A DNA stretch of 58,512 nt, counting the filler, from Sphacelaria rigidula (lineage: Eukaryota): NCBI GenBank assembly GCA_964200075.2. It is 3 parts of 3 records of this genome, joined end to end, with 100 filler letters (N's around TTAATTAATTAA, not from the genome) between each part and the next. Parts side by side here need not be neighbours in the genome. Positions count along the whole stretch, not along the records: positions 19,543 to 38,978 come from CAXNAA020000671.1; 2 more parts are not named here. One strand, given 5' to 3'. The translations under genes and the position numbers were made by a program. Shown here piece after piece: positions 1 through 58,512 of this stretch. The notes under the pieces were generated by a model. The model ran no database searches. It was given only the letters and a program-made list of their open reading frames with translations, and had not been told where the DNA came from. Every line of letters starts with the position of its first letter. The first letter of the stretch is position 1.

Positions 1-32
1 CCGCGGCGGCTCGGGCGGGGTGGTGTGCGTGC

Positions 33-125
33 GGGGGGGGGGGGGGGGGGGGGGGGGGCGTACTCATTTGTTGCTTGCCTTAGTCGTTTGACCATAGACC
101 ACGCATCCCTTCCGAGACGGAGCGG
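33..125 (-). mobile_element. Short 3'-end fragment of LINE family A beside a poly-G tract
   Basis: Reverse complement (ctccgtctcggaagggatgcgtggtctatggtcaaacgactaaggcaagcaacaaatg) matches the 3' end of the LINE at ~9740-9800. Confidence 0.8.
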
Positions 126-464
126 GGAGAGGTGGGGGGGCAAGATATAGAGCAAGGGTAGCGGATCATGCCTCGCCTCGAGACTTGCCCCTTCTACCAT
201 GAAGCGGTGGATACAGTGCTCGGCTCCAACTCGCTCCTTCACGCTGGAGTAGACGGCGGTATGCGGACTGTTTCCGCTCTGATCCTACTGGCAGGATTTT
301 TTTACGTTCAGATTTCCGTAGGCGATTTTCCGCCGGCAATTTTGCTGTGTATTACTCCCACATTCCTCTGCCCCTTCCTACCTGTCGCAGACCAAGAGAG
401 CTGTCAGGCCGATATCATCGAAGCACCCATTTCCCCTCACCGACGGTTACGTCTACCTACTCAC

Positions 465-3400
465 CGTGTGGCTTTCTCCACGTCGAATGTGAACGCCGGA
501 TTTTCCAGATCCATTCCCAGGCGGTTCTTTAGATCCAACACCTCGCGGCTGACCAGCTGGCCGGGGCGGGGAGGGGGAGGGGGAGCGGATGTGGGACGGG
601 TGCATCATACCTCAATGTGAGTCATATTCCAGTGTATCTGTCACCCTTGCAGGGACGGGTACCATAGTACAAAAGATCGTACGGGGAAAAGCTTCACGAG
701 GTCCGCGCTGCACCCTGGACCTTCAGCGCCTGCGCCCGTGGTTGGACACCAGGCGAACCGTGATCTTGTCGAGAAGGGACAAATCCTCCTTTTATGGCTC
801 ACTAGGGTGATGACTGATGACTGCAATACTGAACGAGCCAGGTCATGATGTTCCCGGTATTTCTTGTACTAATTCCACGTGTGTAAACACACACATGTAT
901 ATATCAAGACATCTCTGCATGATCATGATCTACCAGCATAAGGTTGTCGTGCACCCCGATACATTTTTTTTTTTCAAACCAATAGGACCCCCGCCCCTCC
1001 AAAAAGGAGAGATTCTTCAAATATCAAATCTTGAGAAGGACGAAACACAACACAAGAGATGAATAAAAACACTTACGATTCCCTCTGCCATAATAAACGA
1101 ACAGTGTATCCATTCACTCACTCATTCATTGATTCATTCACGACTTCACCAAAACAAGAGGAACAACAAGAAATGTTACAATTCACTTCCACCCCCTCTC
1201 GATCAACACCAAACCGTGAAACTAACATTTTCACATTCCCTGGTGACTCACCTCGAGTTCATCCTCGTCCAACTCTAATCCGTCAATGTCCATCGAGTCT
1301 CCGTTCAAGCCAGTCCCGTCCTCCGCCTTCGTCATCTCCGACACTATCCGTTTCAGGTTAGCCAACTGCGCGTCCAGGAGACCGAACTCGGCCACCAGCA
1401 GGCGGTTTTCCGAGGAAGAGCTGGTCGTGGACTCTCGGATGTCCTGCATGTGCAGGGTATCGTCCAAAACAAACGAAACATTAAATGGTGCAAGTCAATA
1501 AAACAGTCCTGCTATATCCCGTCGCGACAAACGTCTAGTCTCGGCAGGCACACTTTCGCTCAACATCGCGCCGATGTTCGACATGTTCATATTGAACATT
1601 GCAGTTGCCCCGGTGGCTCAGTTGGAAACCTCTAAAACTTCTGACGGTTGGGTCGTGTGGGTTCAAGTCTCGGAGCGATCTGGGATTTTTTCTCAAACCA
1701 TGCCCAACAGTGGAGAGCGACTGTGTCGTGGGTACACAAAATTCGACTTGACGGTCGACGAGGGAAAGGGACTGCTGAACCCCTCTCGCGATAAAAAAAT
1801 AAAAAGGCAAGCATCGCAGAAGGAAGGTGGAGTACTAAAAAATAAAAAAACTCTCGTGTTGGCCTTCTTCCTGTGTGACTCCGGCTCGTACACCCACATA
1901 TACTGAAGGTGTAGACCGGCGTCCAGAATAGATGGAACGACAACACACACACAGTTGTTGGATCGACATCTTTGTTTTGCAATTTGAGATATTCAAATAT
2001 CTCAATTATCCCTGTACACGGCACGGCATTTTGTTTCTTACGAACGGGTATGAGTGTGGTTCTGCGCAAGTGTGTGCCTAATACTGCGAATTCAAAATAG
2101 CAGTCACAACCTGCTTCGAAGGCCACGCCGTTTGTACAACCTTATATCTGACACCGTGAAAAGGGCATGCGGGGAGCGTCCTCAGGACTACTACTAGCTT
2201 TCCAGTCATGTTCGTTTTCCTTCTCTTCTCTTCTTTACTGTCCCCTCTATGTTCGAGTTTTTCCTGAGCAAGTGCTTCGCTTTCCGATTTCTCTTCACAA
2301 TGAACACGTCCGTATTGTGGCCCGCGGCTAGCTATATCGCCGGTCTCACAGTGTGCGACACTTCCTACTTTAGTTCCCCCCTCAGAACCAGCCCAAAACT
2401 GTTACAGGCTGGTTCATGGAAAATAAACCAAAAACCCTCATCGACAAAAGTTCACGCCGTTTTAAGGAGTTAGACCCTGAAATGTTGCACAGGTGTTCTA
2501 CGGGTCATTATGCAACTTTGTATGGACGAATTTTTTGTACTTCTTGATTTTTTCACGGTTTTTCCGGGGCCCGGTTTTTTCGGGAAAAATTCAATCCAGT
2601 CGGACCCCCGAAAAACGGTAAAAAAAAAACTCGTCCGTACAAAGTTGCGTAATGACCCATGCACACCTGTGCAAAATTTCAGGGTCAAACTCCTTGAAAC
2701 GGCGTGAAGTTTTTCGCGGTTGTGCGATGAACCTTGCAATGCTACGGAGAAACGGCAAACTACTAGATATTAGTGTGAATATGGCGTTTTTGGGACTTTT
2801 TCGACGTGAACATAAAATTGAAGCACCAGTTAATCGATTCTGGCCACGAAACTTTGTGGGGTTCTTCCTTGGGTTTTGCGGCGGCAGAGCGTTCGCAAAA
2901 AAAAAGAAAAACAGACTGTAGTGCCGGTTTTCCGGGGTCCCAGAATGGATGACTTCGAAAAAACGACTTGGATCCCGTCGGACCCCCGAAAAACTGTAAA
3001 AAAATCAAGAATTAGGAAAACCTCGTTGATCGAGACTTGCGTCATGATTCATAGCACATTTGTGCAAAGTTTCAGGGTCTAACTCCTAATAAATGCGTGA
3101 AGATTTGCGCGTTTGTGCGAGGATGTGGGCGTAAAACGTGCAAATTCTTAACTACTTGGTTTGAGAATGAAAACATCTTCTAGGGTGAATATTACGTCAA
3201 GGCAGGAAAAATGTATGAGATTTTCGATTTTCTCCACCAAAAATTGTACATGTGTTCCTTGGATCATCCTGGGACGCATCATCTTATGATTTTTTCTTTG
3301 GAGTCATTCTGTACCGCCTTTCGGGGGTCTTTGTACTGGGGCCCCCGGAAGCCGGTAGAGGACGGAGAAACTTTGAACCCTTGCCAAGAATACAAGTTTT

Positions 3401-6400
3401 TCATTTGGAGCTTCAATACCTACGGAACTGCCAGGTTTCAGGATGATCTGATCTTTTACAAATATCAGGGAAATCGTCACGAGGCTCCCTGGGTCTTTCC
3501 TGCATATCATGAGCGGAAATTAGACGACACCAAACTCCACGTCACCGAAACATATATGGTTTCGGGTATAATTCGACCCCGTTGGAACCGTTTTCAAATC
3601 TGTTTCTCCCGTTAGATTCTCAAGGTGATGACGGTCACTACGATTTAAAGCATGTGGAGATTCGGTGGAAATTGGGCTTGGAATTCGTATTTTCAATTTC
3701 GGAACATTTTGAAGAGCGCTGATTGGTCGAGACACTTTCTTGTCCATAGCGCCACCGCTCTAGCCTTTAAAAAAAAACGGCCATGTCACCCTCTTCGTCT
3801 GTTCATTGCGGTCAGTATGATACCATGTATGCGACTATTGGGTGCGTATTGCAGAAGGCATTTGCTGATGACAGCATTTAGTTTTTTTTTCCGAGAACCA
3901 GCCTGTATTATAAAATGATTATATAGCGCCTGATGATTGGTATTAGGCTGCATGAAGCACATCACATGGGCGACATTGACGAAAACGAACTCGAGCGTGG
4001 GACTTCCTAGCTGCTTGTTGTGCTCGGCTTTGTCCATTTCGATTTACGTGTAGACGATGCCTCCCCAAACCAGCCACTTCTTTTCTTTTGGGGGGGGGGG
4101 GGTGCTATCGTAGAAAGTGTCGTGCGGCAATCGATCATCAAATGAATCAACAGATGAATCAAACCGCCCCGTCGTACCCACCTGCTCGATGATGTAACAT
4201 ACTCGCTCCATGTCGACATCGATCTTGTGCAGGCGCAACTGCCTCTGTGCCGTGGCCAGCACCTTCTCCTTATCCCGAATTCCGCGCTGGGCCTGCACGT
4301 GCAAGCGCCAACACACACACACACGCACACAACGAAATACACGAAGATGATTGTTACGCGTTGGTCACACCTACGTCTTGATATTAACGTGCGCGCGATA
4401 ACGGTCTGAATCCGTGCATGAGCCAGACTCATGCTCTCAACACCGGTTACGTCGGTAGGGCTTTGTCCCCCAAAGCACGGGAATGCCCACAGCTTTTTCG
4501 TGGTTAGGAGCATGTCCCTCACAACTTATCGTCACGAGGGACCTCACTTTCTTACCCCCCGTGGGCAAAACGCTGACAGCGCCTGCCACCATGTCAGTGT
4601 AGCTCGGGACAGCTCTCTGTATACTGTAATTGCATGGTGCGGTGCGGTGCGGTACGGTGCGGTGCGGAATAGCTCAGCACGGCACAACACGTAGATCACA
4701 TCAGATTTGACAGCACAGCCCAGGGGAGTACATCACAATTCACACGCACGCACGCACCCACACACACACGCGCGAATAGAAGTATCTTCTCTTACGTTGC
4801 GCCTGTCTATGTTGGTCCACTTCTTCTCCTGTGCCCTCGCGTCCGCCTTCATGGCGTCCAGCTCTTTCTGCAGCTGCTCGACCCTTGCGCTTAGCACCGC
4901 CTCCACGGCACCCAAAGAGACCATCTGACAAAACCATCATCATCATCATCATCATCATCATCACAGGGGGGATATGAAAAAAAAAAACGAAGCGAAGATT
5001 CTTCTAAACGGGTAGTCATCTACTATTATATCAACACGGGCTCGCTTTGCCATTTCCGAACTACCTACTTCATCCCATGTTAAGGCTGAATAAAGTAACT
5101 CGCCCCAGCCGCCTCCCCCCTAACTATCCCAAGACTCGAGCTCAAACACCTCCTGTCAGATGATCATGGCCGAGACAGAACCACCGTGCCCTACCACGGT
5201 CCGCACGGACCCATGACCTGCAAACGGAGCATGAAGGCACAAGGTGACAACACAGCACTCCCAAGCCGGCTCAGTTTGCAGCTAACTTTGAAGTCGACGT
5301 TGACGACTGTCAGATACTCACCGCCGCAGAGTCTTCCGGGAGCTCCCTCGTAGATTTATCCGCGCCCCCGTGCCCTCCCCCCGCTAGCGCTCCTTCATCG
5401 TGCGGATTTTGACCGTTGATTCGATCCCAGAGCTCCTGTGAAAATTCCGTTTCATCCCCCGCAGACGTGGGTTTTGGGAGGCACGGGTGTGAAAATGGAA
5501 GCAGGGACCACCATCACGGATGTACATGAACAAACATGGATCGCGTTAAACGGAGATCCAGTACACGACGGTTTGTGCACCACAGCACCACACGGGGTAG
5601 TTCGGCATTTAGACGACACAGGGTATCGATAAGTATTGATCATACAGCAAAGATCATACGACACCATTTCTGATCACACAGCCCACACACAACACTGACA
5701 CCTGGCCAAACCGGGCAACCTCCCGTCCAGACTGAATAGCGCCGTCCCAGTCCACGGTTCCATCATCTCGAAGAAACAGCTGTAATAACAATCACAATAG
5801 CAGCAACGGGCAACAACAGTAACGGCAATATTTGTTTCATCCTGTCAAGAACAAGAACAAAAAAAAGTCACGAGGGCTAAACCAGGGAATCTTCAACGAT
5901 GAGGGGTTGCTGGTACATACTTGTCTTGTAGTCGCCCCCTGTGTTCGTCCTTATTACCCCCCGCCAGCGACATGAAAAATTCCGCATACTCGTGACGCAA
6001 CACGGTCTTTGGCATGCACAGGGAGGATACCGTGGAATCAAACGCAACAGAAATAGAAAGCACCGAAGACCACGAGGAGGACGCATATCTTGTCAACGAG
6101 AGGTACATCGCGGTGAAACCCGATCAGTCCGAGAGACATCAAATCTCAACAGCGATGCCCGATTGTGGATGGTGAGACCCGGACAACCTGCGAATCGAAA
6201 GCCTCAGCTTCACGAACCCCTTATCCCGCGAGACAGATGTTGGATTTGTCATCTCGGTTGCAAGTATATTATTTTTCACGTTTGGAGAAGTCTCCTACAA
6301 GAAAAAAAAAAAAAAACAGGAGGATCAATCATGTGATATCTCATAGTAATAATTTTTTCAACAAATAATACATGAATGTCCTCCTGACTGACCCCATTCG

Positions 6401-9400
6401 TATTGTCAAGGTTAAAAGAAAAAAATGCCATGTAATGTGAGTCCGCCATCACTATTGGGGGGCATGTTTACTGCAAATGGAGGGGCCATCCCAACATGCG
6501 TGAATTCATTCATGACGTAGCAACACAACAATGAATAGTCACTTGACAAGAACCGATTTTGATGCGTGGCTCAGCCGCGGATACGATGAGAACTCTCGTG
6601 AACAGTCGGTCATGCCGGTTGGTGATCCAGAGTGGTTCAAACCAGCTCACTGCACTACGCGATCCACAAACCTTTTTGCTATCCCGGGTGCTTTCAATAA
6701 ATTTCTGCCGAATCCCACGAATGTTGCAGAGTGTACGCAAAGTCGGTAGCGCGGAGGCATGTTTACTGCACATGGAGGGGCCATCAAAACATGCGTGAAA
6801 TCATTCCTTGCGTAGCAACAACACAACAACGAGTAGACACTTGACAAGAACCGATTTTGGTGCCTGGCTCAATCATAGATACGATGAGAACTCTCGTGAA
6901 CAGTCGGTCATCCCGTTGGGTAATTCAGAGTGGCTCAAACCGGCGCACCGCACTACGCGATCCACAAATCTTTTTGCTATCCCGGGTGCTTTCAATAAAC
7001 CTCTGCCGAATCCCACGAATGTTGCAGAGCACTGTTGATTGATTGATTTGATTGTCGCACTTTGACTGACCCTCCTGGGGTCCACCCGTGGTCTCATGAT
7101 AGACGTACCCGAGAGAAACGGAACTCAAAACACGCTCCAAGAAACAAAGCACGTGTACGCAAAGTCGGTAGCGGGGACTTGGGGTATAACCCTACGGTAT
7201 TTGTTCTCGCTAGCTCGAACGGAGTCGATCACTCACTCCTGTGTCCTACTGTAGAATCTATGTCTTGTACTTCTTGTGTGCGGCCCCTACACGGCTGAAC
7301 CTTGGGGTGTACTCCTCATTTTTAGCTTGATGAAACAAATCACTTGCTCAACTAACCGAGCCACTTGTATGGAGTAATATCATAACAACTTTTTCATCGT
7401 AAGGGGGGCACTCCCCACGGTGATTCATTCATTTTGCTGGATCGAGTCTACGAGGAGAGACACCCATTCCTTCCGGAGCAGCCTCGCGTGTCTTCAACTC
7501 TTCTAGATTTCCGGGTACCCAGCAAACATGACCATTGCCCCCTGCGTAGGATGTTTCTTTCCCATCTATGTTCTTCATTACGCCCAGCCTTTTGTGAAGC
7601 ATTCCCCTCCTTCCTTCCCCCACTTAGCTTCCCAAGCTTTCATCTTCCCGAGTCTAGAAAACAACATATGTCGTCATGAACATCATGCGCACAAGAGCCA
7701 CCTGCCCCCCCCCCATCCCCCCCCCATCCCCCCCCCTTCCATATTTGACATCTTACAAGGAGTTGCACAAGGATGTACGTTATCACCCAATGTATTCAAG
7801 GTACTCATTAATGACCTGATGATGGCGAAAAAAAGAAGCAAATCAAGGGGTCAAGGTGGGTGAAGATGTGATATCAGGTTTGATGGTCGCAGATGATTCT
7901 GTGAGAATTTCAGGAACAGCGGAAGTATTGCAACAACAGATAGACAAGGCGCTAGAATACGCTAGGAAATGGAAAGCGACAGCGAACGTGAAGAAATGCG
8001 CGGTACTCGTCTGTAACGAAGATGCGAAAAATCTGGTGGAGTTCAACTGGAAGTGGGGAGAAGAGGAACTGCCGATCGTAGACCAGTACACCTACCGTGG
8101 TGTAGAGATCTCAAAACACTGCTCCTGGGATGCACACATAAATAAAGTAATAGAAAAGGGTAAGGCACAGATAGGAAGGATGGACGTGGTCCTCGGAGAC
8201 TCGCATCTAGACACTAGGATTAAGACATGTATCCTGATGAACGTGATTGTACCAAAGCTGGAATATGCAGGAGAAGTATGGGAGGAGAACGTGAAGTTGG
8301 TGAGGAAGTTGCAAACAGTACAGATGGCAGCAGCCAAGAAGATACTGGGATGCTCGAAAACGACGAGTAATACAGCGTTGAGAGCAGAGTTGGGAATGTA
8401 CTCACTTGAAACAAACAGAGACATGAGGGAACTAAGGTAGCAATATAACTTATAGAAAATGGAGAGAAAGAGACTGCAAGCTATCGTTGATAGGGCTCTA
8501 CTGAAGAAAGTACGAAAGGGCATGCTGGAAGAAGGTAGGATAGAGAAGTCGAGAAAGTATTGAAGGAGATAGGAGGAAGCCAAGACGAAATACCGTCGGT
8601 AGGTGAGGCGCGGAGTACAAGACAAAAGCAAGAGACATGCTGGGAAAAGAGGGAAAAGGGGCGCTCAGACGCAAAGTAGACGAGGGAGAACACCTGAAGA
8701 TGCACTGGAGGTGAAGAGAGGGTATCGAGGTGAAAACGTATCTGCATGGCTCCATGGACGCGGCGAAAAATCTGAAACTGCGATTTCGTGTGAGAGACCT
8801 GGACCTGCCAGAGAGAAAAAATAGATTTACCAGTCGTCGAGAGGAGGAGGAAGTACACGTACAGAACTGCCGCTGTGGCAAAGTAATAAAGAGCAAAAAC
8901 CATATAGTTGCAAAATATGAACTATACGAGCTGGGCCAGCAGTAAATCCAGCATTTGCATGTCACACCATAACTTTAAAGTTTACAAACTCAACCCGACT
9001 CAAGTATATATGGGTGTGACCTGCAGGCCAACGTGGTAACGCACGGGACCGCCGCCGACTGAAGAAAACATTGTAACAAAATGTACTACATAATGTATCA
9101 CGTAACCGACGCGACGAAAAAAAAGGAATTCGTCGGGATTCGAACTCGTCACCTCCATAACTGGAGTCAACTGCACCACTTGGATAAAAGAAGCGCAGCC
9201 GTGCCACACGAAAAGTTGGATACTGCGCTAAATTTCTGGAATTTTCGGGGAAAATTGTACCAGGATCTCCTCCGCACAAGGACGCACAACTACACTAGGG
9301 ATGCCCCCGCATTTCTTTATTTTCACGGAGTAATAGCATCTTTCCACTTTTTGCAGGAACTTCAAATCACTCTAACGTTCTGTTTTCTTTTTTTGTCTTG

Positions 9401-12400
9401 GCATCCCCGAGAAAGTTGTGCGTAGTGATGATAAAAATGCTGTGTTAGAATCTCAGCGCCCAACGCTTCGCATTACCCACCGCCCGGCCTGGATACATTC
9501 GCAAATCACTGTCAGCTGGCCCAGCTCGTACAAGGAGGAAGGGGAAGTGCTAGAGGGGGAAATGCGGGACGTGAACGACGGTGGCCTGAAGTCGTTTGGG
9601 GCATTAGACGGGAGCGAGAAAACGATGGCCATACTAGGAGATAGATGGTGGCCACAGACGGCGAAACAGGACAAGGATAAGGTATGTCAAAGGTTTTTGT
9701 GCAATGTATGGAGGTGTCTCTATTAAGAGAAGGAACGGTGCTCCGTCTCGCAAGGGATACGTGGTCAATGGTCGAACGACTAAGGCAAGCAACAAATGTA
9801 TACCTCTCCCCCCCTTCCCCCCTTCCCCCCGGCGGACACCCTGCAACGAGATTTTTTTTTTATGTACCGTACTCGTCATCTCACATCGAACTCGGGTTTT
9901 TTCACGTCCGTAAGGCTCTTCATACTGTCCACAATACCACCGGGATCTTTCCAGCCGCCCGCATCTTCTCCCCCGACCGCCTGCCCAGCCTCCCCACTCG
10001 TATCTCCACCAGAGAAAACGTTTCCCGCTGTCCCTGCTGCTGCCCCACTACTACTGCCCATCCCTCGTCCGTCCGCCTGCGCCACTTTCCTAATCTTCGC
10101 GATGTTGGTTTTCAATCTGTCTGAAAGCTCTCCCAACTTTTCCATGAGTAGCGTAGGAGGTAGGGCAATATAGGGGAGGAGGAACCGAGAGAGCCGGCAC
10201 ATTGGGTCGGGTTGCGTTGCCGAGATGGAGCAGCGGAGGGATCAGCAAATACACAGTGATTGTAGCAGTTGGCTGCGGCAAACATATCCTATACAATGCG
10301 GGCACAGGGTGGGATGGTGAACCCCCAGTAACGAGCGCTGAAACCATATATTTCACGAGCACGCACGTCACCAGCTGCATCAAATAGGGTGTGACACATT
10401 ACGACGAACGTCTATTTGAGAAACAATATCACTACAGCAGCGGTAGGTGAACGGAGGGATCTATCTCTCGATCCCTCTGTCTGCGAGTCTGCCGTTTCGC
10501 CGAAATACTTTCATTTGCCCCGCATAACTATGCGGTTGTTCAGTGAACCAACAGTAGCAAGTTCATCCTGGGCAATCCCGGGTTATTCGTTTATGGACGT
10601 CCATGTTTTTCCCGACATACTACTACTGCAGCATCGTGTGCGTTCTTCAAAGTTGTACAACACTATGGAGCACGAGCGGCAACAACGACACCAACTCTAC
10701 TACCTGTCTTTCCCCTTTCCCTTCCCGACAAAATAGGGAGGAATCAAGAGTAGCCTAGTTAACCCCTACCCCCGCCGACGCCGACGCCCTCCGTTGTACA
10801 CACCTCTTCTTGAGAAACAGCTTCTAGCACTGCAAGCGGCCGTCCTGCCTGCAATGTCCTCAAGCTACCTTCTAGCCTATCAGCGATCCTATCGTAGTCG
10901 ATGCCACCTCTAGCTTGATCGCTGTTGCCCTTACCCCCCTCTGGTCCATTTGCTCCCTGACTACCCTCCTCGCCTGCCTCGCCGCCACCCTCTCCCCCAC
11001 TTTCAGGGTCTCCGGTTTTGCCAGCGGATGACCCGGGGAGTGTGGGCGGGGCAGCGAGATTAAGCGCAAACTCGGCAGCGATGAGCTCGTTACGGACCTG
11101 TGAGGGGAGGGGGGAGGGGGGTACTTATGATCTCCCATGCCGTAGTCATAAGACCATTGCCCTCGCAACCTTATAAAGCCGGAACGGAGCACGCCGAAAT
11201 TTCGTCGGATCAGCATCGTATCATGTGTTGGGCGTGTCGCACGAGAAGTGAGCTTCATCCTGCTGAGAGTTTTCGACTCGAAGCGTACTAAATATTTTTA
11301 ATTGCGGATGACAACCTCGGATCAGTTGTTTCATTATCTGGTATCGCCACTTTCAGAGACATCCACGAGTTGTTGCGCTGCGTCATGGGTGTCTCACCAT
11401 AGGTTGGGTGTACTCATGATCATGCATACTATATTGTAGTCACAGACCACTGACATCGCATCCCTACACAGCCGAGACGGAGCACGCCGGGTTTTCGCCG
11501 GACCACGCTCGCACTCAATCACCAAGCGCCAAGCGCCGTGGTGTGCTCGGCGAGTCGCATGGAGGGTGAGCTGCATCCTGCTGAGATTGTTTGGCCCGAA
11601 GCCTACTGATTATTTTGCATTTAGATGACAACCTACAATGAGCTGCTTCATTTTCTAGTATTGCCACTTCCAGAGACTGCCACGGCTAATACACTGCCTC
11701 GTGGGTGAGACGAATGACACATGGTTGGTAAATCGCTTCTGTTTTGGGGCACTCTCTGGTTTTCATCGTTGGTGGGATGATACCCCACCCGTTGAAACCT
11801 ATATCTCACATAAACGTTTTCGTCGAGCGCTTTTTAACAAATCCCTTTGCCATCTGCTACTGTGTCATAACCGTACAAAGACACGAGCGAAACGATCTCG
11901 CAACAGTTTTTGAAAATGAGGATTTCCGATTTATTTTCGACACAAGCAGGAAAATAGCGTAAAACAATGGCATCGACGAGGAGGCTGCTAGGAGAGCTTC
12001 TCATCATTTCTACGCAACTCCTGACGTACATCGTTACCCAACCCGGCAAATCAACCAAAAGCAAATCGAGTATCGGTTATTATTTGTTTATCATCCATTT
12101 CCTTTGAAATTCCTTACAAGCTTAATTTTTGCTGTAACTGTAGGGCCGGTGAAACGTGTTCAACACGGATGTCGAGCAATGGAATCATGGCCAAACACAT
12201 ATGGACAATATATGCCATGCCATGTGTGCGATAAGTAGCCTCATGAGAGGCTTTACGCCGTACCACTCCGTGACACATAGTACATACCCCGGAATGCTCA
12301 AGTGAGAATTCCTGGACATGGACAAAAAGGCTCAAGTCACGTGTGAAGCCTACAGCATAGACTACTTTGCGGATGAGGATAACTGACATCTTGACTTTTG

Positions 12401-15400
12401 TCCTGAGTGATGACATGTGTTGTTGTCTTTTTTTCGCGAACGATTCAGAAGTTACAGGGGTGCATAGTATTCTGGAGAAGGTATTATATATCACGCTGAG
12501 CTCAGCAAAAATCTGAGGTCTGTATAGGTGACCACGATGTTACGCCGCTTCTGCTAGGAATGCGATTTTTTTCTGTGAGATATTTGAGCTCTAGGACGTT
12601 CGGCAATGGTTTGGGTCCTAAAACAGGAGCTGCTGCCACCATAAGTCTTCGATTGAATACTACGCATCTCTTCACCAAGAGGTCCCCGGACACACATTTG
12701 CGGCCTGCTAGGCTCCCAGGTATCGCAAATCGTCAATTGCCAAAAATTGAATTGTAAATGAGAAAAAATCGAAGACGATGATGTGGAAATTTGGATCGTA
12801 TCACAACAACCACGACATTTTTTCGTGCTTGATTTTGATAAGTGGCCCGTTTGCCAAACATAGTAGCCTCGAGAGTCTGACAAGCGGGTTGAGCTTCCTT
12901 CTCTCAGGGAGGAGGTTCCCAGGGTGCACAGCAGTGGCGACGGATGTTTTCCTTTTCTCTTACCCCAAAAGAGGAAGGCATTTAATTGTTTTTTCTGCAT
13001 CCATGTGAACAGCGGCGTTACATCGTCCAAGAAAATGGAACTGGTTCGAAACTTCTTACGATTGAACCGATTGTTGGAAAGGTTACATAGTTGACTTCAA
13101 TATTTTACTCACGACACATACTCTCCGACTCAGCTTCACCAGGGTACTACTTGTCATTGTGTTGCTTTTCAGCCCGTAGGAGGGTTGAAGACGAAAGGCC
13201 CTCTTCTTGTCCCTCAAGCCGCTGAATATCGACAGAACACGTGTCCACATCCTGGACAATGGCGATAGATTGCATTGCCAAAAATTGTTCTGGGTACAGT
13301 TTCGACCATCGCGTCTATTGCAATAGGTCTTAGCTTCCATGCTGTACACAGAACATTTTTTTGACAAACGTGATATATTGTCACTATCCAGAGTGTGCAC
13401 GTTCCATAGATTGGTCAGAGAGCGAAAGATGCGACGAAGCTGTGCGCTGTGTTTGTTAACGACAAGGTTCTCGTGTTGGGGAAAAACAAACAAACAATCC
13501 GCAAGTACAGTCAAGGGAAGCAGCACAATCCAATCGCCTTCGTGCATCCTACACCCTGGGAAGTTCACACGCATGTTTTACGCACAGGCCTCATCTGTGA
13601 GCGCACCAATTGGCGTACGGTTCCCCAACATCATCAACAGCAGCAAGGCCGATAGTGCAGCAGACGATGGACATGATCCAACACCCGCTACAGCAAAATA
13701 ATGTGCGCACAGAATTAAACGAAACTGGACGAGCTACGGGGGGTATACTGCCGGGGTCATCATCCAATGCTCGACCACGAACGATCAGGTAGGCACTGTA
13801 CCGGGGAATAGACGGAGTTATCCCTCGAGACTACCAACTTGTACCGTGAGTGAGATGGCGGATGAAGTGTGACAAAATGAACAAGTCGGGGTCAGTGTAA
13901 TGCGTGAGAGGACCGCGTGCTTAGAGGACCGCATGTCAATTTGAACATCCCTATGGTTGGGGTTAGGGTTAGGGTTAGTGTTAGGCTGAGGGTCAGGGGC
14001 GTGGTTCCTGCAGGGACTGGCCCGATTGATTTCGAAAAACGTCGATCCTGGGGGTGTTTTGGACTACGGCGCGGTCCTCTAAGCACGCGGTCCTCTCACG
14101 CATTACAGTCAGGAGCACGGTCACGTCTTGGCTTTCGACCTTCGGGATCCAAAATCACCGTCGTGTGTGGGGAAACGGTTGGGGTTTGCGCGTGTGGTTA
14201 AGAGTTCGTACCTGCTTGACCCAGTTGACCGCTCTCAACCGCTGCCCTCGCTCGGTTCGATTAATCGTGGTCGCCGTGGGCTCCACCACAGTCTCACCGC
14301 CGCGCTGCATGCTCTTCCCCAACGTCATGATGGCCGTAGCCGGCCGCTTTCCAGTCGTCGACAACGCTAGCATATCGACCGCAGTGGCGGTTGTGCCTCT
14401 CCTCTTGTGACTGTTACTGCTGCTGCTGCTGCTGCTACGGTAGCTGCTTTGATGGCGGATCGACGGCGGTAAATCTCCTGCCAACGTGCAAACCTATTTT
14501 TATCGCCGAGTCGAAGTATTGTGGAAGGTGCAGATGGGGCAAGGGGGGCGGGGGGTGTATTCATGATCTTGCATGCCATGGTCAAATCACCATTGACCTG
14601 GCATCCATACCTACAAAGCCGGGACGGACCACGCCGAGCTTTCGCCGGACCAGTGGGGATTCAGGGGTTATTCAAAACGGGTCCAATGACGTTGATGGAA
14701 CCAATCGATCAACCCCTAGGCTGCGACCCCCCCCGCCCCCCCAGGTCGCCTCAGAACACCCATGGCACAAGACAGTGGTTCAGAATAGTTGCTTTTTCAA
14801 CAGACACCATGACTGTTCACATGAAGAGGTGAATCTCTACCACCTGTATGTATATCAGTGCTGGAGAACCTTTGACTCGTTTCGAGCCACTGGTCAAGTG
14901 CATGCCTTCGTGCTTCACTTGAAAAAGCAGTGCACGCTGGCAGCCACTTGAGTGCCGCTGCGATGCATACACACAAGATACGGACCACTCTCCTTTTTTC
15001 ACTATGCCTTCGCAGACTTCGTACTTCCGAGACAGTGCTGGTACACCTCGAGCATGTGTGATCTTGCAGGCATGGCAAATCATATCAGCTGTCCTTTCTT
15101 TCTCACCGTCGATACTGCTACTGTTGGTGCCCGTCGTGCTGTACTGTATCCTTCATGCGAGTGCTGTACAGTATCATACACGCATGCCTTCTTCATCAGC
15201 GGCTGAATGATACAACGCTAAAACACAACCGGCCCGCCATCGCTCCACTCCAAACAGTCTATTTTTGTACTCTTTTTTTCTGCATCTGCATAGTGTTCCA
15301 CAACAGCACTACGGTGTGAAAGCTATATCGACAGCACAAGAGGGGCCAGACGGGGCGCAAAGACTACGCACGGAGCAAAAAGGACTCCTTTCGATTGTGT

Positions 15401-16650
15401 TTCTCTATGGTCGAGTGATTGTTACCCAAATGGTCAATATACGACTACGCCGCAAAGGAGGTATCCTATCCTGTAGGAGAATAAAGTGACCAAAAATTGA
15501 CCACTCAGCATCATCAAAATGGTCACTCCCTTCGATTTGGGAGTTCATCCTAGGCTCGAGTTTTTTCCGGAGAAATTTTCAAACACGCATGATTGGTTCT
15601 GTACGCTTGTCGACTGATCTGGGAAAAGGCACCCGCTAGAAACCCGTGACTCTGGACCGTCAGCCGGCGAAAATATTCCGAGACGAAGCTCGCGGTCTAG
15701 GAGCTAATTTAATAATCCATGACGAAGGGATAGGGGACCATTGCACGTTCATTTTCGGGCGTAATTATGTGTACAACGGTCAGTATAGTCTACACGTTTG
15801 TGGGTATGTCTACTCCCGCGGCTTGGACCCGATAAGGTACTCTTACGAGGGTGGTACTGTTCCAAGGATCAAAGTTCAACTTGGGGCGTGCACCGCCACT
15901 AGTGAGTAATTTGCCATTTGAACTGCCAAGTCCTCTTGAGTGTTTCGCATCCTCGTCCGCAAGCGGTCAGCGAGGAAAACTCGAGGCGAGAGAATGAAGC
16001 AAGAACCATGAGAGCGTGCTGCAAGCTACTACCTTCGTCGAGTGGTTGACTGAGCGCGCGATTTGGAGAAGGAACAAACGATGCGATTTGAAAAGCAGCG
16101 GCCGTAGACAACACAAGGCCTAGGGCGATTGGAAGGAAGACGCTACACCTAAAAGGACTACCAGCAGCTGCGACGTTTGAGGAGTACTGACAAAAAAAAC
16201 AACACTCAAGTCACCGAAGCTGACGGGCGCCTTGCGCGCGCTCTCCTTAGTGTCATTAATTACCTACAAGGACGACGTTGGGTGGGATATGTGAAGGAGT
16301 AGCGTACATCATGATGAAAGGCCTGAGAGGTAACAGAGAAGCAACGGACGAGCTTGCGGACGCTCCCCCCACATATGCACCACACAACCTACCTCCCGCT
16401 CCCTCACCATCATGTCATTTGTTTTTCCTACATGTAATGTAGTGTCTTTCAATTGAAAGAGGAAACAATTAATACTTGAAAAATCAGTGGGTCCTTCGTA
16501 TGTCATCATTTTGTAGAGATGTAGTGCATTCTTACGATTACCGCTACTTTCAACTGTTTTGAAAACCGCCGGCTGTTTGATGCGTTACTTTCGTCTATGT
16601 AACCATCTCAAAGCGTCCAGTGGGCAGTATGTGGCCATCGCTCTCTTCAT
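465..16650 (-). CDS. Multi-exon gene for a plastid-targeted coiled-coil protein, probably LETM1-like (C-terminus lies beyond the left edge of the window)
   Basis: Phase-consistent GT-AG exons, 5'->3': 16589-16650 (tentative first exon), 16033-16148 (CSVFLPIALGLVLSTAAA-FQIASF, signal peptide plus ASAF-type motif), 14212-14477, 10804-11097 (VRNELIAAEF...IDYDRIADRLE), 9885-10136, 5702-5779 (LFLRDDGTVDWDGAIQSGREVARFGQ), 5322-5435 (ELWDRING), 4796-4924, 4182-4292 (IDVDMERVCYIIEQ), 1252-1443 (NRLLVAEFGLLDAQL), 465-556 (LVSREVLDLKNRLGMD). Joins give a stop-free protein. The LETM1-like label comes from recalled stramenopile homologue motifs; the LETM1 domain itself is not in the window. Confidence 0.8.
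2448..3112. repeat. Foldback element: imperfect inverted repeat (~2448-2565 vs ~2600-2711) plus a third arm at ~2980-3112
   Basis: ttcacgccgttttaaggagttagaccctgaaat...tgcaactttgtatggacga pairs with tcgtccgtacaaagttgc...atttcagggtcaaactccttgaaacggcgtgaa. Confidence 0.85.
4935..4962. repeat. (CAT)n microsatellite
   Basis: About nine tandem CAT units immediately intron-side of the 4924 splice acceptor. Confidence 0.9.
6461..7174. repeat. Tandem duplication of a ~295-bp unit; the second copy has a ~120-bp insertion
   Basis: Units start at 6461 and 6756 (ggcatgtttactgca.atggaggggccatc) and are clearly alignable throughout. Insertion at ~7033-7152. Confidence 0.9.
7741..9830 (+). mobile_element. 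5'-truncated, degenerate non-LTR retrotransposon (LINE family A), RT C-terminal half and 3' end, interrupted by a MITE
   Basis: RT motifs QGVAQGCTLSPNVFKVLINDL, GLMVADD (YADD-like), YTYRGV and PKLEYAGEVW, with frameshifts and stops. The frame ...YELY|KEEG... resumes after the MITE and continues to ILGDRWWPQTAKQ. Lies within an intron of gene 1. Confidence 0.9.
8927..9528. mobile_element. 602-bp MITE, Tc1/mariner-type (14-bp TIR, TA target-site duplication)
   Basis: TA|CGAGCTGGGCCAGC (8927-8940) ... GCTGGCCCAGCTCG (9515-9528)|TA. Removing it restores LINE codons GAA CTA TAC AAG GAG GAA. Confidence 0.9.
11121..11705. repeat. Diverged tandem duplication of a ~290-bp unit
   Basis: Shared blocks: cggagcacgccg, gtgagct.catcctgctgaga, gatgacaacct, gtat.gccactt.cagagac. 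Confidence 0.8.
13896..14107. mobile_element. 212-bp MITE with perfect 37-bp TIRs (TGT...ACA), 5-bp TSD and internal TTAGGG repeats
   Basis: TGTAATGCGTGAGAGGACCGCGTGCTTAGAGGACCGC (13896-13932) and its exact reverse complement (14071-14107). GTCAG flanks both sides (13891-13895, 14108-14112). GGGTTAGGGTTAGGGTTAG-like run at ~13957-13998. Confidence 0.93.
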
Positions 16651-17099
16651 CTTTGTCTGTCTGTCTCTTCCTCTTACGGCGTCGCAACACATGGAAAGTC
16701 GCGGCGCAGGCGTACCCGCTACAGACAGGAGAATAGCTAGACTGTACTGTTTGACCAGGCAACACAGGTAGCTAGACTTGTCCTGGCACACTTTCGTATT
16801 GTTTCTCTCACGTAAAGACCGGCGCTGCGGACATCAGTATAATCGCGGGAAATGAACCATGTTAGCGCCCGCGGCCTGCTGCGGCTCGTGACAGTCCGGC
16901 GGAGGATGGCGATATTGTAGACGAGACCTTAGCGGGCCGCTCAAGCGCCTAAACATTGTGTGTGTGTGTGTTTTTTCTTCAGCGAATGCGATTGCGGTAA
17001 CCTTCAGGGCATGTCTTAGCACATTATATTTCGGTCGAACAAAAAGTGCGGTGGAATTGATTTGAGCGATTTTCTTCGTTTTTCGCGAGTTGGATCCAC

Positions 17100-18790
17100 G
17101 CGAATTTGCAAGCTTTCGATCGAAAAAAGACAGCAAAACTCGTGAAGCGGTACTTGTTCGCTTCTCTCAAGTACAGACAGTACCGAACAATCTGCACTGT
17201 TTGCATACAGTGTGCCTGAGCGTGTGTGCGTGTTTCGCACAGTAGGATGTGAAAGAGAATCGAGCAACGTGCAGAGCAGACAGCACAGGACTATCTGTAC
17301 TCTCTGAGTACAGTGCGACTCGTAAGGACTTTGAACAACGAATAGTTTTGTAATGCCCGCGCTGTCCATGAGCGTGTACCCGAGTCGGTCGCCAATCCCA
17401 CCACAGAATTCCGTCGCCGACCCCTACCATCAAAGAAGATGCTCAAGTTGTCGCCAAAAAAAGCACACACACCATGCCAAGTAAAACAGCGTATCTATCC
17501 CTGTGCTCAACTCGTGCTCTATGCTACTGGGTTGCGGTGGTAGCTGAGAATGAATTGTGTGGGTTTTGCATGGTTTTGTGACCGGGCGGTATCTGGCGTC
17601 GTGGTTCGCAAGTTTGGAGTTAAGTGCTCCTCCGTACTTCTCATCCGCATGTTTTCGGCAACAAAAGCCTAGCTTTGTTGTTTTTTAATTCTTCTCCGCG
17701 CGCACTAATCATTACTTGAAGCAAGCTAGGAACAGAAATGCGCTGGACCTCTCAGATCGAGGATTTTTTTTTCACCGCATTCTTTCGATCGAAAAAAAAG
17801 TGCCCAAGACACACCCTTAAATAATTTGCTGCGGTTCGTACCTTTTGGGGCTTGTATTTCCCTAGAGCTCGGAACTGGCTTGTCTGACCATTAACAAATT
17901 AAATGGTTTATACTGGTTTGGTCATCGAGCGGCGCAGCCGCGAGCCAAAAAGCCCCCCCCCGGCTGATCATGAGTACACCCCCCGGCAGAGGGGGCCCAT
18001 CCGGAGGCGCTCGCGGAGGGCCCCGCTGGAGGCGCCGTGCCGCAGGCACGTATTTACGCGAGTTGGCTTCACTGGAGCTGAAAAAATACGTCAAATTCGG
18101 GCCTACTTTAAAGGGCTGCACGTCGCATACTTACCTGGTGACGGTAAATAATGGTTAGAAACCATTATCCGAAAGTTTCATTTAAACAGTACCATTACTA
18201 TCATTGTAATGATAATGGCCAGTTATGACTGGTACCATTTCCGAGCTCTATATTTTCCACCTTCACAGGCTGGGCCGCCTAAGGGCGTGTCTTCGCACTT
18301 TTTTTTTCGATCGAAAAAGTGCGATCGAAGTTTTTTCTGGCTATCTGATAGGTCCACCGCATTTATGTTCCTCGAAGGCTTCAACTCAAAATTATAGTCA
18401 GCGGCGCGCGGAGAAGGCAACGAGTGAAAGAACATTTTTTTTTCGATCGAAAAACATGCAGTCGAAATGCACGAAGCGGCACTTGACTTTTGTCTTACAG
18501 ACCACCACGCCAAATAACACCCGTTCACAGGACCATGCAAACTTCATCCAACTCATTCTCAGCTACCACCGCAACCCTGCAGCATAGAGCACGAGTTGAG
18601 CACAGGGATAGATACACTGCAGTAGTTGGGTAGTGCTTTGTTGACTTTTTGTTGGCGAAAACTTGCGCATCTTCTCTCATGGTAGTCATCAGGGATGGAA
18701 CTGCGTGCGGTACGGTGGGCAACCGAGTTGCGTGCACGCTCATCATGGACAATGCAGGCAGTACAAAGCTGCACGTTGTTGATGTTATTT
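17100..18790. repeat. Long inverted repeat (arms ~17340-17892 and ~18215-18790) around a GC-rich spacer
   Basis: gtatctatccctgtgctcaactcgtgctctatgct...ggtagctgagaatga is the reverse complement of tcattctcagctacc...agcatagagcacgagttgagcacagggatagatac. Inner arms share tttcgatcgaaaaaaaagtgc..aagacac and tagagctcggaa. Confidence 0.85.
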
Positions 18791-18829
18791 TCAAGTCGCA
18801 TTGTAAGCAGAGAGAACTGATGGGGTTTT

Positions 18830-19340
18830 CTTTCTCCGTGAGTTATTGGCGATTTTGTTCGGTAAAAAACTGTTCTGAAATGTTCCTTCGCCGATAACTC
18901 ACGGAGAAAAAAAACAAAAACAGGGAATGTAAGGTGAGGTGTTCGCACATACGTCCTGTACATCGTGTCAAAATTTCATGAAAAACGATCCAAAATTGAG
19001 CGAAGAAAATGCGTCATTCCGTCGACAAACGGTTTCCATAGTATATGGAGGTGGACCAGTTACGAATAAATCGAACGCATTTCCTGCGCTCAAATTTGGA
19101 TCGTTTTCGATGAAATTTTGACACGATGCACAGGACGTATGTGCGAATACCGAATCTTTCCTCCTGTGTTTTTTTGTTTTCCTGCGTGAGTTATTGGCGA
19201 TTTTGTTCCGAAAAAACTGTTCTGAAATGTTCCGTTGCCAATAACTCACGAAGAAAATAAAATAAAAAACACGGGAGGAACGACGGGTTGTCTGCGCATA
19301 CTTCCTGTACATCATGTCATAATTTCATCGAAAACGACTG
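18830..19340. repeat. Foldback array of nested inverted and direct units
   Basis: gtgagttattggcg...ataactcac hairpin occurs twice (~18838, ~19186). ttcgcacatacgtcctgtacatcgtgtcaaaatttcat pairs with atgaaattttgacacgatgcacaggacgtatgtgcgaa. Confidence 0.85.
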
Positions 19341-19442
19341 AGTATTGAGCTCAGGAATCGCGCCACAGCTTGTGCGGCACCACGCGGCACAAAATTGACT
19401 GTAACCGAAAATCCAATCTCAGCCGTTTTGTTTTGGCTAATT

Positions 19443-19542
19443 NNNNNNNNNNNNNNNNNNNNNNNNNNNNNNNNNNNNNNNNNNNNTTAATTAATTAANN
19501 NNNNNNNNNNNNNNNNNNNNNNNNNNNNNNNNNNNNNNNNNN
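19443..19542. other. Assembly gap with artificial TTAATTAATTAA linker
   Basis: 100-nt block of Ns with a central six-frame-stop linker. Confidence 0.97.
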
Positions 19543-19586
19543 CTGCAAAGTTCTGTTCCGTATCTCTTCTGACCCTGTCACTAAAC

Positions 19587-19864
19587 GGCCGATTATACGG
19601 CCAATACTTGGAGTTGGACCCTGAAATTTGGTATGGACAATGAGTAGGGCACAATGAAAATTATTACTGGCGTACACGAGGGAAGTTTTTGTTTTTTTCA
19701 TGAGTTAGGGGCAATATTCAGTTTTCAGATATCGGTAAAATGCCCCAAACTCATGAAAAAAACAAACAAACTTGTGTACACCAGTAAATTGTTTTATTAT
19801 GCGCTACTCATTGTCCATACTTCATTTCAGGGTCCAGCTCCAAGTATTGGCCGTATAATGGGCC
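19587..19864. repeat. ~280-bp hairpin (foldback/MITE-like)
   Basis: attatacggccaatacttggagttggaccctgaaat...gtatggacaatgagtag pairs with ctactcattgtccatac...atttcagggtccagctccaagtattggccgtataat. Confidence 0.9.
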
Positions 19865-22800
19865 TGCAAACTGCAGAATCGCTTCTCGACTGGCCCAGCT
19901 CGTTTCTGTTCGGGGATTGGATTGTCGTCTGATGTTCTCTTTGTTTCTTCAGCTGTGGGACATGCGATACACCGTCTCGCTTCAGAAGAGGGAACATCAC
20001 CACAACGTGTCTTGGGTATTATGCATCACCTCACGGAGATAGGTCTAGCCCACTTCCTCGATTTGCCAAGCCCTGTGGTGTCGAGAATAACCTCCGGATA
20101 AGAAAAAACCTAGAAAATGTTTTTTTTTTGTTTATGATGCTTGCTGTGATATTCATAACAATGACCATAGCCGTCGCACTACAGCATTCTCATTTCAACA
20201 TGCCCTGTCTTCGAGCCACAAACGTTTTCAAATGTTCCACGAAGGTGAAATATCTAACCAAAATACATCCAGTTCCCACACCAGACGGCCTGAGGATGAA
20301 TGGTCAATGCTGTTTGTATCATACTGGTAACATACACGAGTAAACCAAGCAACCGGGTGTACGTCACTCAGGATATCCAGCAATGAGACGAAGAAATCAC
20401 GCCCCACGACTCACACTCACACATTCATCTTCCCTTCGCCTCTTCTTCGGGCCCCTTCCCGCAGTCCCCAGACCACTACTACTGCGGCGACGGCGGTGAT
20501 TACTAGTTGGGTCCGTGAGAATGATTGCCCATGGCCCTCTTTCCTCACCCTCTCACCTCTCTGTTCGGGGTGTTCCACCGTGATGCCCATTTTCCTCTTC
20601 ATCATTCTCTGAAACAATTGTCAGATCACAGTCTTCCAGGGGGTTGGCGGCCGCTTTGGTATAAGGAGCACCCCCCCCCCCCCCCCCCTCCCAAAAACAA
20701 TCCGTTCCCTATCTCACGAACATGTTGTTCTTAAATGTCAGTGAAAAACATGAAGCGCAAGAGCTCTATTGCAAAATGCTACAAATCAAGGCTGGAAAGT
20801 GCATCTTCATTAAAAATATATATACTGTGGAGGTTCCCAACGCTCATCTTCAGGCACAAACCGATCCGTAATACAAGAAATGATCAGGAGAAGTGAGGAT
20901 GGACATTCGAATCCCGTTTTACTCCAAAACAGTGCTTATCTGACCTGAAGTCATGACAAATGACTTTCATTTGGACGATCTCAAGCCCTCCATCCCTCCT
21001 GAAAGTAATTTCGGGTTTTTTTCATCTTACATTCCTCCAAAGGCCATTGCGAAAACACCGTCGTCGGGCTACAATCGTCCCTTTCCTTCACCCCGAAATC
21101 GAGGCAGAAAGGCGCTTTCGCCTTACCCTTTGGGGGAACGGCAGACGAGAAACCCCTCAAATAAGCTTCAAGGAGGTCGGGAGGCATGAGGTCGCCCGTA
21201 TGAAAGTCAATGCTCATGACTTATATCAGGGAAAGCACTTTTTTTTGTAGTTGAACGTCAATTTAATGTCCAACGTCATTCATCAGAATCTTGTCTTCAA
21301 TTTGTGAAATTCCGTGTTGAATGGTCACCACGATAAATCGGAATAACCATTGCCATCGAAACCGTTACCGAGACAATGACATTCTACCGTTCCCATCCAG
21401 ATCGTTACTGAGCGAATCATATTATCTAGTTCCCGTCCGAAGATATAACCGCGCAAATTTACTGCTCCCAACTGCTGTACAGCAAAGCAAAATCAAGTCC
21501 TCTGCTTAGTCAATATTACGTCCAGGAGGTTATCCTGAGAAATGAGGTGGGCCAAAAAGTAGTCTCCACCTCAAAACAGGGCTTTCCCTACACTATGGGA
21601 ACTACTCTTGGTGCAGGGAAAGCACTGTTTTGGCGTAAATACTCCTTTTTTTGTTCAACCTCATTTTTCGGGATCCTTTCTTTGCTTGAGTCTTGTAAAC
21701 AATACGGTCTCCTGTATGAGGTCCAGGTACGATTTCGTGTTGCTCGGATGTCTAGGCTTCGTAAGTTATGACCACGAGTTGCCACACGATGAAGAAATAC
21801 ACACAAGAACCAGAAATACCATCATCACTATGTTGACTGGTTCCCGTACCAATGACCACCGTGTTGGCTGGATACCGTGGTTAACATAACCAACCTCAGA
21901 AAGGCATACCAAAGCGGCTCCACGCCCACAGTATAGTGTAACCTCTGCACACTGATCCAATTTCTTCGCATTGAATGGGATTACGTGAACCATCGGTCAT
22001 GTTACGCGTCACGAACAGTATAACAAGTACGCAGTTGTGATTTGGTGCCGAACATATGGTGACATATCTCTCGACATGCCAGGAGTCGGAAATGATCTGT
22101 AGCTTGCATGAAAGCCGTGAGTATGCCCAACAGATATATAATACATCTACTACTGCCCACCGCGAAGACATTTGGCTAAAGTTGCTTCCAAAGGTGGAGC
22201 GAATGCTGTGAGAATCCGGCGCTTAGTGGTGGTGTCTTTCCCCTCACATGATCGTGGCCGCTTGCCTGGGTGGTAGCTATACTGCTGGGACGCGTACCGT
22301 GTTTCTGTGCTGAAGCCACACTGGTTATAGAAGAGCTTACTTTACCGGCGTGTGGGTAATCTAGTGATGTGGAGCAAAAATGGGTCGGGACATCGTGGTG
22401 CGACAATCAGAGGGGACCTTCATCAGCGATATAACAACAACCTCTCCGAAAAAGGATTGCGGTATTGTTGATATGATTTGTTGGGCGATTCAGCCCTGGT
22501 TTTCGCCGGAGTATAGGAGTAGTAGAGGTAGTGAAGGGCTCTGCGGATAGTGCCACCTCGGAAAGGGCGGCCGGCGTGTTTTCACCTGTACAGGGAGCAT
22601 CACAGAACGTGCCTGTAAGATACTGTAGAACCAGTTCCACAGCACGTCTGCGCAGACCCGCAGGTCCGAATCCGCCGAACACATTTTCGAATCCACCCGC
22701 GCACGAGAGAGGCGACGCATCATGGCTCGCCTGAAGTACACCCACGGCACGGGCGCGCACAGCACCACAGCCCACACATACATGCACAGACGAGCCAGCA

Positions 22801-25800
22801 GCAGCAGCCCTTCAATTTCTCGCACATGCTTTGCAGGCAGATAACCCAAGCTACTCTTGTGTGTGCAGATTGATTGCTTATGGTGAATGCATAGTCCGGA
22901 GACATCGTAGTACCGCAAGCATTGTTCGCAATACAGATTGGATAACATGTTGTAATATTTGCAGTACTATCAACGTGCAGTACCTACTCATGTACGTTGT
23001 AGTAAGGGCCATTATTATCGACAAATTCTCTTGTAGAGAAGTTCTGAAATTTCAGAGAGCTCCAAGCGGCTCATTATGAGAAGGTTTCGGACATTTTTTT
23101 TCGCATCTCAGGATCAAAACGAAAGCGGGAAAAGGCGGTAGCGGTATAAATTTCACGCTGAAAGAAACTCCAGCATCACCTTGTCAGCGTCAGAGCCCTG
23201 TTTGGAGCACTCTACACTGAAATCCGATGTACCTCTTGAGCCTCCAGTACGGAACGACAGGGAGGCACGACCACCCACCCACCCCCCACCACGTTCACAG
23301 CCAGTGCACACTCAATGTACACTGATATTCAAAGCGGGACATGCATCACAACCGTCAACCTCGCCACTATGGACCAGTCACGAAGTAGGAACGCTTGGCA
23401 TTGCAAACAGAGGGCTTTTCCTGTCGCCGCCATGGTGTCAGCATTCGATCGGTTGTGTTGCGTGAAATGCAAATGCTCGGCGTGTACGAGACGTTGCCTT
23501 GTGTACAGCTCCTCACTCTTGCCGACCTAAGATGGAAGAAGACGGTGTGAACGATTCGTAGTCTACAGTGCGCGAACAGAGCTACACCTGGCTGCACTGC
23601 CAATCCGATAGAGGTCATGACGTCTTACACGGCCGTTGTGGGTGGCATCTTGCGAATCGTTGCATTGCGGCTTTTTCTATTCTGTGGAAATGCTGCTGTG
23701 CTGTCTTTATGGCATCGCTGTACTCAACCGTGCTGCAATGTACCGTAGGGTTCTACATGGCTGCACTGCACTGTCTGCACTGTATACTGCACGGCACTCG
23801 AGTGCCCTGTAGTGCAGTGAAGTAGTGCAAATGCAGTGAAGCGTACAGTAGTGGGCGGTGTAACTGTTTGAGGGTGTTCAGGGGTTGTCCTCGCGTGCTA
23901 CTCTTTGATAGAACTCGAAATTGCTAGCGTCGGTAGATTTTGATACGGCAAATCAGATCATCTTCGAAACACAGCGCCCAAGTCAGTGTTAGTTGGTGCT
24001 ATCAGGCGAAACGAGTGAATACCCCGTTTACCAGGAGGGTCTCACTGACCGTGAAACACAGTCTTTCGGCTCTAGTGCAATGAGTAGGCAGAATTTCAGA
24101 AACATGAAACTGTACGTATCTTTGCAAGTATGATCGGGACGGGCTCGATCGACCGAAAATAAAGAAGAGTAAGAATCTGGGCTAAAACGTGGCAGGACCC
24201 CTGATGACCGGTCAGCCCGTATGTGACTCGAAATTGAGTACAGATGATTTTTTCGTCTTGGAATGTGGGGCGGATACAAATATGTCCAGATCCTCGATGT
24301 GATGAGAGGTGGCGAGCGAAGAAAGCCCAAGCAAATCGCCACTCACGAAGAAATCACAAAATGCCACAAAATGATTAGTTAGACCGCCCGCTACTGTAGT
24401 GTAGGGTACGTGTCGCAGGGTAAGGTACAGCACAGGCTTGTTAATGCTGTACAGTGCTGTGTGGGCCTAGGCATTTTCGTACCGGATGCTGGTCCATCGC
24501 ACATCTGGCGGGGCAACCTGTGGTCAATCACTGCGACCCAAAACATCAACGCCAATCCATGTTACATCAGCTTCCGTTCTGAACCTTTTAGCGTCCACAT
24601 TGAAGTTTCACGAGCGTCCACTTTGAAGTTGTTCCAGTCTGATTCCTCAATGAGCTTTGATTATCTAGTTCTGCCGTTGCTATTGGATATCTCATCACAG
24701 ACACAAGGCTGTTCTCGCCGCTGGCTTGCCTTCGTCGGCCAAACGAATGACAGGATGGTGCTGCCTGCTTGTGTATGACGTTCAAGGAATATGGCAAATA
24801 TCTTTCTCGCAACCTGTGTGTGAAACGGGTGGGGTAGTCGGAAAGGCAAGGAAGGGTGTGATCAATCGGTCCTGCCGGAACACAGCAGCAGCAGACACAA
24901 GTAAAACTTTCGGCTGTAGAAAGCTCAGGGCAGAACTTGCAGCATGCTTCCTGTCAGTTGTGGCGCAGATGTACTCACCACACCACTAGCTCTAGACTTC
25001 ACAGACGGTGCGGTCGTGTACACTTCTAGCAGCACAGCAGGCAAATTGGTCGCTACGGGATTATCCCTGCTCTTCACTTCGAAAGTGTGTATATCCGCAA
25101 ACGGCAACCACCGTACTTGACCGCAACAGCTCAACCACCGCAACCGACGCACACACCGTCTGCGAAGATGGACACCGCGAACCCACGGCGCTCCTTACTC
25201 TGCAACATGTCCTAGGGTGCCATTGCCAAGATTCCTCACAGCTCTCGCACCCTTGCGAGCGCCACGGCGTGCTCACAGGGCGGCTCTGCGAAGTGTTGCG
25301 CTGCAGTCCGAAGTGTTCAGACGTCTCCTAACGTGAAGCTTCGGAGAAAATCTCAAGCCTCTTCATTTTCGGAGAACGCCGAACGCCGCGTCTGAAAACG
25401 CCAAGTATTCAAAGGAAGGGCAATGTACGAAATAGGGTACGCCCTGGTGCTTTTCGAACAATAGAGGGGAACTTGTTGTTTTGTTTTCGGACGCGGTGCC
25501 GCACGCGGTCTCAACACCTCGACAACTTGTTGCAGCTCCTCAGCCCCACGCACAACGTGTCTGGGTAGCATGCCGAACCTTTTGTTTAGTTTTCACCCGT
25601 GGTGCTGGGGTTAACCACGGCATGAATATAAACAGTCTGTGAGAGTACAGTCTTTCGTTAGCAGACCAGGAGGGTACACCCTGTTTTCTGCTGAAAAACT
25701 ATCTTTCATTTTGTTTGTTCACGTGTGGACCCCTTCATGCTCGAGGGCATACTCTTTTAAAGTATGTCTCGTGCGGGGTCATTTCGTTCTCTGAAGCTCT

Positions 25801-26144
25801 GAGAAGCAAGGAGTCGTCTCTACTTATGGAATACATGTTTACCGCTGATACCTCTACGCTTGCAATTCTCTAGACATCAGGGTTCGTTCTGTTTCTGCTT
25901 GCAGTTGGAGTATATCCGTTTCCCGCGCTGTGTTCTGTAAGTAAGGCGATATGGGGTTGCGACGCGTTCCGTTGAATTCCCCGTATCCACGTGTCAGCAG
26001 ACCCTTCGACCGTCAGGGGTACCGTCATTCATTTCGACCACTCTTCATTTGTGGAATCGGCATCGGTTTTATATGAAAATTGAGTCGTGATCACGCTCAT
26101 TCGACGATCAGAAGACATGGCCTCAAATCATGCCACCGCTCTAC

Positions 26145-27070
26145 ACTGAACAGCATCTTATTTCTCTCGGGGCAGGGCTTGCACACCTCGGACGTGTTTC
26201 GATATTGCACGCGTGTCCCAACTGTACGTTGTTTTTCCCTGTCTCTGCATTGCTGCAGCTGGTGGTACTGCGTTTACGGATCATTCGAGTTTCGTTCATC
26301 ATGGCCGACCGGCTGCAGCGCTGTCCCCTTCTTTTCCGAATTTGAATGGGCGCCATCTCAGCTAGTGCTGATCCTGCTGTGTGCGTGTCTTGTGCGCGCG
26401 TCTCACTCGAACCATCTTTCTTCATTGAATTCTGAGCAGATAAGTGCAAGGTCACGCACCCCGGGCCCAGCTGATGAGCAGCTACGGCTTCAGCTGTGTT
26501 TTTTAGTACATGGGAGCAGTCAATTCTTCAGGCTCACCTCTGATTGTGTTCGTTTGTATCAATCCTCTGCGTGTGCCCCTGTCAACGGGACATCCATGTT
26601 TCTCTTCGGGCTGAAAAGCGAGGCAAACGAAAGTCGTTCGTGAAACGAACCGGCATACGTTTCACTTGAAATTGATTCGGCGTCATCTCCATTTTTCAAG
26701 CAAAGGATGCGATATAGTATCGTGCAATCGCTCTCAATTGAACACAGTCTTCCACTCGGGGCAAGGCTTTCACACCTGGCGCGTGTTTTGATCTTGCACA
26801 CATGTCTCAATTGTATTTTTGTTTATTTCTCTGTCTCTGCCCTGCTGCGGCTGGTGCTATTACCTCTACGGCACGCGCAGGTCCTGCTCATCATAAGTAG
26901 CCGGATGCAACGTTCGCTTCATTTCGAATGTGAAGCAGCATCATCTGAACGGGTGCTGATCCTCTGTGTGCGTGTGTTCTGCGCGCGCGTCTCACACAAA
27001 CCGTCGTTTCTCCTTCATTATGAGCCGAGTTGTGTCGTGTCGAGTACCACGTGCTGAGCTGATAAGCAGG
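26145..27070. repeat. Two diverged direct copies of a ~320-bp unit (~26145-26450, ~26735-27070)
   Basis: Shared ctcggggca.ggctt.cacacct, gtgctgatcct..tgtgtgcgtgt, gcgcgcgtctcac, ctgagc.gataag. Confidence 0.75.
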
Positions 27071-27934
27071 TGCGGCCTTCTCTTCAAATAGACTTGCTTT
27101 GCTTTGCATCGCGCCTCCAGTTTTATTTTCCTTCGTTATGATATAAAAGGAGCATAACCGGAATACAAGTAGACGCACGGAGAAAACCCAGTAAAAGTGA
27201 CAAAGTATGAGTCCACTGAAGCTCTCGTGTCTCGCACGCGGGAATAACATACAGTCCAAATGCATCACATGAGCTCGGGCACTCACACAGCCCGTAGCCA
27301 TCGTTCAAGCCATCGCACGGTGCAAACTTCCTCGTAACGGTCGAAAAACGCGCTGCGGCACAGTACCAAAAAATACCGCCAACCGACTGGAGGTGGACAT
27401 AAGCTATGTCTAAGTCGCGAGTTGGACATACGTTATGTCCACCACCAGCGGTTGGAATACCTGTCCGCGCTCGTCTCCTGTGCCTTGCATCGACACAACA
27501 GCAGCTGCAATACACTCACACATTCCGTAGCTACCGTTGAAGCTATCGTGGGGTGCAAACGGCCTGGTAGCGCAGAAGAGTCGCGCCTGCTACACACAGG
27601 GCCAAATAGTACCTCTATCTGCACCGGACTGGACTTGGGTAGAGCTTTTATCAGAAACGCGACGTAGGCAACTTGGACATAAGCTATGTTGACGGCAGGC
27701 GTGAGAGCACATAATCATGTGCTTGTGATTGATAGCGGTCGCGTTTCAGACAAGAACGCCAACAGGCGATTGCCGCTAGTACGTTTTCCCCGCAATGTCC
27801 CGCGATGCACTGAGGGTGTGGCCAGCGTGATCAGCGTGTATCCATTGTACAGACAGTGTTCAATAAACTAGAAATGTGCTGCGATTAGCACGTCTCATGT
27901 GCCTTGCATCGACACCCCAAAAGGAGAATAATTA

Positions 27935-28383
27935 AGAGCAGCAGTATCGGCAGCATCTTTCCTGCCAGTAGATGTACGCGGCTGGGGGTGGGTTTGAATC
28001 AGCCGGTGCCGTTAACGCTGCTGCTGCTGCTGCTGTTGCTGCCGTTTTTCCTCACGGGAGAGACGGTCCACGTTTCGATCGTGCTACAAAGCTTTCGCAC
28101 CTTGCGTGTGATAGCCACCGTCCTGGAAGGCGCTAGTCCGCACTACCTGCTGATCAGTCTATGCTTCCCCACTAGGCTAAGTGCTGGGAGATATAGCTAT
28201 GGGCATCTATCTAGTACAGTACGGGAGAAAAAAGTTGACACGTGCTGTACTCGTACTGAACATGCTATGTGGGTAACAACATGCAAACAGGTCACAGTTG
28301 ATTTCAAGTAGGGAGGAGGCAATAACGTGCCAGGTGCATGGGTATTGTCGCAAGTCGAAACGCGGACCGCCTCCCGCACGAGA

Positions 28384-28415
<32 letters not shown>

Positions 28416-28700
28416 CATATTTATTGCCAGTACATATACGCCGCTGGGGGTGGGTCGGAATTAGCCGGTGCCGTTGGTGCTGATGCTGATACTGCTGCTG
28501 CTTTTCATCGTAGACGGTCCGCGTTTCGACCGTGCGACAGCACCCACGCACCTTGCAAGTGATGGCCACCGTGCCGGACAGTGCTGGTACGTACTACCCG
28601 CCGATGGGTCCATGCTTGCCTACTCGTCGAAGTTCTGGGAGATATAGCTGTGCACATCTCCCCGTGGGAGCTGTGCACGTGGAGTGTGTCTCCCACGCGT
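27935..28700. repeat. Two diverged direct copies of a ~300-bp unit containing CAG/CTG microsatellites
   Basis: Shared gctgggggtgggt, agccggtgccgtt, agacggtcc.cgtttcga, cgcaccttgc..gtgat.gccaccgt, ctgggagatatagct. Confidence 0.8.
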
Positions 28701-30129
28701 GGCTACTGCTGGTGATGACATTTTTTTATTTCTGTTTGACAAAGATGAAAAAAAACAAAAGGGATTCAAGTATGTAGGACAGGGGTTACATTTTGTATGT
28801 ACAGTAGAATCTGAAAACTTTTAATAATGCTGTTGAACTTCTGTCTTTTGTTCAGTGTAATACTCTGTACTACTTTATATATTGTAGGACTTCTGTATTA
28901 ACAAGAGGGATTGAAGTATGTGGGGGGAGGGTCTCGTTCGGGGCAGGTTCTTTACAAGTTCTGATTGGTTCTGGCAATATAATGTGAAAAAACGAAACAC
29001 TTTTCCGTCAAAGAAATCCAATGCCGATCTGAAATGGCCTGGGACAACAATCAATTTGAAAACTGGAACTATGCCATGGGTCATGACGCATCACCGGTCC
29101 CCATGTATCTTGGCTGTTGGTCTATTGAGCGTGGCGGCGAAAGCCGCCGAAACCCTTGGTGTATAATTTGTTCACACAGTATGTCGACAACCTGCGTTAT
29201 ACAACATATACTGACTGAACACTATCCTGGCGGAAAAAGCGAGTCGGGATGTATGAAGCGAACAACATGTGGGCCGATTTAGGAATGTAATATATACATG
29301 GGCCGTACATAAAGCTTGCCACGAATAACATCAAGGTATGTTATTCGCACAGCATATGCCTTCAGGAGATGCGCCAAAACATTTTGTCTGTGTAAACATC
29401 ACATGCCGGACAAGCGCAGTATGGATTGACGGCACAAAACATTTCATGTCCGAAAGCGGCAATCTGATGCCGGCGCAGTACGTTGTGCGTAAGTTAGTGC
29501 CATGGAAGTTGGACGTGAGTGAGTGCAGTGTATTGGGCGCGTGTTGTACGGGTGGGCCGATAGATGCAACACATGCCGACACGATATTATGATCGTGTGG
29601 TATGTGGAACCTCTCGAAACACCTCCAAGTATATTCCCGATACATCCCCCGTATGTACTCTTCCTACACTCTACTACATCAACGGCCTGTGTTATACACT
29701 ATATAGACCTTTATATAAGATTAGGACGGCTCACGCTTCCGGGGGGGGGGGGTGTTGGCTCGCGGTTGGGCCGCTCGATGACCCAACCATTATGTACAAA
29801 TTACCTGGCTATGGTTAGACACTCCATTCCCGAGCTCTAAGAAAGGTGCTCTTCTTCGCTTCCGAATAAAAGCAAGAAAATGTTATCGAATGAAATCAAT
29901 AAGAGATATATCAAGAGAAAAGAACGGAAACATCTGTCCCCCGAGTTGATCGGGGTTGAGGTAAAAACACACCCATCAGGTCTGCTACTGTATAGTAGTA
30001 GACAGAAGAAGAAGGGATAGGAATGAGCGATTTGAATAACTACCAAGCGAGCGTCGGATCAACAACCTCAGGCATCCTCGCCATTTTTCTACAAGGGCGT
30101 CATTGTTCTTTTTCTCTATGCGTCAACAA

Positions 30130-32200
30130 AAAAAATGTATATTGGGCGATCAATATGATGGCACGAGAGAGGGGCAGTATATATTGTGATATCAATATGT
30201 CAAGTCTCGCGACATGTGATATACATATATATATCTATCGACCGAACAATATATCACGACACGCGCCTGGTCAAAATATATTGGCCTAGTACCACATTGG
30301 TGCGGTAAGGCACTAATATATATATATATATTATATTATTACATACATATCGAGTAGTATACTGGCTGCCACACGAGGTCAATATAGATTGATTGATCGA
30401 TTGATTGATTGGTTATCTCACATTAGCTGATTTCAACAATCCAGCCCGTGGTCAGGAGCAGCAAGGATAGAAAAATAAATATTAAAATAAATATTAAAAA
30501 AGAACAGAAAAACGACAGAAGCAATGGCCTCTGGAAGGAAAGAAAGGGTGCAGCGATAACAACAAAAACCACCACCACCACCACCAACAGGAACAACAAC
30601 AAAAAAATAACGACAAACACGAACACAAACACAAGCATGAACAAAGACAAAAAAGATGATGATCGCGCATTACGTAGCTGATTGCAACACTCCAGCTCGT
30701 AGTCAGAAACAAAAAGGAGTAATATGAAAAAAATGAAGACAGAGCCAGGCTCGTTCCGGCGGCGGGGGGGGGGGTGGCGGGGTGAAAGCACAGACGGAAC
30801 AAAAAGCAAAAAATAAAGAAGAAGAAACCATATTGATTATTCAATCTACTCGACACCCGGAGCGCCAATATATATTGCCCCCCCGATATGTCGTGCGTCA
30901 ATTCATCCAATATATATTGGGCGGACAAAACACGAGGTGAGGGACGGTCACAATACATATTGGTGAAGCAGTACGTTTTATGAATTTTCGATGTGTAGAT
31001 TGGAAAGTGTATTGCAAATAGTATAGTGGGCAGTTCTATGTTCGCGGGCGCCGTCGAAAGATGTATCACTACGTGCCGAAAACGCTCATGTTATTCCTCC
31101 GCGAGCGTGTTCAATATATATTGGCTGCACAAAAGCTATGCGATGAGCGTGCGCGATAAATACTGGAAAAAAATTATTTTTGCATGGTTTGCGTTCAATA
31201 TTTATCATGGTGACAGCATGTTACGCATCGCTTCGACTCAACATATATTGACACTTCAATACATACACGGCCGGCATGCATAACATATATTGCATGTCTT
31301 GTTCCGGAGCAAATGCACATCCAATATATATATATATAATATAATATGTATATTGTCATGCATTACTTCACTGTCATGACAGGAGAAATATATGTTGTTG
31401 CTTCAATGTCTCCGAGGACATCTTGACACGAAATATATTGAAAGGACAATAATTGTGCTGTCTCCAATACAAAGTATTGATATCATGTTGGAACATATTG
31501 TACCGTCCAGGGTATAAACAACACAGCACCGGTGACCAGGGGAGTACCAAAAGACGCATACCGACAGGCGTTTTCTGTCGTCGTGATGTTTACCGAAGAT
31601 ATATTAACTGCTGTGAGGGGAATGGGCGGCCCCGTACCGGTGGATAAATAGGTATCAGAAGGCATATATACCGGGTCGCCTCGCAGCAATGCACGCGAAC
31701 TTCTGCGACTCCCTTCGGAGCTTTTCCCAATCTGCACGGGCTCCCACATCCACCGCGTCTGGATTTTCCTCAAATGTACACCATACTTACAATAATATGA
31801 GATGTGTATTGACTGGCAAATACATTGGCACCCAAGCAAACCCAATATATATTGACCGGTCAATATTTTCTCACCATTGCGACCCTGATGTATATGGGTT
31901 GGGCAATATGCCGTCGTCCACACTGCCGCTATATATTTACATATATATGTTGGTTGGACAATATGTGTTTAACCCCACGGTACCCATATATATATATATA
32001 TATATTGGGCGGGCAATTTGAATGCAGTCCCACGACATCAATTGGCGCACAATACGTGTGCAGCCCAAGGGCACCAATATATATATATATATATTGGGCT
32101 GGCAATATATCACAAAATTCCAATATGGTCGACCAATATATATTGAAAACATATTGTATCGTCCAGGGTGTGAAGCAATCACACAGTAGCGGCCGATTAT
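30130..32200. repeat. Dispersed array of the palindromic motif CAAT(AT)nATTG
   Basis: Many copies of caatatatattg, caacatatattg, aatatattg and (TA)n-expanded variants separated by non-repeating sequence. Confidence 0.75.
30387..30830 (-). mobile_element. Probable LINE family B-type 3' UTR relic with (ATTG)n tail
   Basis: attgattgat... run followed on + by a long A-rich tract, i.e. the mirror image of the 51900-52195 UTR and tail organisation. Confidence 0.5.
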
Positions 32201-35200
32201 CCTCACGTATTCTCCACCGTCTACCCGCCAACCCTCCCGCCGGAAACGGCCTCCAAAACGTCTGCTTTATGCTTCCCGTGCGGTTGTTTTTACTACACCG
32301 GCAACTGCACCGCTGCCGGTACACATTACGAACAATGCTCTTCTCAGCCTTCGTATGAACTCAAAAACACGAACCACAACACAAAAGGAGAGCTTGGCTG
32401 TCGATAGCGCTGCACCTCGAACTGTGTTCACCTCAACTCCGTGACCCGCGGAAAAAAGCACCGCAGCCGGCCGAAGGGCGGCAAGGGCTTCTATAGGATG
32501 ATATAGCAATACTCTTGGTATGGTTAGTGCCCGACGTGTATTTTCTCATCACTATGTTCTCATATATTCTCTTGACTCGATATACCGATTCGTCGATATA
32601 TCTACAGCCGTCGGGGGGTGTACATGTTGAAACATGTTGCTCGGGAGGCAACCTCGTGTCCAGCACATGCCGACACGAATCCAACGTGGGCTACGGCATC
32701 TTTACTGCCAATTACAGCACACGTCAAGACCCGGATGGATGCTGTCTACGATGCAAAGTATTGACATGCATCGAAAACCGCATCGACCCGTCTAGGGTGT
32801 GGCTCCTACCCATCATGTTGTTCCTTCCGAGGGCAAGTAGGCAGGGCATGACATGATGAGGGTAGGTTACATGGTTGTTGTTTGCGGAGAAGCGTTTTTG
32901 CAGGATAGTATCAGAGGAAGTGATTGCACGACAGCGGTGATATCATAATTGGCAACCGGAGACGTGCAACACCGTGCCGTCGGCATGGGAAGAATTGATC
33001 AGACACGATTGCAGTCAGCCTCAGTCACGTCGAACAAGAGCGAGAGCAAGAGTGGTTCATGTGATGGTAGGCTTGTAGCACTTGTGTCTTCAACCGATTG
33101 TGTGTGCCCTATTTCAATAAACCTTATATTAATCATTCCCGTCGCTCGAGTTCCCATAATTAATAGGGAGTGGTTGCGTTATGCTTACCTTGGGTGCATC
33201 TATGTTGTGACCACGCCTCGATTTCTCGGGAATCACTGAGTGTGCGACAATCGAACACAGAGAGCCCATATGCGGGCTTGGGTAGAAATGAACAAATGCC
33301 ACCACATGTTCAAAGTAACCACGAACAAAACGCTGAGGTCACAATAACTTGCGTCTGTCGATCTGCCGATGTAACTTCCTCCCAACCGTTATTTCCGGTC
33401 TCGAGTTGGGGGCTGGATGCGATTTGATCCTAGAGTGATGTTTACACGTCCTGTGCACTCAGATGGTATGATGTGAAGGTACTATCCTGTTTTGATCTTC
33501 TTGTTTGACGAGAGCGCCATTTTTTCGGGGACTCATGTGTCCAATGTGTTGATGCAAAACTTACTTCTTTTGAAGTGCTCCAGACTTGTGCTTTTTCCTC
33601 CAAAACCTCGGTTCCAGTCCACACCAAACAATCCAACTTCATCACGACCATATACAGGGGGGTGTCCCGATCGCATTGTTGTGATTTATCGTGACACACA
33701 CGGGGGGCAGGGTATATGGTATATCTCCCTGCACATGTGAAGCCATATTCATTCGCAAACTCGGCATCAACTCCCGAGGCATACTATGGAGGAACGTAAA
33801 GTAAATAGGGTGGTCCATCATGCCTTCTGGGAAGATAGTCCATGTGTTGAGGACAGATGATGTGGCCACGCATTCGTTACGAGCTGTCTACCAGAATTCA
33901 TTGGGTCATGTACTGGTGTCGATGCGGGAGTTGAGCTCCTTACAAACGCTTACCAACGCGAAATTAATGTATTCAAGCATAGGCTTTACGCCTCAAGCGA
34001 TACCGTGACTTTACTAGTTTCCCAGGGAATGGACAGTCCGTAGTCAGTAGACACTGGTACGTCCTACTCTTTCAACAAGCTAACTTGAGTGATTTTATTA
34101 GCCTAAATTTTGAAGTGTATAGTCTAGCCATTCATGTTGTGTCTCCTAGTTGAGTTGGGTTCATGTGTGTTGAGTAGATCCAGCATTCAGCAAGGCACCG
34201 ACTTAAGCTTCTCGCATGAAGAGGTAAAAATGCCGGTGTGTGTTACTCTAGTCCTCACAACCGGTCTTTCCCAGGTGCCTTTTTCTAAGGATGTTGTCTT
34301 TCTGAGCTATCGCTGGGTGATCGGTGGATAGGTTGAGCATGACCGAGAATAAAGTAGGATTCCGTACATTTTGGGTAGGGTTGCCAACTCATTCGTGGGG
34401 AGATCATCTTCGGTTGTTTACTACGTTTTCAGTAGTGTCGTTTCACGTGCTTGGTCGATGAGCTTCCGTGCCCGTGTGCTGCGTGCATGTCAACTGGTTG
34501 TGCGGACTATGACGGTTTGTAGCCACCCGTCGCCGAGGATTCTACCTGCTTTTTGAGGCCTGGAGCCGCCGGCCGCTTGTGTCAATACGCACCACTACAT
34601 CGGCAGCACGTACTAGTGCAGAAATGTGCAGTATGGCACTTGTTATGACCTTGAAATCCTCCTTACCATACAACTTCGCACGATCAAATGGCGGGAGTTA
34701 CGTGAAGGTAGTTCGAGAGACACTTGTGACATACATACATCTGAATTTCATGAGCTGCCCGCATGACGCATCTGACAGCACGAAGGGGTGGGCTATAAAT
34801 TCCTTGTATAGGCTCGAGATCTTACTTTCAATAATAATAAAAAATACATCCCATTGTGTGTGTTTTTTCATCAATACCATAGACTCGGACTACTCTTTTG
34901 GACCGAGGTGTATGGCATGTGTGTGTGTGTGTTGCTTTTTACATGAGCTGCACCATCAAGTGGAGAATCCAGTGGAGAAAATATGCAGAGTTTTGCAAAG
35001 TTCTCGACCAAAGAAGTCGGCGGCACTACGTTAGAACGTTCGACGGAGCAATTGCGTACCTGATCTTATTACTGAGTTTAGGCACATGCGAGATATGAAC
35101 AGCCTGTGTTTACCATTTTCCCTCGAAGTACTGTATATCGCGGTTGACCAACACTGTTCACTCTTGACGGCTTTTGATACGTTTCATATTCTCAGATAGC

Positions 35201-35520
35201 ATCAGGAGGAACTGCCTTCCCCTCTTGTTCGGCCATGGGAAAGTGGAACTGCTAGAAGCAGCCGAAAGTGTTGCGCTAGAGCCTCTCGCTTCACCTGCGT
35301 AGAGGTAGTACAATCTCGGCAGTGCCCCCAGAAGGGCTGCTTGAAATGACCATCAGATAGAGTGACGGGTGTCAGCGTCGTAGAGGTGTTTGCGAAAAGG
35401 GTTGGGGTGGACGATGAAGTAAACAAGGAGTGAGGCACCAAGGGCTTCTCCAAGAAGCCATCATACTGTGTAGCGGGAAGCCCGAAGGCGGAGTTCTGTG
35501 CCGCCCACGCCAGGTCCGGG

Positions 35521-37725
35521 ATGATGGGTGTGGGGAGCAAGAAATGTGGCCACAAGGATTGCTCCAAACGACCATCTTTCGGTGTAGCGGGAAGCCGGAA
35601 AGGGGAGTTCTGTGCCGAGCACGCCAGGCTGGGAATGGTGAACGTAAAGAACAAAAAGTGCGGCAACGAGGGCTGCTCCAAGCATCCATCGTTCGGTGTA
35701 GTGGGAAGCCGGAAAGGGGAGTTCTGTGCCAATCACGCCAGGCTGGGAATGGTGAACGTAAAGAACAAGAAGTGCGGCAACGAGGGCTGCTTCAAACAAC
35801 CATCTTACGGTGTAGTGGGAACTCGGAAGGCGGAGTTTTGTGCCGATCACGCGAGGCTGGGGATGGTGGATGTAAAGAGCAAGAAGTGCGGCCACAAGGA
35901 CTGCTTGAAACAACCATTTTACGGTGCAGCGGAAAGCCGGAAAAGGGAGTTCTGTGCCCAGCACGCCAGGCTGGGTATGGTGGATGCAAGGAACAAGAAG
36001 TGCGGCAACGAGGGCTGCTCCAAACGACCATCGTTCGGTGTAGCGGGAAGTCGGAAGGCAGAGTTCTGTGCCGACCACGCGAGCGTGGGGATGATCAATG
36101 TAGTGGAAACAAAGTGCGGTAACGAGAGCTGCTCCAAACTCCCGTCGTACGGTGTAGCGGGAAGTAGGAAAAGGGAGTTTTGTGCCGAGCACGCCAGGCT
36201 GGGAATGGTAAATGTAAAGAACAAGAAGTGCGGCAACGAGGGCTGCTCCAAACTCCCGTCGTACGGTGTAGCCGGAAGTCGGAAGAGGGAGCTCTGTGCC
36301 GATCACGCGAGGCTGGGGATGGTGGATGTAAGGAGCAAGAAGTGCGGCCACAAGGACTGCTTGAAACGACCATTTTACGGTGCAGCGGAAAGCCGGAAAA
36401 GGGAGTTCTGTGCCCAGCACGCCAGGCTGGGTATGGTGGATGTAAGGAACAAGAAGTGCGGCAACGAGGGCTGCTCCAAGCATCCATCGCATGGTGTAGC
36501 GGGAAGTCGGAAGGCAGAGTTCTGTGCCGACCATGCCAGGGCAGGGATGGTCAATGTCGTGATTAAGAAGTGCGGCAACAAGGGCTGCTCCAAACACCCC
36601 TCTTACGGTGTAGCAAGAAGTTGGAAGGCAGAGTTCTGTGCCGACCATGCCAGGGCGGGGATGGTCAGTGTCGTGAACAAGGAGTACGGCGATGAGGGCT
36701 GCTCCACACTTCCGTCGTACAGTGTAGAGGGAACTCGGAAGACGGAGTTCTGTGCCGATCACGCCAGGCCGGGGACGGCCATTGTCGTGGGCAATAAGCG
36801 TGTCAACGAGGGCTGCTCCAAGAGCCCATCGTACGGTGTAGCGGGGAACCGGATGGCGCAAATCTCTGCTGATCGCGCCACAGGAGAAATGATCAATGTG
36901 GTGAGCGAGAAGCCCGGCAACGAGGGCTGCTCAAAAATTCCATCATGCGATGCAGCGGAAACCCGGTCGGCGAAGTTCTGCTCGGACCACGCGAGGGTGC
37001 GTATGGTGAATGTAGCGAATGAGAAATGCAGCAACGAGTGCTGCCCTGAACAACCATCGCACGGTGTAGCGGGAAGTCGGGAGGTGGATTTCTGTGCTGA
37101 TTCCGCGACGGCGGCGATGGTTAATGCGGACAGCAAGAAAATTGGCAACGAGGGCTGCTCGAATCGGCGTGTGCACCACGTTGATGTCTTTGAACAGGGT
37201 AACCTATGCCAGCAGTCCGTATCTCGAGCAAGCAGTAGAGGGCAGCATGGAGACATGTTCGATGAGAATTTCACCCAGGACGGACAATCCAACCTTTCCA
37301 CCAGTCACAAGGGTGGTGCGGGTGATGACGGGTTCGGCTCTGCTTTGCTTGTAAGTTTAGATTTTGTTGGTACCGCGCAGTCGCAGCCTGCCGAGGGCCC
37401 TAAAGGAGGACTTCTGGGGATAAGGCCGCACGCGAGGGTGAAATCGGAAGAGTCTACTCCCCTTCAGCGTTTCAAGCAGGGCTTGCGTGAGAGGGTTGGC
37501 GTGGCCATCTACTCCGATGAAGGTGGTACCAACAGGATTGGCAGTAACTCCAGCGATAGTTGGGATGAAAGAATGAAGAAGCGGATTTGCAGGACGCCGT
37601 CGATGATTCATGAGCACCTTCGGCCGGACGATGTTTCTGTGGGTGCTTCTTCAGTGGTGTCCGAAGGGAAAGAAGGCTTGAAGATGGAGCTGGCAGTTTC
37701 GGCTCCGTTTACCCGCCTTGCGTAA
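35521..37725 (+). CDS. EsV-1-7 cysteine-rich repeat protein (734 aa; 10 intact plus ~5 degenerate 38-aa repeats and a low-complexity C-terminal tail)
   Basis: Longest ORF in the window. 114-bp tandem repeat encoding KKCGNEGCSKxPSxGVAGSRKxEFCAxHARLGMVNVxN (C-x4-C-x16-C-x2-H), the EsV-1-7 motif known to be expanded in brown algae and present in the phaeovirus EsV-1. Confidence 0.92.
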   Translation: MMGVGSKKCGHKDCSKRPSFGVAGSRKGEFCAEHARLGMVNVKNKKCGNEGCSKHPSFGVVGSRKGEFCANHARLGMVNVKNKKCGNEGCFKQPSYGVVGTRKAEFCADHARLGMVDVKSKKCGHKDCLKQPFYGAAESRKREFCAQHARLGMVDARNKKCGNEGCSKRPSFGVAGSRKAEFCADHASVGMINVVETKCGNESCSKLPSYGVAGSRKREFCAEHARLGMVNVKNKKCGNEGCSKLPSYGVAGSRKRELCADHARLGMVDVRSKKCGHKDCLKRPFYGAAESRKREFCAQHARLGMVDVRNKKCGNEGCSKHPSHGVAGSRKAEFCADHARAGMVNVVIKKCGNKGCSKHPSYGVARSWKAEFCADHARAGMVSVVNKEYGDEGCSTLPSYSVEGTRKTEFCADHARPGTAIVVGNKRVNEGCSKSPSYGVAGNRMAQISADRATGEMINVVSEKPGNEGCSKIPSCDAAETRSAKFCSDHARVRMVNVANEKCSNECCPEQPSHGVAGSREVDFCADSATAAMVNADSKKIGNEGCSNRRVHHVDVFEQGNLCQQSVSRASSRGQHGDMFDENFTQDGQSNLSTSHKGGAGDDGFGSALLVSLDFVGTAQSQPAEGPKGGLLGIRPHARVKSEESTPLQRFKQGLRERVGVAIYSDEGGTNRIGSNSSDSWDERMKKRICRTPSMIHEHLRPDDVSVGASSVVSEGKEGLKMELAVSAPFTRLA

Positions 37726-38978
37726 GTGTTGTCAACACGAACGCGAGTTGGAGTAATTCTGACATGCTAGCTGCGCGCCGATTCGTAGCTCAGCGCCAGT
37801 TTTGCCGGCAGACTTTGGTGGTATATTCGCATACGCCGCCGCAGCCCCGTTTCGTGCGTGTCGTCCCGACACGGTGGAGCTGTTCTTGTGTGACCATGGT
37901 GGATGCAAATGTATTCCTTGCGGGAAAAGCAGTTCGCGCGAGTGGGTTTTTGTTGTGTTCGCGGGTATGCACGCTGGATTGCCTGTCCGGTTATCTAGCA
38001 CACGTACAGTGTACCGCAAAGCGTTTGTGCACCAGGTGCTGTTTTGCTGTGTGTACTGCACAGGCACCCTGGCCTCTATTTTTGCTGGGGACAAATCCTC
38101 TATGGCCAATGGAACAACCGGCTGGTCGAGGATGTCACATCTTCGTAAGAGAACGTATGACGTGTGCACGTGCCAGCTCCCAGACTCCACATGTGGGTCA
38201 AACGATCAGACGGCTCAGCAAAGATTGTAGTCGTGGTACCGTGGATCAGAGGAACATGCATTTACTGTAGACGTTCGGCGCGAGTGGCAAATAAAAACGG
38301 AAAGAAATGCAAAGGATTCGTCACCGAGTCGATAGCAGCTTGGACAGCACTTCCGCGGTCAGAACTGGGTACGCCATCCGTTCAATATCCCTCGTTGCTA
38401 CTACCCCGCACTCCTCTCGCTGCTGCTGGCCCTTGTTGGGGCACAACAGGAGATGGTCGATCTTCATTGATTCCAACGTTCGGCCTCTAATTGTATCGGT
38501 GCTACAGACCGTGAGGAGGGCCTGGATAGGGTTGCACCTTTTTTGCCTCTGGTGGTACCAGCCTGTAGAAGCCTGCACCAGTGCGGAGAAAAATCGAGTT
38601 AGGCCTGCAAACCCCTGAATCGAGAAGCAAAATTGCAGCTTCATGCTGTGGATCTGAGAACTGGATGAGTAACTGCAACACCCTCGAGCCGCAGGACAGA
38701 TATTCTACGCGTTCATCAGTTTGATCATGAAGGCATGGATTGAATCCGTTTTAATGAGGTGACAAGGCACGTTACTGGCGTCCTGTTCTCTGGTATTTTG
38801 CTTTCACGTTGCCATGATTGAGCATGTCCAAGGCGTTCGCAGTGGTGATATCGGGTGGCCGATGTAAAGATTCAGACCTGTGAAATAGTTCGGTACACGT
38901 GAGATCATTTTTTGCATGAAATAGTGTTTTCGTGAGATTGAGAGTAGATGATACGATTGAGAGTGAAAAGCGGTCAAT

Positions 38979-39078
38979 NNNNNNNNNNNNNNNNNNNNNN
39001 NNNNNNNNNNNNNNNNNNNNNNTTAATTAATTAANNNNNNNNNNNNNNNNNNNNNNNNNNNNNNNNNNNNNNNNNNNN
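38979..39078. other. Assembly gap with artificial TTAATTAATTAA linker
   Basis: Same structure as the first gap. Confidence 0.97.
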
Positions 39079-39671
39079 CCATTGTGCGGAGGTGAGGTTC
39101 TCCCACGCCGCACAGCATAGTCTAGCTCGACTACCATCGTGGTTACCGCAAAAAAACCCGCAAGCGCGCAAAAAACAAGCGGTAACATGGTTGCCTAGCT
39201 TAGGTAGTGAGTGGCGTGTTTTATAGCGTCATCGCCAACCGACGCCAACCCCATCGGGGGTCGAATTTATGTTCCACATGACTAGCTGTTGTACCCTTGG
39301 TCACACGTGCTCGAGAGTCATCTGAGGGAAATTGTTCTCGATGGAGCGATCAACAACGGCCGTAACTCCCCCGCGCTGTGTCAGGGGCGGCTCACAGCGT
39401 GTGATACACTCTACATGGGCGACAAGAGGAGATAGCTGGAATATCTGCGACTTGTGACCTTGAAACTCGTGGTTACAGTACATGGTGTGAAAGTGCACTG
39501 CACAGTGTTTGAAGCTGTTGGTCTCATCCACCATATACATTGTAGAGACAGGATTGAGCAGATGAGATTCGCGGTATAGCCCACTAGCGGTACTTCCCCA
39601 GGAGCGTTCTAACGTTTCATGTAGGTTTCACGTTTCTACGATTGCAGTCCATTGAGCGATTTTTGCCTCCG

Positions 39672-42600
39672 TTAATTTCTGAGGAAAGACGAAAACGAAC
39701 ACGAGCTAGTGAATCGCTTGTGCACATTCTCCGTCCTCCCTTTCTGATGGTTTCTACTTTTTTTGTCCACACGCTTCCGCTAGGAACGCGGAAAGTGAAA
39801 AGCAAGTGGAGCGAACGCGCCACATTCAGAACGGTCTTGGAAAATGGCGGAATAGCAAAACCTGAGTAACCGCGTCGCCCTTCGCACAGCATGGTAACAC
39901 ACTTGCTCCACGACTTCTTCGGCCACAGTCCCAGCTGCCGCCATCCTGACTTGCTCCTCAGCAATCGCTTTCCGCTTTAGTGCCATATATCTCTTGGCCT
40001 TCACTCGCCCAAAAGCCCCCCTCGTGAAGGCCTGGATTGCGGGCATGTAAACGCCATACGCCAACAGAACTTTGATGCCTCCACATATGACGAGCGGAAA
40101 TGCTGGCTCACCTAGTATTCGACGGCACTGCATGCCGCTAGTTGACAATGTCCTGACGATAAGTGCATACAGTTTCAGTCATTTCTGTATCTATGCGCTA
40201 CACAGGTCTCTTTTCGACTAACGATGCATCTACTTTGCCCTCTCAGGGGTGCATTTCCTACGCAACGAGTTGCTCTGTAGCCTGTGGGTACCTGACCAGA
40301 AGTGCTGCGGACAGAAAATTGTTGCAATTATCACCCCCCCCCTCAAGCAATGCGACAACCTGCATCGCAATCAGTAACTGAAGGTGACAATGCACCCTTT
40401 GCTCTGTGCGTTGCAGTACGCTACATAGGCCTTTTTTTATTTTTTACCACATTCAAGCGGCGAACGGTTGCTGCAGCCAAGAGATGATGTCTCGCAGACA
40501 CGTTGTCTCAAGCAGGGCGGAGCACATACCAAATTCGTCGCCAATATGAGACACGCTTACCTCAACGTGCACCGAAATTCGCTGCTTGACACGAGAGGCA
40601 CTACTGCACCAAAATATGACAGCACCGGTGACGATGTAGATTGGTATGGATCATCGTTGACATTTTCGAAAAGCCATGAATCTCGAACAAAAATATACAC
40701 CGCTTACGGTGTGAAACTTCCAGATTCCATCCGTCATCAAAGCTTGTTGTTCGTTTCGCTATGTACTTTTCATTTTACATGAGACATACCTTTTGAAAAA
40801 AACAATGCGAATTCAACCCTGACCAAAGAACGGGAATTGCCTTGAGTAATAAGAATGTCGTAGCGGATGCTTTCATTGCGCTCGAGAAGTATGATAAGAC
40901 TGTGCTGACCTGGATTACAGTTGCTTTTGCCTCCACCGTGTCGAATATTCTTAGGACAGTCTCTGCCTCCATTATATCGATCTTCAAATGATCCCCTCCC
41001 AGTCCCTTTGCTCTTTTCAGCAGCGTTCGGAGGCGCGGACCTTGTAAGTGGTGTATGGGATGACCCTAGGGACAGAATCCCCCCCCCCCCGCCGGCACAA
41101 GTCGTGATGGAGTGTGAGGCGGAGCTTCCAGATTGAGGTACAGCATACGCACGTTTCCTTCATACTTCTGTTCTTGTGAGGACAGTGTAAGGAACTCCGC
41201 GTACATGTGGCATGAGCATTGCATTTCGCCGAATCATCGTGCGCCGTCCATGCGCCAACATGTGGGAGCAGAACATTTCGATATTTGCAGACAGTGCTAC
41301 ATCGACACAACCCAATGTTACATCAGTTCTGCGAAGTACATCGAGGAATACATGCTGGTTACATATCGAATCGACACTCGAGCAAGCACACCTGTTCTCT
41401 CAATCTGCGCATCATCTTTCCCACACGCCCTCTCTGCTCGTTTCTCCTGAGGATCGAGCACATTGAGTTGGCGCAAAGCGGGGACCCAAACGTCAACTAC
41501 CGGGGATACTACGGCAGAAACGACTCTTCGGGTCTCCTCAAGCTCGAGCGGGATCGCCTCAACTGAGCACCAACCCTAAATCTTGTTGCGTTCTCTTCTG
41601 AGTCAACTCGATCACGTGCTATCATTATTCTCCGCAAACCTGGCCTCGCAGAGCGGCACGCGACTCGCGAGTCCCCGTATCGCTGCGTCACTCACCTCTC
41701 TAGCGCCTTGTCGAGCAATCTCCGAGCCACGAATTTCTTGGCGTTTACCGACATATGGACCTGGGCGCGAGTTGAAACCATTGTGCAGACAGTACAAAAC
41801 GTGATGACACCAAGGCATGTCTTACCTGCAAACTACTCGGTAGCTTGCACGGCGATAGGCGATCTAGATGTGTCTAGTCAAATCTTCTTGTGGTGTCAAT
41901 TACGACCCACTCTATCAACAGACGGCTCTTCGGGGGCACAGCAAACCGGTCGGGGTTTCGCGAATAGCACGGGAACGTGTTCCATGGCCCTGTGTTGCCC
42001 ACCCAGCATCCGATGTCATGTCCTGAAGTACATCGTATCTCGCAACCCCTCCCTGCTTTCGCTCAAATCACGAAACCGAACGAAGATATCTTCTGCCGGA
42101 GTGAGTTTCACGCAAAATCCGCATCACCCCTTTTAACTCGGACTCGACTTTTCCAACTTCGGCTTTCTCACCTGCCCGGCCCACTCCCCCCTGTCTCCGC
42201 GGCAAAAAACGCCCTCCCGCTTGAACGGGTGACGCTTTCTGGTCTGCGCCAACACCAACTGCGCTCCCCGATGCTTGTACACTGCCAGAACGTTTCTCGT
42301 TCTCTTGTCGCTCCCAATCTGGGTGTCCCCCGTCGTAATTGACGCATCGCGAGCAGCGTCCTCCTTGACCAACCCGGAGCCCTTTGCCGCTTCGCCGTTC
42401 ACAAGCATCTGCTCGGCACTCCCTTGCTCGCTTTCTGGTGCAGCAACCGGACAGGACAGGAAGCCGATGTGAAAAAGGGAGCAACGTGGAGGGCATGACT
42501 TTGCAGGGTTCACTTATTCGTTGAATACACTGGAAATGAGATTCACGAGAATTCTCTCACGAGACGTTTTGCTGAAAAGCATGTCACTAACGCCTTTTCA

Positions 42601-45600
42601 GCTTCCGCCCCACGCCCTGCCCCCGTTGCTGTCGGCTTCGATTAGCATGGATTTGCTCACTTGGGCATGATAGTGTAGTATCCTTGTCATAGCTAAGCAA
42701 GGCAAGCCCATCTCGCGACGTAATGCTCTAGTTCAATGTTGTGGTGCATTAATGGCGTGGGTGTGTGGCGAGAACGATGCTGTTCCTGGGGAAAGGGGTG
42801 CAAGAAAAATATAAGCTTGTTTCCGAAACTCTGACCGTACCATCAGTACGCCCCCCCCCCCCCTCCCGCATCATATTGTCGGAGTGGACACTCACCAACA
42901 ACCTCCTGCTTTGCGCATCCTTTTCGATGGCGAGGAGGTTTTCCGGCCATAGCATCCGCAATATCTTGCTCCTGGTGCAGTGTTTCGAGCGCCGCTTGGA
43001 CACGTTCCTCATCCAAAATCTCGACGACGGTTCCCACTTCTTGTCTGGTACCTATGCAACACATATCCGCTCCTGCTTCTCTTGCTGCTATTTTTGCAGG
43101 AGTTGAACATGGGTTTTTCGAGGCATCGACACTCTGGAAGGGTATTATGAAGCGACCTCCTCTGGCTGTGCAACCGCTCCACACTTGCACTCCATTGAAA
43201 AATCGGGTTACCTGCGTTGAGTGTTGGCCGAGCGGGGTCGTCGACAAAGACTTGGGGCTAGGATCGGAACGATGGAAATGACCCCAGGGTGACGCCCACA
43301 GAAGGGTTCATGGGCAGTTGAAGCACTCTTGATGAAGGTTCGCACACGCGGCATACCAGAATATATCGTGCCAAACAACCGACCTACTCGTACGGTATGA
43401 TCTTCCTTCCCTACGACCGTTGATTGGTCTCAAATTCTTCGAGCTCTGAGCAGATCGCAGCAAAATACTGATGGTGACGGTCTGACTTGCGAGGGCACCT
43501 GTGTGCAAGGCCTGCCGAAGCGGGTCCGTTCCAGGGAATCGAAATGAAACGTCGAAGTTTCTTCTTCTGGCAAGACCTCTTCATCGGTGTCCGGTAGCTG
43601 CTCTGACAACTCCAGTGGTCCTTCGCGTTCAACAATGGTAGGATGCTCTCGTTCCACCCCTGCACTGCTGAGTCTATCACTCGCGATAGACAACCAATCC
43701 TGTGGTGTATTCCCCTCTTCCGCCCATGCAGCTCTCGGCGTGGACACAGCCGAAATGCTGCAGTCAGACATTCCTTCACGAGAGCTTAACGGTTGCCGGG
43801 CAGAAAAGGAATTCACACTCGCGGGATTTCCTTGAGATGCACCACTTTGATGGGATAAACCAGCTGGCGGCAAAGCATCAGAAGCATTCAAACCAGGACT
43901 AGCAGGAGCTGTTTCCAATATCCTCGCGGGTATGTTGGGTCCAGCGGTGCTTTGCATGACCTGTTGGTTCTCGACAAGAGTAAGTAGAATCAGCAAGTAT
44001 GGCGGGAGGCAAACACATTGAGACTCTGAAATCTCGGCGATATAGTATCTGAGCTCGCCGCGGAGAAACACATTTTCATGGTCCAGTAGCTACGACCGGG
44101 TCGTACCAATCCGTGACGGGTTGAATACATCTTCCGTGGTATGATTACAAGGCGAGATACATCCATTGAGTGTCCAACCGAAATGAGCCATCGCGCCCCC
44201 TTGGCTTGACAGTAAAACAATAGCGTGCAGATTCAAGTCCACCCATTCCTCCGGCAAGCGCACCTCTCCGTCAAGATCTTCCTTCTCTGGGGCAATCAGG
44301 AAAGGGTTGTCCCGGAGGTCGAAGCTGTCTCCCAACCACCCGACCAACGGATCCACATCTTCCAAAAATGCTAGATCGTCCATCATCTTCAAAAGATAGT
44401 TGGAGTTGTTCCAGATGTAGGGGGGCGAGTGCTCGATACCGCCGTTCAAGGCCCTGGCCGCGCACTGCTCACACGGCCGTCCTGGAGGAGTATCCTCGGA
44501 TTGTATCGCCATGTGTTTGCCACACATTCGGGTCACTATTCTGTCTTGGACAAAAACGTTGGTTTTAATGTTTTTGATATAATGCCACTGAATATGTGGC
44601 GATGCACATGACGGCGGGTGGGACAAACGATATTCTGAGTGATGACAGCATCATTTGATAAAAAAATGTAAGGTGACCCATTTGTTCACAACCGATAATT
44701 TAAAGCTTTGACTGATGAAAAACATGGGGGTGTATTCATTTCTACCGAAACTAGGACTCATCTCGTAATATGTCAAAGCTCCAATACCGTAGACTACACC
44801 CTCAGGCATCCAGTTTCTAAGCGTGAAATCCGTGGAGTCATTCCACCCTCAGTATGCAGCCCCCAACAGTAAAGACACCAAACTGAGCGTTGCAAATGTG
44901 GTCGGAATGAAAAAGAGGTTGCAAATCCACACACAAGAGGGGGAACCACTGACAAACCATAGGTGGTAGTGCCGAAGATCATTTCAATGAGGTCACCATG
45001 AGTCGTGCACTCACCGCCTTTTGGGCATACGCAGCACAGACGACCTCTGTTTTACCGCTTCCCGACAGAGAGCATCTTCGTACACTTGCATCGCCTCCTT
45101 CTTGCTGTCGTACACCCCTAGATACAACTGTCGTGCATTGGTTTTCCGCACGGTGCGTATCGTGTAGGTCATGCTCTCGAAATTGGGCGCTGAGTTGTTC
45201 GAAAGTACAGGACTTCTACTCAGATGTTCCGAACGCGGCATGCAAAACTCCGTCTAATGAGGATTGCGACGTGATTTCACTACTGCATGTACCATGACTT
45301 CTTGTACGGTAAGGTGGGAGTTGTTGACTTGCTAGCCATGCAAGCAGTTTCAATAAATGCAGCGGGCGGTATATCAAGGACGATTCAGACCATTGCCGGC
45401 TGAGGATGGGAACCTTAGACCCCGGCATTTTCCAAGTGGGCATGACCCTATTACAAGTTTTACGGTCGTTCACCGCGCAATTCGACAGCTCATGTAGGCT
45501 CCTTGAACAATCGGGATTTCACTCCACGTCTTTCGACTCCGATTATGTGTTTCTGGCATGTGGGTATACCTGATCCCTGGCGATTTGGGGTTCCTGTCTG

Positions 45601-48600
45601 CTCCGGCGGAACCGCTTGTATTGGGACAACATTGCAGGAGACGACCCCCACAGCTTACGGCCTGGCACCATCATGGTCACTACCCACTTGCCATCAGACA
45701 CGCAAGTTGTTTCCACGTCGCCAGTATGCTTGCTGCGCCCGCCTCTCCCTGCAGGTTCTGCTTCTCTCGTCCGTTTCCGATTCTGCGCCTTCATCGTCGG
45801 AGAGGGTGAGGGTAAAGATTGGGCGCCTGTTGACTTGTTCAATCGTACTTCGGAAGCATCAAGCTCTGCGCGATCGTTGCCCGTGACTCCGCCTGTCTCT
45901 ACTTCATTGCCGTCGACGCGAGGGCGTTCTGCTTCATCGTTTTGATCATCGTTGTTCGGTGTCTTCAGGTCGGTGGACGTGTTCGTCTCATCGACGGCGC
46001 TGCTCCTGCTGCCGCTGCCGCTGCCGCGGTTGCGGGAATCCAGCGAAGGCGAGTCGTGTTGTGGAGCGATAACTGCTGGCTTTGGCAAGGATTGTAGCCT
46101 GGATGCTTTCACGTCTTCTCGCCACCGCGAAACCGCTTCAACCACTCGAACCGATGCCAGTCGAATCTACCCGGTGTTCGATATGTGTAAGCCAGTTTTG
46201 GGAGCAACCACAGGGACAACGCAGAGGAGCGCGCAGTACTTCATCTTTAGGCGTGGATGTGGGCTATATATGGAGCGATCAGCTAGGGCAGAAGTTTGTC
46301 ATAGTAACAGAAAACCATCAGGCAGGAAGCTGGCATCGTAGTGAAAAAGACGTAGTAGGTAAACTGATCGCAAGCCCACAGATGGAATATCCGTAGGAGC
46401 TATGCCCTGTACATGGGTATTTGCGCATTTCGAGCGACCTGATCAAGCAGGGTGAGCAGAGTGACCACATCCCTCTCCTCGACTTGGATTCTTGTTTCCG
46501 AGAGGAATCGAGCGGAGCAAGCCGCCGCTTCTTGTTCAGCCTCGGGCAGCAGGGTTTCTCTCTTTGCGATACATCTGCAGCAGCGAACACATACATAGTT
46601 GGAGGCAGACCGCGTCCTTCAGGATGCATACAGCTGTTTCTAGCACATCAATCAAAATCTCAAAATAAAATATTCGATGGAGCTGGGATTGTACCATCAA
46701 TCGTAATCATAAGTTGACAGACATTCTTACCCGTTTGTTTCGGGGGAATAATCCCCGTACAACTGCAATGCAAAGAGATGCAAAATAGACAACTCCTTGG
46801 CTCATTTGTTTCCAAACTATGGGCTTCGTTGCGGGATTATCATCATTATTATAATTACTATTTTGATTTCCGCACATTGATCCGATCTCTCGAACCCGTG
46901 GTCACATAATATGCCGTCAAGGGAAACATGCGTTAGCAACCGACTGGCCTCGTTCGTCACTACGCTATCACCCCGCACAAAACATCTTGACGTGCAACGG
47001 AAGAAATTGAAAACGTGTAGTCTGTTGAAATTCCAGATCACGTTTTGAAGGAAGATTCTTCCTCCTACTACAAAAGACCGCACGTACTCGCTCCGGAACG
47101 CTGTGAAACTCACGCGAGAACCTCCAGTTCCGCTCGGGCGTCCCTTCGTTGTCTCCGCTCGACCATACGATCTCGCTCCGCCTCGCTGACGAAGTAGTGT
47201 CGACATCTGCACAGTGAGCAAAAAGAAACTATAAGTGCCTGTAGCACCAGCGAGTTGAAATACCAAGCGCTCGAGTCGGCGGTGCATTAACGGAGTGTCG
47301 ATACCAGGCACATGTGAAACAAAAACTCGGATCATCCGGAACATCAGTGCGATGGAGAAATACCTCCAAAACACCGGGAGGTAAAATGTGCCAAAGTGTA
47401 CAGGGTATAATACGCCTAGCGTGACGACATGTTGACACCTCAAGAATCCATCACAGCGGGTAGGTAGTACTCTTGGAGGCCGGGGGGGGGGGGGTTGGTA
47501 CTTATTTGTTGCTTCACGTGGTCGTTCGACAATTGACCACGCAAACCTTTCGAGACGGAGCACCGTTCCTACGCCTTCAAGAGGCACCCACAGCAATTTG
47601 GCGCCAATTACGTTTCTTTCATACTTTGCACAGAGAACCTTTTACACATCTCATTCCCTTCCTGTTTCGCCGTCTGTGGGCACCCTTTATCTCCTAGTGT
47701 AGCAACTGTTTGCTCGATACTGTCCCATGTATCACACGATTCCATGCCACCTTCGTTTACTTCCCGCATTTCCTCCTTTAACACGTTCCATTCCTCCTTA
47801 TATAGTTCACATTCCGCCGCTACGTGCGTTCTAATTCTATTGCTTCGGCACAGGGGAAATTCTGTGAATCTGCTTCCTCCAACACTCGACTACTGGTACA
47901 CCTCTTTCTTCTTTCTGGCAGGTCCACGCCCCCCATCCGAAATCGCTGTTTCATGTTTTTCGCGAGATCCATTAGGGGGGGTTAACGGACCAGAAACGTA
48001 TCTTCTGATGGGGCATTTCGAACCGCGAACATTGTACTACATACTGCAGACGAGCGCACCCACGAATGCACATATGGGAAAGCAGCGCAACATAAAATGT
48101 AACACACACATACATGTAATCCATATTCCACAACAACGGGTAAGTGGAACACGACATGGACAGGTATGATTGATTGATTGATTGATTGTTTGGGACATGA
48201 CATGGGCAGGAATGTAATTGGCTGACTTCAACTGCGACAAGCAAATAGCACGCAACACCTGCAGATATCACCAAACACGCTGGTATTAACTTAATTTGAC
48301 ATCAGACACCCACACAATCTAGATAAGCTGGTCACTGTGAGGGCTCAGCCTTCATATCGGTTTGACTGTGCTACGGATGGAGATGTAGAGCTCTACCTAT
48401 TTTCGAACCGACTGGTTGACAAACAGATGGACAGAGTACGACATTTGAAGTTCGCGTGCAACAGAACGACTGACCATCGTACCCAACAAGAGCAAAGACA
48501 CCCACCGCCAACCACAACTTGCAGCTCACAACCAACGTGAAACATGACTTTTGAATACAAGCTGCGATATGCGCAGGAGTCAACCATTGTCAATTCCTGA

Positions 48601-51600
48601 GCGACCAACAACAACGACGCGCGCTTTCATATTAATAGTAGACATTTGAGATATCTCTGCGGTTGCGAATATCCGTAGGTTTGAGCAGGATTGTGAAAAA
48701 AAGAGCAACACCTGCAGTCGTAGTCGGGTGTGTCCGGAATAAACACAGATATCTTTTGGTGTGCCCTTTGATCGCCGGTACTGTCGCCGGCGAGGTGGCG
48801 ATGCTGTATTAACGTGTCTGAATTGAGTACAGTTTTCAACCCCAACCGTATCATACTCGAGCGCTTACTGAAGGGCATGGCGCTACTGCCCAAAACATTG
48901 TTTGTAAGACATAACCTGAGCCCTAACATCAGGGCTCCTTCTTTTCTTGTCACGGGGTCGGCCAACGTTCACAGAACAGTGCTTTTCACCTGCAGTGAAT
49001 CTGATTCTTGGGGCACGCTCTTGCGACCCATCGCCTGCAAAGAGGAGGAACTCCGTGCTCGTCGCACAGTATGATCCTATCTCCGTCAGGTGACTGTTCC
49101 TGGAACGTCAACTGGTCGGCAAGGGACGAGTGGGGCGGGGAGAGCATCAGCGTGAAGTTCGGCGAGAAGCTGAGGTATAGCTGGACAAAAACTGAGTCGA
49201 TGCACAACCTGATGGCGGCAACAGTGAGATATTATAGCCTAGATCTTCAGCCTAGGTGCAACTGTGTGGGATCCAGCGGATGATGGTTCAATCTGGCAAA
49301 GCTGGCAACTCGTGTCCGTCTCTTCATACAAATCTTCCGCATCAGCGGTGTGCCAATACAAGCTGTGGTTCTTCCTCGAAAGCGACAAAAAAGCCGTTGC
49401 CAAGAAAGCGCGCCGGGTTAGCGTCCGAGATCTGACTCGAAAAAATTGCACACGTGTCCGGACTAGTAAGAAAAAACCGTGAAAAAATGGTGGTGCTTGA
49501 AGATCCTGACTTCTTCAATTTCTTTGAAACCTCAATCTTCTGGCATTGTTAATCTGGATAGTGTGTATAATTTCGAGTACAAAGAGTCTATTTTAGGGGA
49601 AAATACAAGGGAGTGAAGTGCTTCGCTCTGGGACAAATAGACATCTGAATGGATGATATCGAACTGCTGTTGAAAGATCGAGATCGGAGACGAATGAGAT
49701 GTTGTAAGCGATTCACCAGTCCTCACGACTTCGGGAGTCCATTCGGAGAAATACATCAATATCGCAACCTTCCATGTGACAAGGTTCACCCCCTTATTTG
49801 ACGGTCTCCTGTCCTGGCGGATGTAGGTAAAATCTGGGAAATAAGCAAGGACAGGTCGGGTAGGGTATGACCAATAATACTCGGTATTTTTTAAAAGTCA
49901 CACTGTCTGGACAACCAACCGAGAGTGAGCAGTACATTCAAGATGACGATGGCCATATACTGCGGGACGAAGGTTTGATCAGTGGGAGATGGGAACAGTA
50001 CTTCTCTACATTGCTGAACGCCATGTCGGCAACTATCGACCGAACCGTCATCGAGAAGATTGCTCAACGACCAATAGCGTTGTCACGAGGAGACCCGCGA
50101 AGCCCAAGTGAAACTGAGGAGGCTCTGAGAGCTATGCCGAACGGCACAGCAACCGGTCCGGATGGTATTCCTGCTGGAATCCTGAGCCTTGGACAGAGCG
50201 GGGAGGCGTTAGAGATTCTGTACCACTTCCACAGCATCGTCTCTGCGGTTTGGACATCTGGCGAGGTGCCGCAAGAATGGAAATATGTCATCATCACAGT
50301 TGTGCACAAAAACAAGATAGGACCCAGTGTTATAGCTACAGAGGCATTTCATTTGTGGAACATGCTGCGAACGTTTTCCTCAAAATCGTAGCCAACAGAC
50401 TCGGTAATTTCTGTGAGGAAACAGATGTCTTCCCGGAAGAGCAGTGTGGATTTAGGCGCCAAAGATCCACCATAGACATGATGTTCGTAGTACGCCGACT
50501 CGAGGAGTTGGGACGGGCGAGCAACGTCCCAATAAACATGTGCTTTATTGATCTGCAGAAAGCCTACGATTTCGTAGCCCGCACGCTCCTGTGGGAAGTG
50601 CTTGCTCGGTTCGGAGCCCCGTCGCGAATGATAGCGATCATCCGTATGTTCCACGATGGCATGCGAGCTCGGGCACATCTAGATAGTGGCGAACTACCAG
50701 CGTGGTTCCACGTCTGCTAGGGACTCAGACAAGGGTACGTTTCGTCCCCGCTGTTGTTCAGCATCTTGGGAGTAGGCTTGGTGGACGTGATCGTTCAGCG
50801 GTTTGCGGCGGACCCAGTTATCATCTCAGACTTGGTCTTTCTAGATGATGCGCCAAAAGGTGGCGGTGGTGAACCCGTGGAAGAGCTACCGCTGGAGAAG
50901 GTGTGACGCGCGATGTGGGCAATGCTTCATGCGAACGACGTCGGCATAGTCTCGAGGACCTCAAAAAGCCTTGCTCAAATGATGGTCGGATGGTCTCCGA
51001 GAGAAAGACAGGGTCCATGCGCCTTTGGTCAGTACCCAATCCCACGGAGACCGCCCTGGATATCAAAGCTGCCGGTCAACGGTATATGCAGACGGGGAAA
51101 TTCATCTACCTTGGTGGAGCTATCAGCGCTGATGCAAAACTGTTCATCGAAACCAACCGCCATATCAGCGCGGCGTGGGCGCGTATCCGAAAGTGTAGCT
51201 CCCATTTCTACGACCGACCCAACGCCGAGCTATTCTTAAAACTTCGACGGCTTAAAGCGGAGGTGGTAGAAGCTCTTTTGTATGGATGTGCCACATGGAC
51301 GCTACGTTCTGAGGACTTCGACAGTCTGCGGACTGCCCATCACAAGCTCTTGCTGCGAGTCGTTGAATTCCGCAGGAAATATCGAAATGACTACAAGACG
51401 CTTCGTACAGGGCGGTGCTCGAGATGACCAACTCTGCTTCGCGGGAGCCCTTGCCCGGCAGAAGGAAATACGCCTGCCTAAACATGTCATGAACGGTCCC
51501 TCAGCCACACGAGGGCCCAAGGAGGTCGGCCGCCCCCCCCATGCAATGGGAGGATAACCTCAAGGAGAACCTACGTGCACTAGGGGCTGTCCCGCACAAA

Positions 51601-54600
51601 GGAGCCCGACGGATATGGGACGTTAACGGTGTAGAGGTTAACGATGCGTACGATTGAGTCACTACGGCGAAGAATGTGGGTAAATGGCATGTTGAAGTCG
51701 AAAAGGGAGCGGAAGAGTTTGAGGACACGTGGCGACGCGCGGACGGACGAGAATCAGACCGCCGTCACAAGCGAGAGCCTGCTGCGTCGAGGACCGCCAA
51801 TCGAAGAATTATGTCTGCTCATATCGGTTGATCATGTCCTTCGTTGGTGGCTTTGCGGTGCCCACTAGTGTGTGTCTGTATCTACTCTGCTGCCCTGCAT
51901 CCCTTCGACTTTTCCCGTTTTTCTTCTCCTTCTCCTTCTTCTTCTTCTCTTCTTTTCCTGTTTTGTTTTAGATCGGCCATTTCTTTTTATGCTTTACTTT
52001 TGTTGGCTTTTTATTCATTCATTTTGTTTACGTCTTAGTCTACTATGCCGTTCTGTTCAATTTTTTTCCATTCCTTCTTTTTCTTCAGCGAGTGTTTCAG
52101 TTTTGCTTTGTGTTGGGTACGTCTATCATGTGACCGCGGCTGGATCATGACTACCTGGGGGGTCAGTTGAAGTGCGACAATCAATCAATCAAATCGGTCA
52201 ATCACCCTTTTAGTACCCAAACATTTGGGTAAAATATTGAAACCGTACTCATACTATCCAAATTTTGGGTAGAGTATTGTACATCATACCCAACATACCC
52301 ACATTTTTGGTAGAGTACTGAGGTCATACCCAAGTGATACCCTAAACCCAAGTTTTGCTGAAAGTGCTCACCCAATAATTCGGTAGAATATTTGAAGTCG
52401 TACCCAATCTACCGAAATATTGAGAAGAGTATTTGAAGTCGTACCCAATCTACCCCCATAATGGGGAGAGTATTTGAGGCCGTGCTCAATCTACCTAAAA
52501 TTTAGGCAGAGTACTGAGGTCATACCCAAGTGATACTCTATACTCCTGTGTCGCAGAGGATGCTTGCCCAATATTTGTGTAGAGTGTTTGCGGCCGTACC
52601 CGATATACCCGAAATTTGGGTAGACTATTTGAGGTCAAACCCAATCTACCCAAACCTTCGGTGGAGGAAATGCTCAGGTATTTTACACAAGTATTCAAAG
52701 TATTTATCCTACCCGACCTGTTTTTTTCGATCGAAAGAATTCGCAGAAAAGGTACGAAGGGGCACTTGACTCCTATCTTGCAGACCACCACTATCTTGCA
52801 GACCACCACGCCAGATCCGCTCACAGAACCATGCACACCCCACATAACTCATTCTCACCTACCACCACAACCCTGCAGCATAGAGCACGAGTTGGGCCCA
52901 GGGATAGATACACTGCACTAGTTGGACATGATGTGTTTCCTTTTTGTTGGCGAAAACTTGTGCATCTTCTCTCATAGTGGGGACCGGGGACGGATCTGCG
53001 TGGTGAGGTGGACGATCGACTTGCGTACACTCATGGACAGCGCAGGCAGAACAAAGCTGCAAGTTGTTCGGGTCCTTTTCTCGTCGCACGGTAGGCAGAG
53101 AGTACAGATAATCCTGCGCTGTCTGCAGCGCACGTTGCCCTCTTCTGTTTTGCCTCCTTCTCTACGAAGCGCGCACACACTCGGGCGCACTGCATGAATA
53201 CAGCGCAAACAGTGAAGTACTGTACGGCAAACAAGCGAACAGGTGCCGCTTCACGAATTTCACGATATTTTTTAACCATCGAATAATGATGTGCTAATGC
53301 ACGATTTCACCCAATATTTGGGTAGAGTATTGAGTTCACACCCAAGTGATACTTTTATGCAGGTATTGCTGAGAGTGCATACCCAAAATGTGGGCAGAGT
53401 GTTTGAGGTCGTACCCTATGTACCCAAAATTTGGGTGGAGCATTTACGGTCGTACTTAATCTACCCAAAATTTGGGTAGATTATTGAGGCCATACCCAAG
53501 TGATACACTATACCCAGGTATATTGCTGAGAGTGCTTATATAAAATTTGGGTAGAGTATTTGAAGTCGTACCCAATCTACCAAAACATTGGGTAGAACAT
53601 TTGAGGCCGTACCCAATGTACCCAAACCTTGGGTAGAGTAAATACCCGAGTATTTTACTCGAGTATTCAACAGTACATCCCCTACCCGATCTGATCTTGG
53701 AGATGAGATCACCGCGCGATTCGGGCAACGGCGTTGTGGAGGTACGGTGGTACACTATAGTCTACTCATGGTACACGGCGAGAAAAATGGTGACGACGGG
53801 TTATCGTGCTTCTCGTCGGAGCCAATGAATGGTCGCGAACACGGATCGTTTGGCAGCAATATAGCACATCGTTCCACTTTCCCAACAACACTTGACTCTG
53901 CAGTCTTGACCTTAAAAATAGTTGCCTACCACATGCATCACACACGCATGTCGCCCTTACCTTGGCACTCTCGCATGCCTCCATGACAGCCAGGTCTCTG
54001 TCTTTCCCTGCTTGGGAAGCAGAAAGTGACGAAGCGTCATCGAGTTCCCTGCTCCCCACCCCGTCTGCACCCTGTACCCTGCTGAGTGTTTCAGACGCCT
54101 GGGTCATCTCTTGCTGAAGCTGACTATCCACCTTTGCGACTGCGTGTGCCATACGACTGTGGGCAAGCCTCACTTTTTCCTGCAGCGGAAAGAGATTCAG
54201 CGCATCACAGGAGATTCGGCTTGAAGAACTTGAACAAGTTGGCGACCTCACCCAGCCTGATTAATGAGAAGCTGCATGCCCTGGCCTTGGTACTTCGCTT
54301 AAAGTGCAGGAACAAAATATATGTGGATGACCAAAATTGACGGGACCAGTAGTTTTCCGGTCGACAACTCTTCCCCGACTGGATGATGGGGGAGGTAGAC
54401 AGAGACCGGACAATTCGCTCCCCTTGTAGCAACAGTAAGAGTCCAGTGCGATATGCAGCGGCTTGATCTTTCTGCGGAGAAGCATATTTCCAACCCCCCC
54501 CCTTCATCGGCACGAGTATGTGCTATCAGATGATTGAGTCGTCTCTCCGGCGCTATTCGTCTTGCAACTTGGTATCGCGGATCGGATCAGGACCATCAGC

Positions 54601-57600
54601 GCTCGCACACCGCGTCGGCTCTCGTCGAATAAAACAAAAAACCTCGGTGCTACTCACGTTCTCGCGTTCTCAACGACAGAAATCAGGTACTCCCCACAAG
54701 AAGAAAAAATACATCTGCGGAGAATCGAACTGGCATTTTTCTGACCCAGTGGTTTCAGTTGTACCATTCAATCACCGGCGCGGGCATTTGAAGACGCAAC
54801 ACCTCGCTTCTTCCACCCCTCAGTCTTTCCCGCTTCAAACGGTGGATAACACGGCGCATTTTGTATTCCCTCTCGCTAAGCACACTTCTCGATCATAGGT
54901 TTTGCCCATTTCGTACTACAAGGCCCCTGGGGGGTCAGTCAAAGGACGACAATCAATCAATCAAAGACAGTAGTACCTGTCGATCAAGGTTGACAGTCTG
55001 TAAGCTAGTCTTGACCAACCGAGAGAAGTCCATCCCCAGTTTCCCGGACACTTCTTGGTCCAAGAAAAATGCAGCGCCGTTTCTCCCCGGATCAACATCT
55101 TCACCGACCAACTCAATATCTGGGAGACAGGTTTGACGAGTAATCCCCAGCTCCTCTGATCGATGGAGTTTATGTCGGAACAGAAATATGTTGTTCGGGT
55201 TTCGGTAGCGCGGAGCTCCATCGTGCTGCCCGATTTCCATATACCTTCGCTCGTTCGCGGAAGCAGAGCGGGTCGTTATAGATACCCTTGGCCACACAGA
55301 AAAGGGGTAGATTCCCAGAACTGGCGGATTTATTTTAGGATGTTATTAAGACGGAATCGTGAAGTGCCGAAAATTAACCTCTATCTACAGGCGCAATCAG
55401 TGCCATTGTGTAGCCTGTGTCGAGTCACGCTCGACGCAGAGGCTGAGGAGCATTACCCTAGGCAGGGTTATCCTTAGAACGCGCTCATACTTGACTGATA
55501 TAAATCACTCGACACAGCAAGCAAGCTGGTTCCATTTATATCCCAGTCGAGGGGATTACAGCACCCCAAATCAAGCTCTCGGGAAACCCCGGGAAACAAG
55601 CGTATGTTTACCCCGGACAGCGTACTTTTTTCACCTGCCGTTGACGTCGCGGACTCTGGCACCGTCCACCACCCAAGTGGATACTTGCGGCATGACCCTT
55701 TTGTGCGACTACGGGGGCATCGCATCAGGGGAAGGAACGACGGGTAACCGATGTAAGGGGGTATTTCGCGTCAGGGCGTGCTTCACATATCATGCTGTGT
55801 TGCATCGGAGACGCACTGTTTCATCTTTTCCGCTCAGCGCGTGAAACCACTTGTCAGAAGCTACGTGAATTCCCACACACGTTAATCTGGACATTGCACG
55901 CTTGCCGCTCGAATTTACGGGAAACATCACTTTTGCAACAAGGCATTGGCATTCTTTCGGCTGGAGTCGGACGTACCCTGTTGGGCCGTACACAGCTGAC
56001 CGTGATATCGGGGGAATCTGCGTCGAATGGCATCCAGCTCTCCGATGGAACCACTCTTGATTCGGAAAAGCAGCCATAGTACGCGCGGCTTAGTGTTTCA
56101 CTGGACACGTTCGCAGAAATTACCCCTATGACCCACAAGCATATGGTCTTCAAGTACAAACGCGCGAGAGAGACGACAGGGTTGGGCACGAGGCATTCCG
56201 ATATAAGGTGACACCGTAGCGATATCAAGTTTCATAGGATGGGGTGCTCAAGGAGCTGATACTCCAACTCCGCGGAGCGATTTCAATCAAGGTGATCCTG
56301 AATCTGAAAGAGCATCCTACTGTCGCCAAATATCCGTCTCATGGGACCGCACTCCACGTTTGTCTAATGGAGCAACTGTCTGTGCTCGAGATATGAAACG
56401 ACTACTCGTACCAATTCTCGTCTTATGGAACCACTATCCACGCTCGTCCGACAGAGTTACCCTCCACGCTTGTGTTATGAAACCACCGCCCGTGTTGGTC
56501 ATGTGAAATCACCGGTCATGCTCATTGCATGGAACCCTTGCCCATCCACTCCGCCGAAGGCTAAGGCACATCATAACTAAGGGTGAGAAGAAGAGTCCCC
56601 GGGCATCACTTCACCCACCTCGTTTCGCGTTGACCCCACACTAACAGACCTCGCCGTTTCCGGAGCACCATCAACAGCACCTTCCACGGAACATGTGGGG
56701 GTTCCCGGTGTTGTTCGCGGTGGGGTTTCAACCGAGACTTCCAGGCCGAGCGCTGGACCCCACTCCTCTTGTATCTTGTGCAACTCCGCCAGTGCTTGTT
56801 GGTAGCGCAGACGACTCTGATGATTGATTTTGATTTTGATTGTCGCACTTTAACTCTGCATATTTTCTTTTCGGGGGGTCAGTCAGTGTTTTTTTATTTG
56901 GTACTACTGCATGCTGCACTGGGACAGAGTGCAAACCCTAGTCACAGCGGATGTTGGAAGGAGCTGCACGATCGTTGACTTGGCCAGACTTCAACCCCGT
57001 CGTTGTTGTAACGTCCATCACGTGTACGTACTGCCCATCGCTCAGTGATTTTTAAACGTGTTCAACTTTCGGTGTGGCATATACGCGAAAGTACTCGAAT
57101 TCCATTGTGCAAGGTGTAGCGAAGATTGAGGTTGATGGCGGTATGTCCCTCTCAACACTCCGCACACTATAACATACGTATGCAAGCTGAGGTGCTGAGT
57201 TGAAGCTCCAACTCCCGAATCACCTGAAGGGCCAGTTCGCTTTTTGTCATCCACATCCGGCGCTGACTGGCACGCGTATCAAACGTGATAGCTTCCGCGT
57301 GGGAAGGCGCATTCATACGCTTCAACTTGGCTGCCTCCTGCACCGCCTCTTGGTCCGCCTTATCAGCTACAAACATCAAATCCATAGCGGTTGTTTTGGC
57401 TTGCATCATCAACGTCTGCGCGACAAAAACCAGGCGCGCGATATGGTTGGGCCGAAGCAGGTCGCTTCGTCACCGTACTCATGTCCTGTCGCTGCACGAC
57501 CCAGCAAAGTTCATTTTTTCCCACATAAGCTGACAAAACACTTTCCCACTTTCCAGTTTTTGCGCGTACAATGAAACACTAGCAGCCTCCCGTACGTTGC

Positions 57601-57871
57601 GTGCAGAACTAACGAAAACCACAAAACTGAGCCATCTCGAGCAACCAGCTGTGACAACCTTGGTGCACCAACAAGCACACCTGAGCGTCTGCAAGCCGTC
57701 TAATGTTCGCGTGGCGATGGCATATCTCCTGCATCTTAGACGATGTAGTTCGGACGGAGCAGTCTCGATCATCCTCTACCAGTGCGCTGGTTCTCGACGC
57801 GGGGAACTCGGGCCCGGCAAAGTGTGCTTCTTCGAAGGTACCGTCGATTGACGACTTGTCGTTTGAAGAGT
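39672..57871 (-). CDS. Large multi-exon gene, uncharacterised protein with CCCH zinc finger, AP2-like segment, Cys/His cluster and IQ motif (5' end not resolved)
   Basis: Phase-consistent exons, 5'->3': 57681-57871, 57224-57415, 56615-56816, 54977-55119, 53961-54179, 49717-49813, 49263-49462 (weak donor), 48990-49111, 47114-47206, 46439-46574, 45570-46166, 45015-45127, 44264-44540, 43499-43960, 43212-43257, 42896-43051, 42172-42434, 41696-41760, 41392-41446, 40910-40981, 39903-40031, 39672-39779 (TAA). Motifs form only across the junctions, e.g. PLCRRWVARACPKNQIHC|RCRH, LLDQ|IRLASVRVVEAVSRWR and KATVIQ|AFTRGAFGR. Confidence 0.75.
47482..47985 (-). mobile_element. 5'-truncated 3' fragment of LINE family A
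   Basis: Reverse complement matches the C-terminal part of the 7741-9830 LINE (GD..PQTAKQE region and aagcaacaaat 3' end), with poly-G at 47482-47494. Confidence 0.8.
49915..52195 (+). mobile_element. Degenerate RTE-like LINE (family B): RT domain, pyrimidine-rich 3' UTR and (CAAT)n tail
   Basis: RT motifs GPDGIP, GEVPQEWK, YRGIS, PEEQCGFRRQRSTIDMMF, FIDLQKAYD, GLRQG..SPLLF, MLHAND (decayed YADD), FIYLG and LLYGCATW, broken by frameshifts and stops. Ends gtgcgacaatcaatcaatcaa. Antisense within an intron of gene 3. Confidence 0.92.
52212..53700. repeat. ~41-bp minisatellite in two blocks (~52212-52720, ~53308-53695) separated by a copy of the 17-18 kb dispersed repeat (~52720-53280)
   Basis: Consensus TTGGGTAGAGTATTTGAAGTCGTACCCAATCTACCCAAAAT. 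The middle block matches 18495-18790 directly and 17170-17610 in reverse. Confidence 0.85.
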
Positions 57872-58417
57872 CTAAGGCCAGAAAAATTGGCAGAAACGCG
57901 GCCGTATGAAGATGTGTTCTTCTATGAGTGTGTCGGAATCTCAATTTGGGGAAACAATTGCTGTGTTCCATACCACTGCAGCGACAGTCAAGAGAGGGAA
58001 ACATGATACAATCTCAGTCGGATTTGAGAAAACAGACCGATTGCCAGTAGTGTCACCGAAAATAAACATCGGTGGTTGAAGATCTTGCGTGATCGATACG
58101 GTTCGGTGGACATGAGGATAGCGGATCGCACGTCCTGCCCGCGAAGGCGTGGAGATACACCATATTGAACTGCCTTGATCTACATCACATACTGAGTCAT
58201 GGTACGATAGGGAGGGGGGGGGGGGTTGTGGGCCATGTCTTCCGTGGAATTTCACTTCCAATCGTCACCGAAAGTAGCAACGGTTGTTCGAACGCGCTTG
58301 TCAACGATAAACAACGCTCATCGCTTCTGCTTGACACCGTTTTAAACCCAGTACAAGCGCACCGCGAATGTGTCAGGTCGTCTGACACACACACATGAGT
58401 AATTTTTTCGTGGAATC

Positions 58418-58450
<33 letters not shown>

Positions 58451-58512
58451 ACGCGCGGCACCCCCCGCGCCCGCCGGCGACGCGCTGTCGACCGACGGAC
58501 AAGGCGAAGAGC

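Follow-up and report, generated by a model that had tools for sequence, protein, structure and literature searches.

The longest open reading frame (ORF) in the 58.5-kb window, by which we mean the whole stretch of Sphacelaria rigidula DNA analyzed here (assembly GCA_964200075.2; positions 19,543 to 38,978 come from record CAXNAA020000671.1), runs on the plus strand from 35521 to 37725, stop codon included. It codes for a 734-aa protein composed of a 6-aa leader, an array of EsV-1-7 repeats, and a C-terminal tail. The protein matches Pfam PF19114 in 14 stretches with an E value of 2.1e-183 (594.2 bits, against a cut-off of 25), and its architecture is consistent with the EsV-1-7 family medians of 12 aa ahead of the first repeat and 194 aa past the last. 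As judged from the sequence, this is apparently an intact, intron-free brown algal gene for an EsV-1-7 repeat protein, and the gene is an ordinary member of the large brown algal EsV-1-7 zinc-repeat family. The DNA around the array contains few ORFs and a single reverse-transcriptase fragment, which lies ~12 kb downstream of the ORF, and a six-frame HMM search of the 58.5-kb window turns up no other EsV-1-7 gene. A provirus context for the gene was considered and rejected, as the window has few long ORFs and zero viral Pfam matches, and a survey of ORFs and Pfam matches in the flanks gives no pointer within the window to virus or transposon surveillance, the role floated in the first-pass annotation. 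Short contigs from four sequencing runs (none recorded as RNA) are mostly 95 to 99% alike, and 476 to 588 of the 770 to 937 contigs per run can be placed at two sites, which shows that there are many similar repeats in Sphacelaria rigidula.

The core of the array is a set of ten intact 38-aa (114-nt) repeats at positions 35539 to 36678 on the plus strand, each with the four ligands C3, C8, C25, and H28 and each scoring 85 to 88.5 bits against the repeat HMM. All ten have the ligand pattern C-x4-C-x16-C-x2-H at a spacing of exactly 38 aa, and a single repeat on its own scores 66.3 bits against PF19114. TRF reports 15.3 copies of a 114-nt period together with a higher-order period of 456 nt, and the repeat array is far beyond chance. 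Translation in 114-nt steps from 35539 matches exactly the columns that had been read by eye, with R,H,Q,Q,R,L,L,R,H,H at position 11 (codons CGA CAT CAA CAA CGA CTC CTC CGA CAT CAC, starting at 35569-35571 and then every 114 nt), SF,SF,SY,FY,SF,SY,SY,FY,SH,SY at positions 13 and 14, G,G,A,R,A,R,R,R,A,A at position 22, and E,N,D,Q,D,E,D,Q,D,D at position 27. Columns K2, C3, G4, C8, K10, P12, G15, K21, E23, C25, A26, H28, A29, G32, and M33 are invariant across the ten repeats, and their description as strongly basic is borne out by net charges of +3 to +6 each. It is not the case, as had been claimed, that only a few positions vary; 23 of the 38 do so among the ten repeats, and the five named positions (11, 13, 14, 22, and 27) hold 31.9% of the pairwise amino acid differences, with 68% lying elsewhere and position 11 alone contributing about 8 to 9%.

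The sequence indicates that the array grew by tandem duplication, with a four-repeat block as the latest addition, and that it is now eroding at both ends. The 456-nt (four-repeat) period extends from 35464 to 36775 on the plus strand (2.9 copies and 84% matches by TRF), and in the nucleotide identity matrix the repeat pairs 4/8, 3/7, 2/6, and 5/9 are 98, 89, 85, and 86% identical, respectively. Columns 5, 6, 7, 9, 13, 16, and 18 follow one common pattern (repeats 4 and 8, partly 1), that of a single repeat subtype copied by block duplication, and the changes in these columns are not independent. At the upstream end, a decayed repeat 0 (35425 to 35538, plus strand) is in frame with the array but has a TGA at its C3 codon (35431-35433) and a C8-to-F change, and the first ATG of the ORF (35521) lies inside its G-M motif; in the six-frame HMM search it matches model positions 4 to 36 with a score of 44.8, the match opening the stop-to-stop frame 35434-37722. 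At the other end, the array runs past 36678 into repeats 11 to 15 (36679 to 37248, plus strand), which are in frame and decayed, with C3 changed to Y, R, P, or I, C25 to S, and H28 to R or S. Repeats 11 to 14 are 60 to 80% identical in DNA to the intact repeats and to one another and score 34 to 46 bits, and repeat 15 has a DNA identity of about 40 to 46% and an HMM score of 5.3 bits (E 1.5). The intact repeats are under purifying selection, with a dN/dS of 0.31 overall and 0.69 at position 11, and site-wise dN/dS shows no site of clear positive selection among the ten window repeats.

EsV-1-7 genes are named after gene 7 of EsV-1, an Ectocarpus virus, are among the largest gene family expansions of the brown algae, and count the developmental regulator IMMEDIATE UPRIGHT (IMM) among their number, according to published accounts. 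A 2026 preprint reports that the EsV-1-7 proteins of Ectocarpus carry no further Pfam domain and describes their function as unknown. The family (Pfam PF19114; IPR043822) and the window protein are alike in the C-x4-C-x16-C-x2-H pattern, the 38-aa period, the N-terminal array, and a long, domain-free tail with no other Pfam domain. In the preprint description, IMM is characterized by an N-terminal domain of its own followed by five repeats, whereas the window protein has 6 aa before its repeats and ten intact repeats; by that description the two are set apart, and assignment of the window protein as an IMM orthologue was rejected.

For comparison across the family we used 233 database relatives, with family statistics drawn from 1,098 intact repeats in 232 other proteins and the window protein left out. 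The closest named relatives are Sphacelaria rigidula proteins with up to 63% identity, the best relatives have 52 to 63% identity over part of their length only, and no orthologue of the window gene was found among the relatives collected. The 38-aa spacing is the family mode (827 of 1,264 successive-repeat spacings), but the scaffold is not the rigid one that had been proposed from the ten window repeats. Family-wide, G4 is conserved in only 19%, A26 in 32%, E23 in 42%, and K21 in 51% of the 1,098 repeats, and the median within-array identity is 0.57. Position 14, put forward as a swappable residue, is a conserved aromatic (F or Y in 93% of family repeats). Entropy exceeds 3 bits at 11 positions, and differences are spread over most noncore positions. 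R, Q, H, I, and K predominate at position 11 (R 25%, Q 24%, H 8%), and acids are excluded there.

Position 11 is the one site for which the position-specific signal extends well beyond the window, and it is the top within-array discriminator family-wide. Among repeats of the same array that are at least 85% identical, the position-11 mismatch is 0.46 versus a mean of 0.11, and at 75 to 85% identity it is 0.70 versus 0.21 (1,098 repeats from other proteins in both cases); in within-array variability it takes first place in 46 of the 129 arrays and third place or better in 80. The picture changes for repeats that correspond to each other in related proteins. At 85% identity or more, mismatches at position 11 number 60 among 131 repeat pairs of the same array but 0 among 30 corresponding repeats, and at 70 to 90% identity 461 among 669 versus 11 among 43. 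Other sites show the opposite order, with corresponding repeats at 85% identity or more differing at position 31 in 11 of 29 cases, at position 9 in 7 of 30, and at position 30 in 6 of 29; within arrays at this identity, position 31 differs in just 19 of 131 pairs. Seven orthologue-like protein pairs agree at position 11, where their strings have four to seven states, in 45 of 52 repeats, and it is positions 9 and 31 that drift in them.

These seven are the pairs with individually recognizable repeats, at least two of them belong to the same gene family, the sorting of pairs into seven "orthologue-like" and six "young paralogue" ones was post hoc, and the repeat pairs are nonindependent, such that p-values are nominal. 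When all 80 corresponding-repeat pairs are pooled, the within-array-to-orthologue ratio at position 11 is an unremarkable 2.3, against an average of 2.2. With a small sample and post hoc grouping, the pattern of differing within arrays while being conserved between orthologues is seen at position 11, more weakly at positions 13, 35, and 37, and not at position 14. Position 11 has little covariation with the scaffold (best partner MIp 0.06), and positions 11 and 13 were rejected as a coupled di-residue, the pair ranking only 53rd of 703 in covariation. Taken from these alignments, position 11 shows the pattern expected of a specificity-determining, ligand-contact site.

Substitution rates agree with this in part. 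The site-wise set was built from 26 fetched loci plus the window, which a strict four-ligand alignment filter reduced to 7 distinct arrays (64 repeats), the loci left out being duplicates or having alignments with indels. Without the window, positions 27, 11, and 13 are on top by pN/pS at ~1.2 in the six independent arrays, and positions 11, 13, 22, and 27 are all among the top seven sites, although these values of ~1.1 to 1.2 are from uncorrected distances and are also compatible with neutrality. Positions 22 and 27, also named at the outset, are supported by pN/pS but not by amino acid mismatch, which at 0.27 and 0.36 within 46 homogeneous arrays is unexceptional.

AF2 models of four repeats, built without metal, have a mean pLDDT of 85.2 and a pTM of 0.46, with the modules confident and their relative orientation not, and a single repeat is modeled with a pLDDT of 81.9. 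Strands are predicted at repeat positions 14 to 16, 22 to 24, and 33 to 35, and DSSP assigns no helix in either the four-repeat or the single-repeat model. Foldseek and VIA-wide structure searches with both models yield nothing significant; the best Foldseek E values are 4.4 and 4.6, with an ArfGAP finger first-listed for the single repeat, and RING and B-box structures top the VIA results with Z scores of 2.0 to 2.6 for 8 of 48,161 chains, the best of them (Z 2.5 and 2.6 over 38 to 49 residues) far below shared-fold level. As in small zinc modules of the RanBP2-type, ArfGAP/GATA-like, RING, and B-box kinds, two putative zinc knuckles flank a beta-hairpin in the EsV-1-7 model, and the ArfGAP finger also has a ligand spacing of ~16 residues, but with insignificant matches (Foldseek E of at least 4.4; Z of 2.6 or less) no fold membership can be claimed.

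Profile searches are similarly unproductive. The sole PDB sequence match to the repeat profile is a plastocyanin copper-loop look-alike (E 0.75), an ESM Atlas search excluding PF19114 gives no usable match, and a permissive Pfam scan with one and two repeats returns only sub-threshold DUF1490, Zf_WRKY19, CxC6, and zf-AN1, with zf-C2H2 absent even at E of ≤10. A C2H2 zinc finger fold was rejected, given ligands C, C, C, H with C-x2-H as the second pair, no helix, and no zf-C2H2 match. The basic character of the window repeats is shared by the family, with a mean net charge of +2.65 per repeat, 87% of repeats positive, and acidic residues at ≤1% at positions 1, 2, 10 to 15, 22, and 29.

The nonrepeat C-terminal tail of the window protein (37249 to 37722, plus strand) is 158 aa long, G- and S-rich, and negative in domain searches, with no Pfam domain at E of ≤0.01. 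Against 204 family tails its best BLAST E value is 0.17, and it is a singleton in clustering; one homologous group accounts for 93 of the 204, and the window tail has zero matches at E of ≤10 to the 93-tail profile and an hhalign probability of 1%. We note that viral and metagenomic relatives, found with the whole window protein as the query (the 38-aa repeat profile yields no confirmed relative in a search for viral loci), have tails of another kind. All 23 array-bearing ORFs at these loci carry a tail of 144 to 279 aa behind an N-terminal array of 4 to 15 repeats, and invariant E, D, E-x-D-E-x-x-H, and R-x-N-P residues are present in all 15 aligned tails. The order is the one seen in Vsr-like homing endonucleases, whose composite E-D-x-H-D motif is described in PMC3239194. 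Pfam matches to the 15 tails are all below curated cut-offs (MTES_1575 in three, Hjc in one), there is no PDB sequence match, and none of the 15 matches PHROGs.

From the motifs and the sub-threshold matches, we regard the viral and metagenomic tails as putatively nuclease-like. These giant-virus and metagenomic arrays (compare I-Bth0305I, PDB 3R3P; PMC3239194) are of the same repeat family as the window protein, with an N-terminal array and a similar tail length, but differ in having the putative Vsr-like "EDxHD" nuclease-type tail, which by profile search and hhalign is absent from the window protein and the sampled brown algal members. Descent of the brown algal tails from decayed nuclease domains was considered and rejected, as weak profile matches occur only at the Cys-rich start and the window tail has zero.

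We propose that the protein is a string of zinc modules in a basic array, predicted to bind nucleic acid, most likely DNA, with residue 11 as a graded specificity site, and that it acts as a regulator and not a nuclease; we see the chances of this being correct as evenly balanced. Each repeat would fold alone as a small zinc-bound module, in which C3/C8 and C25/H28 form knuckles on a short beta-hairpin and F/Y14, F24, M33, V34, and V36 the core, and the modules would be strung flexibly, with each repeat adding +3 to +6 to the basic surface that they present. Such an array could bind an extended, probably polyanionic partner, for which nucleic acid is the leading candidate and DNA the most likely form; the case for DNA is indirect and derives from the viral and metagenomic relatives that join the array to a nuclease-like tail, and the weak structural resemblance to RING and B-box would suit a protein partner just as well. 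The loop after the first knuckle (positions 9 to 13, above all residue 11) would make the repeat-specific contact, with residue 11 diversifying between young duplicated repeats and paralogues and later becoming fixed between orthologues, as a graded specificity site and not a TALE-like digital code. The protein would then work as a regulator that is specific for a sequence or a partner, in the manner of its relative IMM.

An unlikely alternative, although the one we take most seriously, is that the variation has no function, and that the array is simply a young tandem duplication whose variable columns are the least constrained surface loops plus inherited subtypes, with position 11 the freest site of all. 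Much of the variation in the window fits, including the 23 varying positions, the 68% of differences outside the five named positions, the single block-duplication pattern shared by columns 5, 6, 7, 9, 13, 16, and 18, and a dN/dS below 1 in every site class; family-wide, the entropy above 3 bits at 11 positions and pooled pN/pS of 1.1 to 1.2 at the top sites, which is the neutral expectation, fit as well. However, a site that is simply fast would be expected to vary among closely similar orthologous repeats too, and position 11 does so in 0 of 30 at 85% identity or more. It is positions 31, 9, and 30 that drift there (11 of 29, 7 of 30, and 6 of 29), with the order reversed within arrays, and the four-to-seven-state position-11 strings are retained in 45 of 52 orthologue-like repeats.

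It is rather improbable, in our estimation, that the repeats are instead RING/B-box/LIM-like protein-interaction modules, with the choice of partner adjusted through residue 11. Structural resemblance is weak and confined to RING and B-box (Z 2.0 to 2.6 for 8 of 48,161 chains), the model has no recognized DNA-reading helix, and the Ectocarpus proteins, according to the 2026 preprint, lack other Pfam domains and have a function described as unknown. The Z scores are, however, far under shared-fold level, the net charge is strongly positive with acids excluded at positions including 10 to 13 and 20 to 22, and in the viral and metagenomic proteins the array stands next to a nuclease-like domain, a setting in which one expects a module that targets DNA.

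TALE repeats and C2H2 zinc finger arrays are modular DNA readers. EsV-1-7 arrays are like them in being built of tandem small modules with a basic surface, and in having a loop position that differs between repeats and yet is kept between orthologues. They differ in that the EsV-1-7 model has no helix and neither a beta-beta-alpha nor a helical-hairpin fold, and in that the scaffold is not near-identical but has variation graded over many positions. The resemblance noted in the first-pass annotation holds for the behavior of position 11 but not for a near-identical scaffold with a few code positions. We consider it highly doubtful that each repeat reads a base or short word through positions 11, 13, 14, 22, and 27 as a reprogrammable code. 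The restriction of position 11 mainly to R, Q, H, I, and K without acids, its near independence of the scaffold, and its retention between orthologous repeats are all compatible with such a code, as are the pN/pS ranks of 11, 13, 22, and 27 in independent arrays and the nuclease-like fusions of the viral relatives. Against it are the median within-array identity of 0.57, the conserved aromatic at position 14, the unexceptional amino acid variation at 22 and 27, the 53rd rank of the 11-13 pair, and a pTM of 0.46, which gives no defined superhelix.

That this is a dying gene, with an eroding array that has no current function, is very improbable, since although repeat 0 contains a stop codon, five downstream repeats have lost zinc ligands, and the tail has no relatives, the 2.2-kb frame is still open and the longest in the window, dN/dS is 0.31 between intact repeats, all four ligands are complete in 10 of 10 of these, and the leader and tail lengths are within the family norm.

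Extending the DNA-binding proposal, one could envisage EsV-1-7 arrays joining C2H2 fingers and TALEs as a third natural kind of modular DNA-targeting array, in which position 11 would set the contact with assistance from 13 and possibly from 22 and 27. Giant viruses would use it to aim a Vsr-type homing nuclease, and brown algae would have kept the array without the nuclease and expanded it to hundreds of rapidly re-specified regulators, of which the window gene would be a young example. We offer this wider scenario as a long shot. The locus itself is ordinary, and the comparison that it prompted brings out the family-wide position-11 pattern, which makes the ligand of EsV-1-7 repeats easier to test. 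Together with the nuclease-like fusions, this pattern leads to the testable proposal that the array may be a DNA-targeting module; should that proposal fail, the EsV-1-7 family is more likely a protein-interaction scaffold. The arrays with putative nuclease fusions, together with their insertion sites, would provide a natural training set for the proposed targeting.

The longest ORF of the 58.5-kb window encodes 734 aa on the plus strand (35521-37725), and cutting its frame into 38-aa units from 35539 confirms the ten-repeat EsV-1-7 array described in the first-pass annotation, whose column strings are all reproduced exactly, letter by letter. The ten intact repeats (35539-36678, plus strand) retain all four ligands (C-x4-C-x16-C-x2-H) and share fifteen invariant columns. 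The array extends beyond these limits in both directions, with five decayed in-frame units that have lost ligands (36679-37248, plus strand) and an upstream decayed unit, repeat 0, also in frame (35425-35538, plus strand), in which the codon for the first cysteine is TGA. Repeat 0 also holds, within its G-M motif, the first ATG of the ORF (35521), so the present start may have arisen as an originally longer array eroded. A Gly/Ser-rich C-terminal tail of 158 aa follows directly after the array on the same strand. Tandem Repeats Finder detects 15.3 copies of a 114-nt period and a higher-order period of 456 nt (four repeats), and a six-frame search of the window found no further EsV-1-7 repeats outside the array. 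An antisense ORF of 466 aa covers the array (window 35461-36861, minus strand) and is most likely not a gene, being explained by a repeat unit that is stop-free in that frame.

The flanks of the array contain few long ORFs. An RVT_1 reverse-transcriptase fragment (50118-50720, plus strand; E 1.1e-9) lies in an ORF-poor region ∼12 kb downstream of the array and is a retroelement remnant. A provirus was rejected as the setting of the array, as ORF-poor flanks with one reverse-transcriptase fragment indicate host-type DNA. Short contigs from runs X1 and X6-X8 stack on 35405-37100 in their hundreds, most of them 95 to 99% identical, and over half can be placed at two positions; many near-identical EsV-1-7 repeats are evidently present elsewhere in the organism's genome. 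The DNA identities of window repeat pairs 4/8 (98%), 3/7 (89%), 2/6 (85%), and 5/9 (86%) are consistent with a block of four repeats having been duplicated recently, and with decay at both array edges. Columns 5, 6, 7, 9, 13, 16, and 18 have one common pattern (repeats 4 and 8, and partly 1), and thus reflect a single copied repeat subtype rather than independent changes. The ten intact repeats have a dN/dS of 0.31, so purifying selection has acted on the modules. The family itself is well known, and this locus adds a new and fairly young member to it.

The proposal that a rigid scaffold carries variation at only a few positions does not hold in the window or across the family. In the window, 23 of the 38 positions vary, and the five positions singled out (11, 13, 14, 22, and 27) together account for 31.9% of pairwise differences, with position 11 having the largest single share (8.1%). 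When a profile was run against 1.84 billion representatives, 3367 proteins were found at E<=0.001; the family sample comprises 233 proteins and 1497 repeats, with 1098 intact repeats from outside the window. Among these 1098, eleven positions have an entropy above 3 bits and several supposed scaffold residues are poorly conserved (G4, 19%; A26, 32%; E23, 42%; K21, 51%). The family-conserved set is instead the four ligands, K1 and M33 (93% each), G18, P12, G32, V34, V36, and the aromatics at 14 (F/Y, 93%) and 24 (F/Y, 89%). Family arrays are usually heterogeneous, with a median within-array identity of 0.57 against 0.73 in the window array (rank 32 of 167), and the scaffold of the latter thus appears rigid because the array is young.

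Position 11 is nonetheless singular within arrays. Same-protein repeat pairs that are at least 85% identical mismatch at position 11 in 46% of cases versus a mean over positions of 11% (131 pairs), and pairs 75 to 85% identical do so in 70% versus 21% (369 pairs); position 13 is second, at 29% and 52%, respectively. Among 129 arrays, each with five or more intact repeats, position 11 is the most variable site in 46 and among the top three in 80 (median rank, 2). Mismatch values over 46 other homogeneous arrays are 0.71 for position 11, 0.55 for 13, 0.26 for 14, 0.27 for 22, and 0.36 for 27. At position 11 the residues are predominantly R, Q, H, I, and K, with acidic residues nearly absent (1%), and the site covaries little with the remaining repeat (best partner MIp, 0.06); in the covariation ranking of 703 position pairs, 11-13 comes 53rd.

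Comparison with corresponding repeats of related proteins (13 collinear pairs, 60 to 86% identical, with 80 corresponding repeats) shows no special conservation of position 11 over all 80, the within-array/ortholog ratio being 2.3 versus a mean of 2.2. At 85% identity or above, however, corresponding repeats have 0 of 30 mismatches at position 11 versus 60 of 131 within arrays, with similar contrasts at positions 13 (1 of 30 versus 38 of 131) and 35 (0 of 29 versus 41 of 131), whereas positions 31 (11 of 29 versus 19 of 131) and 9 (7 of 30 versus 26 of 131) behave in the opposite manner. At 70 to 90% identity, position 11 mismatches in 11 of 43 corresponding repeats versus 461 of 669 within arrays, an odds ratio of 6.5 whose nominal p of 3e-8 is unreliable because repeat pairs are not independent. 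A post hoc split of the protein pairs gives seven in which corresponding repeats are far more alike than within-array ones and are thus individually recognizable, and here, with at least two pairs from one gene family, 45 of 52 repeats share the position-11 residue of their counterpart, even though each array uses four to seven different residues at this site. In the other six, which are homogeneous-array pairs with only positional correspondence, just 5 of 28 do so, though the repeats are 58 to 79% identical; these are mostly Sphacelaria-type paralogues resembling the window's nearest relatives. With these cautions, the alignments suggest that position 11 diversifies between young duplicates and is conserved between orthologues, as expected of a specificity-determining contact residue. 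We note that family-wide the linker positions 35 and 37 (M-V-[ND]-V-[KRV]) also vary within arrays and are conserved between corresponding repeats (position 37 at 85% identity or above, 0 of 10 versus 23 of 87 mismatches), and may set repeat-to-repeat geometry.

Codon-level evidence for position 11 is weaker than these amino acid comparisons. Window dN/dS is 0.50 for the five highlighted positions and 0.69 for position 11. DNA of seven arrays (64 repeats), the window's among them, passed a strict ligand filter; with the window left out, the top sites by pooled site-wise pN over global pS are 27 (1.24), 11 (1.20), 13 (1.20), 26, 32, 18, and 22 (1.07). The top pN/pS sites are 13, 37, 11, 27, and 22 (2.4 down to 1.3) in the other homogeneous array, from viral/metagenomic locus L012, and 37, 22, 31, 11, and 27 in the window alone. 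Positions 11, 13, 22, and 27 thus recur, but positive selection is not proven, as the values are near 1 and come from uncorrected distances.

An AlphaFold2 model of four repeats, from a 79-row in-register alignment (mean pLDDT, 85.2; pTM, 0.46), has short strands at repeat positions 14-16, 22-24, and 33-35 and lacks helix; a single repeat with flanks is modeled at pLDDT 81.9. The models suggest that the repeats are independently folded small modules along a flexible string. No significant match to solved structures was found, the best Foldseek E values being 4.4 and 4.6, with a nonsignificant ArfGAP zinc finger first in the Foldseek listing and the best VIA scores (Z 2.5 to 2.6, not significant) going to RING and B-box domains; the repeat profile likewise gave no significant sequence match among PDB entries. 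Judged from the sequence, residues 9-13 would form the loop joining the first knuckle to the first strand, and residue 27 would lie inside the second knuckle (C-A-x-H). The segment F-C-A-x-H-A-x-x-G-M-V at positions 24-34 (35608-35640 in repeat 1) resembles the type-1 copper loop of plastocyanin, C-x2-H-x4-M, without significance (E 0.75). M33, 93% conserved family-wide, is unusual in a zinc finger and may simply be a core residue.

The repeats are basic: net charge lies between +3 and +6 in each window repeat and averages +2.65 over the family (87% of repeats positive). The 26 viral/metagenomic loci yield 23 array-bearing ORFs with 4 to 15 EsV-1-7 repeats, every one with a tail of 144 to 279 aa; the conserved tail spans roughly 180 aa and is accompanied by a short Cys-rich linker. 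Of 204 family tails, 93 cluster as a single homologous group, which takes in all of these loci. Invariant in 15 aligned tails are E, R-R-P-D, E-x-D-E-x-x-H, and R-x-N-P, an order that fits the composite E-D-x-H-D motif of Vsr-like homing endonucleases, as described in PMC3239194. Pfam-type support is sub-threshold only (MTES_1575 in 3 of 15, Hjc in 1 of 15), and the tail has no match in the PDB (by sequence) or PHROG. Its motifs make the viral/metagenomic tail a probable Vsr-like or PD-(D/E)xK nuclease, and the fusion of arrays to it argues, indirectly, for targeting of DNA by the array. No nuclease-like domain was found in the window protein against the tail profile, nor in the sampled brown-algal tails. 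Beside the viral array gene of locus L008, a neighbor (1138-2937, minus strand) combines PBCV-specific basic adaptor repeats with a protein kinase domain, which points to a chlorovirus-like giant-virus context for that contig. A green-algal protein model from Elliptochloris bilobata (P0088) joins seven EsV-1-7 repeats to a complete electron-transfer-flavoprotein alpha subunit; this could be a genuine fusion or the product of two gene models merged into one.

The EsV-1-7 family is expanded (2018 proteins in 31 genomes, with 335 in Ascophyllum), and the literature passages on it cover its viral affinity, expression bias, and the developmental regulator IMM; in these passages we found no mention of a ligand or of position-specific variability. 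The stronger reading, in which the array is a reprogrammable TALE-like code or serves in surveillance, is unsupported, and it is improbable that EsV-1-7 arrays constitute a third natural modular DNA-targeting system. The narrower idea, that repeat-specific information resides in a residue immediately following the C-x4-C knuckle, gains genuine, if indirect, support at position 11. There is about an even chance that the array is a string of zinc modules with a specific ligand, probably a nucleic acid, in which residue 11 of each repeat would be the main specificity contact.
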